Shown here: piece by piece, positions 1 through 64,000 of the stretch
How the letters are laid out: each line of letters opens with the position of its first letter
Position numbering within the stretch: the stretch's first letter is position 1
DNA from: an uncultured Ignavibacteriaceae bacterium
GTDB taxonomy: Bacteria > Bacteroidota > Ignavibacteria > Ignavibacteriales > Ignavibacteriaceae
Reading direction: 5' to 3'
NCBI GenBank assembly: GCA_963809415.1
Contig: CAWEJJ010000005.1
Span: 41,573-105,572, forward strand
DNA: 64,000 bases
Notes under the pieces: model-generated
What the model saw: only the letters and a program-made list of their open reading frames with translations
Database searches by the model: none
Told to the model about the DNA's origin: nothing
Position numbers and translations under genes: made by a program

Positions 1-363
1 CCTTCTTTCGGATGAAGCAATACCAGCATAAATTAGCGGAAGTTCAACATTATGAATAGCATCCGAACGAGCCAGCAAATTGAATGTTTGAAAAACAAAC
101 CCGATTTCCTTATTTCTGATTTTTGCTAATTCATTATCAGTCATTTCACTTACGGCAACTCCTTTAAAATCATATACACCAGAAGTGGGCGTATCCAAAC
201 AACCGAGCATATTCATAAGTGTGGACTTACCTGAACCTGAGGGACCCATGATTGCAACGTATTCATTTTGATTTATCTTTATAGATACATCTCTTAAAGC
301 ATGCACTTCTTCAGATCCAACCTGATAAACTTTAGCAATATGTTCAATATTAATTATGTTCAT
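1..363 (-). CDS. ABC transporter ATP-binding protein (MacB/LolD family), N-terminal part; gene runs off the window start
   Basis: My own reverse translation from the ATG at 363-361 gives [62 protein letters not shown]..., which contains Walker [10 protein letters not shown]. It lies directly downstream of the adaptor and TolC genes. It is not in the ORF track because it is truncated. Confidence 0.85.
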
Positions 364-376
364 TTTTTTACCAATC

Positions 377-1675
377 TTATTTTTTTGCCGTAATTGGTTT
401 TTTATCTTCAGTTCTAACTTGTGATCCATCATTTAGTTCACGTGAGATTGCGCCATAGCTACCTGAAACAACACTTTCCCCAGCTTTTAATCCATCCCAT
501 ACAGCAATATAATTATCATCACTAAGTCCTGTTTTTACCTCAACCATTTTAGCTTTGCCGTCTTTTACGATAAACACAACTTCTTTCGGTTTATTATTAT
601 TTTCCTTTTTATTGGTCTTAACTTTTACAATTCCTTCGTCCCCACCATTTCCTGAAGTCTCTCCTTGGATGGCAGGTACATCAGATCTTGTAGTAACGCT
701 TTGTATAGGAACACTTAAAACATTGTTAACAGTCTCTGTTTGGATATCAGCATTACAAGACATACCTGGTCTTAAATTATTATCAGGATCAAGTATCTTA
801 ATTTTAACTCCAAAATTCACTACTTCTTCTTGAGTTCCCAACCCGGTTGTTTGTGCACTATTACCAATTTCGGAAACGATACCTTTAAATTCTTTATCTT
901 TAAATGCATCAACTTTTATTGTTGCAGTATCACCAACAGATACTAAAACAACATCATTTTCATCAACATCAACAACTGCTTCAATATTTCGTAAATCCGA
1001 AACGGTCATAATATCACTACCCATGCTAAATCCTGCACCAAAAACTCTTTCACCTAGCTCGACATTAAGCTGTGTAATAACACCATCCATTGGAGAAACA
1101 ATTGTAGTTTTATATAAAGTTTCAAGTACTTCTCTTAATTGTGCTTTGCTCTGTAGAACGTTTGCCTGTGCAGCTTCAAAAGATGCTTTTGTAGAAAGGT
1201 AATTTGATTTAGCAGTTTCAAATTCAGAATCACTTGATAATCCTTTGCTATTAAGTTCCTTAACACGGTTATAATCTGATTCAACTTTATCTAATTCTGC
1301 TTTACTCATTTTTAAGTTGGCTTCAGAGGCTTGAAGATTTGCTTCTAATCTTTGTTTCTGTGCCTGATACTGGTCTCCTTTGATTCTGATAAGAAGCTGA
1401 CCCTTTTTAACATAGTCACCTTCCTTAACCGGTAATTGGACAATTTCACCTGTCACTTCCGGAGTAATTACAACTTTAAATTCAGGATTAATTTTTCCTG
1501 TAGCAGCAACAGTTTGAGTGATATTTCTTTTTTCAACTTTTTCTGTTTGTACTGAAATTATCTCTGCTTTATTACCGCTTGTAAAAGCTATAACCAGAAG
1601 GATGATAAGCAAAATACCTATTCCACCAAAGATATATAATTTCTTTTTCGATTTTTTCTTTTTACCGTTAGCCAT
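377..1675 (-). CDS. Efflux transporter periplasmic adaptor subunit (HlyD/MacA-type membrane fusion protein)
   Basis: 432 aa with an N-terminal lysine-rich anchor plus TM, a long coiled-coil hairpin ([24 protein letters not shown]...), and lipoyl/beta-barrel motifs ([18 protein letters not shown]). It sits between the TolC and ABC ATPase genes. Confidence 0.85.
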
Positions 1676-1701
1676 TTCTAATATACTCCTTTAATTAAAA
1701 T

Positions 1702-3048
1702 TTATTCGTATTGGTTATAATCCAGAACACCAAGATTATATTTTAATTCATCACTCAATCTGATGTAATTAAATTGAGCATTGATGTAATTTGTTTTTGC
1801 GTTTTGATATGAAGTATTTGCAATAAGTACATCAAGTAATTTCCCCGAACCGAGATTATATTTCTCTTGTTCGATCTTCAAATTTTCTTCTGCAGCTTTT
1901 ACATTTTTAGCAGTAACCAGTAATGCTTTTTTAGCAGCTTCAAGATCAAGAAAAGATTTTTGTAAGTTTTGTTTAATTAATCTTTCACTATCGTGAACCT
2001 GCAATTCATAGTTCATTGCATCAACTTCTGCACTTTGGACCTGGTTATTAACAGAAAAACCTGAAAAAATTGGAATGCTTAATGTCAACCCTGCCGAGTA
2101 ATTATGTGAATCAAAAATATTTCCGATGCTATTTGCAAATGAGTTATAACCAATGCTGCCGGTCAGTCTCGGAAGATGACCCGATCTTGCCATAGTGATA
2201 TTATTATAATATGAATCCAGATTTAATTTTTGAGCAAGGTAATCTTTTCTATTTTGCAAAGCTTCTTTAACCAACCCATCTATTGTATTAAAATCAGTGT
2301 TAACGTCAGTATCAAGTATATTCACTTCCCTGTTGGTAAGAGTACTTGAATATTGGTAATCTTCGAGTACATCTAAACCCAGATAATAAAGCAAATTACT
2401 TTTGGCAGTTTCAAGTGTGTTTTTTTGCTGGATTACCTGTAATTCTGCGTTACCAAGCTGAACTTGTTGTTGATAAACATCCGCTTTAGTAACTGAACCA
2501 AGTCGATTTCTTTCTTCAATTGTTTCAAGATTCTTTTGCTGCTGTTTAACATCTTCGTCGCTAACTTTTAGAAGCTGATCCGCTTGTACAATTGAGTAAT
2601 AAAGATTTATTGTTTGAAAAACCACTTCTTGCTTTTTCTGTTCGATGGATAATTTAGCCGATTCAATATTGTTTTTACTTCTTGATAAATTTGCAAAATT
2701 TGATAAACCGTCAAACAAAACTATATTGGAACCAGCACCAACACCATAGGATCTTGATTCAGTTGTGCTTGGTGGAAAATAAAAATTTATACCATTTATA
2801 GCTGTAGTTCTGCCCGTTTCTTCTGTTCTATTCCAGTCAAAATTTCCATAGGCACTTAAATCTGGTAAAAATTTTCCATAAGCCGCATTTAAGCTAGATT
2901 CACTTCTTAATAATTCATTTTCATTTGAAATGAGTCCGCTATTCTTTTGTAACGCTATTCTGATAGCTTCATCAAGCGAAAGTTCACGTTGAGGAAATAC
3001 ATTGGTAAACATTATCATTGTAATTATTGAAATTAAGAATAACTTCAT
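1702..3048 (-). CDS. TolC-family outer membrane efflux protein
   Basis: 448 aa with a signal peptide and two tandem repeat halves, including typical TolC motifs (LSLDEAIRIALQKNSGL, LGSGKLLDVLIANTSYQNAKTNYINAQFNY). It is the first gene of the efflux operon. Confidence 0.85.
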   Translation of the reverse strand: MKLFLISIITMIMFTNVFPQRELSLDEAIRIALQKNSGLISNENELLRSESSLNAAYGKFLPDLSAYGNFDWNRTEETGRTTAINGINFYFPPSTTESRSYGVGAGSNIVLFDGLSNFANLSRSKNNIESAKLSIEQKKQEVVFQTINLYYSIVQADQLLKVSDEDVKQQQKNLETIEERNRLGSVTKADVYQQQVQLGNAELQVIQQKNTLETAKSNLLYYLGLDVLEDYQYSSTLTNREVNILDTDVNTDFNTIDGLVKEALQNRKDYLAQKLNLDSYYNNITMARSGHLPRLTGSIGYNSFANSIGNIFDSHNYSAGLTLSIPIFSGFSVNNQVQSAEVDAMNYELQVHDSERLIKQNLQKSFLDLEAAKKALLVTAKNVKAAEENLKIEQEKYNLGSGKLLDVLIANTSYQNAKTNYINAQFNYIRLSDELKYNLGVLDYNQYE

Positions 3049-3329
3049 TATTTGCTCCAGATGTTGATTTGTAAATTCAAATGTTTGAAAACTTATCTAA
3101 TTAAATTTTTTATAGTTAAAACCTCACCAAAAATAGGTTAATCAACCTTAATTATGGAGTTTTAATTATAAACGGTAAAATAATTACACTTACGGTTGAG
3201 ATAAGAACTGAGAATCAAAGTTGTAATATATACACAGGTTCAAGTCCAGGTTTAAATTCTAAAAAGTGCTGCAACACCTTAGCAATAAAGATAGTTTTAA
3301 TAAGTGATGAAAACTTATAAGTGATATTT

Positions 3330-4757
3330 TTATTGAGCGGTTTTTAAAAATTTATCCTTTATCTCTAATAAATATTGGTAAGCCTCTTCATAGTTGTTAC
3401 CAATTTTACCATCCAGAATTGCTTCTTCAATTGCTTCTTTAATTTCGCCAACTTTTCTTGATGGTTTAATATTACAAACCTTCATAATATCCTCTCCTCT
3501 AACCGGAGATTGAAATTCTTTCAGTTTATCTCTTTCCTTCACATCACGAACTTTTTGCATTACACGCTCATAGTTGCCAAGATATTTTTCAACTTTTATT
3601 GGATTTTTACTTGTAATATCTGCACGGCACAAAGTAATTAAGTCTTCTAAATCTTCTCCGGCATTTACAACTAATCTACGTATTGCGGAATCAGTAACTT
3701 CTTCTTTAGCTAATGCGATTGGTCTCAAGTGTAAGCGAATTAGTTTTTCAACATAGTCCAATTGATTAAGCGGCAGTTTCATTCGAAGAAATATTTTCTT
3801 CATCATTCTAGCGCCTAATTCTTCGTGGCCGTGAAATGTCCAGCCGGTACCTTCAATAAATTTTTTCGTCGGAGGTTTTGCAATATCGTGTACCAGTGCA
3901 GAGAATCTCAGCCAAACATTATTTGTTTCTTTTGCGATATTATCAACAACTTGCAGTGTATGAAGAAATACATCTTTGTGATGGTAGTCTTTACGTTGAT
4001 CAACACCAGCCATCACGGCGATTTCAGGAAAAACTATTTTTAGAACATCCGAATCGAATAAAAGTTTTAATCCAATTGATGGTTTTTGTGAAGAAAGAAT
4101 TTTTAATAACTCATCAGTTATTCTTTCCCTGGAAACAATAGCCAGTCTTTCTTTCATTTCCCTGGCAGCGATCATTATATTTTCATCAACATTAAAATTA
4201 AGTTGAGATGCAAAACGAAAGGCACGCATAATTCTTAGCGGATCATCATCAAATGTCTTAAATGCATCAAGCGGTGTTTTAATCAGTCTATTATTTATAT
4301 CGTCATAGCCGCTATAGGTGTCTATCATTTCCCCAAAGTTTTTTTTATTCACCGATATAGCCAAAGTATTTATGGTAAAATCTCGTCTTGAAATATCGTC
4401 TTCAAATGTCCCATCTTCTACCACTGGTTTCCTTGTATTGCGGTCGTAAGATTCTTTTCTGGCACCAACAAACTCAACATCAAACCCATTATAATTAAAA
4501 TGAGCGGTACCAAAATTGTTAAAGACAGTCACATTTTTTATCCCTAATTCATTAGCGACGGTATTCGCAAATTCAATACCACTGCCAATTACTAATATAT
4601 CAATATCACTGCGCAATCGATTAAGAATTAGATCACGAACATACCCGCCAACAATGTAAACGTTCACAGACAGTCTTTCTGATACTTCAGAGATGATCTG
4701 AATTAGTTTTTGTTCTTTAATTTGATCTGCAAACATTATTTTGTTTCTTGAGTTCAT
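3330..4757 (-). CDS. cca: tRNA nucleotidyltransferase (CCA-adding)/poly(A) polymerase family protein with HD domain
   Basis: 475 aa. It has the nucleotidyltransferase motif YIVGGYVRDLIL...DIDI, the RRDFTIN motif, and an HD domain (HHKDVFLHTLQVV...HDIAKP). Confidence 0.75.
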   Translation of the reverse strand: MNSRNKIMFADQIKEQKLIQIISEVSERLSVNVYIVGGYVRDLILNRLRSDIDILVIGSGIEFANTVANELGIKNVTVFNNFGTAHFNYNGFDVEFVGARKESYDRNTRKPVVEDGTFEDDISRRDFTINTLAISVNKKNFGEMIDTYSGYDDINNRLIKTPLDAFKTFDDDPLRIMRAFRFASQLNFNVDENIMIAAREMKERLAIVSRERITDELLKILSSQKPSIGLKLLFDSDVLKIVFPEIAVMAGVDQRKDYHHKDVFLHTLQVVDNIAKETNNVWLRFSALVHDIAKPPTKKFIEGTGWTFHGHEELGARMMKKIFLRMKLPLNQLDYVEKLIRLHLRPIALAKEEVTDSAIRRLVVNAGEDLEDLITLCRADITSKNPIKVEKYLGNYERVMQKVRDVKERDKLKEFQSPVRGEDIMKVCNIKPSRKVGEIKEAIEEAILDGKIGNNYEEAYQYLLEIKDKFLKTAQ

Positions 4758-4767
4758 TAATTATAGC

Positions 4768-6969
4768 TTATTTTGTTGCGGTATATTGAAAAGTTGATAA
4801 AATTTTATCAGCATTTAGAGAAAACCAGTTTGCTTTTTCAAAGTTTTGCTGCAATGAAATTATAAATGGATTTTTATCTTTAAATCTTAAACTTAATGCA
4901 GCCATCTTGCGACTACCTGTGTAATCTCCATTTTCTAACATATATTGTGATAACTTAAACAAAGCGTAACTGCTCTCAACATTATCAATAGTAAAAACCT
5001 TATTAAAATTTTTTATGAATTTATTATATTCAACGCCAATTACCTGTGCTAAATCAATCAGTACTGGGATTGAACTATAATTATATGCATCCCTATTTAA
5101 ATTTAGAAGAATGTTGTACTTAACAGAATCATTTGAAGCGATATAATTTTTAATCTGATTTCCCTCAATTAATGCCAACCTAACATTTGAAAGCATTGTT
5201 AAATAAAAATTCGGGTTATAATTAACTAATTTTTTATAAACTGAGTTAGCCGAATCTATTTTACCTGATTGCACATATAAATCCCCAAGCCTGAAAAGTA
5301 AATTAAAATAATACGGTGTGTTTGCAAATTTGTTTAAGTATTTATTTAACAAATCAATTGCAATTTTGTTCTGCTTATTCAATAAATAGATTTCAGATAA
5401 ACCCATTATCGCTGAGTAGTTAATAGTTTTTTGATTTATCTCATTAAATAGATTTTCTGCCTCAGTATAATTGTCATCATTAAGATACTTCCAGGCAATA
5501 TTTAATCTATCCGAAATAAATCTGGGACAAACTTTTTGGATAATTGATAATCTTCCAAAATAGTACTGAGCCATTGATTTATCTCCAATAACCGGAGCAT
5601 TTTTTAATTTGGTTTCAAACTCTCTTTGTGCGGAAATAAAATCCGTTTTAAAGTAAAACTCAAAATTCCCACTTTTATAAAATGATTTAACTTTTTCGAT
5701 ACCATATTTATCAATTAAATATTTAAAGAAGGCACCGCTATAGGTATAAGATAAAGTTGAGTTTTGTTTAAAGAAATTTAGTCCTTTAAATAAATCAATA
5801 ATATTAACCTTATAATCATTATTGTAAGCCAATGCTGTAATCTCTTGTATTGAATAATTATTAAAATTATTGTCAACAGCTTCGGCTAAACCTTCAATCA
5901 TTGCGGCATTGAAACCACTTGCTAACTTAAATATACCGGAACCAAATTCAGCGGAAAAAACATGTATTAATTCGTGTTGTAATGTATTATTCCATGAATC
6001 TTTACTTATATAAACTGAATATTGCCATGGTTTAGCGACATTAGCATTTCCAGCGCCGAATAATTGTTTTTTTTGTTCACTTGAGTTAAACAAATATACA
6101 TCAATATTTTTAGACAGATCGACCTTCAACTTTTTCGTTAAATGATCAAAATAATATTGCTGATTTAGAGCTATAAATTTAGCTTCTGAATCAGATAAGT
6201 GATCATAGTGCAAAGTTGTATTCGCAGTTATTATTTTTTTTGACAAGTAAGATTCTAATCTGCCATACGTGGTTGTAAATCCTAAAAATGGGGAAAGTAA
6301 TTGAAATAATATTGGGACAACCAGTAAAACAATAGCATATTTTATTTTATTATTAAGAACAAACTCTTTCTTTTTTGTAAATAATAGTATTAACGAAATG
6401 AAATAAATTAGAATTAGTAACTGATGATAAACCAATTTCCAATCCGGACTTAGTCCTTCATCATAAATATTACCAGGGAAATAACCAATTAATGGAGAAT
6501 AAAAATATACCTGAGGATTAAAATAAATTTCTAAAACCGGGATTAAGGCTAATACTATTATAAAAATCACAAACAATAATTTGTGAAATCTCTTAGCAAA
6601 GATTAAAGTAAAAGTTCCTATGGAACAACCAATAAAAATGGCAGGGAAAGCGATAAGAAAATAAAAAAGAATTCCGTCCATAAACGAACAGAACATCGTA
6701 AAGAATGAATAAGCTATTGAGATCAATAAAGGAATGATAGCCAATAAAATTAATTTTTTACATAAAGTATTAAAATCATTCGGGTTACTTTTCAGAAAAG
6801 ATATTGAATAAAATCCTGATAGTATCAAAAGTAAGAGAGAATTTAATGCTGCAAATTCATAACCCAGCGTATTTAACAACGGCAATTGAATAAAAATCAA
6901 GTTGAGTAACAAAACAATAATAATTGTTATCAAATAATAAATATTGTGAGATGATTTATTTTTTATCAA
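4768..6969 (-). CDS. Polytopic membrane protein with peptidase-MA-like (HExxH) domain and C-terminal TPR repeats
   Basis: 733 aa. The N-terminus has about 8-9 hydrophobic helices. Then come HELIHV and a downstream EGLAEA (the gluzincin HExxH...E pattern), followed by TPR-like repeats. The gene starts 14 nt after the kinase stop. Confidence 0.55.
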   Translation of the reverse strand: MIKNKSSHNIYYLITIIIVLLLNLIFIQLPLLNTLGYEFAALNSLLLLILSGFYSISFLKSNPNDFNTLCKKLILLAIIPLLISIAYSFFTMFCSFMDGILFYFLIAFPAIFIGCSIGTFTLIFAKRFHKLLFVIFIIVLALIPVLEIYFNPQVYFYSPLIGYFPGNIYDEGLSPDWKLVYHQLLILIYFISLILLFTKKKEFVLNNKIKYAIVLLVVPILFQLLSPFLGFTTTYGRLESYLSKKIITANTTLHYDHLSDSEAKFIALNQQYYFDHLTKKLKVDLSKNIDVYLFNSSEQKKQLFGAGNANVAKPWQYSVYISKDSWNNTLQHELIHVFSAEFGSGIFKLASGFNAAMIEGLAEAVDNNFNNYSIQEITALAYNNDYKVNIIDLFKGLNFFKQNSTLSYTYSGAFFKYLIDKYGIEKVKSFYKSGNFEFYFKTDFISAQREFETKLKNAPVIGDKSMAQYYFGRLSIIQKVCPRFISDRLNIAWKYLNDDNYTEAENLFNEINQKTINYSAIMGLSEIYLLNKQNKIAIDLLNKYLNKFANTPYYFNLLFRLGDLYVQSGKIDSANSVYKKLVNYNPNFYLTMLSNVRLALIEGNQIKNYIASNDSVKYNILLNLNRDAYNYSSIPVLIDLAQVIGVEYNKFIKNFNKVFTIDNVESSYALFKLSQYMLENGDYTGSRKMAALSLRFKDKNPFIISLQQNFEKANWFSLNADKILSTFQYTATK

Positions 6970-6983
6970 TTGCTTATAAAAAA

Positions 6984-8906
6984 TTATTTAACTTTACTTT
7001 TAAATATTGAGCCATTATTCCCCACAATTATATATCTTCCTGATGTCAGCTTTTTGATATCATTAAGAATTACGGGTTTACCAACACTATTTTTCTTCCA
7101 GGTTTTACCGGCATCTTTAGTTCTAAATATTTCACCCCTGTTACTTAAAATTATTCCGTCTACATTGCTTTCGAAAAATACGTTATACAGTCCTGAAGTC
7201 GTTCCAATATTAATCTTATTCCAATTTGCTCCGCCATCCTCAGTTCTTAAAACCAATCCTTCACCACCGACAATAAATCCGAGAAACTGATTAACAAATA
7301 AAATCTTTTTCAGATAGGTTCTATAATCCAAATTAACTTTATGCCATGATGATCCTTGATCTTCGGTCTTCAGAATTGTCCCATTCCAACCTATTGCAAA
7401 TCCTGTGTTCTCGTCAGCAAATGCACTAGAAAATAAATTCTCTTTAATTCCGTCAAATATTTTTTGCCAGGTCAAACCTCCATCAACAGATTTTAATATA
7501 ACACCGTTACTACCCGTTATAAAACCAATGTTATCATCGATAAAATTAATATTAAATAAAGTTTCTTTTGTATTGGTTGTAACTCTATTCCAACCTTGTG
7601 AATTATGTGTAAACTTAAGCAAAGTCCCATTTTCACCAGCACAATAAATTCGCTCATTTACAGAACAAATTGAATAAAACTCACCATTATATCCGACATT
7701 AATCTCTTTCCAATTTTGTCCGCCATCAGTAGTTTTAAGAACTTGTCCACGACTTCCTACAACAAATCCGGTAAGATTATCTAAAAAATAAATCGAGTTA
7801 AGATTTTTTTCTGAATTGATTGTTGTAAGCTGCCAATCAGTTTTCTCTGTATAACTTGGATTCTTAGAATAATCTTGTGAATAGTTTAATGAATTATTTA
7901 TTTCTTCTGACGCTTTTTGTTTAAGAGTTTTATCAACGATAGAATAGACAAAAATGGCTAATACAATAAATACTGCCAAAAGAAAAATATTCCCGAGTTT
8001 ATTAATTAATGAAATTCTTCTATTCGGTTTATTTTTATCATTTATATTTTCTTCAGGTAAAATGGGAGTTATATTATTATCATACTTAAGGTTTGCAATA
8101 ATATTTTTTATATCAACATTGAACTCCGATGCTGTATTGTAATTATTTGACAAAGATTTTCCCATTGCTTTAAGAACTACTTCATCAATCTCGTTCGGAA
8201 TATTTGGCAAGATATCGGAAATTCTTGGCGGCAGTTTATTAACATGAGAATCTACAATCTCATAAAAGGTCTTAGATTCATAAGGATAATATCCAGTTAA
8301 CATTTCATATAAAGTAATACCAAGTGAGTAAATATCACTCTTTACAGTTACTTCATTTCCGCTAAGTTGTTCAGGACTCATATATAACAAAGTACCGGGT
8401 CTTGCATTATGTTGAGTAACTGATTCTATTTCATCCATAGATTTTGAAATTCCAAAATCCATTATTTTGGCATTCCCATTAAAATCAATAATTATGTTTG
8501 AAGGTTTTAAATCTCTATGAATAAAGCCTTGCGAGTGAGCATAAGAAATTCCATCAAGTACCTGGGAAATAATATCCAATGCATGATGCACTTCAAAATG
8601 TCCTTCTTCGTTTATTATGTTCTCGATAGTTTTCCCTTCCACAAATTCCATAGCGATACCAACAATATCTTTTTCTTCAACAAAACCATAAACTGAAACA
8701 ATATTTGGATGATTAAGTCTGGCTTGATTTCTCGCTTCTCTTCTGAAGCGTTCCATAATTCTGGATAAACGAGTAGTATTAATGTTAAGTATTTTTAAAG
8801 CAATATATCTTTCAAGTTTTATATCAAAAGCCTTATAGACAACACCCATCCCTCCTTCGCCCAGCAAAGCAATAATTTTATAATTCTGAATTTTCTTTCC
8901 GATCAT
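6984..8906 (-). CDS. Ser/Thr protein kinase fused through one TM helix to a BNR/Asp-box (Ycf48-like) beta-propeller
   Basis: 640 aa. Hanks kinase motifs are present: GEGGMGVVYKA, HRDLKPSN, DFG, SPE. A TM helix (IFLLAVFIVLAIFVYSIV) follows. The C-terminal part carries repeated S/T-x-D-x-G-x-x-W boxes (TTDGGQNW, SVDGGLTW, TEDQGSSW, TEDGGANW, TKDAGKTW). Confidence 0.85.
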   Translation of the reverse strand: MIGKKIQNYKIIALLGEGGMGVVYKAFDIKLERYIALKILNINTTRLSRIMERFRREARNQARLNHPNIVSVYGFVEEKDIVGIAMEFVEGKTIENIINEEGHFEVHHALDIISQVLDGISYAHSQGFIHRDLKPSNIIIDFNGNAKIMDFGISKSMDEIESVTQHNARPGTLLYMSPEQLSGNEVTVKSDIYSLGITLYEMLTGYYPYESKTFYEIVDSHVNKLPPRISDILPNIPNEIDEVVLKAMGKSLSNNYNTASEFNVDIKNIIANLKYDNNITPILPEENINDKNKPNRRISLINKLGNIFLLAVFIVLAIFVYSIVDKTLKQKASEEINNSLNYSQDYSKNPSYTEKTDWQLTTINSEKNLNSIYFLDNLTGFVVGSRGQVLKTTDGGQNWKEINVGYNGEFYSICSVNERIYCAGENGTLLKFTHNSQGWNRVTTNTKETLFNINFIDDNIGFITGSNGVILKSVDGGLTWQKIFDGIKENLFSSAFADENTGFAIGWNGTILKTEDQGSSWHKVNLDYRTYLKKILFVNQFLGFIVGGEGLVLRTEDGGANWNKINIGTTSGLYNVFFESNVDGIILSNRGEIFRTKDAGKTWKKNSVGKPVILNDIKKLTSGRYIIVGNNGSIFKSKVK

Positions 8907-9633
8907 TTAATCTTTTTCGATATAAATAAAAGAATAATCGTCAGGAGCACCGCGATATTTGATCAATTTCACTATCTGATTTTTTTTGTCTTCCATATCA
9001 GAAATATTTAATATTTCTTCAAGTTCAATATTTGAAAGCAGATTAGTTATTCCATCCGAACAAATAAAAAACGCATTTTTTTCAAATTCGTTTAATTTGA
9101 TTTTACTTATATCGGGATCGACAAATAGTATTATCACCCAATGCTCTTGTTATAATATTTTTATTTGGATGGTTGGCGGCTTGCTTATGTGTTATAAAAC
9201 CTTCATCTAAAAGCTTTTGAACTAAAGAATGATCTTTTGTTACCTGATTGATTTTGCCAGATCTGAGATGATAAATTCTTGAATCACCGATATGTCCCCA
9301 AAATGCAATATTATCTTTAAGAAAAAGCATTTCGATTGTTGTCGCCATACTTTTTAAAGATTCACTGCCTGCTGAGTGACCAATGACGAAATTATTGGAT
9401 TCGTCCAAAGAGCTCTTAATTCTTTGCAAATAATCTTCCGAATCATTTGATGCAAAAAAGTGAGTTGCAGATTTAATAGCTATTTTGGAAGCCATATCAC
9501 CACCATAGTCTCCACCAACTCCATCACATAGAATAGCTAATAACCCATTGTTAATTTCAACAACTTCAACTGCATCTTCATTAAATTTCTTTTCAAAACC
9601 TGCACTTGAAAATTTAATGTACCTGTACCCCAT
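8907..9633 (-). pseudogene. PP2C-family Ser/Thr phosphatase, split into two ORFs (9103..9633 and 8907..9137) by a 1-nt frameshift
   Basis: The N-terminal ORF carries ILCDGVGG, GHIGDSRIY and NIITRALG. The C-terminal ORF carries FFICSDGITNLL and a PDD motif. Removing one base from the run at 9123-9125 restores ...ITRALGDNTIVDPDISKIKL.... The stop codon abuts the kinase start codon. Confidence 0.8.
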
Positions 9634-9876
9634 TATGAAGCCTTTCTTATTTATTTACGCTTATAACTACTCAAAAATAATAAAATCCTGTTTCAAGTAC
9701 GTATAATAAAAACCTTTAAAATATCGGTTGTTCAAATCATCGAAACTAATTTGTTTAACTTAGCACTTAAGTTTATATTTGTATCCAATTTTATCGAAAA
9801 AAATCATTTAATTGAGACATTTTATTAGTACTTCTTATTATTTTTGATTTGGGGTTCATACCCAAATGACCAATTT

Positions 9877-9959
9877 GCGAGAATGGCGGAATTTGGCAGA
9901 CGCGCTAGACTTAGGATCTAGTACCGTGAGGTGTCGGGGTTCGAGTCCCCGTTCTCGCA
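9877..9959 (+). tRNA. tRNA-Leu (anticodon TAG)
   Basis: Hand-folded cloverleaf: acceptor GCGAGAA/TTCTCGC, anticodon stem CTAGA/TCTAG with loop CTTAGGA, a 13-nt variable arm, T-arm CGGGG-TTCGAGT-CCCCG, and discriminator A. CCA is not encoded. Confidence 0.9.
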
Positions 9960-10003
9960 CTTTCAATTTTTACCAATTAAATTTTTTGAGGTTAGTTTTT
10001 TTT

Positions 10004-11319
10004 ATGGAATATAATGTTGTAGATATAAATTCTTCAGAAAAAGAAGTTGAAATTAAACTTCAGTACGAAGAGATTAAAAAGGATATTGATGATGAAGTTA
10101 GGAAACACGCAAAATCTATTCAAATCCCAGGATTTAGAAAAGGTAAAGTACCATTATCAATGATTAAAAAAATGTATGGCGATGCACTTGAATATGAGGC
10201 TTCAGAAAAAGTAGCCAATTCTTTATTCTGGAAAGTTTGCCGATGAAAATCAACTTAAACCTATTGGTCAACCAGCAATGACTGATCTGAAATTTGAGCC
10301 TGAGAAGGACCTTACATTCAAGGTTAAGTATGAAACTATTCCAACTTTAAATGTATCGGGTTATAAAAATTTATCATTGGATATTCCGGATTATGTTGTA
10401 ACTGATGAGGAAATTGAAAAGGAAATAGGATATATACTTGATTCTAACAAAATTTTAGAAGATGCTGAGGTTGTTGATGGTAAACAATATGTTATTGATT
10501 CTGAGATCATCCTAACTGAAAAAGATGGGACAACAATATCAGAAATAAAACCAGAAAAAATGCAAATCGATCTTTCTGCTGCTGGTATCGCTCAAGAAAT
10601 TATTGAAAATGCAAATGGTAAAAAGGTTGGAGAATCTTTTAGTTTTACTTTTAAAGATGAGCATAAACATAAACTTGAAGATGGAACTGAAGAGAATCAT
10701 ACACAAACATATAAATATTCAGTAAATATTTTGGGTATTAAAAAAGTAGTTCTACCTGAATTAAATGAAGAACTAATTAAAAAGGTTACTAAAGACAAAG
10801 TTTCTACAGAAGCTGAACTTCGTGATGAAATTAAAAAGGACATTCAGAATTATTATGATCAGCGAACATGAGGAATTAACAAGAGGTAAGCTTGTTACTG
10901 AAATTATAAAGAATAATGATTTCAATCCACCTAAGACTCTTGTGAATAATATTCTAGAAGAATATGTAAAGAACGAGGAAGAACAGGCAAAAAAATCCAA
11001 ATATCCATTTAACAAAGAAGAAGCAAAAACAAGATTGTTGAAATCTGCAGAAATTGAAGTAAAATGGTATTTGATTAAAAATGAAATTCAAAAATTGGAA
11101 AACATTATTATTACTGATGACGATTTAAAGGAATTAGCAGAAAAAGATTCTCAAAAGACAGGTATTCCCGTAGATAAACTTCTAAATTATTACAAGTCAT
11201 CGAACCAATTTGAAAAAACTTTGGATCAAAAACTTTTTGAATTTCTAAAAACAAATAACACTTTAAACAAAGTTCATCCTGATAAATTAAACGCAAATCA
11301 AGAGGCAATAAATGAATAA
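10004..11319 (+). pseudogene. tig: Trigger factor, interrupted by two +1 frameshifts (fragments 10004..10246, about 10240..10871, about 10860..11319)
   Basis: MEYNVVDINSSEKEVEIKL...IQIPGFRKGKVP is a trigger factor N-terminal ribosome-binding region (GFRxGxxP). The following two ORFs continue the PPIase-like and C-terminal arm domains. clpP is immediately downstream, which is the canonical tig-clpP order. Confidence 0.85.
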
Positions 11320-11932
11320 GCAATTTGAAATCTTTAATCAATTAGTTCCGTATGTAATTGAACAAACTGGTCGTGGTGAACGTGGAATGGATATCTTTTC
11401 CCGTTTACTCAGGGAAAGAATTATTTTTCTTGGTACAGCCATTGATGATCATGTAGCCAGTTTAACCGTTGCCCAACTTATATTTCTTGAGGCTGAAGAT
11501 TCTGAAAAAGATATAAATATGTACATTAATTCACCGGGCGGAAGCGTAACAGCAGGACTTGCAATTTATGATACAATGAATTTTATTAAACCTAATGTAG
11601 CTACAATTTGCGTAGGAATGGCTGCAAGTATGGGAGCTGTTTTATTAGCTGGCGGTGCACCTGGTAAGCGTTCTTCTCTGCCGCATTCTAAAATTATGAT
11701 TCATCAACCATGGACTCAAGGTATTGGAGGACAGGTTACTGATGTTGAAATACATGCAAAAGAATTAATAAAAACAAGAGATTCTTTGTATCAAATCCTG
11801 GCTAAAAGCTCATTTAAGACTGTTGAACAGATCGCTAAGGATTGTGATAGGGATTATTTTTTAACTGCTGAAGAAGCTATGCAGTATAAGTTGATTGATA
11901 GCATAATTGATAAAAGAATTCCTGCCAAATAG
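11312..11932 (+). CDS. clpP: ATP-dependent Clp protease proteolytic subunit
   Basis: 206 aa with the [19 protein letters not shown] motif, catalytic Ser context GMAASMGA, and His context IMIHQP. Confidence 0.95.
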
Positions 11933-11936
11933 TTTA

Positions 11937-11968
11937 TTGGGCTGAGAATATCAGCCCAACTTAATTTT
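11937..11968 (+). terminator. Rho-independent terminator after clpP
   Basis: Perfect 8-bp stem TTGGGCTG (11937-11944) / CAGCCCAA (11952-11959) with a 7-nt loop, followed by CTTAATTTT. Confidence 0.6.
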
Positions 11969-12009
11969 CCTCATTTGTAAATAATTAGGAATCTGCCCTC
12001 TGAACAATT

Positions 12010-13458
12010 ATGAAAAAACTTTTCAAAATAAATTTTATAATATTTTTTTTCATTTCCTTCGTTTGGCAATTTTCATTTCCCCAGCAAGATAAAATTAAAT
12101 TATTTAATAACTACCTTGAAGAGTATATTGTCAACAAACAAGTGCCTTCTATATCGGCTGGTGTTTTAAGAGATGATAAAATACTGTGGCTTGGAGTTAA
12201 AGGTTTTATCGATTTAGAAAATGATGTCAGAGCCACTGATAATTCCCTTTATAGAATTGCATCTATTTCAAAACCAATTACTGCGGTTGCAATTATGCAG
12301 CTTTATGAAAAAGGTTTGATTGATCTTGATAAAGAGGTTCATACTTATATCCCATCCTTCCCTGAAAAAAAATGGAAGTTTACAGTTAGACAATTGCTAA
12401 ACCATACATCCGGAATAAGAAATTATAGAGATGGAGAATTTCACAGTAAGAATTTTTATTCTTCAACAAGTGAGGCAATTAAAGTTTTTGCATATGACTC
12501 ACTTATGTTTGAACCCGGAACAAGATATGCTTATTCATCCTTAGCTTATTCTCTATTAGCAGCAATTATTGAGAATGTTACAAAATTATCGTTTGAAGAA
12601 TATTTAATTAAAAATATTTTCATACCAGCAGATATGAATCACACTTTTGTAGACAAACAAAGAGAAATAGTACCTAACAGAGTAAAAGGTTACGAAAAAA
12701 ATTATTTAAGACAGTTTGTAAATGCTCCGTTAGCTGATTTAAGTATTAAAGTTGCAGGTGGAGGTTTAATCTCTACATCAAAAGATCTTTTATTATTCTC
12801 AAATTCCCTGCTACAAGGAAAGCTTATAAAAACTTCAACATTTGATATGATGTGTGAAAGAACAAAACTTAAATCAGGAGTTGCAATTGACTATGGACTA
12901 GGTTTTTCTCTTAATTTTGAAAATGATTCTTTGAAATCGATTTATCATGTTGGTGGTGGCACAGGATTTTCGACAATGCTTCTAATGTACCCAAAAGAAA
13001 ATCTTGCTACAGTTGATTTGATTAACATTGTTGATATCAATCTTGGTTTGCCTGCAAGAGATTTAGCAAAAATAGAGTTTGGTTTAACCTATCCATATCC
13101 TTTAAAAACAATTTCTAATGAGTTAATGTTTGTTTATAGAGAATCAGGGATTGACAGCTCAATCAGTAAATATTTAGAACTTGAAGAATCAAATTCAAAT
13201 AAATATAATTTAAGTGAGAATGAGGTGATTTATTTTTCTAAAGATTTAATTGGATTGGGTAAAACGGCAGACGCAATAAAATTTCTAAAAATAGTTCAAA
13301 AGAAATTTCCCAAATCCTTTCCATTACAAGTTGCTTTAGCAGATGCTTACCTGAAAGATCGGAATGAAGGTTTAGCACTTAATCATTTTCGCAATGCATG
13401 GCAATTAAATAAAAAAGATGCATATGTTAATAAAATGATACTTAGACTAACAAAATAA
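12010..13458 (+). CDS. Serine hydrolase (class C beta-lactamase/PBP-like fold) with C-terminal TPR-like region
   Basis: 482 aa with a signal peptide, an SxxK motif (ASISKPIT), a YSS tyrosine motif, and HVGGGTGF in place of KTG. Confidence 0.75.
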   Translation: MKKLFKINFIIFFFISFVWQFSFPQQDKIKLFNNYLEEYIVNKQVPSISAGVLRDDKILWLGVKGFIDLENDVRATDNSLYRIASISKPITAVAIMQLYEKGLIDLDKEVHTYIPSFPEKKWKFTVRQLLNHTSGIRNYRDGEFHSKNFYSSTSEAIKVFAYDSLMFEPGTRYAYSSLAYSLLAAIIENVTKLSFEEYLIKNIFIPADMNHTFVDKQREIVPNRVKGYEKNYLRQFVNAPLADLSIKVAGGGLISTSKDLLLFSNSLLQGKLIKTSTFDMMCERTKLKSGVAIDYGLGFSLNFENDSLKSIYHVGGGTGFSTMLLMYPKENLATVDLINIVDINLGLPARDLAKIEFGLTYPYPLKTISNELMFVYRESGIDSSISKYLELEESNSNKYNLSENEVIYFSKDLIGLGKTADAIKFLKIVQKKFPKSFPLQVALADAYLKDRNEGLALNHFRNAWQLNKKDAYVNKMILRLTK

Positions 13459-13486
13459 ATCTCTGAAAAACATTTTTATTAATAAG

Positions 13487-14836
13487 CTACTTATTATTAT
13501 GCTTTGCGTATTCTTCTAACAGATATTTTGCAACAGCTTCTGCTTCCTGGGGTTTTAATCCGGGATTTGGCATTGGAGGAAAGGCAGGATTGACTTTAAC
13601 CGGATTCCTTATAAAAGCAACAAGTTGTGTTTCTTTACCAGCAAACTGAGGCAGAACATCGAAATAAGCAGGTCCTACAAGTTTTCGATCAAATCTATGA
13701 CAACTTGCGCAACGCACTTCATATATTTCTTTACCGCTAATAACAGCTACAGTCCCCTCTCCTTTTAGGTTAGCAAGTATTTTATCATACTGAGTGCTGA
13801 GTACTAATGAATGCTGTTTAGTTGCATTACTAATGGCTTTTTGATCCTTAAATATTAAAGAAACGGAGACAAGAATTAAAATTATAAAGATAGCAGAACT
13901 AAATTTATATTCATTTTTTACTTCAAGCATAAAGAAAAAATGATAGGCTAAAAACAATAAAAGTATTGCAATAAAAGAAGCAATAAATATCGAACCTGAT
14001 AAATTTTTATCGGGGAGTAAAAATAAATTAATTGCAATTAATACTGGCAACGGGATACCGAATCTCAGACCTAGCTTTGAGGCGTTGTTTTTTAAGAAAT
14101 TTCTGTACTCCGGGTCCACATCATTCTTATTTTCTTTCCAATAAAGATAATAAAATAAAATAGCGGCGGCAGTTAAAGTAAACGCAAGACAGATAAAAGT
14201 TAAAAATTTTAATAATACTACTGGAGCAAATATTGCACCTACAAAATTTGAAATACGCCATGTTGTAAATAATTCAACCGATGTAATACCGGCTACATAA
14301 AACCACATACCTATAAAAATAAAAATAAAACCTAACTTCCCATATTTGGCACTTAAATGTGACGAACTATTTTTTATTTTCTCCAGTTCTTCTTCAGCAT
14401 CCTTATTTTTTAACTGATTTGAATTGACAGAATTAAAGATGTAATTAAAAGTAACGGAATATCTATAAGTATAAATCATTATTAACGCTATTGTAACAAA
14501 AATAAATGCCAGGACTAAATAACTTAACGTGTTTATTTTTGATTGATCTAACAATTGAGCGAATATTAAAATTGATGTTAATAAAGGAACAATTCCAAGA
14601 ATAACCCCGACAGCATTATTAACTGTAACACTTTCAATAATATCTTTAGAATAGATTTTGTAGTGAATATTATTTTTTTTTCTGAACTTATTGCTATAAT
14701 AGACAGATAGGAATGTCCCGCCAAAAATTAAACTTATAAATGGAAGAAAAATTGATAGTACCAGCACCATTATGTAGTGCAGTAATTCAATGTGTTCAGC
14801 AGATTGTGGTAAAATAATTTTATCTAAAAACTCCAT
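13487..14836 (-). CDS. Polytopic membrane protein with C-terminal monoheme cytochrome c domain (function unknown; last gene of the oxidase operon)
   Basis: 449 aa with about 10 hydrophobic helices. The C-terminal 90 aa contain CASCH and a downstream PPMPN (probable Met axial ligand). The gene starts 20 nt after ctaB. Confidence 0.6.
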   Translation of the reverse strand: MEFLDKIILPQSAEHIELLHYIMVLVLSIFLPFISLIFGGTFLSVYYSNKFRKKNNIHYKIYSKDIIESVTVNNAVGVILGIVPLLTSILIFAQLLDQSKINTLSYLVLAFIFVTIALIMIYTYRYSVTFNYIFNSVNSNQLKNKDAEEELEKIKNSSSHLSAKYGKLGFIFIFIGMWFYVAGITSVELFTTWRISNFVGAIFAPVVLLKFLTFICLAFTLTAAAILFYYLYWKENKNDVDPEYRNFLKNNASKLGLRFGIPLPVLIAINLFLLPDKNLSGSIFIASFIAILLLFLAYHFFFMLEVKNEYKFSSAIFIILILVSVSLIFKDQKAISNATKQHSLVLSTQYDKILANLKGEGTVAVISGKEIYEVRCASCHRFDRKLVGPAYFDVLPQFAGKETQLVAFIRNPVKVNPAFPPMPNPGLKPQEAEAVAKYLLEEYAKHNNK

Positions 14837-14856
14837 ATAAATTCACTTTGTATTGA

Positions 14857-15723
14857 TTATGAAACAAAAAGTTTATCGAACGACACAATTAGCACTACGA
14901 ATAGTGCGAAGAAATTAATATCTCTGAATGCAAATCTGAAATATGAATTTTCCTGGGTTTGCCTGATAAGTTTGTATGCATTATATGTCAACCAGATTGC
15001 AGCTAACAACAGACTATATTTAACAATTATATTTTGTGCAACATGAAAGAATGGTAAAAGTAATACGGTAATTGCAGTTGCAGTAATCCACATAAAAGTA
15101 ATTCTTGCTAATTGTTCTTTGCTAAAAATCTGGGTTAAAGTCGGGAATCCAGCTTTTTGATAATCTTTATCCAATAGCATCAGCAATAACCAAAAATGTG
15201 GAATCTGCCAGATAAAAAAGAAAAACGATATAAGTATTATTTGCGGGTCAAATAAATTTCCGCCACCGGCATCCCAGCCAACCATTGGCGGAATGGCACC
15301 AACCAATGAACCCGGGATTATTGCAAGTGATGTGACTTTTTTAAGAGGTGTATATACAATGTTATACCAAAAAAGATTTAATAAACCCAATAATAACGCA
15401 ACCAAATTGCTTCCAATAAAAAGCAAAACTGAACCTGCTATTACTAAACTTATTGCTGTCTCTAATGCTATTGATGGTGATATTTTACCGGAAGGGATAG
15501 GACGATTTTTCGTTCTATCCATTAAAGCATCAGAATTTCTTTCTTGAAAATGATTAAGTGCAGCCGAACCGCAAGCTAATAAAAGAATCCCGATTATCGG
15601 AAGTATCATTCCGGTATTAATTGAATTGGTTGCAGCGATATAACCGAACATAGTTGTTATAGTTACAAATATTGTAATACGAAATTTTGTTAACTCAAGT
15701 AATATTTGGATATAGTTTTTCAA
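14857..15723 (-). CDS. ctaB: Protoheme IX farnesyltransferase (heme O synthase)
   Basis: 288 aa, polytopic, with UbiA-family motifs NHFQERNSDALMDRTKNRPIPSG and DKDYQKAGFP. Confidence 0.9.
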   Translation of the reverse strand: MKNYIQILLELTKFRITIFVTITTMFGYIAATNSINTGMILPIIGILLLACGSAALNHFQERNSDALMDRTKNRPIPSGKISPSIALETAISLVIAGSVLLFIGSNLVALLLGLLNLFWYNIVYTPLKKVTSLAIIPGSLVGAIPPMVGWDAGGGNLFDPQIILISFFFFIWQIPHFWLLLMLLDKDYQKAGFPTLTQIFSKEQLARITFMWITATAITVLLLPFFHVAQNIIVKYSLLLAAIWLTYNAYKLIRQTQENSYFRFAFRDINFFALFVVLIVSFDKLFVS

Positions 15724-15727
15724 CTAA

Positions 15728-16381
15728 TTATTTACTTTCCACTGATTTGGTAGAATCAATTTTATTTTGCTGGACATCATCAGATTTGTTAAACCATAAA
15801 ACAAAATCTTTATCAGGTATAACTTTAACTTTACTGTACATTTTAGAATGATTTAATCCGCAATATTCTGCACAAGCAATATCAAAGTCTCCAAGTTCCA
15901 CGGCTTTAAACCATACATATCTTGTTTGATTTGAATAAACGTCTTTTTTTATTCTAAATTTTGGAATATAAAAAGCATGACTTACATCCAGTGAATGAAG
16001 AGTTAATACTACAGGTTTATTTAAAGGAACATAAAGTGAATCAGTTGTTTTACCATTTGCATATTTGAAAGTCCATTTCCACATTTGTGCAGTAACATCA
16101 ACTTTTAAAGAATTTCCCGGTGGATTAACCATTTCTTCATATCCAATCCAACCAAAATAAAACATAATTAAAACAAGTATTGTAGGAATAACAGTCCAGG
16201 TAATTTCTAATCCTACATTACCATGCACATTAGTAGCTTTTGGGTTTCTTTTTCGATTATACTTAATAACAAAATAAATCATTAATCCTGTTATAAGCAC
16301 AAGGAAAAATATTGATACAACAAGTGTAAATAAAAAAACGGAATCTACTCCTTGAGAAAAATTTGATGCACCATTAAACAT
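15728..16381 (-). CDS. coxB: Cytochrome c oxidase subunit II (CuA domain, no fused cytochrome c domain)
   Basis: Two TM helices plus a cupredoxin domain with CuA ligands H...CAEYCGLNHSKM. I place the start at the ATG at 16381 (MFNGASNF...), because the longer track ORF overlaps subunit IV. Confidence 0.85.
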   Translation of the reverse strand: MFNGASNFSQGVDSVFLFTLVVSIFFLVLITGLMIYFVIKYNRKRNPKATNVHGNVGLEITWTVIPTILVLIMFYFGWIGYEEMVNPPGNSLKVDVTAQMWKWTFKYANGKTTDSLYVPLNKPVVLTLHSLDVSHAFYIPKFRIKKDVYSNQTRYVWFKAVELGDFDIACAEYCGLNHSKMYSKVKVIPDKDFVLWFNKSDDVQQNKIDSTKSVESK

Positions 16382-16391
16382 ATTCAGTTCC

Positions 16392-16688
16392 TCATAATAA
16401 AGGATAATCAGAAAATAAAAGCAAAAAGGATATACCAAGGAATAAAATTGCAACACCAACAAAAATTTTAAATGTTATGCTCTCGCTGCTAAGGTGCATA
16501 AATCTAGTTAACACCAGGTAAGTTTTAATTGAAGCGATAATTAAAACAGTTGCAACTGTTATCCCTCCTAAATTAATCCCGGCTAAAGTTACAGTAACTC
16601 CGGTTAAAGTAATTAAAGCGAGCCATACAAGAATATAAATTCCATAACCGCTATTATGCTCAAGGTGTTGTTCTTGAATTTGTTCCAT
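16392..16688 (-). CDS. Cytochrome c oxidase subunit IV (small bacterial type)
   Basis: 98 aa with three hydrophobic helices, positioned between subunits III and II. The call rests on context and size. Confidence 0.6.
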   Translation of the reverse strand: MEQIQEQHLEHNSGYGIYILVWLALITLTGVTVTLAGINLGGITVATVLIIASIKTYLVLTRFMHLSSESITFKIFVGVAILFLGISFLLLFSDYPLL

Positions 16689-16697
16689 CGAAAACCT

Positions 16698-17318
16698 TTA
16701 AGTTATCAGATAAAATAATGGGAATAAGAAAATCCAAATGATATCTACAAGATGCCAGTATAATCCTGCCGATTCAAGCTTAACATAGTTCCCACCTGTA
16801 ATAATTTTTTTAGATGTCAGCCTCATCATAACAGAAATCAATACTATTCCAATGATGACGTGCAAACCGTGCAATCCGGTCATAACATAATACAATCCGA
16901 AAAAGATAATTTCACCGGATGGTTTTGCTAATAAAACATCGGATCCGGGATAAATTCCATGATGAATTTTTGTACTCCATTCAAAGTATTTATTAATTAT
17001 AAATCCAAAAGCAAGTAAAATTGTCAACAGCTGAAAAATCATCGACAAAGATTTTTTATTTTGCTGAATAGCCGCAATAGATAATGCCATAGTTAATGAA
17101 CTTGTAAGCAATATTGCAGTATTAATTGTTCCAACTAATGTATTTAACTCCTTTGCAGCAAGATGAAATGCTTCAGGATATTGATATCTGTAAACTGAGT
17201 ACAGTATAAACATGCCTCCAAATAAAATCAGTTCTGTAAAAAGAAAAAGCCACATACCCATTCGGGCTCCAATATCATCACGATGAACGTGAGTTATTGC
17301 TTGTTCCTGAACACTCAC
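16698..17318 (-). CDS. coxC: Cytochrome c oxidase subunit III
   Basis: 206 aa, polytopic, with motifs typical of subunit III (MWLFLFTELILFGGMF, GLHGLHVIIG, YWHLVDIIWIFLFPLFYL). Confidence 0.85.
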   Translation of the reverse strand: MSVQEQAITHVHRDDIGARMGMWLFLFTELILFGGMFILYSVYRYQYPEAFHLAAKELNTLVGTINTAILLTSSLTMALSIAAIQQNKKSLSMIFQLLTILLAFGFIINKYFEWSTKIHHGIYPGSDVLLAKPSGEIIFFGLYYVMTGLHGLHVIIGIVLISVMMRLTSKKIITGGNYVKLESAGLYWHLVDIIWIFLFPLFYLIT

Positions 17319-18976
17319 TTAGCCTCCTGGTTAATTAAAACTGCACTTTCGTTCTGCTTATATTCATATGGTGCTGCATGTACTGTTGGAATTTCAACAA
17401 AGTTTTCATGAATTGGCGGAGTTTCTATTGTCCATTCTAAGGATTCTCCACCCCATGGATTTTTTTCAGTAAATTTTTTATTACTTAATACTGCTTTTAT
17501 AAGATTTCCAATCATTAATAAAATACCGGATACAAGTATCCATGAGCCTATTGTAGAAATCAAATGGTAAATATGGAACTCCGGCAGATAATCATAATAT
17601 CTTCTTGGCATCCCTAACCATCCCATAATAAACATAGGGAAATAAGTAATGTTAAATCCAACAAATAAAATCCAGAAAGCTGTTTTACTTACTTTTTTAT
17701 TATACATCTTCCCAAACATTTTTGGAAACCAATAATGTATGGCAGCCATCAAACCAAAACCCGTGCCTCCAAACATTACATAATGAAAGTGTGCGACAAT
17801 AAATGAAGTGTCCTGAACCATAATATCAACAGACAGAACTCCTTGCATAACTCCTGTTAAGCCACCGATAGTAAACAGAAAAATGAATGCAAGTGCAAAT
17901 AACATCGGTGTTTCCAAAGCTATTGAACCTTTATACAATGTTGCCGTCCAGTTAAAAACTTTTATTGCACTTGGGATTGCAACAACCATAGTGAGCAGTG
18001 AAAAGATAAACTGGCTTGCGTCAGCCATACCTGCAGTAAACATATGATGTCCCCAAACAAGAGATCCGAAGAGCGCGATTGCTATACTGGACATTGCAAT
18101 AAACTTATATCCAAAAATTGTTTTTCTTGCAAACACAGGAATAACTTCTGAGATGATCCCCATCGCAGGAAGTATCATAATATAAACGGCAGGATGTGAA
18201 TAAATCCAGAATAAATGTTGATATAAAACTGGATCACCTCCAAGTGCAGGATCAAAAAGACCAACTTTAAATATTCTTTCAATTGCAACCATCAAAACTG
18301 TTATACCAATTATTGGTGTTGCTAAAACTTGGACCCACGCGGTGGCGTAAAATGCCCAAATTGAAAGCGGCATTTTAAACCATGTCATCCCAGGAGCTCT
18401 TAATCGATGAACTGTGGTAATGAAGTTTAACCCGGTAAGTATCGATGAAAATCCGAGGATAAAAGCTGCAAACAATGCAAGGTCAACATTTGTTCCGGTT
18501 CTAACACTGTATGGAATATAAAATGTCCAACCAGTATCTGCAGGTCCGCCAGGCAACAATATTGAAATAATTGCAAGACTTCCTCCGGTTATATAAAGAT
18601 ACCATGACAGTAAATTTAATCTTGGGAAAGAAACATCCTTGGCTCCAATAAGTATCGGAAGAAAGAAATTCCCAAAAATTGCAGGAATACCGGGAATAAC
18701 AAATAAAAATATCATTATTACACCATGCAGTGTAAAGAATGAGTTATAAGTTTGAGCATCCATTATTGTCCTGCCCGGAGCAATTAGTTCAAGCCTCATC
18801 AAGAAACCAAAAGTAACACCAGCCAAAAAGAAAGTTGAAATTGCAATAAGGTAAAGAATTCCTATTCTTTTATGATCTGTTGATAAAATCCAACCAAGCA
18901 AACCTTTATGTTTACCTTGATATTCAAGATAACTCGGATGCTTTCCATTTACAGGTGCTGTTATCGTTTCACTCAT
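17315..18976 (-). CDS. ctaD: Cytochrome c oxidase subunit I (heme-copper oxidase, A family)
   Basis: 553 aa with NSFFTLHGVIMIFLFV, WIYSHPAVYIMILP, GHHMF and VAHFHYVM histidine-ligand motifs. Confidence 0.95.
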   Translation of the reverse strand: MSETITAPVNGKHPSYLEYQGKHKGLLGWILSTDHKRIGILYLIAISTFFLAGVTFGFLMRLELIAPGRTIMDAQTYNSFFTLHGVIMIFLFVIPGIPAIFGNFFLPILIGAKDVSFPRLNLLSWYLYITGGSLAIISILLPGGPADTGWTFYIPYSVRTGTNVDLALFAAFILGFSSILTGLNFITTVHRLRAPGMTWFKMPLSIWAFYATAWVQVLATPIIGITVLMVAIERIFKVGLFDPALGGDPVLYQHLFWIYSHPAVYIMILPAMGIISEVIPVFARKTIFGYKFIAMSSIAIALFGSLVWGHHMFTAGMADASQFIFSLLTMVVAIPSAIKVFNWTATLYKGSIALETPMLFALAFIFLFTIGGLTGVMQGVLSVDIMVQDTSFIVAHFHYVMFGGTGFGLMAAIHYWFPKMFGKMYNKKVSKTAFWILFVGFNITYFPMFIMGWLGMPRRYYDYLPEFHIYHLISTIGSWILVSGILLMIGNLIKAVLSNKKFTEKNPWGGESLEWTIETPPIHENFVEIPTVHAAPYEYKQNESAVLINQEAK

Positions 18977-18985
18977 TTTAAAAAA

Positions 18986-19780
18986 TTACCTCGTTTTAAT
19001 AATACCGCTTTTACGTTTTGATAATAAAAAGAAAATAAAAATCCCAACCATAAATAGAATAATCACACCGAAAATTCTTGTTAGACTTATAACATAAGTC
19101 TTCCCTTCCGGATCATATCTGAAACAAAATTGCAATACTTTGGCAATAGTCGGTGAAATTTTTCCCTCAGATGTTTCTATAACTGCCATTTTAAAATCAA
19201 ACGGAAGAATTCCAAATCCACTTCGATCAGAAAAGCTTGGAATAAGATATCTGCAGATTTTCCCTTCTTTATCCACAAAGATAAATGCACCGGCATGTAA
19301 AAAATCTTTTCCCTGTCTTTTAAAATGAAATCCCGTTGCATCTGCTACTTTTTTAATAGTTGCACTATCGCCAGTCAAAAATCTCCAGCTTTCAGGTGGA
19401 ATATTTTTATCTATAACTTTTAAATAAATCTGTTTTCTAGTACTCGCATCCTTTGGAGTTTCAAATTGATCCATACTAATTAAAACTATGTTATAGTCAA
19501 CTCCGGGGACAAGATCAGATTTATTTATAACGTCTGATAATTCCATTAAAAGCGGACTACATATTCCCGGACAATTATAATAGACAAAAGCAAAAACGGT
19601 AGGTTTGGTAAATAAATCTTTTAACAACACCGTGTTACCATTTTCATCTTTAAATGATTCTTGTAGCGGAATTGTTTTACCAAGTTGTTCATCAATACCA
19701 ACTTCAATTGGCTGTTGAATTGCAACCGCAATTGAAATAAGAAAGGTATATGATACTATAACTAATAAAATATTTTTCAT
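18986..19780 (-). CDS. SCO1/SenC-family copper chaperone with extra C-terminal domain and TM anchor
   Basis: 264 aa with a signal peptide and a thioredoxin fold carrying the CPGIC copper motif. It lies immediately upstream of coxI. Confidence 0.8.
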   Translation of the reverse strand: MKNILLVIVSYTFLISIAVAIQQPIEVGIDEQLGKTIPLQESFKDENGNTVLLKDLFTKPTVFAFVYYNCPGICSPLLMELSDVINKSDLVPGVDYNIVLISMDQFETPKDASTRKQIYLKVIDKNIPPESWRFLTGDSATIKKVADATGFHFKRQGKDFLHAGAFIFVDKEGKICRYLIPSFSDRSGFGILPFDFKMAVIETSEGKISPTIAKVLQFCFRYDPEGKTYVISLTRIFGVIILFMVGIFIFFLLSKRKSGIIKTR

Positions 19781-19793
19781 AGTGAATAAAAAG

Positions 19794-20723
19794 CTAAATT
19801 AGTTTAATCATAAAATTGTATAACGATGCCCATTCATCTTTTTTCAAATTAAATACTGTACCGTTAAAACCATTCTGGTTTACATTGTTTATAACAAGAT
19901 TAATAAAATCCGAAAGATTCTGCTGCCATCCATTATTCTTCACTAAAAATGACAAGGCAATTTTAGGATCAGTGGTTACTTTCTTAAAGACTTTAAATCC
20001 ATTTTCATTTGAAAAAGAATTTAAAGTACTTATATCTGATTTAACTTTATTAATCCGATTTTCATTTTCTGAAATTATTAATAAAGCAGCTTTTGCAACA
20101 GGAATTTGTGCTGCAATTTGCTGACCAGCCGATAGATTATATGTTGTATTCAGGGCTTGCAAATCGGCATCTGTATCAGCAGCAGGATCAGGAATAAATG
20201 TTGTTCTGATATAATGAGCTAAGGCAAACTTTTGTTCTGGTAACAGATAATCAAAAGAAACCATAGCGCTTGGGGGTAAACCCTCTTGCAGTGTTGTATA
20301 AATTTCGGAAAGTTTGGTACCATTTTTCCAACCACTCTTGGATGTAAAATTACGAGGTGGCGGATTTAACCCTGTCGAAGCAGGACCATCGCCCTTACCG
20401 TTATTTCCATGACAGGACGAACAATTTGCCTTATAAAGTTTTTCACCTTCAGACAAAAGTTCCGGTGTGGATGTTTTTAATTCCATTACATTAACCGGTG
20501 GAACCACGATTGCATTTTTTACTGGAAGATCTGTTACAATTGTTGAATCCCTTAGAACCGGTGGCACATTCTCTCTTGCTATATTATCAAGATTTTGTAC
20601 GTAATAAATGCCCAAGCCTAAACCGATAATTAGAATATATGGATATAATAATCCAAAAACTGTCCCAGGATTTGCAGCTAGTTGCCGGGTTTTATTTTTA
20701 ATTCCGTTAATTATATCTTTCAT
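19794..20723 (-). CDS. Membrane-anchored monoheme c-type cytochrome
   Basis: 309 aa with an N-terminal TM helix (VFGLLYPYILIIGLGLGIYYV), a single CSSCH heme motif, and a C-terminal domain of about 130 aa of unknown function. It sits between actF and the SCO gene. Confidence 0.7.
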   Translation of the reverse strand: MKDIINGIKNKTRQLAANPGTVFGLLYPYILIIGLGLGIYYVQNLDNIARENVPPVLRDSTIVTDLPVKNAIVVPPVNVMELKTSTPELLSEGEKLYKANCSSCHGNNGKGDGPASTGLNPPPRNFTSKSGWKNGTKLSEIYTTLQEGLPPSAMVSFDYLLPEQKFALAHYIRTTFIPDPAADTDADLQALNTTYNLSAGQQIAAQIPVAKAALLIISENENRINKVKSDISTLNSFSNENGFKVFKKVTTDPKIALSFLVKNNGWQQNLSDFINLVINNVNQNGFNGTVFNLKKDEWASLYNFMIKLI

Positions 20724-20748
20724 AAAAAACCTTGAGTCTCAAATAATT

Positions 20749-21936
20749 TTAGAGATGAAAATCAATACCTCTTTTTAATTTTGGGTCACCGATCGGAACG
20801 ATATTATCCTTTTTAGAACGCCAATTAAACAATAATATCACTAACCCGATTCCAGCAATCGGAAATACTAAATCAATCCAACTAAATACGTATCCATTTT
20901 TCATAATTTCCATATTAGGCATTATCAACCAAAACAAATCGAATAGGTGTGCAAATAACAACCACATTGCTATAAATTTTAAAATCTTTGGATTCTGTTT
21001 TGATGGTTGTGTAAGTAACACAAAATAAGGAACCGCAAATTGAATTATTATCAACGCAATTGAAAAGTAAGCCCAACTTCCATTCCAGCGCGTTAAGAAC
21101 CAAAAAGTTTCTTCGGGTAAATCAGCATACCATATTAATAATAATTGAGCAAAGGCTATGTAAGCCCAAAAATTAACAAACGCGAATAACAATGCCCCAA
21201 GACTGTATAAATGATCATTATTCATCCAGGGGAAATAATTTTTTTCTTTTAACAATACTACGGCAAGTGTTACAGCAGCTAATGCTGCTACAACTGTCCC
21301 GGCAAAATAGTAAACTCCGAAAATTGTTGAGAACCAATGTGGTTGTAAACTCATCATAAAATCTATTGCGGTAAATGTAATGCTAAGTGCAAAAATCAGA
21401 ATAAAGATTGCTGATAATTTTATATTCTTTTTTGTTAATGACTGATCTTTATTGGAATCTTGCTTTCTGGAATTTCTTGCGATCATCCAATAAAACATAG
21501 CCCACAGACCAATAAATACAAATGTTCTTATTACAAAAAAAGTTATGTTTAAGTATGGAGCTTTGCCTTGCAGAATTTTATCATGTGCAACTGCTTCTTT
21601 ATGTGCCCAATGAAAAAGATCATGATTGAATATGAGTATTGGAATCACTAACACTAACAATATTGGGATAAGTCCTGCAAAAAATTCCGGAATTCTTCTA
21701 ATTGGGGTGCTCCAATCTGCACCCGCAACATATTCCAAAGCAACAAGAAAAAGTGAGCCAAGTCCAACACTTACAATCATCATATAAGTAACAAGATAAT
21801 TAAAAACTGCTCTTTCCTGATCAACAAAAAATGCAATTACTGAAAGAATTGTACCTGTAAGAAAAAGTAAAATCCCAATTTTTGCAAAACCGGCAGGTAA
21901 ATCTTTTTTCTGGTAATTAAATTCAGTTTGTGTCAT
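20749..21936 (-). CDS. actF: Alternative complex III subunit ActF (NrfD-like membrane subunit)
   Basis: About 395 aa, polytopic, and last of the act genes. The ATG at 21936 ([12 protein letters not shown]...) is preferred over the upstream TTG at 21963. Confidence 0.75.
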   Translation of the reverse strand: MTQTEFNYQKKDLPAGFAKIGILLFLTGTILSVIAFFVDQERAVFNYLVTYMMIVSVGLGSLFLVALEYVAGADWSTPIRRIPEFFAGLIPILLVLVIPILIFNHDLFHWAHKEAVAHDKILQGKAPYLNITFFVIRTFVFIGLWAMFYWMIARNSRKQDSNKDQSLTKKNIKLSAIFILIFALSITFTAIDFMMSLQPHWFSTIFGVYYFAGTVVAALAAVTLAVVLLKEKNYFPWMNNDHLYSLGALLFAFVNFWAYIAFAQLLLIWYADLPEETFWFLTRWNGSWAYFSIALIIIQFAVPYFVLLTQPSKQNPKILKFIAMWLLFAHLFDLFWLIMPNMEIMKNGYVFSWIDLVFPIAGIGLVILLFNWRSKKDNIVPIGDPKLKRGIDFHL

Positions 21937-23089
21937 TGCTGCCAGTCTCCTTGTTGATCTCAATTAAATCAGAATCGCTTGCATTTTTAGCTCTTTGTAA
22001 AACTCTAATATAATTTACAATTGCCCAGCGTTCATCCCTTGCTATTTGCGATGCATAAGAAGGCATTGCATTTTGTCCGTTTGTTATAATATGATATATC
22101 ATGCCATCACTAAAATCTATTGCTCTTTTTGAATGTAAAGTTGGAGGATTGGGGAATTGTCCTCTAAGTCTGCTGTCGCCATCTGCAAAATAACCATGGC
22201 AAGGGCTGCAAAATGTAAAAAACTTTGCTTTACCTAATTTTAAATTTTCTTTAGTTGGCAAAAATGGATTTGCTAAAACTTTGGGTGGATTCAATTGCCC
22301 TTTATATGGATAAGGAATAAATCCTCTTGCAACAGTACCTTCTACCGGTGTTCGCATACCAAATCCGTCAGCAAAAAGTTCACTTGGTTTTTGGGGATTT
22401 AACTTTTCCTGGTCATCCATCCAATTAAATGGTGTGATATAAAGAAGTTTATTTAAAGTAAAATAAGTTGCACCTGAAACTACTGCTGCTGTTACCAGTA
22501 AAAACAATAAAAATTTAGGTTGAAATATGGAATAAGTTTCCTCTTCAGGATAATAAATCATTTCAACATTTAATGGATGGAGCTTCTGAAAAAAATCCGT
22601 AACAGATTTTTCATCGAACTTTGCATCTGATGCTTCAACAATAACTCCATATTTATCAGCCGAAACACTTTTCATATAGTTTGTGTCGTGTAATGGATGT
22701 TTATTATTTGGCAGTTTAAAGAATAAGGCTATCATAGCAATTACAGTTGATACAGTTGCAACTAAAACTGTAACCTCAAATGTAATAGGAATGAGTGCAG
22801 GAAATGCAAAAAATGGTTTTCCGCCTATTACTATTCTATAATTAACCGCCATCGTCCAGTACATAAATAACAAAGCCATAGCTCCACCGGTTAAACCCAT
22901 TACCAAAGTTATGAATCCAAGTTTTGAGGGCTTCAATTTCATTGCGCTATCCATACCGTGAACTGGATATGGAGTGTTTACATCAAACTTGGTAAAACCT
23001 GATTCAACAACTTTTTTGACAGCATTAATTACTTCATCCGGAGTTTTAAATGTGGCAGCCACACCAAATAGTTTTTTTTCACTATTCAT
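21923..23089 (-). CDS. Fused ActD (DUF3341-like) and ActE (monoheme cytochrome c) subunit of alternative complex III
   Basis: The N-terminal half ([20 protein letters not shown]... plus 2 TM) is ActD-like. The C-terminal half has one TM plus CSPCH and NAMPSY (Met ligand), and is ActE-like. The two halves form a single uninterrupted ORF. Start placed at the ATG at 23089 (MNSEKKLFG...). Confidence 0.75.
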
Positions 23090-24458
23090 TATGATCCCCT
23101 CCATGATATGTTGGCTGTGCACCTTCAGCAACTGCTTTGATTTCTGAAATTGAAACTACAGGTAATGCTTTTGTGAAAAGGATTACTAAGGTAAAGAATA
23201 AACCAAAACTTCCGAGTAAAATTCCAAAATCAACAATAGTTGGTTTATAATATGCCCACGCTGAAGGAAGAAAATCACGACTAAGTGATGTAACGGTAAT
23301 TACAAATCTTTCAAACCACATACCCACATTCACTAAAATTACAATCACCAGCATTAATGGAATTGATCTTCTAATTTTCTTAAACCAGAAAAGTTGTGGA
23401 AAGATTACATTGCAGCTTACCATAATCCAGTATGCCCACGCATATGGACCGATTGCCCTGTTAATAAATACAAATTGTTCCACAGATACACCGCTGTACC
23501 ATGCAATAAAAAATTCCATTGCATAGGCGTATCCTACCATTGATCCTGTGGCAAGAATTATTTTATTCATTTTTTCCAGATGATCAAGAGTAATTATGTG
23601 TTCAAGATTAAATATTTTTCGTACAAAAATTAAAACTGTTACAACCATTGCGAATCCGGAAAAAATTGCACCTGCTACAAAATATGGTGGAAAAATCGTT
23701 GTGTGCCAGCCAGGTAAAATTGAAACTGCAAAATCAAAACTTACAATTGTATGTACTGAAAGAACTAAAGGGGTCGCAAATCCAGCTAATAGTACATAAG
23801 CTTTTTCATAATGCGTCCAATGTCTATTTGAATGCATCCATCCCAATGAAAAAATGGAATAAATAGTTTTCTTAAACTTTGTTGTAGTTCTATCTCTAAG
23901 TGTTGCAAAGTCCGGGATTAAACCAACGTACCAGAAAAACAATGAAACAGTAAAATATGTGGAAACTGCAAACACATCCCACACAAGCGGTGATGTAAAA
24001 TTAACCCATATACTATGTTGATTTGGATAAGGGAGCAAATAACCTGCAAGCCACGGACGTCCCGTGTGGATTACCGGAAATATACCTGCACACATAACAG
24101 CAAAGATCGTCATCGCTTCCGCAAATCTTGCTATACCGGTACGCCATTTTTGTCTCAATAAAAATAAGATTGCAGAAATCAAAGTACCAGCATGACCCAT
24201 ACCAACCCAAAAGACAAAATTTACAATTGCAAATGCCCAGCCAACTGGCTGATTGTTACCCCACATTCCTATTCCATAATAAAAAGTATAACCAACCGAA
24301 ATGGCACCAATAAGCAATGCAGTTAAAGAAATTGAAAGCGCAATAAAAAATTTTTTATCGGGCTTTGTACCCATTGGTTTGGCTACCAATTCTTCAATTT
24401 GTGCAAGGGTCAATCTTCCCGCAACAACAGGCGATTCTTTGGAGTAATCAATATTCAC
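23082..24458 (-). CDS. actC: Alternative complex III subunit ActC (NrfD/PsrC-like quinol-interacting membrane subunit)
   Basis: 458 aa with about 10 TM helices and NrfD-family character. Its start overlaps the actB stop. Confidence 0.85.
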
Positions 24459-27400
24459 TATGCTTCCTCTGAATGGATGTTTCTGAGTTTAGCTATATAT
24501 GTAACATTTGGCTTAATGTTAAGCTCTTCAAGCACATAATAGCCTAGCTCGTGATTTCTATATTTATAAAATTCTGAATTTTTATCGTTTATATCACCAA
24601 AGTGAATAGCATTTGTGCTGCAAGAATCCTGGCAAGCTGTTGTTACATCAGTTCCTTTGAGTTCACGTTTATTATGAGTTGCTTCAGCCCTTGCTTCAGA
24701 AATTCTTTGAACACAGAAAGTACATTTTTCCATAACACCACGTGATCTGACTGTAACTTCAGGATTTTGCATCAATGCAAGTATTGGATTTTCCTGGTAA
24801 CTGTCTTTGAAGTGATCTCTAAAATTGAAGAAATTAAATCTTCTCACTTTATATGGACAGTTATTAGAACAGTATCGAGTACCAACACATCTATTATATA
24901 CCATCTGGTTTAATCCATCAGGGCTGTGAGAAGTTGCGGCTACCGGGCACACATTTTCGCAAGGTGCTTGATCGCAATGTTGGCAAAGCATCGGCTGGAC
25001 ACTTACATTTGGTTCATTTACAGTACCCGAATAATATCTATCTATTCTTAACCATTGCATTTCTCTGCTCTTTAATACCTGATCTTTTCCAACAATAGGA
25101 ATATTATTTTCAACATTACAAGCAATCACACAATCACCACAACCGGTACACTTATTTAAATCAATTGCCATTCCCCATTTAACTCCATTATAGGGATGAG
25201 GTTCATAAACACTTGGCAAGTCTTCGCTTTGTTTCTCTTTAATAAATTTTGGATTTGTTATATAACCGGTAACAGTACCTTCCTGAATAATATGTCTCTT
25301 TTGAGCTAAATCTTTTGTCCGTTCATCATCAAAAGCATGGTGTTCTTGAGATGAAGCTAATTCATAAGTTTCACCGGTTTTCTTTATAGATGCGTTCGAA
25401 TAGATTAACGGAGATTGAACATTTTTTTTCGACAGTAATATATTTGCATTAAATCCGGCACCGCTTGCAACTGTGCCTGAGTGTTCTCTTCCATATCCTA
25501 ATTCGATAACAATAACATCATCGGCGGTACCTGCCTGCAGAAAAACAGGTAAAATTATTTTTCTTTCTTCAACCGATACTTCAATAACGTCATTATTCTT
25601 TAGATCTAATGATTTGCATGTATTTTCGGATAGTGCCGCATAATTATCCCAGGTTATTTTAGATAGTGGATGTGGGAGTTCTTGTAACCAGCCATTATAA
25701 GCTAATCGACCATCACCAACCTGATAGCTTTCCTTTAAGACAACTGTATAACCATTTACAGATTGAACTTCATTATAAAGTAAAGAAATATTATTTAATT
25801 GTACTGGAGCTGGGTTTTCAGCTACTTCATTTGTAAAAACAATTCCATCATGCAATGCACCAAGCCAAAACTGATCAAAATCTAATTCTGATTTTAGGGT
25901 TGGATAAATTGTTGTTTCCCAATTCTTCATCAAATAATCATGATAAAGTTTTTCTGAAAAAACTTCAGTATTACCATTAATCCAGGTTAATAATATTGCT
26001 TCTTTTTGTCTCGTGTTTTTTAGTGGTGTAATTACCGGTTGCTGTAAAGAAATTATACCAGTTCTTGTCTTTGCATCTCCCCACGCTTCAAAGTTATGAT
26101 TTATTGGAAGTACATATTTACTAACTTGTGTAGTTTCACTCTGTCTTTCAGTAAGAGTAACAACAGTATCAACTTTTTTTAATGCAGTTTCATAACTATA
26201 ATCCTGAGCAAGGTGATAAATAGGATTACAATCAAAATGAATTACAGCAGCTACTTTTCCATTATTCATTTTGGAAACTAATTCTTCTAAATCTTTTGTT
26301 GGTGTTAGTTGCAATAAATTATAATTAGCTGAATCTGTTCTAAATAGTTGCGAATTTCCTAATGCGGCATTAAGCAGGTTAACAGCAATATGAACATTTT
26401 CTGGTAATGAATTGCCAGCATCGATAATTATCTTTCCTTTGTTGGATAATAGATCAATGACTAGATGGTTCAGCACTTCCATTTTAACTTTGTATTTAGA
26501 TGCAAATGATGGAAGTGAAAAAGCTGATGTATTTGCAGAAATATTTATTGCCCCTTTTCGCTGAAGTTCATTTATTAAGCTCATCACAAACTCATATTGA
26601 GCTTGGGGACGTAATCTTAATCTGTAATCAGAATTTAAACCTGTAAGACTAAGGTTACTTTCAACGACATAAAGTCTATTAAATTTTTTAGTGTCAACAT
26701 TTCTTCCTTCTGTAAACAACCTTGCGGTTTCAATTCTGTTATTTTCAACACCTAAGAAATCCGATTCGAGTGAAAGAATAACTTTTGCTTCATCCCATTT
26801 TAATAAAGGGTAATTGCCGGATCCATAGCATTTTTGCCATGCGGAATTTTTTATTGAATCATTAAACAGTTCATAAGAATAAATTTTTACGCTCGGATAT
26901 TTTTGTTTGAAATCATCTAATACTTTTAAAGTTGTAGGCGATGTAACTGTATGCGTTATAATTGCAATCTCATTATTCCCTGCCCCATTTAAGGCTTCAA
27001 GAATATAATCATTTGCCTCCTTCCAATTTGTCTCTACAAAACCAGAACCATTTTTCTTCAGCGGGGAACCCAATCTTTCAGGATCATAAAGATTTAAAAT
27101 ATTTGCCTGTCCTTTAGAACAAATCTTTCCCTTGTTTACAGGATGTTCAGGATTCCCATCAACTTTAATTGGTCTCCCTTCACGAGTTCTTATTAATATT
27201 CCGCAAGCATTTGAACAAACTGTACATGTTGATGCATAAAAATTAGGTTTCCCGATCGTAATTTCTTCTGGTTTAACATTGTAAGGAACTATCTCACCTT
27301 TATCACGATAATCAGTACAAGCAGTGCCGGCTAACGCTGCCGAAGCTCCTAAAAGTGCGAAAAATTTTCTTCTAGAAATTGATGAAAGATGTAAGGGATC

Positions 27401-27559
27401 AAAGTCATCAGTTGTACCTTCTTTAAATTCATGATTTCGTGCTTCTATTACTTGGGGATCATTATAAAGATCTTCAAAACTTCTCCAATAATTTACATCA
27501 GTATTAGATGATTCGGATGAATTTATATTATCAGATTTAGGTTCAGACATTCTTATCAC
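24458..27559 (-). CDS. actB: Alternative complex III subunit ActB (molybdopterin-oxidoreductase-like domain fused to 4-cluster FeS domain)
   Basis: 1033 aa with an N-terminal YWRSFEDL motif and a Tat-like [17 protein letters not shown]. The C-terminal ferredoxin-like clusters are [25 protein letters not shown] and [12 protein letters not shown]. An alternative ATG start at 27550 (MSEPKS...) is likely. Confidence 0.9.
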
Positions 27560-27719
27560 CTATTTTTTTTCTATTAACAGCAAGAGGATTAAGCTGAACT
27601 TTAATTTCTTTTTTATTCTTTTCAATTTTTTTTGAAATTATGTTCATTGGGAAAGATTTATATATCACTAATCCCAATGCACTTAATGAAATTGAAGTAA
27701 AGAATTTTTTTCTGTTCAT
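27543..27719 (-). CDS. Possible small ORF (58 aa) between actA and actB, below the ORF-track cutoff
   Basis: My own translation gives [58 protein letters not shown]. It has a signal- or TM-like N-terminus and a lysine-rich tail, and it fills an otherwise unexplained 190-nt gap inside the act operon. Confidence 0.3.
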   Translation of the reverse strand: MNRKKFFTSISLSALGLVIYKSFPMNIISKKIEKNKKEIKVQLNPLAVNRKKIGDKNV

Positions 27720-27751
27720 ATAAAGTCTGTTAAATTAATTTTTATTTTTTG

Positions 27752-28324
27752 TTACCTATGGCAAGCGGAACAATATTCAGGTCCCGGTTTAATTTTATCT
27801 TTTAATTCAGGAAATTTGTCATGTACATTGCGATGACAATTCAAACAACTGCCCATAGTAAAAGAATTCATCTGTCCGACTTTTTCCATTTGAGTAATTT
27901 CACCATGACAGGCAGTACAATTAATTCCTTTGTTAATATGTACTGAATGATTGAAATAGGCATAATCGGGAACTTTATGAATTCTTTTCCATGGAATAGG
28001 TTTATCCTCGCGATAATACTGTGTTAGCTTAATAATTTCAGGTCTATCTTTACGAGCAACCGAGTGACAATTCATACAAGTTGCTGCTGCAGGAACAGTT
28101 GCAAATCTGGTTTTTTCTACCCCGATGTGACAATACTGACAATCAATTTTCATATCGCCGGCATGAAGTTTATGCGAAAAGTTTATGGGTTGAGTAGGAG
28201 AATAACCAACACCATCGCGTGCAGCCCTGGATCCATAATAAGTAACGGTAAAAGATGAAATAACAACAAAGAGTGTAACAGGCAATCTGTTTCTAAAAAT
28301 ATAATCAAGAAAAGATTTTTTCAT
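27752..28324 (-). CDS. actA: Alternative complex III subunit ActA (pentaheme cytochrome c)
   Basis: 190 aa with an N-terminal anchor and five CxxCH motifs (CQYCH, CMNCH, CTACH, CLNCH, CSACH). It is the first gene of the act cluster. Confidence 0.85.
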   Translation of the reverse strand: MKKSFLDYIFRNRLPVTLFVVISSFTVTYYGSRAARDGVGYSPTQPINFSHKLHAGDMKIDCQYCHIGVEKTRFATVPAAATCMNCHSVARKDRPEIIKLTQYYREDKPIPWKRIHKVPDYAYFNHSVHINKGINCTACHGEITQMEKVGQMNSFTMGSCLNCHRNVHDKFPELKDKIKPGPEYCSACHR

Positions 28325-28725
28325 TAATATCCCATCAACAATTTAAGGGCTAATAATTATATTACTCTTTGCAGGAAAATACCTGTAAAGATTTTTATTA
28401 ATTGATTTTTTGTTTCGGATTAACAGGGCTAAAGTTGGCTCTCCCTGATTGCTATAAATTAATAGTTTCGGACTATTAACATTTACACTTTTTAAAATTA
28501 TAAATTTATGATTTTAAAACAAAATAATGATTAAATAAATTATTCTAATTACATTAAATGGCTAAATGAATAGTTGCCAAAAGCAACATTCCCAAAAGTA
28601 ACTTCTAAAAGATAATTGCTTAAAATTCATGCTGTCCTGAATTTTTGAGATCTGAAACATTAATCATGATTTTGAAATTAGTTTAAAAATAGGAATTCAA
28701 TGCAAACTAAATTTTTAAGATTCTA

Positions 28726-29010
28726 TTAAAAAATATTCTTTAGTATTTGATATGTTATAAAGGCGGTAAGTATTAGAATTCCAAGATAGAGCAATAAATT
28801 TTTATAGGTTTTTGCACCTAAGATTCTCGTAATTCTAAAACCGCGCCATCCGCAATTATTACAACGAAATGTTCTATAAAAAGTAAAATGATTAAAAAAT
28901 TTTTCTTTTGCGTTATGGGAATGTGATCTTCTAATTGTATTAGTAAAACCACATGATGGACATTTATCAAACATAGGATCATTATTGTAATTTGATTTAT
29001 TACTTTTCAT
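28726..29010 (-). CDS. Small zinc-ribbon protein with C-terminal TM helix (hypothetical)
   Basis: 94 aa with two CxxC pairs (CPSCG, CNNCG) and a C-terminal hydrophobic helix LLLYLGILILTAFITYQIL. Confidence 0.5.
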   Translation of the reverse strand: MKSNKSNYNNDPMFDKCPSCGFTNTIRRSHSHNAKEKFFNHFTFYRTFRCNNCGWRGFRITRILGAKTYKNLLLYLGILILTAFITYQILKNIF

Positions 29011-29049
29011 AAACCTAAATTGAAAAATCTTTAATCTATGAAAAGCGTA

Positions 29050-30705
29050 TCATAATCTATATTTAAGCAGATTGCTATAAACTTTATTGTTGCTTAACAG
29101 GTTAATAGCAGTAGAAAATTGATTATCATATTTCAACCGTTCACGAATCCCGGCATCAATTCCTGAAAATCTATGTGCTAATTCAATTCTTAATTCTGCA
29201 ATAATGTCCTGTTTATTTTTATCAAATTCAAAATCAAACAAACTGGAAATTTGTTCTTTCAATTTTTTAACTGTCTCTTCAATTTTTTCTGAATTTTCTT
29301 CTTTATCTAATAATTTAACAACTTCGTTTAATTTTTTTTCAGCTAAAGATTGATAACTATAATCTGAAGCGATTAAATATTTCTTAAACTCGCTTAGTAT
29401 TTTATTATCATTTAACTTATAAAATGAAGCATTCTCATTTGCATAATAATATTTATCAGCAAAATTAAAAACTAACCCTTTGGCTAAAAGATCTTTTATT
29501 AAATCACTTTCGATTACTTCATTAACTGTTGTGTCAGGAGTAATTCCACCTGCGCTATATACAATTCTTTTATTATCAGTAGTAAATGCATCTGTTTTCA
29601 AGGAGTCAGGATATGTAATTACACTATTATCTTTCGAATAATCCACTTTCTGAATACATCTTCCGCTTGGTGTATAATATCTTGCAGTAGTTACCTTTAA
29701 GGAAGTATTAAAACTTAAAGGAGTAATTGTTTGAACTAATCCTTTCCCAAAAGATTGCGTACCTAATACAATACCCCGATCATGATCCTGTATTGCACCA
29801 GCAACAATTTCCGAAGCTGAAGCACTACCGCCATTTATTAAGACAATTAATTTTTCATTTCCTGCCAAAGGTTCTTCACTTGCAAAATATTTTTTTTCAC
29901 TTTCAGAGCTTCTTCCTCTTGTAGATACAATAAGCAAATCTTTATTTAAGAATTTATCACAAACATCTACAGCAACATCTAATAATCCACCCGGATTATC
30001 CCGTAAATCGAGAACAATGGATTTTATTTCTCTTTCTTCTCTAAGTTTTATTAAAGCATTCCTAATTTCATCACTGGCAGATCGGCTAAAGTTGGATAAC
30101 TTTAAATAAACGTTCCCTGAGTTTTCTGGATAAAAATCTGCAAACACAAGTGTTCTCACAATTATTTCTTCTCTCTTAAGATTAAACGTAAGTGTGTCTT
30201 GTTCAGATGTTCTTAATACTTTTAATTTAACATCAGTACCGGGCTCTCCTTTTACAAGAGAAGAAATATCGTCAATTATTCCAGGATTAACATTAGTTTC
30301 ATTAATTTTTATAATCACGTCTCCAATTCTAACACCTTGTTTTTGTGCAGAGTATCCATCCAGTACTTCCAGAACAGTTACATTATCGTTCCGAACACCA
30401 ATTGATACGCCAACACCACCATATTTACCATTGGTTAAAACATCAATATCATCTTGATTTTTTTCATCGATAAAAACTGTATAGGGGTCAAGTTTATTAA
30501 GCATTCCTTTAATACCTGCACGCATAAATTCCTGCGGGTCAATTTCATCAACATAATTGAATGAAATTTCTTTATAAACTTTTCCAAAGAGTTCAAGGTT
30601 TTTACTTATCTCAAAATAAATATCACTTTTGCTTACAACAAAACCAAATGTAAGTAACACAATAAATGATAATGATGTAAACAAAATTATTTTTCGTCGC
30701 TTCAT
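29050..30705 (-). CDS. ctpA: S41-family carboxyl-terminal processing peptidase
   Basis: 551 aa with a signal anchor, a PDZ region (GVRIGDVIIKINETNV), a catalytic Ser context GGSASASEIVAGAIQD, and a Lys context SFGKGLVQ. Confidence 0.9.
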   Translation of the reverse strand: MKRRKIILFTSLSFIVLLTFGFVVSKSDIYFEISKNLELFGKVYKEISFNYVDEIDPQEFMRAGIKGMLNKLDPYTVFIDEKNQDDIDVLTNGKYGGVGVSIGVRNDNVTVLEVLDGYSAQKQGVRIGDVIIKINETNVNPGIIDDISSLVKGEPGTDVKLKVLRTSEQDTLTFNLKREEIIVRTLVFADFYPENSGNVYLKLSNFSRSASDEIRNALIKLREEREIKSIVLDLRDNPGGLLDVAVDVCDKFLNKDLLIVSTRGRSSESEKKYFASEEPLAGNEKLIVLINGGSASASEIVAGAIQDHDRGIVLGTQSFGKGLVQTITPLSFNTSLKVTTARYYTPSGRCIQKVDYSKDNSVITYPDSLKTDAFTTDNKRIVYSAGGITPDTTVNEVIESDLIKDLLAKGLVFNFADKYYYANENASFYKLNDNKILSEFKKYLIASDYSYQSLAEKKLNEVVKLLDKEENSEKIEETVKKLKEQISSLFDFEFDKNKQDIIAELRIELAHRFSGIDAGIRERLKYDNQFSTAINLLSNNKVYSNLLKYRL

Positions 30706-31328
30706 ATATATTTTACACCTTCCAAAGTATTTATTTCATATACTATCTTATGATGAATTTGTTCTATTGATTCAGTTCCATCGAGAACCCGGAAACGACT
30801 TTCTCTCGTCGCTAATTCCAGGTAACCAACTCGTACTTTTTCATAAAAATTATTATTAGACAATTCAATTCTATCCAAATCAGAACGGGATTTATTTCTT
30901 TTGCGTTCCAATGCAACATTTGTCGGGATATCAATTATAAATGTTAAATCGGGTATTGTATTACCGATTGCCAAATTATGGATATTTATTATAGCATCAA
31001 GTGTCAAACCCCGTCCATAACCTTGGTAGGCTGTTGAAGAGTCATGAAATCGATCTGATATAACGTAATAATCAGCTTCAAGATATGGACGGATTACTTC
31101 TCTAACTAATTGCGCACGGCTCGCAGAGAATAAAAATATTTCCGTTTCCATTACCATAGCATTATTTTTTTTATCAAGAAGTATATCTCTAATCTTTTCA
31201 GATATTACCGTGCCACCGGGTTCTCGAATTAAGTGAACATTCTTATTCTGTTTTAAAAGATATTCTTTTAGTAATTCAACTTGTGTGGATTTACCACAAA
31301 AATCTATTCCTTCAAATGTAATGAACAT
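30702..31328 (-). CDS. tmk: dTMP (thymidylate) kinase
   Basis: 208 aa with P-loop FEGIDFCGKSTQ, a DRF motif, and a LID region. Confidence 0.9.
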   Translation of the reverse strand: MFITFEGIDFCGKSTQVELLKEYLLKQNKNVHLIREPGGTVISEKIRDILLDKKNNAMVMETEIFLFSASRAQLVREVIRPYLEADYYVISDRFHDSSTAYQGYGRGLTLDAIINIHNLAIGNTIPDLTFIIDIPTNVALERKRNKSRSDLDRIELSNNNFYEKVRVGYLELATRESRFRVLDGTESIEQIHHKIVYEINTLEGVKYI

Positions 31329-31349
31329 ATATAAACTATAGCTTTCTAT

Positions 31350-32264
31350 TTATTCAAATTTCTTAATAATGTATTTGAGATCCGAAGGTTTAGTAAACAA
31401 CAGTTCAGTATTGGGAGGAATATTAACTTTCGGTTTAATACTTCCCAGGGTATCAAGTATTACATCTTTATAATCTATTGATGCAGTAATTTGATTAGCA
31501 GTTACTTTTCCAATAATATTAATTCCACCTCTTAAACTGCAGCTAATTGTGTTTGGAATAAGAACAACCTCGCGGTCAACAGGAATATTTTTAACTGTTA
31601 CTTTTATCCCATCAAAAGAATTATCGACTATTCTTTGAACATTTAAAGTTAATTCGACCTTTTGTTGTTGAAATTCAAAACCAGGAATATTTTCTAATTC
31701 TGTAATAATTTTCTCTTTACTATCAAGAGAGGTATAAAAAACTTTTTGTGTCTTAATCAAAAAAGTTTTTTCTATTATATTTTTAGGACCTGCGGCTATA
31801 ATTGAATCGGGATAAATTTTGATTGGAGTAGCCAAACCATAGCCAGGCTGAAACGTAATATCCGTATTTGATTCAACTTTTATTTTCTTAAAAACTAATT
31901 TTTCAACTTTTAAAGAAATATTTCTCGGTGCAATATCGATGACTGAAATACCTGAACCAAGCCACGTATTTTCAGGAATTTGATCATAAGCATTAACGGT
32001 AATATTCCCACTATCATCATCAGCCGATACTAAAAATTCAGTCGCTGGATTCAACCCCAGATTAAAAAGCTGCCATCCTTTCGCTTTTAATTTTATTGCT
32101 ACATTTGGTGGGTTTGTAATTCCGCAAACATATCCTTTTGGCGTATTGATAACTCCTACAGCAAGATCATAAGAATTATAAAATTGATCCGAAAGAGTTA
32201 TTGAGCCCCACACAAGAATAGCAAATACTAAAGAAAAAAATATTATTGTTACTTTATGTTTCAA
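31350..32264 (-). CDS. YbbR-like domain-containing protein
   Basis: 304 aa with an N-terminal TM followed by repeated beta-rich modules of about 85 aa, with the V.V.G....I..I pattern typical of YbbR/CdaR repeats. This is a pattern-level call only. Confidence 0.55.
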   Translation of the reverse strand: MKHKVTIIFFSLVFAILVWGSITLSDQFYNSYDLAVGVINTPKGYVCGITNPPNVAIKLKAKGWQLFNLGLNPATEFLVSADDDSGNITVNAYDQIPENTWLGSGISVIDIAPRNISLKVEKLVFKKIKVESNTDITFQPGYGLATPIKIYPDSIIAAGPKNIIEKTFLIKTQKVFYTSLDSKEKIITELENIPGFEFQQQKVELTLNVQRIVDNSFDGIKVTVKNIPVDREVVLIPNTISCSLRGGINIIGKVTANQITASIDYKDVILDTLGSIKPKVNIPPNTELLFTKPSDLKYIIKKFE

Positions 32265-32305
32265 TCATTAACCTAAAACAATTTAATTTAGATAATAACT
32301 TGCAA

Positions 32306-33112
32306 TTAATTTAATCTTTTAAATAAATCAACCAACTCATCTCGTGTAGCACGTGAAATTTGCCTACCCTTAATCGGAAAATTTTCAAACTCACGGGCAT
32401 AGTGCCTTAACTTGTGTACATTCATTTCTTTTACTAATGAAAAGTTAATTTTGGAATAATTTAATTCGATATTTTTATTTCCCTTTATCCTTTTCGTAGA
32501 ATCTATCATTTCACTTTTTGTTTCTTTCTTAGATAATCCCAAAGCTTCTTTACGCAATCTTTCAATTGTACTTAACGATTTTACTGAAGCTACACTTTGT
32601 TCAACAATGATTTTTGATTCAGGATTATTTTTCTCTTTAATATCAATGGCTACCTGATCTTTGAAATTTTTTGTTCCTTCTGAATCAACTTTTTTAATCA
32701 AATCATCTACTGGAGCTTTAATGTTTGTCTTATTGGAAATAATATTATTTTTTTTATTAATAATTTCTCTATCAGATAGCTCCAAACCTGATTCGCTTCT
32801 TTCCGTTTTTTGTATAGAAATTTGTTTTTCTTTTAAAGTAAATAATTCAGACAAAAGTTCTAACAATTCACTACCAGGATTATCTATTACCGAGTGAGCA
32901 TAAATCTCTCCTACTCTTTTCCCGGCATCTACTGCTGATTCTACTGCTGATTTAACATATTCAGAATCACCTGAAACAAATAATGAAACTATACCGTTAT
33001 CCAATTTTTTAACTCCAATTATTTCTATAGGAGAATTTTTAAGGATTACATCAGCGGCTTCAATTAAAGTTATTAATCCCTTAGATTCAATTAATCCAAT
33101 AGAATTATTCAT
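32306..33112 (-). CDS. BMC (bacterial microcompartment shell, BMC-H type) domain protein with a 180-aa C-terminal extension ending in a HeH/Rho_N-like motif
   Basis: Residues 1-90 (SIGLIESKGLITLIEAADVILKNSPIEIIGVKKLDNGIVSLFVSGDSEYVKSAVESAVDAGKRVGEIYAHSVIDNP) align position by position with PduA/EutM. A K/E/S/N-rich linker follows, then MNVHKLRHYAREFENFPIKGRQISRATRDELVDLFKRLN. Confidence 0.8.
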   Translation of the reverse strand: MNNSIGLIESKGLITLIEAADVILKNSPIEIIGVKKLDNGIVSLFVSGDSEYVKSAVESAVDAGKRVGEIYAHSVIDNPGSELLELLSELFTLKEKQISIQKTERSESGLELSDREIINKKNNIISNKTNIKAPVDDLIKKVDSEGTKNFKDQVAIDIKEKNNPESKIIVEQSVASVKSLSTIERLRKEALGLSKKETKSEMIDSTKRIKGNKNIELNYSKINFSLVKEMNVHKLRHYAREFENFPIKGRQISRATRDELVDLFKRLN

Positions 33113-33396
33113 AAGCCATTTCTTTCCAGATTAAATTTTAGAAGCAAATCTTTATGGGGCATCGGAATTATATGAGAACTTCTGAATCCGTCTGTAGAAT
33201 TTAAAACGTCTGCTCCATTTTGAAGTGCTTTACGAATTGCTCCCAATTCACCTTTTATAAAAACCGAAACAATTCCATCTCCCAAAAATTGCTTACCAAT
33301 AAATTTCACACCATTTGTTTTTTTAATTTCATTAATCGCTTTTAATGAACCAGAGAAGCTGTTTGTTTCTAATATGCCTAAAGATTCAAGTGGCAA
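33109..33396 (-). CDS. BMC-H (bacterial microcompartment shell) domain protein
   Basis: 95 aa. LESLGILETNSFSGSLKAINEIKKTNGVKFIGKQFLGDGIVSVFIKGELGAIRKALQNGADVL...SSHIIPMPHKDL matches the PduA pattern ALGMVETKG...AADAMVK...GSGLVTVIVRGDVGAVKAA...VHVIPRPH. A 4-nt ATGA overlap links it to the next BMC gene. Confidence 0.8.
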   Translation of the reverse strand: MPLESLGILETNSFSGSLKAINEIKKTNGVKFIGKQFLGDGIVSVFIKGELGAIRKALQNGADVLNSTDGFRSSHIIPMPHKDLLLKFNLERNGL

Positions 33397-33461
33397 AAGC
33401 GTGCTCCCTAAATAATTTTTGACATTAAAAAATAGACTGTATAAAATGCAAAGTCAATTAG

Positions 33462-33893
33462 TTAATTTCTTCTTACGGAATCTAAATACTCCTGCAATAT
33501 TATTGAGGCGGAATTCATATCAACTAAAGATTTGTCCTGTCTTTTCTTTTTGCTTGAAACAGATTGCAAAATTTTTTGTTCTGCAATTACAGAAGTATAT
33601 GTTTCGTCCCAAAGAATAACTTCTAATTTGAATTTAGCTTCTAAATCCGATTTAAATTTCTTTACACTTTCTACAATGGAAGTTGGTGATACTTTAAATT
33701 CATTCGGAATTCCAAGAATGATTTTAATAATTTCTTTTTCGTTTATAATTTTTTCTAGTTCGAAAAACTTTTCATTATCATTCTTAATAGTCTTATAAGA
33801 ATACGCAAAGGTTTTTAATGGATCGGAGAGCGAAATGCCAATTCTTTTTCTGCCAAAATCAATCCCCATAATTCGTGTTTCATCAAATGGCAT
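33462..33893 (-). CDS. ruvX: Holliday junction resolvase-like protein RuvX (YqgF)
   Basis: 143 aa with IMGIDFGRKRIGISLSD (the YqgF N-terminal acidic motif) and a C-terminal DE..TS...A pattern. Confidence 0.85.
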   Translation of the reverse strand: MPFDETRIMGIDFGRKRIGISLSDPLKTFAYSYKTIKNDNEKFFELEKIINEKEIIKIILGIPNEFKVSPTSIVESVKKFKSDLEAKFKLEVILWDETYTSVIAEQKILQSVSSKKKRQDKSLVDMNSASIILQEYLDSVRRN

Positions 33894-33895
33894 AA

Positions 33896-36071
33896 TTAGC
33901 TGCCCTCGAACCTTTCAACATTATAAATCCCCTGCACTTTTTTTAATCTCTCAATTATTCTGTTCAGATGATCAAGATTGTTAACGTAAACGGCAACACT
34001 TCCCTCAAATGCAGACTCACTTGTATTTATATTTATTGATTTAATATTTGTGTTTTGGTAATGTAACAATTGAATGAGATACATCATTAATAATTCCCGG
34101 TCTATCCTTCCCTCTAACAGAAATTCCCGCAACAAATAATGATCCTTCTGCCGCAGGCCATTGAACATTAACTAATTTACTTGCATCGTTTGTCGTTAAG
34201 TTAATTAAGTTGGGGCAGGTTTTCCTATGTATTTTAATACCTTCTCCCACAGTTATATATCCAATTACCGGATCACCAGGAATTGGGTTGCAACATTTCG
34301 CATACGTATAAAGAATACCTGATTTTTTACCATCAACTAAAATTCCACCAATATCTGTTCTTGCAACATTTGCAAACTTCTTAAACTCAGCGTCCTTCTC
34401 ATATTCTTTTTCATCCTTTTGATTGTTAGCAGTTAGCACTTGATCAATATTAATAAAGTTTTGAGCAACTGCCTTAAAGAATTGTCTTGTGTTATCAAAT
34501 TTGTTTGAGTGGGCAATTTGTAAAACATCATCAGAAGTAAAAGAAAGTTTCATTTTTTTTAATTTCTTTTCCCAGATTTCAATTCCGCTATCTACAATTG
34601 CCTGCTCTTCCTTATTTAACCATTTTCTTATTTCATTTTTAGCTTTTTGAGTTTTAACAAACTTTATCCAGTTTTTATTTGGATGCTGGTTTTTTGAGCT
34701 GATAATTTCTACCTGATCACCACTATGCAACTCGGTATCAAGTGGAACAATTTTTCCATCAATCTTTGCCCCGATGCAATGAAATCCGACTTTACTATGA
34801 ATTTCAAAAGCAAAATCCACTGTTGATAGAGCCTAACAGGTAACCTCTTCAAATCACCTTTAGGTGTAAAGACATAAATTTCATCCTGATAAAGATTTAG
34901 TCTAAAATTTTCTAGCAGCTCTTTTTTCTGATCATCCTTAGATGCATTTTCAAAAATATCCCGTATCCAGTTTACCCAGTTTTCAAAATCCTTATCTGTA
35001 GCAGTTTTATTTTCTTTATATTTCCAATGAGCCGCAACACCTTTTTCAGCAACTTCATGCATTTTCTTTGTTCGAATTTGTACTTCAACCAACCTTTCCT
35101 TCAGGTCCAACAACTGTCGTATGAATTGATTGATAGTTATTTGTCTTGGGTATTGAGATATAATCTTTAAATCTATCCGGAACAGGTAAATATATTTGAT
35201 TAACTATACCAAGCGAAGTGTAACATTCATTCCAATTTTCAGTATCAAGAATAATTCTTATCGCAAAAAGATCATAAATTTCTTCAAATGGTTTATTCCT
35301 TCTTACCATTTTTCGGTAAATACTATAAAGATGTTTTGGTCTTCCGCTCAATTCATATTTAAGCTTTGCTTCATCAAGTTTCTCTTTAATAGGTTCAGAA
35401 AACTTTTTGATATAAGATTCTCTGTCTCTTCTTTTTGCTTTTAATTTACGGGCAAGCTCTTCATAAGCTTCACGGTTAAGATATTTGAAGGAAAGATCTT
35501 CCAGTTCCCACTTAACTTTTCCCAATCCAAAACGATGAGCAAATGGAGCATAAATTTCTAAAGTTTCCTGAGCAATTCTTCTTTGTTTATCAGGATTTAC
35601 GAATTCTAAAGTTCGCATATTATGAAGCCGATCCGCAAACTTTACAAGAATAACCCTAACATCCTTCACCATCGAAAGGAGCAGTTTACGATAATTTTCA
35701 GCTTTGTTTATTTCATGACCGCGAAAAATTCCACTGATCTTAGTAACTCCATCAACAATTTCAGCGATTTCTTTGCCAAATTCTCTACTTATTAAATCGT
35801 AATTAAAATCGGTATCTTCAATTACATCGTGTAACAGAGCACTAACAATCGTAACATCATCAAGAGGAAATTCCTCTGCAACAATCATAGCAACTTCGTA
35901 TGGATGCGTAAAGTAAGGTTCACCGGAAGCCCGGACATCATTTTTATGTGCTTCTAAACTGACCTCAAAGGCTTTTGAGATTAATGCTTCATCAACCATA
36001 AGAATATTTTTCTTACAAACCTTTATAAGATTTTCAAGCATTTTTTGATATTTAGGATTGCTAACAGCCAT
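33896..36071 (-). pseudogene. relA: Bifunctional (p)ppGpp synthetase/hydrolase RelA/SpoT homologue, broken into four ORFs by single-base indels
   Basis: Fragments are 35085..36071 (HD hydrolase, HDVIEDT), 34709..35113 (synthetase, VEVQIRTKKMHEVAEKGVAAHWKYK), 34041..34820 (TGS, DFAFEIHSKVGFHCIGAKIDGKIVPL) and 33896..34168 (ACT). The summed length of 725 codons equals a normal RSH protein. Confidence 0.9.
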
Positions 36072-36164
36072 TTCGTCTAAAATCTGGATACATTTAATAA
36101 ATTAAAGACAATTTAATTTTTTTAAATGATTAGTTAAAGGGCTAGAATTATCTTTTAGGAAGAT

Positions 36165-37205
36165 TTATTTAAGCTGAAGTTCGTTTTTTAAGTTTATTAC
36201 TCTCGTAAGTCTTTCGTGCAATTTATCGAGTTCGAAAGAATTGTAGCCTTTTATTGACAGGATCTCTTCACAAAGTTTAAGTGCTTCTGCTCGTTTACCT
36301 ATTTTAACAAATTGCTGAGCAATTAAATGTTTTAGAGTAACCACATTTATTTTGTTGGATTCTAATTCTTTTGGATAGGAGTCAAGTACTTCACTATAAA
36401 GCTTAGCTGATTTTTCGGAGTTTACATTTTCATAGGCTCTCGCCAAATCCCATTTAAATATTCTTGATTGTGGATTATTTAATAGAGCAGCTTCCGAAAT
36501 TTTAATTGCCTGCTGATACTCCTCTTGTTCTATATAAATCCATATTAAAGAATGCACTGCAAGATGTGAATTATACCCGGAATGTTTAATTGCTTTTTGA
36601 AGATATTCTATTCCTAAATCCTTTTCATCCGGAACAAATGGCAGCCAACTTAAAATTTCAGTTTTTTTACTTCTCCAAAATTTATAACTGCCAATCGCAA
36701 TTAGAGATTCATAAAAATTATTATCAAGTTCTAAACAATATTCAAACGCAGAGACAGAGCTTAAACCTGTAGAGAAAGCCGGCAGCCAATCATGATTTAG
36801 TGCATCATAGTATGCACTGTAGCCCATTGTTAAAGCTAAAAAGTAATTATACCAAATATTTTTATCATCAGTTTTCAGCAATCTTTCTGAAGTTTTTTTT
36901 GCTCCATCAAGATATTTTGTAATTAGGTTATCATCAAATTGTACACCATAATCGTAAGATTTCGCAATTTGAGTTGCAGCTAAATAAATTTTGCCAAGCG
37001 GTAAATCTTTTCTTGATTTATCCAATTGGTCAAATAATTTTTCAGCATCATTATATTTTTGATCAATTATAAATTGTATTCCTGCTTTAAGAATTTTATG
37101 GATTGATTTATCAGGATAAACCTGAGCATAGGTATTGATCGAATTGATAAGTAATAAAAGCGGAATTATAGTTATTAACTTAAAGCGTACCAAAAGTTCT
37201 ATCAC
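36165..37205 (-). CDS. TPR-like repeat protein with signal peptide (hypothetical)
   Basis: 346 aa with a hydrophobic N-terminus ending in TYAQ, and helical repeat character. It has a GTG start overlapping the end of upp by 26 nt. Confidence 0.45.
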   Translation of the reverse strand: MIELLVRFKLITIIPLLLLINSINTYAQVYPDKSIHKILKAGIQFIIDQKYNDAEKLFDQLDKSRKDLPLGKIYLAATQIAKSYDYGVQFDDNLITKYLDGAKKTSERLLKTDDKNIWYNYFLALTMGYSAYYDALNHDWLPAFSTGLSSVSAFEYCLELDNNFYESLIAIGSYKFWRSKKTEILSWLPFVPDEKDLGIEYLQKAIKHSGYNSHLAVHSLIWIYIEQEEYQQAIKISEAALLNNPQSRIFKWDLARAYENVNSEKSAKLYSEVLDSYPKELESNKINVVTLKHLIAQQFVKIGKRAEALKLCEEILSIKGYNSFELDKLHERLTRVINLKNELQLK

Positions 37206-37809
37206 CTGCGTCCCCCAATCCCGGAAGAATATATCCCTTGCTGTTTAACTCACGATCCAAAGCTGCAGCAAATATTTTAACATCAGGATGTTGTGTCTCA
37301 ATTTTTTTTATACCTTCAGGTGAGGCAACAAGGCAGGCAAAAACTAATTTTGTTGCACCTCTTTTCTTAAGATACTTTAAAGCTTCGGAAGCACTACCGC
37401 CTGTAGCAAGCATCGGATCAAGCATAATAACTTCTGATGTTTCCAGATTTTTTGGTACTTTATAATAGTATTCTATTGGTTGCAACGTTTCTTCATCACG
37501 CTGCAATCCAATATGCCCAACTTTTGCTTCAGGAATTATTTGTAAAAATCCATTTACCATTCCCAACCCTGCTCTTAATACAGGAACAAGAATTACATCT
37601 TGAGTAAGTTTACTCCCAGTGGTTTTCTCAAGCGGTGTTTCAATATCTACTGGGGATAACTTAAAATTTTTTGAAATCTCAACAGCTAATACATTAGATA
37701 CTCTTTGCAATGCAGCGCGAAAAGTTTCTGAGGTTGTTTTGACATCACGTAATATCGTAACATCTCTTTTAATTAAAGGATGTTCAATTAACATAAAATT
37801 TTTATTCAT
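37180..37809 (-). CDS. upp: Uracil phosphoribosyltransferase
   Basis: 209 aa with the PRPP loop IMLDPMLATGGSA and the C-terminal YILPGLGDAGDRTFGT motif. Confidence 0.92.
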   Translation of the reverse strand: MNKNFMLIEHPLIKRDVTILRDVKTTSETFRAALQRVSNVLAVEISKNFKLSPVDIETPLEKTTGSKLTQDVILVPVLRAGLGMVNGFLQIIPEAKVGHIGLQRDEETLQPIEYYYKVPKNLETSEVIMLDPMLATGGSASEALKYLKKRGATKLVFACLVASPEGIKKIETQHPDVKIFAAALDRELNSKGYILPGLGDAGDRTFGTL

Positions 37810-37822
37810 AAACTATTGTTGA

Positions 37823-39133
37823 TTATTTTTGTCTAAAACTAACGGTTATTGGAACACCTTCAAAACCGTAAGTCCTTCTGATCAATCTTTCTAAAAATCT
37901 ACGATAATTATCTGGAATATATTTGGGGAAATTGGAGAAGAATAAAAATATTGGATAGTGGTCACCTACCTGTGAAATAAATTTAATTTTTACTTCCTTA
38001 CCTGTTGGAGATGCTGGCGGAGGATTTCTTTCAATTTCTGGAAGAAGTGTGTCATTTAATTCTGCTGTAGGAATTTTTTTAATTCTTTCATTCTGTACCT
38101 TTTTGCTTAAATCAATCAGCTTAAAAATCCTCTGCTTGGTTAATGCAGAAATAAAAATAACCGGAGCAAAATCAACCGTGCCTAACTTCTCTTTTATGGA
38201 GACTTCAAACTCACGAGCTGTATTCGTTTCTTTTTCTATCAGATCCCATTTATTAATTGCAATGATTAACCCGCGTCTCCATCGTACAACTTCATCAATA
38301 ATTTTCTGATCTTGTTTCTCAAATCCTGTGCTGGCATCAAGAAGTAAAACTGTAACATCACTTTCGCTTATCGCTTTAAAAGTCCTTAGATTTGAAAAAA
38401 ATTCAATGCTTTCTTCAACTTTCTTTTTCTTTCTTAATCCGGCGGTATCAATAAGTATTATTTCTTCGCCATAATATTTTAAGATAGAATCCAGACTATC
38501 ACGTGTTGTACCGGGAATATCAGTAACAATACTACGTTCAACTCCTAAAAGTGCATTGGTTAAAGAAGATTTTCCGACATTTGGTCTGCCAACAACTGCA
38601 ATTTTTAGTCTTTTATCTTCCTCAAGTAAATCTTCAGTTAGAAAATCTTTTGTAATATCATCAAGCAAATCACCTGTATGTCTTCCGCTAAGTGCTGAAA
38701 TATCATAAACCGTTTTAACACCCATACCGTAAAATTCTGATGCAGCAGCAACATGTACTTCAGCATCAACCTTATTAACCACTAAATAATATTTTTTATT
38801 TGATTGTCGGAGCATATCAATAATAATTTTATCAAATGGATTTACACCAGCTTTAACATCAACAAGGAAAATAATTGAATCGGCTTCATCAATTGCAAGC
38901 TCAACTTGCTCCCTGATAGCAGTCTCAAATAAATCAGATGAATCCGGGACATAACCACCGGTATCAATTAAACGGAATCGTTTTCCGTTCCAATCACCTT
39001 CGCCATAATTTCTATCGCGCGTAACACCGCTTTTATCATCAACTATGGCTTCTCTTTTGCCAAGTAATCTGTTAAAGAGTGTTGATTTTCCTACATTGGG
39101 CCTGCCAACTATCGCTACTAATGGTAATTTCAT
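37823..39133 (-). CDS. der: Ribosome biogenesis GTPase Der (EngA)
   Basis: 436 aa with two tandem G domains, each carrying GRPNVGKS(T/S)L, DTGG/DTAG and NKxD, plus a KH-like C-terminus. Confidence 0.95.
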   Translation of the reverse strand: MKLPLVAIVGRPNVGKSTLFNRLLGKREAIVDDKSGVTRDRNYGEGDWNGKRFRLIDTGGYVPDSSDLFETAIREQVELAIDEADSIIFLVDVKAGVNPFDKIIIDMLRQSNKKYYLVVNKVDAEVHVAAASEFYGMGVKTVYDISALSGRHTGDLLDDITKDFLTEDLLEEDKRLKIAVVGRPNVGKSSLTNALLGVERSIVTDIPGTTRDSLDSILKYYGEEIILIDTAGLRKKKKVEESIEFFSNLRTFKAISESDVTVLLLDASTGFEKQDQKIIDEVVRWRRGLIIAINKWDLIEKETNTAREFEVSIKEKLGTVDFAPVIFISALTKQRIFKLIDLSKKVQNERIKKIPTAELNDTLLPEIERNPPPASPTGKEVKIKFISQVGDHYPIFLFFSNFPKYIPDNYRRFLERLIRRTYGFEGVPITVSFRQK

Positions 39134-39237
39134 ATTTAAAAATAAAGAAATAAGATCTGGGAATGAAAAAGAGTAATTAATAAAATCGACACGACTATAA
39201 AGATGACATTTCTTCCAAATATGTCACCTTTATATAA

Positions 39238-40119
39238 TTAAAAGTTATAAGTCACATACAAAGCAGGATAAAACTCTGTTTGATTTTTCGTAAGCTGAAT
39301 ATTTTCTAATCTTAGCTTTACAGCAATATCTTTATTATATCGAATTGATGACCAGACGGCATCAAGCGTACTTAATAAATGATTTACGTAAATTCCTATC
39401 ACAGCAGTTGATGCTGTTGAATAAAAATCATTTGCCTGACCTCGCATCTGTGAATAGAAAAGAAAGTTGGAAGAAATTACATTTATGTCCCCGGTAAAAT
39501 CATTCCAACCAGAAGCATATTGATGATACTTACCAATCAATTCATAATATTGCTGCTCACCGTGTGGAGGTAATTTATGCGAACCAGTTTCTATTGCATT
39601 AAGTTGACTCCAATTAACTCTATCCCATGGAGGAATACTTTGATCGTTGCTGATAATAATTTTTGCCTTAAGTTCAGCCCAACGGTCTGGAGCATATTCA
39701 TTCTCAACAAGCCAGTTAGCATATTCTACAACACTCCAATGGTGGTCAGGATTTGTATAAGCATCAGCATAATCCTGAAACTCGTTGGTTTTTCTATCGC
39801 CTTTATTATCATAAATAACAGCGGTAGTTAAAACTGCGGCTTCCAGTGCAACAAATATTCCGGCTTTTAAATATTCTCCCGTGTAAATTTCACCGGCGCC
39901 AGGAATTATTGCAGATAATACCCCAGCCAGCAAAGGAGACTTTTTATTATCATTATTTATAACAATCAATTGGGATTGAATTGGTTCTTCAAAATCATTT
40001 AGCACAACTCTGGCATCAGCTGATAAGTTCCCTGTAAAAACTTTTGGGACATTTGTCTGTTGTGCAAAAGCGCTTGTTAAAGCAGCACAAAATGTTATAA
40101 CAAATAAAATGTTTTTCAT
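39238..40119 (-). CDS. Hypothetical exported protein (DUF5683-like PG.G..Y motif; C-terminal Phe)
   Basis: 293 aa with a signal peptide (SAFAQQ) and LLAGVLSAIIPGAGEIYTGEYLKAG, ending in ...YVTYNF. It is the last gene of the porV-led operon. Confidence 0.4.
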   Translation of the reverse strand: MKNILFVITFCAALTSAFAQQTNVPKVFTGNLSADARVVLNDFEEPIQSQLIVINNDNKKSPLLAGVLSAIIPGAGEIYTGEYLKAGIFVALEAAVLTTAVIYDNKGDRKTNEFQDYADAYTNPDHHWSVVEYANWLVENEYAPDRWAELKAKIIISNDQSIPPWDRVNWSQLNAIETGSHKLPPHGEQQYYELIGKYHQYASGWNDFTGDINVISSNFLFYSQMRGQANDFYSTASTAVIGIYVNHLLSTLDAVWSSIRYNKDIAVKLRLENIQLTKNQTEFYPALYVTYNF

Positions 40120-40131
40120 TTAAAACTTCCT

Positions 40132-43100
40132 TTATCGCTGTCTTAACTGTTTATCGGAATTTAATATATCAAAGCCGAATAATACTCCAGCATAAAAATT
40201 CCACTCTTTGCCATATTTAACTGTTTGACCATTAATTACTCTTGTAAACTCATCAAATCCATAAGATGCATTGAAGAAAATACTTGTTGGAAACAAGTAA
40301 TAAGAATTTAGCTGAAACCTTAATTCGGTTCCTATACCTCTTTTAAATTTACCAGATGTTGAAAGATTGCCTGTCCAGGCATTGCCTATATCTCCGTTAA
40401 AGGAGAGATATATTTTATCCAAATAAAGATGCCCCAATTTTGCATCAATATTTGTAAATAATGGGAAGCGATAAGTCAAGTCCAACCAGGCAATTTCGTT
40501 TCCGCTTATTGCATAAAACGGATAAGATTTCATCCCAATTAATCCACCAAGATAAAAATCAAAAAAGTCCGGCATTGGTGGACCAAGTATCGAGCCTACT
40601 CTCAAAGAAGTGTTAATGGTATGAGAATCGAATATTGGAAGAAATAATCCTGTTCGTAGTTCAACACGGTGAAAATTAAAATTTGAGTACTGAGGTTTTA
40701 ATATTCCATCCTCAACTGTGTAATCACCATTCGGATTAAATTTACTAAACTCGTAATTGTAGGCTAAATCAATTGTAAATCCTACGGGATTTATTTCATC
40801 ATCCTTTGAAGGTAAGATAGTTTTCCAGATGTAGCGTGCTTCCAAATTTCTTCCGATAAAATAATTATCCTTGGTTGTTGGATAAAGAGTTCTGTTTTCA
40901 TCAGGCAGAATAAAACTACCAAGAGTTGCCGTGTAAGTGCTGTAAGTAAATTTTAGTTGCAAATTTTGGTTACGTGAAAACAATCTATGACGAACTATAA
41001 AATCAAACTCAAATAAATCATAAGTAACGTCAGTGGGAATAATATAATCGTAATTAACAGTTCCACCAACGGTATCAGCGCCAAATGAAACATCAGCATC
41101 AGCTTTACGGCTAATGCTATAAAGTTCCAAAGAAAGTTCAGGTCTTAATCCAATTGAAGTTAACAATGGTAATTTATTTTTGTAATCAAAAATTAAAAAC
41201 AAATCCCTTTCTAACCTTGTATTAATTGAACCACCGGCAAATATTGAATACCTGTTAAGCATATCGCTTGATGAAACCAACAAACCCGGTTTAAACTTTT
41301 CTACAAAACTATTCCCTGTGTTGTAATTATCAAATCGTATAAAAGGGAAAAAAGTTAAGCTGGAAAATGCACCGGAATATTTTTCTTTCTTAATTCCTTT
41401 AATGTCTATATCATCATAATTCTGCAAAGAAGAAATATTAAAATTATTTATATCACCCAACGGTTTATCGCTTTCCAGCGGCGGATTGTGCAACCAGACA
41501 TAATCATTTCCTTCAATTACTTTGTTTTGTTCGTCTGCGGATATTTTAAATATTTTATATCCGGTTGAAGTATATCCGGCATAAACAATATCACCATTAT
41601 CCGAAACATCAGCCATAAATGCACCGCCAAGTACATTTGTTAATTGCCTTTTTTCTTTTGACTTAAGATTTAAGGAATAGAGATTAAAGATTCCTGTTTC
41701 ATCAGATGAATAAACCAAGTTGCCTTTTTTATCGAAAGTTGGATTTCTGTCATCATATTTTGTTGCTATAATAAATTCAATATCACCTCCGGCAGTATCG
41801 ACCTTTGCAATATCTCTTGTATTTGCGTAAGAATAATCAAATATGATGTAAGAATCATCGGGAGAAAATTTTGGATTATAAACCTGTTCCCCATTTTCAA
41901 AATGAGTTAACCGCTTGAAATTTTTGCCGTTTATATCAACTAATCCAAGATTTGTTGTCCCATCTTTCTGAAATAGAAAAACGATATTCTTCCCGTTATT
42001 AGAAATAGATGGTTGATTAGCTCTTAAGTTTTCTGTTAACCTGTTTTCTTCATCTGTGGTTAAATCATATACAAATAAATCGTGTACATTATACCAATCT
42101 GGATTATCCTCAGTTATCTTTGCATAAACAATTTTTTTGGCATCAGGCGTAAAAGAAAAAGTTGAACGAACACCATTTACAATAACTTTTTCAGAATTAG
42201 TTCCTAAATCGAATTCATATATTCCAGCAGGACTGAAGTAATCGGAAGATTTATTTGAGATGTAATAAACTTTTTTACCATCTTTAGAGAAAATTGGATA
42301 AAAATTTCCAAATCCATCTTTTGCAATTTGTTCCCCAGTAATCTGGTTAGATAAAATTTTCTCGCTGCGTTTGCGATAATCGGTCTTAAGAAAATTACTC
42401 CATTCATTATAAATTTCATCACCATTTTCCCCAAGTACTTTTTCAAAAGCAGCATCAATTGTAAATGTCCCAAAATTACTTAGGGCATCAGTAATTTGCC
42501 TTAGTTTTTCTTCACCATATTTTTGAGAAATATATCTTGTTAACGCGAAGCCAGAGTTATAAACTGATTCATTACCTAAACTTGTTTTCCCAAACACACC
42601 CATTGCATTCCAGGTAAGCATATTATCATCTAAAGCATAAGAACGCAAAATCATATCGCGATGTGAATCCCAGTTATCATAATTAAATTCCTTTCGCATA
42701 TACTGCGCAGTTCCTTCTGCAAACCAGGCAGGCACATTTACCATCGCGAGTGGATATGAAACAACTACGTTTGGGAAACCGTACAGTATGTCGGGTCTTC
42801 TTTCATCTTCATAAGTAAGTACCTGAAAAAATATTGCGGGAATGCCACGTGATGCTTTCATAGAAGCCTGAATTTGGACCATGTGTGTAAACTCGTGAGA
42901 GATTACATTTCTTAACCAATTATGACTACCCCGCAAATCAAAATCTAATGCGCTTGTCCAAATCTCAATTTTATTATCAAAGAAGTATGTTGCCCCGTTA
43001 GAGTAATCATCAAGATCTTTTATAATATAATGTACTTTATCCGGTTCGTAATTATAAAGTGAACATATTGGATCCCAGACTTCATCCGCAATTTTTGCCA

Positions 43101-43257
43101 CAATTTGCGCGGTTCGTTCAGCTCCTTCATGAAAATGAACTTCAATATGCTTTCCTTTAATTGTAAACCACTCAAGTTCAGGATGAAACTCTGTGAACTG
43201 TGAAAAACTTTGAGATGTAAGAGAAAGAATAAATAAAAAAGAGAAAATAAATTTCAT
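40132..43257 (-). CDS. Large exported fusion protein: peptidase-MA-like (HExxH) domain + PD40/TolB-like beta-propeller repeats + C-terminal Omp85/surface-antigen-like beta-barrel
   Basis: Start placed at the ATG at 43257 (MKFIFSFLFILSLTSQSFSQ signal peptide); the track ORF extends to 43311. Features are HEFTHM ... AWFAEGTAQY, repeated F.P.fS.DGK..vY blades, and a C-terminal part of about 400 aa with alternating beta-strands ending in an aromatic-rich barrel. Confidence 0.6.
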   Translation of the reverse strand: MKFIFSFLFILSLTSQSFSQFTEFHPELEWFTIKGKHIEVHFHEGAERTAQIVAKIADEVWDPICSLYNYEPDKVHYIIKDLDDYSNGATYFFDNKIEIWTSALDFDLRGSHNWLRNVISHEFTHMVQIQASMKASRGIPAIFFQVLTYEDERRPDILYGFPNVVVSYPLAMVNVPAWFAEGTAQYMRKEFNYDNWDSHRDMILRSYALDDNMLTWNAMGVFGKTSLGNESVYNSGFALTRYISQKYGEEKLRQITDALSNFGTFTIDAAFEKVLGENGDEIYNEWSNFLKTDYRKRSEKILSNQITGEQIAKDGFGNFYPIFSKDGKKVYYISNKSSDYFSPAGIYEFDLGTNSEKVIVNGVRSTFSFTPDAKKIVYAKITEDNPDWYNVHDLFVYDLTTDEENRLTENLRANQPSISNNGKNIVFLFQKDGTTNLGLVDINGKNFKRLTHFENGEQVYNPKFSPDDSYIIFDYSYANTRDIAKVDTAGGDIEFIIATKYDDRNPTFDKKGNLVYSSDETGIFNLYSLNLKSKEKRQLTNVLGGAFMADVSDNGDIVYAGYTSTGYKIFKISADEQNKVIEGNDYVWLHNPPLESDKPLGDINNFNISSLQNYDDIDIKGIKKEKYSGAFSSLTFFPFIRFDNYNTGNSFVEKFKPGLLVSSSDMLNRYSIFAGGSINTRLERDLFLIFDYKNKLPLLTSIGLRPELSLELYSISRKADADVSFGADTVGGTVNYDYIIPTDVTYDLFEFDFIVRHRLFSRNQNLQLKFTYSTYTATLGSFILPDENRTLYPTTKDNYFIGRNLEARYIWKTILPSKDDEINPVGFTIDLAYNYEFSKFNPNGDYTVEDGILKPQYSNFNFHRVELRTGLFLPIFDSHTINTSLRVGSILGPPMPDFFDFYLGGLIGMKSYPFYAISGNEIAWLDLTYRFPLFTNIDAKLGHLYLDKIYLSFNGDIGNAWTGNLSTSGKFKRGIGTELRFQLNSYYLFPTSIFFNASYGFDEFTRVINGQTVKYGKEWNFYAGVLFGFDILNSDKQLRQR

Positions 43258-43294
43258 AAAATCACAGGTGAATATTTTGAATTGTAATAAGAGA

Positions 43295-46200
43295 TTATTT
43301 AACCACGGCAATTTTGATTACAACAGATTCTGATTTGCCACTAACACCAACAGCCTCAATCCTTGCTAAATATACTCCACTTTGTGTACTTCCAACATTC
43401 CAGATTGTTTCATTATCAAATCCGCCTTTTGCATCATTATTTAACTCTGCAACAAAATCACCAGCAAGATCAAAAATCTTAATGTTAATTTTAGAATCTT
43501 CATTTACAAAATAGCGGATTGCAGTCTCCCCGCCATACACCGGGTTGGGATAATTGTAAGCCTTGTTTATTGGCAAAAATTGGTTTAAGGTATTTGTAGA
43601 TTTTGCAGCTTCAATGAATGATGTATTCTGATTATTGCCGTTCGTTTCAGCCCAATCAGGCGATGTAAATACCGAAGAAATAATCCAAGCCTTAAATTTA
43701 TTATCAGAATTGTATCCGGCTAAGGCTGTTTGTCCTTTATAATTAAACAGAACTGGTTCGGTTATTAAAGGATTACCAAAACTTATTGGAAAACCATCTA
43801 TAAGTTTACCTGTACCACCATCAAATGCATAAACATTGCCAAGGGAATCTGTAACAATTATTTCAGATTTAGAATCACCTTCAATATCAGCAGCAAGCGG
43901 AGTAAATATTAGACTTTGAGTTGAATTCTTAAGTACAGGGAAATTATCTGCTGAATAACCTGTTAAATTATAAGCATTTAACTCGTTACCGTTATTTATT
44001 AGGATGTAGTTATTTCCGTCTTGTTTAATATCTGCAAGAGAAAAATTATTTACAGATTGCTTATTATCAAGTTCAAATGATGATTTTATCTCGCCATTTG
44101 ATATTAAAATAATCTTATCGCTCTTTGTAGATATTAAAGAATAGTTTTCTCCATTGTTATCGATCGATGTTGCCAAATCTATTAAAGATTCATTGGTAAA
44201 ATTTATTTTACCACCATCTGATGAATAATAATATGATGGATCTGGAGGGACAGGACCCATTGTGCCGTTAATATATGCAATAGCAGAAATTGTTGTTGAT
44301 GATGCTGATATTTTAGCTATTGAATAGGATGGCTCAACTAAAATTGAATCTTTTCTAACTGGATTTTGATTCAAAATGGATAATAGATCGTAAACATAAA
44401 GTGCGCCGTTTGATGTACCTAATATTAAATCTAAACCATAATAAATATTTTTTCTTATAACAGGTGCTGCTGTAATGTTATAAGATAAATCAAAACTTCC
44501 TTTAATTATGTTAGAAGGTTGTTTAATCCAGTAATTAACTGAACTTCCTTTTGTTCCAACAACAAATGTCACCTCTCCAGTTGTTATTGAAGCTACTTTA
44601 AATCCTTCAGAAAACTCAGGGATTCTATCAATAATATTTTTACCGTCAGAAATTAATAAGTTAGTACCTTCTTCAAATGCGAACAAAACAGAATCACCAT
44701 CTTCAATAACAGAAATATTATCAATTAAGTTATTAAATGTGGATGTAAATATTGGTTTTATAACTGAATCACCATACGCAACATTAAAGCTCATTCTGTT
44801 AGAAATAGGAGTGAAATTTTTTATGGTGATTAGACTGTTTGCACCGCTATTTGTATTTGTATTTGGAGTTGTATTTTTATCAAATTTATTTTTATAAAGC
44901 GTTGCTTTATTACCTGAATACCAAAAATCTTCTTGCGTACCTTCACCAATAACAACATCACCAAAAACAGTTGTAAATTCTTCGCCGATATCCTGAATAC
45001 CGTCGGCTTCCGCAACATCTACTCCACGTCTGTTTTTATCTGTGTTGACTTTATTTTCAGCCAGTTTTTCTTTAATAACGTTTTCATCAATATGCCAGAT
45101 AACAATTCCATTTCCGGGTAAAGCCCAATCAAATTCATTAACATCAAGTATAACTCCTTTTAAGGAATCTGTATCGTAGCTGTAAAAACCTGTAGTGTCT
45201 TTAAGAAATGTTTTTGTAAAAATATTTCCATCAGATTTAATGGTCAGTTTAGCACCATCATTAAAAACATTTCTTTGTCTGTTCTCAATTAAAAAATATT
45301 CAGAAGAATTGAGAGGTACTTTTAAAATTACTGTGTCAGCTAAAGAAGCAGCTAAAACCGGGACAAGACTAATATCATAATTATTGGAAGAAACAGTAAC
45401 TGGTTCAGTCCAACCTAAATAAATTTTCTCCCAGGCAGATGGCTCAGGTGGAAAAACACCATTGTATGCAAAAATTGCCTGACCATCCATCAACCCAAAC
45501 CTGCCTATTGCACTTAATCCGGTTTCAGTATCAAAAAGATCGGGTAAACCTAAATAACTTCCTACACTGGCAGCTAATAAGCCATTGATGGTAATTTCAA
45601 ATAAAAACTTACCTGTAATAGCGTCTAATTCCCTGCTCTCTGTTTCCGGGATAATCATGCTGTTATTAACTTTGAATGATCCATTCGATACCGAAAAGCC
45701 ATCAAAAGTTTGCCCAAAAATATTTTTGAAAGCATTTTCATTAAGATAAACTGAGGGCAAATCACGCTCATTACCTAAACTGCCGGGTAAAGTAATATCT
45801 CTTCCAACACCTGCATGGAAAATTAAAAATACATTGTAATCGGAAAATTTAAATCCAGGATTCATTTCATCTGCTTTAGTCCAAACTTCTTGAGCAAATT
45901 GTCCGAGTGGTGTAAAATCATTAGAGCCAGGGGTTGGGGAATAATTTCTCATTGTATTTGAAACCGAAAAAGTATCAGGCAGAATAGTAAACTGCACATT
46001 AACTTTTCCGTTAGAAACTTTTTGATAATAATTTTTTACAAATGTTAGATGAGATTCAAAGTAATCTTTATCGTGCGGCAGAGGGTCTAATATGGAACTA
46101 CCATAGTTTTGAGAATAGATTGAACCAAATTTCCCATTCCCAAAAGTTGCTCCATCACGATCTTCTTGAAAGTTAACCATAACTGCTAAAATTTTAACGG

Positions 46201-46324
46201 TGTCGCCTTCAAGCACATTTAAATTTTGATTTGGGAATGGATTAATTTTCCCAATAAAATTTTGGGCAGATACACTGCCCAAAGCCAAAATGACAACAGC
46301 AAGAGAGAGAAGTGCTTTGTTCAT
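43295..46324 (-). CDS. M6 (immune inhibitor A)-like domain protein with degenerate active site, FG-GAP/VCBS-like repeats and a T9SS C-terminal sorting domain
   Basis: 1009 aa with a signal peptide. VKILAVMVNFQED, IFHAGVGRD, LAASVGSYLGLPDLFD (in place of HExGHxLGLPDxYD) and VAEADGIQDI resemble the M6 domain. The C-terminal 80 aa (YNYPNPV...IKIFDLAGDFV...GVYLARIEA...IKIAVVK) form a type A T9SS CTD. Confidence 0.6.
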   Translation of the reverse strand: MNKALLSLAVVILALGSVSAQNFIGKINPFPNQNLNVLEGDTVKILAVMVNFQEDRDGATFGNGKFGSIYSQNYGSSILDPLPHDKDYFESHLTFVKNYYQKVSNGKVNVQFTILPDTFSVSNTMRNYSPTPGSNDFTPLGQFAQEVWTKADEMNPGFKFSDYNVFLIFHAGVGRDITLPGSLGNERDLPSVYLNENAFKNIFGQTFDGFSVSNGSFKVNNSMIIPETESRELDAITGKFLFEITINGLLAASVGSYLGLPDLFDTETGLSAIGRFGLMDGQAIFAYNGVFPPEPSAWEKIYLGWTEPVTVSSNNYDISLVPVLAASLADTVILKVPLNSSEYFLIENRQRNVFNDGAKLTIKSDGNIFTKTFLKDTTGFYSYDTDSLKGVILDVNEFDWALPGNGIVIWHIDENVIKEKLAENKVNTDKNRRGVDVAEADGIQDIGEEFTTVFGDVVIGEGTQEDFWYSGNKATLYKNKFDKNTTPNTNTNSGANSLITIKNFTPISNRMSFNVAYGDSVIKPIFTSTFNNLIDNISVIEDGDSVLFAFEEGTNLLISDGKNIIDRIPEFSEGFKVASITTGEVTFVVGTKGSSVNYWIKQPSNIIKGSFDLSYNITAAPVIRKNIYYGLDLILGTSNGALYVYDLLSILNQNPVRKDSILVEPSYSIAKISASSTTISAIAYINGTMGPVPPDPSYYYSSDGGKINFTNESLIDLATSIDNNGENYSLISTKSDKIILISNGEIKSSFELDNKQSVNNFSLADIKQDGNNYILINNGNELNAYNLTGYSADNFPVLKNSTQSLIFTPLAADIEGDSKSEIIVTDSLGNVYAFDGGTGKLIDGFPISFGNPLITEPVLFNYKGQTALAGYNSDNKFKAWIISSVFTSPDWAETNGNNQNTSFIEAAKSTNTLNQFLPINKAYNYPNPVYGGETAIRYFVNEDSKINIKIFDLAGDFVAELNNDAKGGFDNETIWNVGSTQSGVYLARIEAVGVSGKSESVVIKIAVVK

Positions 46325-46330
46325 ACTAAA

Positions 46331-47527
46331 TTAAATTCCCCTTGGTAATCCTCTGGTTGATTCAGGAACAGCACCCCAACCGATTAGAACTGTAAATCTG
46401 AGTGTGTCAGATAACGGATGATTTTCACCACCTTTAAATACTGAAGTTGTAATGTAACTAAAATCAAATCCATAAATATCATAACGGATACCGGCTCCAA
46501 AAGTTACAAACTTTCTATTTCCATAGGCAGGATCTTCATAAAAGAATCCACTGCGTAAAGCAAAAAGAAAATCGCCGGGTGTGCCATACCAATATTCTAA
46601 ACCCATAGATGTAACAATGTCTCTCAACTCTTCACTAAATGGTTTATTACTCCATGCAGAAAATATGGCTTTGTACCATTCATCTGATTTAGACACAGAT
46701 GATGTATCACCTAATGGTGAGATAACCTGTGATGTTGTTTTATTAACAAGTAGTTTGCTAAAATCAAGAGTGTAAATTAAACTATTAAACTCATCATCGA
46801 TAATTTTATAAGCAAAACCTAAACGGAAATTAGTAGGAATAGGATCGGCTTGTGCTTTATCTATATAATAAATTTTAGGACCAAGATTGCTAAGGTTGAT
46901 ACCAAGACTAAATTTTCCGCCGATGTTTTCATCAATAAGTGGTATTACAAATTTTTCCGGTCTCCACATTGTAGCCACATCAAAACTTACAGATGTAGCA
47001 ACACCACTTCCTTGTTCTTCGCCAACACTTTGATCTGATAAACGGCTGTGAATAATTCTAAAGTTAAAACCTAAGCCCCAATCAGAGGATATTTTAGTAG
47101 CATATCCAAGAGTCATAGCTGCATCAAATGATCTAAATGTACCAAGCGGAGTTGGATCAAATTCGCCAGTTCTAACAAATTCACCAAAATTCATATAGGT
47201 AATACTTGCAGTAACACTCCCACTTAATTCTTCAAAATATTCTCTGAAAGTCAGGTAGTCATAGAATAGATCAAGATTAAATTGCGGAAGCCAATTACTA
47301 TGAGTAATGCTCACCTCAGTACCCGTTAGAAAAGCTATACCAGCAGGGTTCCAGAATATTGCAGCAGAATTATCTGCAAGACCAGAACCGGACTCACCAA
47401 TACCACCGGCACGGGAATCCGGGGCAAGTAATAGAAACGGAACAGCGGCTTCACCCTGTGCATACGATACGCTTGCAAAAGTACCAAACATTGCGCTGAT
47501 CAGCATTAGCCTGAGAATAATCTTCAT
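46331..47527 (-). CDS. porV: Type IX secretion outer-membrane shuttle protein PorV (LptO)
   Basis: 398 aa with a signal peptide and the motif AAVPFLLLAPDSRAGGIGESGSGLADNSAAIFWNPAGIAF, typical of PorV. It has beta-barrel character, lies next to porU, and has a GGAGG RBS at 47535-47539. Confidence 0.8.
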   Translation of the reverse strand: MKIILRLMLISAMFGTFASVSYAQGEAAVPFLLLAPDSRAGGIGESGSGLADNSAAIFWNPAGIAFLTGTEVSITHSNWLPQFNLDLFYDYLTFREYFEELSGSVTASITYMNFGEFVRTGEFDPTPLGTFRSFDAAMTLGYATKISSDWGLGFNFRIIHSRLSDQSVGEEQGSGVATSVSFDVATMWRPEKFVIPLIDENIGGKFSLGINLSNLGPKIYYIDKAQADPIPTNFRLGFAYKIIDDEFNSLIYTLDFSKLLVNKTTSQVISPLGDTSSVSKSDEWYKAIFSAWSNKPFSEELRDIVTSMGLEYWYGTPGDFLFALRSGFFYEDPAYGNRKFVTFGAGIRYDIYGFDFSYITTSVFKGGENHPLSDTLRFTVLIGWGAVPESTRGLPRGI

Positions 47528-47712
47528 TTTGTTTCCTCCGAGATGAATAAATATTTGTAATCGATATTCTTTATTAACTTATAAAACATAAATATTGAAA
47601 AGAACTTTTATATGAAACCTATTTTTTAGTAACTATTTAATTGAAAACTTGTTACACTTGGACAAGTCTTGTATGAAAATTAATTATTTTTAAAATAATA
47701 TCTCTAAAATTT

Positions 47713-50700
47713 CTAGTTTATGACTGCTAATTTACCCAGAACGCTTTTCTGAAATTCTCCATCAGATGACTTAACAATAATTTTGTAAAGATATGTTCCG
47801 CTTGCTAATTGATCACCATCTGCATCACGTCCATCCCAATCGATAACAACAAATTTTTCATTAAGATTTAATTGTTCAATTTCATTAATCAATCTGCCTG
47901 CTATTGTGTAGATTTTAATTTTAACATCTATTGGTTTAGTTAAATTCTGCTGAAATGTAAATTGTGTTTTTCCGCTGAAAGGATTTGGATAATTATACAC
48001 ATCTCTGATAGCAAGATCATTATCTCCAACAACACTAAAAAAAGTATTTTCTTCAGAAAAATTATTGAAGACATCCCAGGCTTTTACTAAAAGCTGGTAA
48101 TCACCCATTCCCAAATTACTAAACTTATAATCTATAACACCTGATTTTCCACCCGCATCAAGATCACCTTTAAAGTGATTTGTAAAATCAATTGGTGATG
48201 TTAGCTGTTGATTAAGTATTCCTTCCAGCTTATGCCCTACACCTGTACCCGTTGTATTAATTCCTGTATCGTCATAAAGTTTTACCAAAAGATTAGGACT
48301 AGAGCTAACAAGAAACGAATTATTATATGCAACATCATCAAAAAATATTTCTATCGAAGGTCCTTTCCCATCATTTGTAACCGAACTGTCAGTTCCACCC
48401 ACAATTACATTTTCAGTATATCCCAGTCCATCCACAGAATTGTTTAAGAAATAAAAAATTATTTTACCATTTTTATTTTCATACGAAATATCTTTTGGGA
48501 CAACAAATTCAGCAGAAAATTTACCATTATTGATTGAAACTCTTCCGTTAAAAATTACACCGCCCTGCACCTTAACCGGGAAATTACCAATTTGTTCAAG
48601 CAGTGAGGTTCTTTCAGAATCAAAAAAAGTTAAAATACCTTCACCATTAAAGTCGGCCCACAAAGTATTATCTGGTTTTAAAACCTGCCCATTTATTCTG
48701 GCTTTGCTAAGTGCTTTGATCTGAACGTTAGCAGATAATGGTTGTCCGTTTACCGAATCAATATTTGCTGAATACTGCGGAACTAATAATCTTAAGGTTG
48801 GATCACCTAAAATATTATATTTCTGATCATTGATTGAGGTTGTTTTGGAATACAATGAAGCTTTACCAATTGGAATACCAAGATTTGCTGTATCTTTTCC
48901 GGAATTAAACAGTTGAGTAATAAACCGGTACATCAAAATTTCATTAGACCCGGCATAAACTAATCTTGAAGCAGTAAAACTTGCTATTGCACCAGAATTT
49001 GGCAAAAACATAATTGCTTCTGCCGCACTTTGAAAATTAGGGATATCAAAATATCCAAAATCACATGTAGCCGCACCTAAGAAAAAGTATTTGTCATTTT
49101 TTAATTGTGGAAGTGTTACACTTTTTTCGAAAATTACTTCATGTGCCCATAATTCGGGACTACCGTGTCCAAAGTAGTTCAAGAAAAGTGTTCCCTGATT
49201 TATTGCATCAATGATAGCTTGATTAACTTGAGGTTTTCTTCTTCCCTGTCCTGTTATTACATCAGGATAAGCTGCACTGTATATCTTTTTAAAATCAAAT
49301 GATTTAGGGAAATAAGTATTTGATAAATTTTCTGAAGGCTGTGTGTGCATTGAACCTTCATAAATTCCTTTTGCTCCAACTCCATCATCAGCAACCAAAG
49401 TAACTAAATTTCTCCAATTACCTTTTGGTTCATTTAATTCATAGTCTTTAATTTTATTTACAATATTATTTGCTTCATCAGCGGACCGGCAAGTTATTCT
49501 TCCAAGTGCTAAATCGAGAATTGTATCTATCCCGGAGACACGAACAAAGAAATCATCGGTTGTATAAGAATCTACCAAAGCCAGAGATTGAACCGATTGC
49601 CAGGTTGGGACAAAGTTGTCACCGTAACCTTCAATATTTTTGTAGTCGTAAGTACCTTTACCGAATAAAAGCACATATTGTGGTTTTATCTGCCAATTAT
49701 CAAAGGCATATTTTATATAATCACGCACAGCAGTCGGATCCATCATACCGAAGAAAATTCATTATAAATTTCATCAACATCAGCCACGTATGTTGAGATT
49801 GTTATCGGAGCTTGATTTTCTTTGAATGATTTTAAATTGTTTGCTGCATCTTTAAAATTTTTATGGGTGATTATAATAAATTTTGCGCCAACTTGTTCTC
49901 CGTGAAGATTAGAATTTTGTATTTCAACAGGATTGATCGGCGTTTTAAAGACATCGTTACCAACGGCGTAATATTTTGTTCTTTTATTAGCAACTTCATC
50001 AAATCGAAATTTGCATTCACTTCCACTTAACAATGAATAATTAGTAACAAGCTTAACCTCAGCATAATTTGTAATATCGTAAACTTTTATATTAGATGAG
50101 CTAAATCCGTTCAAATCATATTCTATAGTGCCGGAAACCGGATTAGAAAAAAACAACAAATTATCACCAAATGCTTTAAGTTCTTTTTCGTATTTGATTG
50201 TAAAATAATCGAGATAACCCATCGATGAACTAGAAGATGGTGAAACTTTAAAGTTTAATACACTGCGATTATCTGGCAGATCACTTGTAAAACTAAAAGA
50301 TCGGTTAAGTGATGAAATTCCTGCCGTATATTGCTCAGTGCCATAGCCATAAAGATTCTGAGAAAATACCTGGTTACCATTTTCAGAAATCGTAAGTGTC
50401 ATTCCGGCTGGGGACCCGACTACAAAAACGAAATTATAATTAATAGGAGCAGTACTAATTCTGCCATCAAGCTTATTAATATAAGTTCGAGAGCTAATCG
50501 ATTGTGAAAAATTATCACCTAAAAATTGCCGCCCTGTTCTGCCTAAGTTTATCTTATCCACTTCGTAGGATGCAAAGGCATTTGTTGTAGTTTGTGTAAT
50601 TGTGGGTTCGGTGCTAAGTCCTGACTTTTCAACCATTCTTTTCCCATTTGCGCCGCCAGCAGTAATCCAGAAATAATTCTGTTTGGAATATGGATTAAAA

Positions 50701-51686
50701 AATCTTTTTATAGTTGATCCATCAGTATCGAAATCCCAGAAGCTGCAACCTCTGCCATAAAATATTATATAATCATTGTCATCAAATTTTCCATCATCTT
50801 CACCAACAACTATAATTGCATTTTCCTCCAAATCAGCTGGACGAGGAGCATTATTAGTTTCAGGCAGTGTTTTCCCGCCGTTGTTATAAATTTTAATTGT
50901 TCTTGGATCAACCGATGCGGGGTCAATTCCAAATGAAGATAATGCGGATCGTGTAATCTTATACATTCCTTCTTCCGGAGCTTCAAATCTTACCCACTTA
51001 CCAGTTGCAAGCAAACTATTTATTACTGCAGCTTTTTTAAGTTTTGTATTATCCTTGTTCCAAAATTTTGCTATGTCATAGTTGACTAAAATTCCATCAA
51101 TCAAATCGTCCGCGGGTTTGCTGCTAATTGTTGCAGAATTACTAAAGTTAACTCTGAAAATAATTTTTGTGTAAAGTTTAATTTTATTTAATGATGCGTT
51201 AAACTTAACCGGTGAAATTGTTACGATTTGTGTATTTATATCTCTCAATAATCCAAACTCACCAAATGAGATTAAGTCTTCTCCAGAATTAAATGAAGAA
51301 TAATTTAAGCTTTTTTTATAATTGTACGAAAATAATTGTGAATCAGGTTCAGTATATGGAATAGGAATAATTTGCCCTGGAATTTCTTTGTACGCTGAAG
51401 AAAGCACTTCAATAGTATTTCCAAACTCTGATGGAACGCCAATGCTCAAACTTCGTTTTGGAATAGCCGGCGAACCAAACTCATTTGAGTTGTTAATTTC
51501 ACCATTCAGAATTTCAATTTTTCGGAAAATCCCATTTTCTGTATTGATTAAAGTAGTATCAGCGTACAAAGGAGAAAATTCGATTACAACTGAATTGAAA
51601 TCTGAAGAAATGATTTTTATATCTTGCTGTGCAGATAGAAATGATGCAGTTATCAAAAGAAAAAATAAGGAGATCTTGCTTTTCAT
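47713..51686 (-). pseudogene. porU: Type IX secretion sortase PorU (C25 gingipain-family peptidase with CTD), split by a 1-nt frameshift into 49743..51686 and 47713..49746
   Basis: The upstream ORF ends ...DEIYNEFSSV* and the downstream ORF starts MMDPTAVRDYIKY. The family consensus is EFSSG..D..A.RD. The catalytic His (YFGHGSPELW) and Cys (GAATCDFGYF) are in the downstream part. There is a C-terminal T9SS CTD (YNYPNPFSGKT...GTYLYKIIV). Confidence 0.8.
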
Positions 51687-51810
51687 TTATCTTAAACTAG
51701 TAAATTAATAATTTAATTACGATTCAGTTTTAGTTCTGTAGCAACGATCTCTAAACTTTCTCCTGATTTTTGTACAAAATTAGGCATCTTAGTATCAAAT
51801 AGTCAAGTCT

Positions 51811-52260
51811 TTATATCAGTTGCTCTTTCCTAAGTTCATTTAATATTTGATTTGCATCCAAAAAGAAAATTGGAAGAGTTGATTTAATAAATTTTATTTT
51901 TTTGTCTTTTCCAATTAATACTAATTTGCGCTTATTCAACCCCATAATATTAAGTGCCTCAAATTGTGTGCTTACTATTTTTGCCGGGTCACTTAATACC
52001 GGAAAACTAATATCGTTATTTTTGCAAAATAAATTATGAGAATCTACCGGATCAATATTGACACCAATAATTTTTACCCCATATCTTTTCAACTCTTCCT
52101 GATTTACAGAGTAATTAACTAATTGTTTTGTGCAAACAGTCGTGTTGTCTTTTGGATAGAAGACAAGCAGAACATCTGTATCCAGATTTTTATATAAATC
52201 AAATTCATTATTAGACTGATCCATTAACTTAAAATTTTCTACAACGTCCCAAAGTTTCAT
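51811..52260 (-). CDS. bcp: Peroxiredoxin (Bcp/AhpC-TSA family)
   Basis: 149 aa with FYPKDNTTVCTKQ, the peroxidatic Cys motif of Bcp-type peroxiredoxins. Confidence 0.85.
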   Translation of the reverse strand: MKLWDVVENFKLMDQSNNEFDLYKNLDTDVLLVFYPKDNTTVCTKQLVNYSVNQEELKRYGVKIIGVNIDPVDSHNLFCKNNDISFPVLSDPAKIVSTQFEALNIMGLNKRKLVLIGKDKKIKFIKSTLPIFFLDANQILNELRKEQLI

Positions 52261-52820
52261 AAACCCAATAATTCCTTATTTTCCCTCATTGCATTAATAC
52301 AAAATTGAACGTGTTCATCTAATGGGATATCTAATCCTGCCGCACCATTAATTATGTCTTCCCGACTGACTGCACGAGCAAATGCTTTATCTTTCATTTT
52401 CTTTTTTACAGAACTTACTTCTACTTCGCTAATAGATTTAGATGGTCGTACATAAGTAACGGCTGTTATAAAACCAGCTAATTCATCACAGGCAAACAGA
52501 ACTTTTTTAAGTAATGTATCTCTCGGCTCTCCGCTATAATCTGCGTGGGATAGAATGGATTTAATAAAATTTTCATCAAATCCATTTTCTTTCAAAATCT
52601 CAGCACCTTTGAATGGATGTTCTTCTGCAGTTGGATATTTTTCATAGTCGAAATCATGAAGCAAAGCAACATTACCCCAATATTCAACATCTTCCCCAAG
52701 CTTCTCGGCATAAGCTCTTACACAGGACTCAACGGCGTAGGCATGCTTCAGCAAGCTATCATTTGTTGTGTATTCTTTTAAAAGAGCTAAACAAGAATCC
52801 CGGTTTCTTGAGTTATCCAT
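52257..52820 (-). CDS. HD-domain metal-dependent phosphohydrolase
   Basis: 187 aa with H...HD (LLHDFDYEKY) and further His/Asp residues of the HD superfamily. It overlaps the bcp start by 4 nt. Confidence 0.75.
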   Translation of the reverse strand: MDNSRNRDSCLALLKEYTTNDSLLKHAYAVESCVRAYAEKLGEDVEYWGNVALLHDFDYEKYPTAEEHPFKGAEILKENGFDENFIKSILSHADYSGEPRDTLLKKVLFACDELAGFITAVTYVRPSKSISEVEVSSVKKKMKDKAFARAVSREDIINGAAGLDIPLDEHVQFCINAMRENKELLGL

Positions 52821-53482
52821 TATTTTTCCAAATTTTTATTTTGTGATGGGTTGTAGCTTGGACAAAGATCTGCCAAAACACAGTCCAAACATTTTGGTCT
52901 GTTTGCAATACAGATTTTTCTTCCATGCGTTGCTAACCAGTGAGAGGAGTTAATCCAATAATTCTCTGGAAGTAATTCCTTTAAACGAATTTCTATTTTA
53001 TCAGGATTCTGTGAATCAATAAAACCTAATAGATTTGACAATCTTTTAACATGTGTATCAACAGCAATAGACGGAATACCAAATGCATTGCCGGCTACTA
53101 CTGATGCTGTTTTTCTTCCTACACCCTGAAGTTTTACAAGCTCGTTAAAATCAGCAGGAACTTTCCCTTTATGATTTTTAATTAATTCCTCGCAGCAAGC
53201 TTTAATGCTTTTAGCTTTTTGTTTATAAAATCCTGTGGAATAAATATCTTTCTCTAACTCTTCAGCATCTGCATTTACAAAATCCTGTGGATTGCGATAT
53301 TTTTTAAAAAGTTCTTTTGTTACTTTGTTGACTCTTTCATCAGTACATTGTGCTGAAAGTATTGTGGATATAAGAAGTTGAAATGGATTAGAATAAACAA
53401 GTGCGGGTTTAACTTTTGGATATTGTTTTTTTAAAATATCAAAAACTTTTTTAGTAAAAGCTTTATCAGTCTTTAGCGACAT
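52820..53482 (-). CDS. nth: Endonuclease III (DNA glycosylase/AP lyase)
   Basis: 220 aa with the HhH-GPD motif LQGVGRKTASVV, VDTHV, and the C-terminal 4Fe-4S loop CIANRPKCLDCVLADLC. Confidence 0.92.
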   Translation of the reverse strand: MSLKTDKAFTKKVFDILKKQYPKVKPALVYSNPFQLLISTILSAQCTDERVNKVTKELFKKYRNPQDFVNADAEELEKDIYSTGFYKQKAKSIKACCEELIKNHKGKVPADFNELVKLQGVGRKTASVVAGNAFGIPSIAVDTHVKRLSNLLGFIDSQNPDKIEIRLKELLPENYWINSSHWLATHGRKICIANRPKCLDCVLADLCPSYNPSQNKNLEK

Positions 53483-53810
53483 CTTTGTTATATCTTGGAT
53501 GATTTATTTTTAACCTATCAATAGGTTGATTATTTATTATATGCGATTGAATTATATCTTCAACATCACCTTTAGTTACACCGCCATACCAAATTTGTTC
53601 AGGATAAACGACAACAGAAATGCCAAATTCACAAGCATCCAGGCAACCGGAAGCATTAGCTCTTACTTCACTATTTAATCCCAGTTCCTTCAATCTAACT
53701 TTAAAGTACTCACGTAATTCAGAACTCCCTTTATCGGCACAACAACCACGTGGATGGCCATCTGGTCTTTTATTTTCACAAATAAAAATATGTTTATTAT
53801 ATCTTTTCAT
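53466..53810 (-). CDS. Thioredoxin-like (2Fe-2S) ferredoxin domain protein
   Basis: 114 aa with HIFICENKRPDGHPRGCC ... SGCLDACEFG, the Cys pattern typical of this family. Confidence 0.8.
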   Translation of the reverse strand: MKRYNKHIFICENKRPDGHPRGCCADKGSSELREYFKVRLKELGLNSEVRANASGCLDACEFGISVVVYPEQIWYGGVTKGDVEDIIQSHIINNQPIDRLKINHPRYNKDVAKD

Positions 53811-53827
53811 AATCCATAAAATAAATA

Positions 53828-53847
53828 AAGGCTATTTAGATAGCCTT
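53828..53847 (-). terminator. Hairpin downstream of the tRNA-Gln/tRNA-Glu pair (possible terminator)
   Basis: Perfect 8-bp stem AAGGCTAT/ATAGCCTT with a 4-nt loop. On the minus strand it is followed by a T-rich stretch (TTATTTATTTT). Confidence 0.45.
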
Positions 53848-53940
53848 ATTTGTTTCAAGCTGAACCCGTTTCAACTTCCATAATTTCTATTTAAAAATGA
53901 TCTCGAAATAAATTCACAATAACGATATTATAAATTTTTG

Positions 53941-54014
53941 TAGCGCGTACGGGATTCGAACCCGTGATCCCCGCCTTGAGAGGGCGGTGTCCTAAGCCAC
54001 TAGACGAACGCGCC
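53941..54014 (-). tRNA. tRNA-Glu (anticodon CTC)
   Basis: The reverse complement GGCGCGTTCGTCTAGTGGCTTAGGACACCGCCCTCTCAAGGCGGGGATCACGGGTTCGAATCCCGTACGCGCTA folds as a 74-nt cloverleaf. The anticodon loop is CTCTCAA and the T-arm is ACGGG-TTCGAAT-CCCGT. Confidence 0.9.
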
Positions 54015-54096
54015 AGTGTAAAATTTAAAATGCAAAATGAACCACTATCGGAGTTCCCACTTGAATATTTAAAATTGTTCAATATTCATCTAATAG

Positions 54097-54168
54097 TTGT
54101 CCTATAAGGACTCGAACCTTAAACTCAACATCCAGAGTGTTGCGTGTTGCCAATTACACCATAGGACA
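54097..54168 (-). tRNA. tRNA-Gln (anticodon CTG)
   Basis: The reverse complement TGTCCTATGGTGTAATTGGCAACACGCAACACTCTGGATGTTGAGTTTAAGGTTCGAGTCCTTATAGGACAA folds as a 72-nt cloverleaf with a U1-A72 pair (typical of tRNA-Gln) and anticodon loop CTCTGGA. Confidence 0.9.
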
Positions 54169-54198
54169 ATTTACATTTCAGAACAATTTTCGGGTCGA

Positions 54199-54227
54199 AA
54201 TATATCGAAGGCTGCTTATAAATGCAA
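54199..54227 (-). promoter_or_regulatory. Sigma-70-like promoter candidate for the tRNA-Gln/tRNA-Glu operon
   Basis: The minus strand reads TTGCAT, a 17-nt spacer, then TATATT, ending about 30 nt upstream of the mature 5-prime end of tRNA-Gln. FCB-group promoters may use a different consensus, so this is tentative. Confidence 0.3.
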
Positions 54228-54305
54228 TTTGATTATTGCTAAAATTCTTCTTGAGATTGATATATATCTTAACTTAATTTGAATAAGCAATTAAAAATTA
54301 TCGAG

Positions 54306-55154
54306 ATGAAAAAAATATTTTTACTTTTTATCACAATTTCTTCATTGACACTTGCACAAAACTTTGAATTTGCTGGATCAATAGGAGAATTTAATCGTGC
54401 TTCTTCGTTTTACATAACAGCAAATGGATTGATTTATGTTACAGATACAGGCAACAATGAGATTTATTCGCTTGATACTTTAGGAAATTTAGCTAATACC
54501 TTTGGCGGATATGGCTGGGGCGATAACTCATTAGATGATCCCATGGATGTATTTGCTGATCCACTTACTATTTATGTGGCTGATAAAAATAATAATCGTA
54601 TTAAAAGATTTGATAAAAATTTAAATTATATCTCCTCTCTTTATACAAAAGATAGTGATATTCCACAAGAAAGATTTGCTTATCCAATAAGCTGTGCAAC
54701 TTCCAATCTCGGCGATCTTTTTATTATAGATTCTGAAAATATAAGAGTTCTTAAGTTTGATATTTTTGGAAACTATAAACAAGACTTTGGTGGATTTGAC
54801 GCTGGTAAATTTATGCTTAATAATCCACTTCAGTTAGCTATTGCTTCAAATAATAATGTTTTCGTTATCGATGAAAATAATATTGTTGTCTTCGATCAAT
54901 ATGGGAATGGGATTTCAAAAATTGCAGTTGGGAAGAATCTGAATAGCATAAGAATTTTGTTTGACAATATGACGGTTACTGCAGATAACGATATTTATTA
55001 TAGTAATCTAAGTCTCCCTGATTCACATTTGACTAAACTAAATATTACCGGAATTGATGAAATACCCGGCATAGTTTCATCAATTATTTTTAATAACAGA
55101 CTTTACGTTCTTTCAAAGCAAAATATTTTAATCTTCAATAAAATTCTTAATTGA
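54306..55154 (+). CDS. NHL-repeat (six-bladed beta-propeller) exported protein
   Basis: Start placed at the ATG at 54306 (MKKIFLLFITISSLTLAQ signal peptide); the track ORF begins at the TTG at 54279. Repeated motifs are P.gi......iyV.D..NnrI..fD: LIYVTDTGNNEIYSLD, TIYVADKNNNRIKRFD, LFIIDSENIRVLKFD, VFVIDENNIVVFD. Confidence 0.65.
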   Translation: MKKIFLLFITISSLTLAQNFEFAGSIGEFNRASSFYITANGLIYVTDTGNNEIYSLDTLGNLANTFGGYGWGDNSLDDPMDVFADPLTIYVADKNNNRIKRFDKNLNYISSLYTKDSDIPQERFAYPISCATSNLGDLFIIDSENIRVLKFDIFGNYKQDFGGFDAGKFMLNNPLQLAIASNNNVFVIDENNIVVFDQYGNGISKIAVGKNLNSIRILFDNMTVTADNDIYYSNLSLPDSHLTKLNITGIDEIPGIVSSIIFNNRLYVLSKQNILIFNKILN

Positions 55155-55636
55155 TAATTTTGCCCACTAATGAACAAAATATCCCGCTAAGATTTTTATT
55201 CCGCTTTTCAATTTTCATAATTGCGCTTTTCTGGTTTTTAGGATTAATATCACCTTGTTTAAATAATAATTTTCTTCATTCAATTTATCCCTTTCTTAAA
55301 CTCGGTTACTCAACCGTTTGCCACCAGTCAGAAGCAAAATCTTTTACTTGCGGAAATAATGTATTCTTAGTTTGTGTAAGATGTACGGGAATTTATTTCT
55401 CCGTTTTAGTCACATCATTCTTAACTTTATTTATAAATATAAGGATCAAAATAAAAACTAAGTATTTAATTATATTATCAATTCCCATGCTGGCGGATGT
55501 TATATTCTATTCAATTGGTTTATACAGTTACAATAAAATTATTGCTGGTTTAACCGGCGTTCTTTTCGGTTCAACAGTATTTCTATATATTTTAAGTGCG
55601 ATTGAAAATTCTCTTTACAAAAATTCGAAATCATAA
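55151..55636 (+). CDS. DUF2085-like membrane protein
   Basis: 161 aa with a CHQ....F.C......CVRCTGIYF cysteine pattern and 4 TM helices. It has a TTG start overlapping the upstream stop. Confidence 0.55.
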   Translation: MIILPTNEQNIPLRFLFRFSIFIIALFWFLGLISPCLNNNFLHSIYPFLKLGYSTVCHQSEAKSFTCGNNVFLVCVRCTGIYFSVLVTSFLTLFINIRIKIKTKYLIILSIPMLADVIFYSIGLYSYNKIIAGLTGVLFGSTVFLYILSAIENSLYKNSKS

Positions 55637-55638
55637 TA

Positions 55639-56151
55639 ATGTCCATAAAAAAATATCTACCCGCTATCGTAAGCGGATTTGCAGCAGCGGTTCTTTCAAC
55701 AGTCCCTGGTATAAAAAATTTTAGCTGTTGTTTATTAGTCCCGGGAGCCGCTGTTTTCACAATACTTCTTTATAAAAAGACAACTCATTCGATAGAACGG
55801 ATAAAAGCCGGGAAAGCCCTGGGATTTGGATTTTTAACAGGAGTTGTAGCAACTATTTTTATAACATTGTTTGAAATGTTATTGACCTATTTCGCAAAAA
55901 CAAATGATTTTATTCAAAGTTTACCGCAATCAGAATTGATCATACAGGAATGGAATTTGGGTCCAATGGTAAATGATTCTATAAAACTTATGAAAAGTAT
56001 GGCAAAGGAAATTGGGAAGACAGGTTTTTCATTTTTATATCTTGTAATGATTTTCTTTAGCAATTTTCTAATTAATTCTCTGTTTGGTATGATTGGAGGA
56101 TTGCTGGGGATGAATCTTGCAAATCGTAATTTAAAAGAAGATGGTAATTAG
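55639..56151 (+). CDS. Hypothetical membrane protein (4 TM)
   Basis: 170 aa with hydrophobic helices. It starts 2 nt after the preceding stop. No recognisable catalytic motif. Confidence 0.45.
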   Translation: MSIKKYLPAIVSGFAAAVLSTVPGIKNFSCCLLVPGAAVFTILLYKKTTHSIERIKAGKALGFGFLTGVVATIFITLFEMLLTYFAKTNDFIQSLPQSELIIQEWNLGPMVNDSIKLMKSMAKEIGKTGFSFLYLVMIFFSNFLINSLFGMIGGLLGMNLANRNLKEDGN

Positions 56152-56153
56152 CT

Positions 56154-56453
56154 ATGATAACCGCTTTTATTTTTTTCGTTCATTTGATTTTTGCTCTTGT
56201 GATTTTTACGAAAAAATGGCAGGATGAAACTGCAACTGCTGGATTTTTAAATGTAACCCTTATTGTAATTTTATTTGCAGTAGGCTGGACAATAACCGGG
56301 GTGATAGCTAAACTGATCATGGAACCAAAGGGTTTAGGTATTCAATTTGATCGTGACACATTTTCACTAACGCTTTTAACCGTTGCTGAATTTTTCTTTT
56401 ATAGATTTTACTACAAGGAAGAAACTAATTTAGCCGATACGGAAAAACAATAA
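56154..56453 (+). CDS. Hypothetical small membrane protein (3 TM)
   Basis: 99 aa. It starts 2 nt after the preceding stop, and its 3-prime end overlaps the convergent tonB end by 29 nt. Confidence 0.4.
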   Translation: MITAFIFFVHLIFALVIFTKKWQDETATAGFLNVTLIVILFAVGWTITGVIAKLIMEPKGLGIQFDRDTFSLTLLTVAEFFFYRFYYKEETNLADTEKQ

Positions 56454-57135
56454 CTGCCGATTGATCAACTTTCTGTTGTGTTGCGGATAATGGTTCAAAG
56501 CGCCACTGCCACAAAGAATTTATAGCCGCATTTTCTAATCTTGTATCAGCTTTTGATAAAAGGAATATTGATCCAACTGTTCCATCGGGTTTAATTGTAA
56601 ACTTTAATTTAATGTCTATCTCCTTATTCACGCCCTCAGGATAATCAGGAAGTGTATAACTATAAATTTTCCTCGTACCGCTGCCTCCCCATTGAATATC
56701 AAAGCCAACTCCACCTTCACCTTGTCCCATACTTCCTTGCCCCGTTCCCTTTGAGTCAGAACTACCCTGTTCAGTTTTTTCCTGTGATTTTTCTTTTTTT
56801 ACCTCTTTAGTTTTATCAACCGGATTAATAATATTATCAGTTGAGGTAGTTTTAGATTTTGGTAATGCAACTTCTTTAACTTCAGGAACTTTATTTTCAG
56901 TTTTCTGGACAACTTGTTTTTCAGTTGTAGTACTTCCACCTGATTCTTCCATAGCTAAACCTTGAGACCCGCCTGTTCCGGCCAATCCACCTTCGCCAAA
57001 AGATAGTTGAACGAAATCTAATGTGTGTGTTTCAATAGAAAACTTTATAAGAATAGCAAGTAAAAACAAAATTAAATGAACTATTATTGAACTGGAATAT
57101 GAAATATTTCTTATACTTTTATACGAAAGATTCAT
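56425..57135 (-). CDS. tonB: TonB-family energy transducer
   Basis: 236 aa with an N-terminal TM, a low-complexity G/S/T/K/E/P linker, and a C-terminal TonB_C-like fold (YPEGVNKEIDIKLKFTIKPDGTV...AAINSLWQWRFEP). It follows exbB-exbD. Confidence 0.75.
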   Translation of the reverse strand: MNLSYKSIRNISYSSSIIVHLILFLLAILIKFSIETHTLDFVQLSFGEGGLAGTGGSQGLAMEESGGSTTTEKQVVQKTENKVPEVKEVALPKSKTTSTDNIINPVDKTKEVKKEKSQEKTEQGSSDSKGTGQGSMGQGEGGVGFDIQWGGSGTRKIYSYTLPDYPEGVNKEIDIKLKFTIKPDGTVGSIFLLSKADTRLENAAINSLWQWRFEPLSATQQKVDQSAVIVFPYRLN

Positions 57136-57545
57136 TACTTATCCTGTTTTTCCTTTTCAGTTTGAATTGTAAACTTATCAATACCAGCAACTTTTGCAGC
57201 ATCAATTACTCTTATCAATACTTCTATCGTGACATTTTTATCAGCCATAATAATAAGATTATCATCGGGTGTTGAGGATTTTAAGGCAACCAATTCAGAA
57301 GCTAACTGACTGATTCCAATTTCTTTATTACCTGCATAAATTCCACCTGTTTCCGTTATTGTAACTACTAAACTTGATTGAACAGACTCAGGATTCATTT
57401 TTGAGCCAGGTAGTTTTACTTTGACACCGGACTGACTAACGAATTGTGATGAAAGCAAAAAGAAAATAAGCAATAACATCACTATATCGGTAAGTGATGA
57501 ATAACTAAAAATACTTAAAGGTTCATTTGAGGTTTTAAATTTCAT
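57135..57545 (-). CDS. exbD: ExbD/TolR-family biopolymer transport protein
   Basis: 136 aa with the SLTDIVMLLLIFFLL TM helix containing the conserved Asp, and a periplasmic domain. Confidence 0.88.
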   Translation of the reverse strand: MKFKTSNEPLSIFSYSSLTDIVMLLLIFFLLSSQFVSQSGVKVKLPGSKMNPESVQSSLVVTITETGGIYAGNKEIGISQLASELVALKSSTPDDNLIIMADKNVTIEVLIRVIDAAKVAGIDKFTIQTEKEKQDK

Positions 57546-57552
57546 TTTCTAC

Positions 57553-58209
57553 CTACAATTCAATTTCAATTTCATCATCGATATCAGCATCTTCTTTTGT
57601 ACCTTCCTGAATAACATCAACTACATCGTTTGCAACCGTTTCCATTTCACCCACAAGTTTTTTTACAGCACTTAAAAAATAATTATAAATTGCCAATGCT
57701 GGTATTCCAACGAACAATCCAAAAGCAGTAGTTATAAGAGCTTCCCATATTCCCCCTGCTAAATCACTTGGACCAACCAATCCTTGTAACTCTTGTACAG
57801 TTTTAAAAGCTGATATCATTCCTGTTACCGTTCCCAAAAAACCAAGTAATGGAGCAATACCCGCAACACTTGCAAGCACAAGTAAACCCTTTTCAAGTTT
57901 GCTTATTTCCTGGCTCCCTGCATTTTCAATTGCTTCTTTCACTCTTTCGTGACCAAACTTATATTTTTTTAATCCCTTACGTATAATATTTGCAACAGGA
58001 GATTTTTCCTGCATACAATAACTAATTGCACCAGAAACATCTTTTTTCTTTATAAAACCTCTTATTCTTACCATAAAAGCTGGAACATTAATTCTTGCTT
58101 TTCTTAAAACAATAAAGCGTTCAATAGTTACAGCTAATCCCAAAATTGAACAGAGAAGAATAGGCCACATAACCAAGCCACCTTTGAAGAACATATCTAA
58201 TAGATTCAT
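57553..58209 (-). CDS. exbB: MotA/TolQ/ExbB proton-channel protein
   Basis: 218 aa with 3 TM helices and the motif APLLGFLGTVTGMISAF...ALITTAFGLFVGIPA. Confidence 0.9.
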   Translation of the reverse strand: MNLLDMFFKGGLVMWPILLCSILGLAVTIERFIVLRKARINVPAFMVRIRGFIKKKDVSGAISYCMQEKSPVANIIRKGLKKYKFGHERVKEAIENAGSQEISKLEKGLLVLASVAGIAPLLGFLGTVTGMISAFKTVQELQGLVGPSDLAGGIWEALITTAFGLFVGIPALAIYNYFLSAVKKLVGEMETVANDVVDVIQEGTKEDADIDDEIEIEL

Positions 58210-58230
58210 AGTTAACCTTTTATTTTTGAA

Positions 58231-60075
58231 TTAACGAATATTCTTTTCAATAAAATTTTTTGCTTCATCAATTGATGAGAAATTACCAACTTTTATTCGA
58301 TACCATAGACCGCGTCCGGGAATTTCAATTGGTTCAACAAATGAATTCAATCCTTTGTTTTTATATCTGCCTGCCTCATTTTCTGCAATTGAAAGTGATC
58401 GGAAAGATGCAACTTGAACAACATAAACATTACCATATTGATAAATATTATTGCCAACATTAATTGGGTTTCCTGCCGGCACTCCATTTTTATCAACAGT
58501 ATTAGCGCTCGATTGAGATTTTTGAGTTTCTATATCAGAGTTTGAAGTATTCAATATTGATTTTTTTTCTACTACAGTACTTTCTTTATCTGCCAGAACT
58601 TTTTCATCGATAGTTCTTTCAAGTGGATAAGGATATGTAATTGGAATCTGAAAATTTCTTTCAACAATATTTGTATTGTTAGACGTAAGTGAAGGTTCTA
58701 TAACTTTAATATCCTTATTGCTTTTTGTATAAATTTGAGTGTACCAATAAATGGCTGCGGCAGCTGATAATACTAAAATTAAAAGAAAAATTAGAGTCCA
58801 TCCCTTCCCTTTCTTAACAGATGGGACATCGTCATCATCAGTTGGTAATTCTTTAATTGGTTCTTCCGATATTTTATCAGAAACTGTAATTCCTTCCTTA
58901 TTGTTATTTTCAGGGGCTAAAATTATTTTATTTTTTTTTGAAGATGAGTCCTCTAAATCAGATGCTGTAGATTTAACTTCTGTAAAATTATTGTCCCTCA
59001 CGGATCTCATTTCATGTGGATTATAAGTCTCAAATAATTTAGATGCACTCTTCCAAAATTCCTCGTCAGAGATTTCATCATCTAAATTTATACTATCTGC
59101 ATTATCTGATTTAACTTCTTCAAAATCATTTAATTCATCTAATAAATCATCAGGCTCACTTAATTCAAGTTTTATAGTTTCTTCATCCAAGTCTTGATTT
59201 TCAACAATGTTTTCGTTCGACATCGATTCAGTTGAGACTTCTATTTCTTTTCCATTCTCATTTTCTAAAAGTTTATCAAGAATATTTTCCTCATCAGATC
59301 TAACATTTAATTCCCTTTCAGATTCAGATTTGATTGGACTATCCTGAGAAGGATTATTAATCCTTTCATCCGTAAGCTCAAGGATTGATTCCGCTGAAAT
59401 TTTCTTTGAAAACTTCTCTCCAAAATCCCATGCAATGTTTCTTACCACATTATCTTCTGTTTTTGCTGTCACAAATTCATCAATTAATTGTTCATCCGAC
59501 AATAATAATTCCAGATCCTTATCATTGCTTTCTAAATGCACACGATTAGAGTTATAAGAACTTGCATCAATTATTAAAATTGGGAATTGCTCTTCAGAAG
59601 TAAGAATTTTGGATTGCGCAATAATATCTTCGACTTTAGATTCAAGTAATCTTCTATATTCATAACCAGAAGTTGGTACATAAGCTTTATCCGCTAAAAC
59701 GCCTCTTAATGGAATTAAAGGTTTCCCGATACTTAAGCTAAAAAACGAATCAACTGGATAATAGTTTTCTTCATCAATAAATGGGATGTTAAACACAAAT
59801 CCTTCTGTTTCAGATTGGCTTAATTTTTCTTCTTCTGAATAAAGAATAATATCAATAAGTTCTTCGGGATATTCATTATTACCAATAACTAAAGCCGGCT
59901 TTTTAATTTTACCTTTGATAATATGAAAATATCCGAATTGAGGCATATAAATCGACTGACCTGATTTAAGCAAAGCAGAAACTCTCTTTAAGAGGATTTC
60001 AAAAAAAACTTTGGCATCTGCATCTACGATGCCAACAGTGTTGGAAAATTTTATTATTAATTCTGCTTTTGTCAT
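58231..60075 (-). CDS. HU/IHF-like N-terminal domain + long acidic disordered region + TM + C-terminal SPOR domain protein
   Basis: 614 aa. MTKAELIIKFSNTVGIVDADAKVFFEILLKRVSALLKSG...FGYFHI resembles the HU fold. An acidic D/E/S/N-rich middle is followed by the TM helix WTLIFLLILVLSAAAAIYWY. The SPOR-like end is YVVQVASFRSLSIAENEAGRYKNKGLNSFV...WYRIKVGNFSSIDEAKNF. Confidence 0.65.
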   Translation of the reverse strand: MTKAELIIKFSNTVGIVDADAKVFFEILLKRVSALLKSGQSIYMPQFGYFHIIKGKIKKPALVIGNNEYPEELIDIILYSEEEKLSQSETEGFVFNIPFIDEENYYPVDSFFSLSIGKPLIPLRGVLADKAYVPTSGYEYRRLLESKVEDIIAQSKILTSEEQFPILIIDASSYNSNRVHLESNDKDLELLLSDEQLIDEFVTAKTEDNVVRNIAWDFGEKFSKKISAESILELTDERINNPSQDSPIKSESERELNVRSDEENILDKLLENENGKEIEVSTESMSNENIVENQDLDEETIKLELSEPDDLLDELNDFEEVKSDNADSINLDDEISDEEFWKSASKLFETYNPHEMRSVRDNNFTEVKSTASDLEDSSSKKNKIILAPENNNKEGITVSDKISEEPIKELPTDDDDVPSVKKGKGWTLIFLLILVLSAAAAIYWYTQIYTKSNKDIKVIEPSLTSNNTNIVERNFQIPITYPYPLERTIDEKVLADKESTVVEKKSILNTSNSDIETQKSQSSANTVDKNGVPAGNPINVGNNIYQYGNVYVVQVASFRSLSIAENEAGRYKNKGLNSFVEPIEIPGRGLWYRIKVGNFSSIDEAKNFIEKNIR

Positions 60076-60189
60076 TTTCGTAAAATTCTATTTTGAATAA
60101 CGATAGTCAAATCTAAATAAACCCAATTTACGCAGACTCTTCTTTTTGAATAATATTAGTAAGTAAAATAAATATTATTCAATTAAGAT

Positions 60190-61785
60190 TTACAATCGAT
60201 AATTTATTCCTAAAATAATATTTAATGGTATCTCTTTATAACCATTCCAATAATAATTTTTATAATTTAATAAGTTATTGAAATCAATTTTGAAATCAAG
60301 ATCAGACTGAAAAGTATAAATAAAAGATAAGCCTAAATCAACATAGTCGCCAATTGATATTTTATTTTCTATATCAGAATATCTTTTAGAAAGATAATCA
60401 AGTTTCGCAATACCTTTTATTTCAGGACTAAATTTATAACTATAGTTAACGTTCAACTCAAAATTTGGTGTGTATGGTATATTATTCCCATCCTGATCAG
60501 TGGCATTTGTAAATTTTAAAGAGCTAAAAAACTCGCCATACGGTCCAATATAAAATAGAAAATTAGCATAAGGGCTAATACTATTCATATCAGCATAATC
60601 TAATACAAACTTTCCAGATTCGGTTGAGTTCTTAAAATATGGATAATTATTTGATGCGAAATATTTAAAACCTCCGTCTATTTGAAAATATTTATCATAC
60701 TCATATTTAATAGAAGCATTTAGCGAATTATTCTTTTCCCAATAAATGCTTCCAATGCTATCAACTTTAAAATAATTATTCTTTAATAAAAAGTTACCGG
60801 GACTTTGAAATTCGGCTGTTGGTGCAAACTCACTAAATAACGTTAGATTTTTATCAAGTTTAATTGCAACTGAAGCATAAGGGGCATTAAAAGTATTTCC
60901 TGCACCTCTTGAAAAATTCCAGCCAAAAGATCCTTTAATTAATTTAGTAAATTGGAATCCTGCAGTAGGTCTAACCAGAAAGAAATCCTTACCTGAATTA
61001 TCTCCCAGAAGATTTTGGATACTGTGATTCCGATAATCAACAGCAACACCTAAATTGAAAGAAGAAAATTTAATCAGACTTTCACCCTTCAATCTTAAAT
61101 TGTTTTCTTTAAACTCTTCCTGTGAAATATTTGCAACATTATTGCTTAGTGTAAAACCAAATAAAAAGTTCCTATTAAAATCATTCTTAATAGCTACTTC
61201 AAATTTACCTGAATTAATACTTCTTCTCTCCTCAGGATTATCAGAAGCAAAAAACTTAAAACTCGTTGTTCCATAATTTCCGTTTACATTAAACTGTGTC
61301 CCGGGCATAAACTGTCCCTCAATATCAGACCAGTAAAGTAAATTAAATGCTGCCTTAGTTTTATATCTATCACTATTATCTACATACGCCCTTGTAAAGT
61401 CACCGTTAAACATTCCTTCAATAATTCCATTTGTAAATGGATGAGCATAATTTACACCTACAGTAGGAATTGTATAAAGTCCAATACCAGCAGAAATATT
61501 TCCCTTAAAGTAACTTGTTGTATCCAGGAAACTCATGTCAGTTTTTATAGGATTTGAAAAATCTGCAATTTCCAATTCTTCTGGTGAATATGATGGTCTT
61601 AGAAAATCTTCAGAAATTGTTGAGACAAAATCTGGTTTTATCTTATTAGCTTTTTTAAGGTTAACTTTGCTTGTGCCAGTGATAACAAAATCAGGTAATT
61701 CAACATTTGGATTTTTTTGTTGATCATCCTGCGCCATTATTGCAAGTGGTAAAAATAAAACTAGAAAAATCAAATTAAGCTTCAT
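60190..61785 (-). CDS. Hypothetical outer-membrane beta-barrel protein
   Basis: 531 aa with a signal peptide (LAIMAQ), alternating amphipathic strands rich in Y/F/N/G, and a C-terminus ending ...LGINYRL. Its start overlaps the upstream TPR gene stop by 4 nt. Confidence 0.45.
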   Translation of the reverse strand: MKLNLIFLVLFLPLAIMAQDDQQKNPNVELPDFVITGTSKVNLKKANKIKPDFVSTISEDFLRPSYSPEELEIADFSNPIKTDMSFLDTTSYFKGNISAGIGLYTIPTVGVNYAHPFTNGIIEGMFNGDFTRAYVDNSDRYKTKAAFNLLYWSDIEGQFMPGTQFNVNGNYGTTSFKFFASDNPEERRSINSGKFEVAIKNDFNRNFLFGFTLSNNVANISQEEFKENNLRLKGESLIKFSSFNLGVAVDYRNHSIQNLLGDNSGKDFFLVRPTAGFQFTKLIKGSFGWNFSRGAGNTFNAPYASVAIKLDKNLTLFSEFAPTAEFQSPGNFLLKNNYFKVDSIGSIYWEKNNSLNASIKYEYDKYFQIDGGFKYFASNNYPYFKNSTESGKFVLDYADMNSISPYANFLFYIGPYGEFFSSLKFTNATDQDGNNIPYTPNFELNVNYSYKFSPEIKGIAKLDYLSKRYSDIENKISIGDYVDLGLSFIYTFQSDLDFKIDFNNLLNYKNYYWNGYKEIPLNIILGINYRL

Positions 61786-64000
61786 TGTACTTTCCTCAAT
61801 TTCTGAAGTGCTTCATCGCCGTAGATAGTGCCGCTATGCTTTGCTAATACTGCTCTATACATTTCTGCTGCATTTCGCTTATCATTCAGCTTAACATAAC
61901 AATCACCAAGTAATAAATAGGATTTGGTTAACCATTCATCATAACGAGAAAAAATAGTTCTAACTCTTACCAGGGCAGTAATAGCCTCATTATATTTGGC
62001 TTGCTCAAACAAGGATAAGCCATAGTAATACTGGGCTTTTGCGCCAATATCATCGGTCCTTTTTTCTGCAAGTGAAGATAAATAATTATCTGCATTTGAA
62101 TATCTTTGTGCGGCTATTTCAATCAATGCTAATTCAAACTTTGATTTGTCCGCAAAGATAGATTCAGGGTAGTACATAGCTATTTCATCAAAAACAGAAT
62201 ATGCATCCTGAAATTTTTTCATCTCCAGAAATGTCTGCCCTTTATTAAATAACAATTCGGGAATTTTGGGAGATTTTTTTAAATCCGTAATTGCCGCAGC
62301 ATAAATTTTAATTGCATCTTCATATTTTTTATCAGATCTTAAAATATTTCCGATCTCAAGCACAGATGTAGCTGCAAGTTCAGAGCCTTTATAATTTCTA
62401 AACACTTTATCGAAGTTAATAATTGCTTCTTCATTTTGCCCCAAACTTTCAGCGCTTTTACCAATCCAATAATAAGCATCCGGAACAAGTTTACTTTGGT
62501 TATAAGTTGAAGTAAAATCCTGATAAGCTTGTTTAGCCTGCTCATATTTCCCAAGGCTATAATAGATTTCACCTTTTTTAAATAAAAGTTGATCTGAATA
62601 ACTTAAGTTGGGATTTTTTGATACAAATTCTCCCAGAAAAGAAATAGCTTTGTCGGGATTTCCCTTTGCTACATAACTTGATTGAATTCCATTAACTGCA
62701 TCAAAAACATAATTTGAGGATGGGAATTGTGTTATAACTTTTTCATAATTAACAATAGCTGAATCATATTTACTCATATTAAAATAAGCATCACCAATCG
62801 AATAAAAGATGATTGGCTCTAATGATGTTTTGGGATATTTTGTTAAAACAAAATTGTATTGCGAAATCGCCTGGGTGAAATTCCCTTTTTGAAAATAAAT
62901 CCAGCCAACAGTATATAATGAAACCTCACCATATTCTGATTGAGGAAATTTTTCCTGGATTGAAATAAACTCAGAAATTGCATCAGTAACTTTCCCTGAT
63001 TTATACAATGCCTGTGCATATTGATATCGAGCATAAGGATCAGTACTCAACTTAGCATCAGATGTAAATAATTCCTGATATACTTTACTGGCAGCAGCAA
63101 AATTTTTACTCCCAAAGTAACTATCCGCTAATCTCAGCTTAGCGTCGTTTATTCTTTTATTGTCCGGATATTTTTTTATAAAATCTGCAAACAGATAAGC
63201 AGAATTTTCGTAATCGCCGAGATTGAAATAACTGTAAGCTTTACCGTAAATTGTTTGGGATGCCAAATCTTTATCAGACCCAACTGACTTGTTGTAACAA
63301 CTTATAGCAGATTTAAAATCTCCTAGTGCAAAATAGCTTTCTGCCAAAAAGAAATTTACTTTTTGAGTTTCAAATGTCGGATCTTTACTATCTAATTCTT
63401 CAAAATATTTGATGGCAGTTTTATTATCATGTAAATTATAAAGTGCAATACCTAATCCCAAAAGTATTCTGTTTTTAACATCGATATCAATATCATTCAA
63501 ATCTTTAACCATATCAAAATAATTTTTTGCAGCTTTAAAATCAGCTTTACCTAATTCTATTTCTCCAAGAAGAGTAAAAGCTTTAGCACGAACATTAATA
63601 TCACTAGAAGCATTAGCAGTTAGCAAATATCTGGAAGCAAGATCCGCATTGTTCTTATAAAAATAAACAACGCCAATTTGATATTGTACCTCTGTTGCTA
63701 ATGGATCGTTCGGATATTTTTCTAGAAATTGTTTGTATATCTCATTAGCTTCATCATTTTTACCCAGATATCTTTTACATTCAGCTTTCCAAAAAAACGA
63801 TTTAACTGCCAAACTGTCTGTCCCTTTTGATAATTCATCAAATTGGGCAAAGGCATCATTATATTTTTTTTGTTGGAAATATGTCCAGGCTAAACCATAC
63901 CTTGATTCTTCAGAATAATCAGACGAAGGAAATTTATTAAGCACCTCCAAATAGGTTTTTTCAGCATCTTGATATTCCTGCACTCTATAATAAGAAGTTG
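61782..64000 (-). CDS. Multi-TPR (YbgF/CpoB-like repeat) protein, N-terminus outside the window
   Basis: More than 733 aa of consecutive 34-40-residue TPR units (A.Y..g..y...g.Y..A...F...i..yP.s). The frame stays open upstream of the GTG at 63983 to the window edge. Confidence 0.7.
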   Translation of the reverse strand, partial: TSYYRVQEYQDAEKTYLEVLNKFPSSDYSEESRYGLAWTYFQQKKYNDAFAQFDELSKGTDSLAVKSFFWKAECKRYLGKNDEANEIYKQFLEKYPNDPLATEVQYQIGVVYFYKNNADLASRYLLTANASSDINVRAKAFTLLGEIELGKADFKAAKNYFDMVKDLNDIDIDVKNRILLGLGIALYNLHDNKTAIKYFEELDSKDPTFETQKVNFFLAESYFALGDFKSAISCYNKSVGSDKDLASQTIYGKAYSYFNLGDYENSAYLFADFIKKYPDNKRINDAKLRLADSYFGSKNFAAASKVYQELFTSDAKLSTDPYARYQYAQALYKSGKVTDAISEFISIQEKFPQSEYGEVSLYTVGWIYFQKGNFTQAISQYNFVLTKYPKTSLEPIIFYSIGDAYFNMSKYDSAIVNYEKVITQFPSSNYVFDAVNGIQSSYVAKGNPDKAISFLGEFVSKNPNLSYSDQLLFKKGEIYYSLGKYEQAKQAYQDFTSTYNQSKLVPDAYYWIGKSAESLGQNEEAIINFDKVFRNYKGSELAATSVLEIGNILRSDKKYEDAIKIYAAAITDLKKSPKIPELLFNKGQTFLEMKKFQDAYSVFDEIAMYYPESIFADKSKFELALIEIAAQRYSNADNYLSSLAEKRTDDIGAKAQYYYGLSLFEQAKYNEAITALVRVRTIFSRYDEWLTKSYLLLGDCYVKLNDKRNAAEMYRAVLAKHSGTIYGDEALQKLRKVQ

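Follow-up and report, generated by a model that had tools for sequence, protein, structure and literature searches.

Why do two genes for BMC shell proteins lie among housekeeping genes in the genome of an uncultured Ignavibacteriaceae bacterium? The pair, here named ORF A and ORF B, is situated in the 64-kb window analyzed in this work, i.e., the whole stretch of 64,000 nucleotides. An initial annotation, made from the sequence alone, described it as an orphan pair and offered two explanations: the pair could be a satellite shell locus, or the shell fold could be used here for something other than a metabolosome, which would be undescribed. Here, we compare both proteins with known shell proteins, follow the pair through 120 related loci, and weigh these explanations against a third one, namely that the pair belongs to a type of BMC that has already been catalogued.

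Results

Profile searches with PF00936 matched both ORFs over the entire model (positions 1 to 75 of 75), with 48.6 bits (E = 8e-13) for ORF A and 66.4 bits (E = 2e-18) for ORF B at a gathering score of 24.5. Full coverage in the canonical, non-permuted order was used to define a BMC-H protein, and both ORFs show it. A full-length BMC-H fold had been proposed for both ORFs beforehand, with failure of PF00936 on either one as the counterevidence to look for; with two whole-model matches above the cut-off, this proposal is borne out. In the model that AlphaFold built for ORF B from 31 homologues, residues 1 to 91 form a BMC domain (pLDDT of ~90). Using Foldseek, these residues were superposed on the BMC-H proteins PduA, EutM, CmcC, and HO (Haliangium) with TM scores of 0.85 to 0.93 and an rmsd of 1 to 2 Å. 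At the level of profile match (ORF A) and of profile match plus predicted model (ORF B), this demonstrates a hexamer-type BMC fold, and both proteins probably form hexamers. The NCBIfam models gave sub-threshold matches only for both ORFs (CsoS1, EutM, CcmO, and EutK), and the two are therefore BMC-H proteins but orthologous to no named shell protein.

The stop codon of ORF A overlaps the start codon of ORF B in the sequence ATGA at positions 33109 to 33112, as had been annotated, and the two genes are translationally coupled. The coordinates of the pair, its segments, and its neighbors are summarized in Table 1. More than 340 full-length homologues of ORF B with 256 to 302 amino acids were found, and their named sources are Ignavibacteria, Ignavibacteriales, and Ignavibacterium MAGs. 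A second large branch with shorter proteins (208 to 255 amino acids) comes from Melioribacteraceae and relatives.

Table 1. Features of the BMC-H locus in the window, with dN/dS values from the comparison of the window with one close relative
Feature	Position	Strand	Description	dN/dS
ruvX (YqgF)	33462-33893	minus	PF03652, 121.6 bits; directly upstream of the pair	
Promoter-like block	33429-33457	minus	TTGACT-17 nt-TATTTT, from a consensus scan; 5 nt past the ruvX stop	
Shine-Dalgarno-like sequence	33403-33408	minus	GGGAGC; 6 nt 5' of the ORF A TTG	
ORF A	33109-33396	minus	95 aa, TTG start; single-domain BMC-H shell protein	0.30
ORF B, whole	32306-33112	minus	268 aa; extended BMC-H	0.39
ORF B, BMC-H domain, residues 1-91	32840-33112	minus	PF00936, 66.4 bits; pLDDT ~90	0.26
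ORF B, K/E/S-rich linker, residues ~92-179	32576-32839	minus	Predicted disordered	0.56 (first linker, residues 93-178)
ORF B, short helix, residues 180-193	32534-32575	minus	LSTIERLRKEALGL; flanked by two disordered stretches	
ORF B, helix plus second linker, residues 179-222				0.64
ORF B, basic helical mini-domain (end domain), residues 223-268 (~47 aa)	32309-32446	minus	Conserved	0.09
YbbR-like gene	31350-32264	minus	304 aa; directly downstream of the pair	
tmk	30702-31328	minus	Pfam	
S41 C-terminal processing protease (ctpA)	29050-30705	minus	Pfam	
Neighboring genes				0.02-0.23

Residues at the hexamer edge and at the pore were compared in an alignment with PduA, EutM, CsoS1A, and the HO BMC-H. 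ORF A carries the edge motif KTNG (KSAN in PduA), PMPH at the position of the PduA motif PRPH, and the pore loop LGDG; the corresponding sequences of ORF B are KNSP, DNPG, and LDNG. From the PduA triad K26/N29/R79, the Lys alone is kept, with Asn and Arg changed to G and M in ORF A and to P and N in ORF B. The initial annotation had correctly recognized the edge Lys and where the pore loop lies, but its motif description made the proteins look more canonical than they are, since the Asn and the Arg of the triad are replaced in both.

A census of 109 loci, with positions read against PduA, revealed that this is a property of one lineage. At 50 of the 109 loci (Melioribacter type), K..K, PRPH, and the pore GGG mark the short protein as a canonical "basal" hexamer. 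Neither protein is canonical in 58 loci, including the window; here, K.. is combined with P(L/M)PH in the short protein, whose pore G(D/E)G is acidic, and the long protein has K..P with D/N replacing the Arg. According to the 2021 BMC catalog, a "basal" BMC-H with KAAN and (P/A)RPH occurs at least once in each BMC type (Sutter et al. 2021, PMC8217296). These interface motifs, which define the "basal" BMC-H and not membership in the BMC fold family, are absent from both proteins at the 58 of 109 loci that make up the window's lineage. Because neither protein keeps them, canonical tiling is unassured in this lineage.

The pair is embedded in a same-strand run of genes, in which tmk and ctpA follow with tight spacing (gaps of -4 to 41 nt). 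Its order, relA/spoT, ruvX, BMC, extended BMC, ybbR-like, tmk, and ctpA, agrees with the one given previously, with the addition that three frame changes interrupt relA/spoT in the present assembly. The 304-aa YbbR-like protein of the window has no Pfam match itself, and its orthologues carry PF07949 (YbbR). Elsewhere in the window, we observed genes for efflux components, a Ser/Thr kinase, a PP2C phosphatase, trigger factor, and ClpP, for cytochrome oxidase, alternative complex III, Der, and Upp, and for type IX secretion components, C25 peptidases, and ExbBD/TonB.

For comparison, 120 related loci with a total of 1.4 Mb were collected, of which species-representative genomes contributed 33, metagenomes 80, and exact-protein look-ups the remainder; neighbors were counted only at loci with enough flanking sequence. 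Whether relatives keep the ruvX-BMC-BMC-ybbR neighborhood had been suggested as a check, and the result goes further than could be foreseen from one sequence: ruvX lies directly upstream of the pair in 98/98 loci and the ybbR-like gene directly downstream in 110/112. Also, relA/spoT precedes ruvX in 84/84 loci, and tmk (83/85) and the S41 protease gene ctpA (70/70) are located further downstream. This order persists at ORF B identities as low as ~30%. An ORF A orthologue directly upstream of the long gene was found in 109 of the 120 sources, all of them with two BMC-domain ORFs; the other 11 have one such ORF and are incomplete contigs.

Six-frame HMM scans of the 64-kb window detected neither a BMC-P nor a third BMC-domain ORF; the BMC-P HMM had been validated by recovery of the HO-type BMC-P at an E value of 1e-29. 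Pfam analysis of the ORFs of at least 90 aa in the window found no aldehyde dehydrogenase, PTAC, glycyl-radical, B12, or RuBisCO enzymes. The scans of the window thereby agree with the earlier remark that a vertex protein and cargo enzymes are missing nearby. BMC-P, BMC-T, and PduS/T were absent from the window and, at all 120 loci (1.4 Mb), up to a distance of 10 kb from the pair.

The spacer between ruvX and ORF A is 65 nt long and harbors a promoter-like block and a Shine-Dalgarno-like sequence (Table 1). In an alignment of some 30 distinct loci, among them that of Melioribacter, TTGAC(T/A) and TA(T)TTT are conserved in register upstream of the pair, and GGGAGC is near-invariant at the Shine-Dalgarno-like position. 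From its sequence, the TTGACT/TATTTT block is a putative promoter, and these conserved blocks in the spacer make it probable that the pair is served by a promoter of its own within the co-directional run. No intrinsic terminators were detected on the coding strand from der to the small ORF after ctpA, which hints weakly at co-transcription of the gene run. The fixed genomic address and the promoter-like block of the pair argue for steady rather than substrate-induced expression.

Alignment and AlphaFold model agree in dividing ORF B into five segments. Following the BMC domain, the linker has pLDDT values below 50 at residues 99 to 176, contains no conserved columns, and differs in length between homologues. 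The short helix after it has the consensus LSTIERLRxEALGL, in which T182, I183, R185, L186, E189, A190, and G192 are invariant among 31 homologues, and residues 182 to 190 are predicted to be helical with a pLDDT of ~85. A second stretch of predicted disorder separates this helix from the end domain, which is characterized by the motif NVHxLRxxAR....FPIxGRxISxANRxxL...F. In the AlphaFold model, the end domain consists of four short helices (pLDDT 83 to 94), and thirteen of its columns are invariant among 36 diverse members.

An exhaustive search of 1.84 billion representative proteins with a profile of the tail recovered the domain in 441 clusters (50% identity). Among the best 150 of these 441 matches, all proteins of at least 200 aa carry a BMC domain at the N terminus; it is lacking in 28 matches, all of them short fragments. 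Judged by sequence, the end domain is thus exclusive to BMC-H proteins among the matches listed (the best 150 of 441). We also considered a docking domain, i.e., a tail that is common to the shell protein and candidate cargo, and rejected this idea, as the listed matches of at least 200 aa all carry the BMC domain.

No significant match to the end domain was obtained in Pfam, among PDB sequences, or with Foldseek. Rho_N was the commonest sub-threshold Pfam match (7 of the 36 members; best E value, 0.0014; always under the gathering score), and SAP and Ish1 gave one sub-threshold match each among the 36 members. These sub-threshold matches are a hint that the end domain may be of the helix-extension-helix (HeH) type. 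No HTH family was detected in the tail.

To assess selection, dN/dS values were calculated according to Nei-Gojobori for one sequence pair, the window and its close relative L121 (dS of ~0.2) (Table 1). In this comparison, the most constrained segment of ORF B is the end domain (0.09). Identity is 45 to 55% for the pair versus 70 to 90% for its neighbors. These values indicate that both genes are functional and under purifying selection and that they evolve faster than the neighboring genes.

Discussion

The isolated position of the pair is best explained by a type of BMC that is already on record. In the 2021 catalog, FRAG1 is described as a shell-protein-only type that is most prominent in Ignavibacteria and whose genes are scattered over the genome (Sutter et al. 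2021, PMC8217296). According to the same text, "fragmented" types have shell genes in up to six genomic places and their enzymes are not identifiable (PMC8217296, Suppl. Data 2); neither enzymes nor encapsulation peptides were found there for these types (PMC8217296). FRAG1 genomes are described there as having a BMC-P triplet (green, grey, and orange clades) and sometimes a PduS/PduT pair, and the trees include FRAG1 BMC-P as well as a 229-aa FRAG1 BMC-H (A0A1G0T956) from Ignavibacteria MAGs (PMC8217296). A comparison of lengths showed that members of 228 to 229 aa, i.e., of the same length class, exist in the family studied here. The HO-type BMC-P clade appears as sister to FRAG1 BMC-P in the catalog (PMC8217296); in our search with the Haliangium BMC-P as query, the 120 matches listed were all at least 73% identical, with Haliangium and Kofleriaceae as named sources. 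Melioribacter roseus has seven BMC-P genes across five loci (Axen et al. 2014) and, as found here, carries the same syntenic BMC-H pair.

The pair corresponds to this description in taxon, architecture, and isolation. The named homologues and related loci come from Ignavibacteriaceae, Ignavibacteriales, and Melioribacter MAGs; the 95-aa ORF A is accompanied by the 268-aa ORF B with its disordered linker and ordered end domain; enzymes of known BMC types are absent from the 64-kb window, and a BMC-P or third BMC gene is absent within 10 kb of the pair at the 120 loci. By this fit to the catalog description, we regard the pair as the two BMC-H of FRAG1, with a probability of about 0.68. Its isolation is a defining property of FRAG1 and no anomaly, and the case adds a new FRAG1 member, not a new kind of system. 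Among the two explanations in the initial annotation, the satellite shell locus came close to the mark, as FRAG1 shows, and the novelty of a shell-independent use did not hold up. An undescribed use of the fold had been raised as a possibility, but FRAG1 in the 2021 catalog already covers both the orphan state and the extended BMC-H; the claim to novelty fails because FRAG1 is catalogued and M. roseus has the same pair together with scattered BMC-P genes. What is new here are the ruvX/ybbR address, the absence of BMC-P genes within 10 kb at the 120 loci, the promoter-like block and ribosome-binding site, the constrained end domain that is restricted to BMC-H proteins among the matches listed, and, in the window's lineage, the loss of Asn and Arg from the edge triad. 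In its accessible text, the catalog makes no mention of the fixed ruvX/ybbR context or of the dedicated promoter-like block (PMC8217296).

As part of FRAG1, hexamers of ORF A and ORF B would tile the facets of a shell, and this shell would be closed by BMC-P pentamers encoded elsewhere, as suggested by the catalog's description of FRAG1 and by M. roseus. Each ORF B hexamer would have six long, flexible tails, each with a conserved helix and, at its end, a basic domain that may be HeH-like. In the Haliangium shell structure, the termini of BMC-H reportedly lie on the concave face, which is the cytosolic side, and with this topology the tails would be displayed outside, on the cytosolic face. 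They could then tether the compartment to a partner, nucleic acid or protein, as has been proposed for EutK. Tethering would be the most likely role of the tail and recruitment of cargo a less likely one; the tail may possibly bind nucleic acid, a reading that rests on the sub-threshold matches.

Alternatively, the pair might be an ordinary satellite that provides extra hexamers, e.g., for tuning of permeability, to an enzyme-bearing locus elsewhere, such as Melioribacter MIC4. A satellite locus has been defined as containing only PF00936 or only PF03319, being contiguous, and being accompanied by at least one non-satellite locus elsewhere (Axen et al. 2014), and two of these three properties are found here (PF00936 genes only; contiguous). 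Ignavibacteria MIC4 main loci are indeed listed in the catalog, including M. roseus MROS_0099-0104 (PMC8217296). However, the MIC4 loci as given there have their own BMC-H genes, and FRAG1 appears as a separate shell-protein-only type beside MIC4 in M. roseus ("2loci_inTaxon") (PMC8217296). In the catalog, 15 MIC4 loci stand against 57 of FRAG1 (PMC8217296), and the extended BMC-H family comprises 441 clusters; since MIC4 loci are few in comparison, most carriers of the pair are unlikely to have one, and we consider a satellite function unlikely. A decaying remnant of a lost microcompartment, now without function, would account for the higher dN/dS of the pair (0.3 to 0.4 versus 0.02 to 0.23 in the neighbors), for its lower identity (45 to 55% versus 70 to 90%), and for the loss of canonical interface residues. 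Yet both frames are intact although the assembly has frame errors elsewhere, dN/dS stays far under 1, with a value of 0.09 for the end domain, the pair is retained at every related locus, and the promoter-like and Shine-Dalgarno-like blocks are conserved, which makes decay hardly credible. We reject a pseudogene in view of dN/dS and universal retention.

If the other explanation from the initial annotation is developed further, the two hexamers of this lineage would be co-expressed with housekeeping genes and use the BMC fold independently of a shell, in pentamer-free sheets, tubes, or a scaffold, and the target of the basic tail would be nucleic acid or a partner connected with RelA, RuvX, or Tmk functions. 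The embedding between ruvX and ybbR/tmk at all loci with enough sequence, even at ~30% identity, would agree with this, as would the observation that neither BMC-P nor enzymes lie close to the pair in the 1.4 Mb of loci. Both paralogues are without the triad residues Asn and Arg, with no "basal" BMC-H in view, and the end domain, which is exclusive to BMC-H among the matches listed, is under strong constraint and has weak hints of a Rho_N/SAP type. The catalog likewise has no enzymes or encapsulation peptides for the fragmented types (PMC8217296). On the other hand, a BMC-P triplet co-occurs with these BMC-H in FRAG1 genomes according to the same text (PMC8217296), M. roseus has many BMC-P genes (Axen et al. 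2014), both proteins keep the edge Lys and the overall fold, and synteny within one lineage may be plain vertical inheritance. We regard such a shell-independent function as improbable. A narrower version, in which the pair may form a constitutive, non-canonical assembly in the Ignavibacteriaceae branch, where two of the three triad residues are lost in both proteins, anchored by its basic, possibly HeH-like tail to nucleic acid or a housekeeping partner and without pentamer-capped shells, appears quite improbable.

If the pair belongs to FRAG1, as we favor, it bears on a group that ranks among the least understood in the 2021 catalog, where FRAG-type BMCs have no cargo, encapsulation peptides, or locus logic (PMC8217296). 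Our analysis provides three experimental handles on FRAG1, namely a fixed address with a promoter-like block, a tail domain found, among the matches listed, in BMC-H only and constrained more strongly than any other part of ORF B, and a large sub-lineage with remodeled edges in both hexamers. Should this derived-edge sub-lineage be pentamer-free, it would show the shell fold naturally employed outside a closed organelle.

Compared with FRAG1 as catalogued, the locus shares the occurrence in Ignavibacteria, the lack of adjacent enzymes, and the separation of BMC-H from BMC-P. It differs in that the short BMC-H of the catalog has the standard interface motifs, which is true of 50 of the 109 loci but not of the window's lineage. 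PduA/PduJ-type canonical BMC-H have the fold, the edge Lys, and the central position of the pore loop in common with both proteins, whereas their pore G-S-G is G-D-G in ORF A and D-N-G in ORF B, and the Asn and Arg of K26/N29/R79 are replaced in both. The cyanobacterial ccmK3/ccmK4 satellites resemble the pair as two adjacent BMC-H genes that are remote from the main locus and under separate transcriptional control. In contrast to the pair, these satellites add to a carboxysome main locus that is defined and has known cargo; FRAG1 is not known to have a main enzyme locus, and one protein of the present pair has a 180-residue tail. In its architecture, ORF B is similar to EutK of the Eut microcompartment, which also consists of an N-terminal BMC-H, a linker, and a small basic helical end domain that is a putative nucleic-acid binder; in EutK, this C-terminal domain is of the helix-turn-helix type. 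The tails are not homologous, however: the NCBIfam EutK model aligns at positions 1 to 88 of 166 only, i.e., with the BMC domain. Because this alignment is confined to the BMC domain, the resemblance is architectural and not one of homology. Furthermore, ORF B has a far longer linker and an extra conserved helix, and its gene is found in the context of housekeeping genes, whereas that of EutK belongs to the eut operon.

Split reading frames

The relA/spoT gene upstream of the BMC-H shell-protein gene pair is distributed over four ORFs, separated by three frame changes. Each of the pieces retains 87 to 89% identity to the intact orthologue of 723 amino acids, and the frame changes look like indel errors of the assembly rather than gene decay. 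The genes for trigger factor and for a C25 (gingipain-like) peptidase are likewise each divided between neighboring ORFs, over which consecutive segments of their Pfam domains are spread, a pattern consistent with additional assembly frame errors.

Gene neighborhoods in the window and in related loci

In loci of the Ignavibacteriaceae type, a long respiratory gene cluster lies directly downstream of the conserved gene run; loci of the Melioribacter type do not have it there. The S41 protease gene is followed by a small ORF for which Pfam look-ups gave no assignment; its product has two CxxC pairs and, at the C-terminus, a hydrophobic helix. Among the first 38 related loci that were compared, most have a homolog with 32 to 60% identity at the same position. 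The window also harbors a kinase/phosphatase pair and a type IX secretion neighborhood.

Features of the window and of two Melioribacter-type loci (L039, L040)
Feature	Position	Strand	Content
Kinase fusion	6984-9633	-	Fusion of a Ser/Thr protein kinase with BNR/Ycf48-like beta-propeller repeats; PP2C phosphatase gene adjoins
Trigger factor	9866-11319	+	
Respiratory cluster	13487-28324	-	Alternative complex III (ActB-like 1033-aa protein, NrfD-like, ActD); cytochrome c oxidase subunits I-IV, SCO1; haem O synthase-like UbiA protein, several cytochromes c
Small ORF	28726-29010	-	94 aa
relA/spoT	33896-36071	-	Frame changes near 35093, 34830, 34066
Type IX secretion	43295-51686	-	PorV-like protein, 1009-aa protein with Por secretion tail, C25 peptidase genes
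Split C25 peptidase	47713-51686	-	
PF01791 aldolase, L039	19126-19995		
PF01791 aldolase, L040	19266-19904		

Aldolase gene in Melioribacter-type loci

No PF01791 (DeoC-family aldolase) gene is present in the window. In Melioribacter-type loci, such a gene is found downstream of the BMC-H pair, at a distance of about 9 kb. The PF01791 family is that of the sugar-processing enzymes discussed for the HO and SPU microcompartment types in the 2021 catalog of Sutter et al. (PMC8217296).
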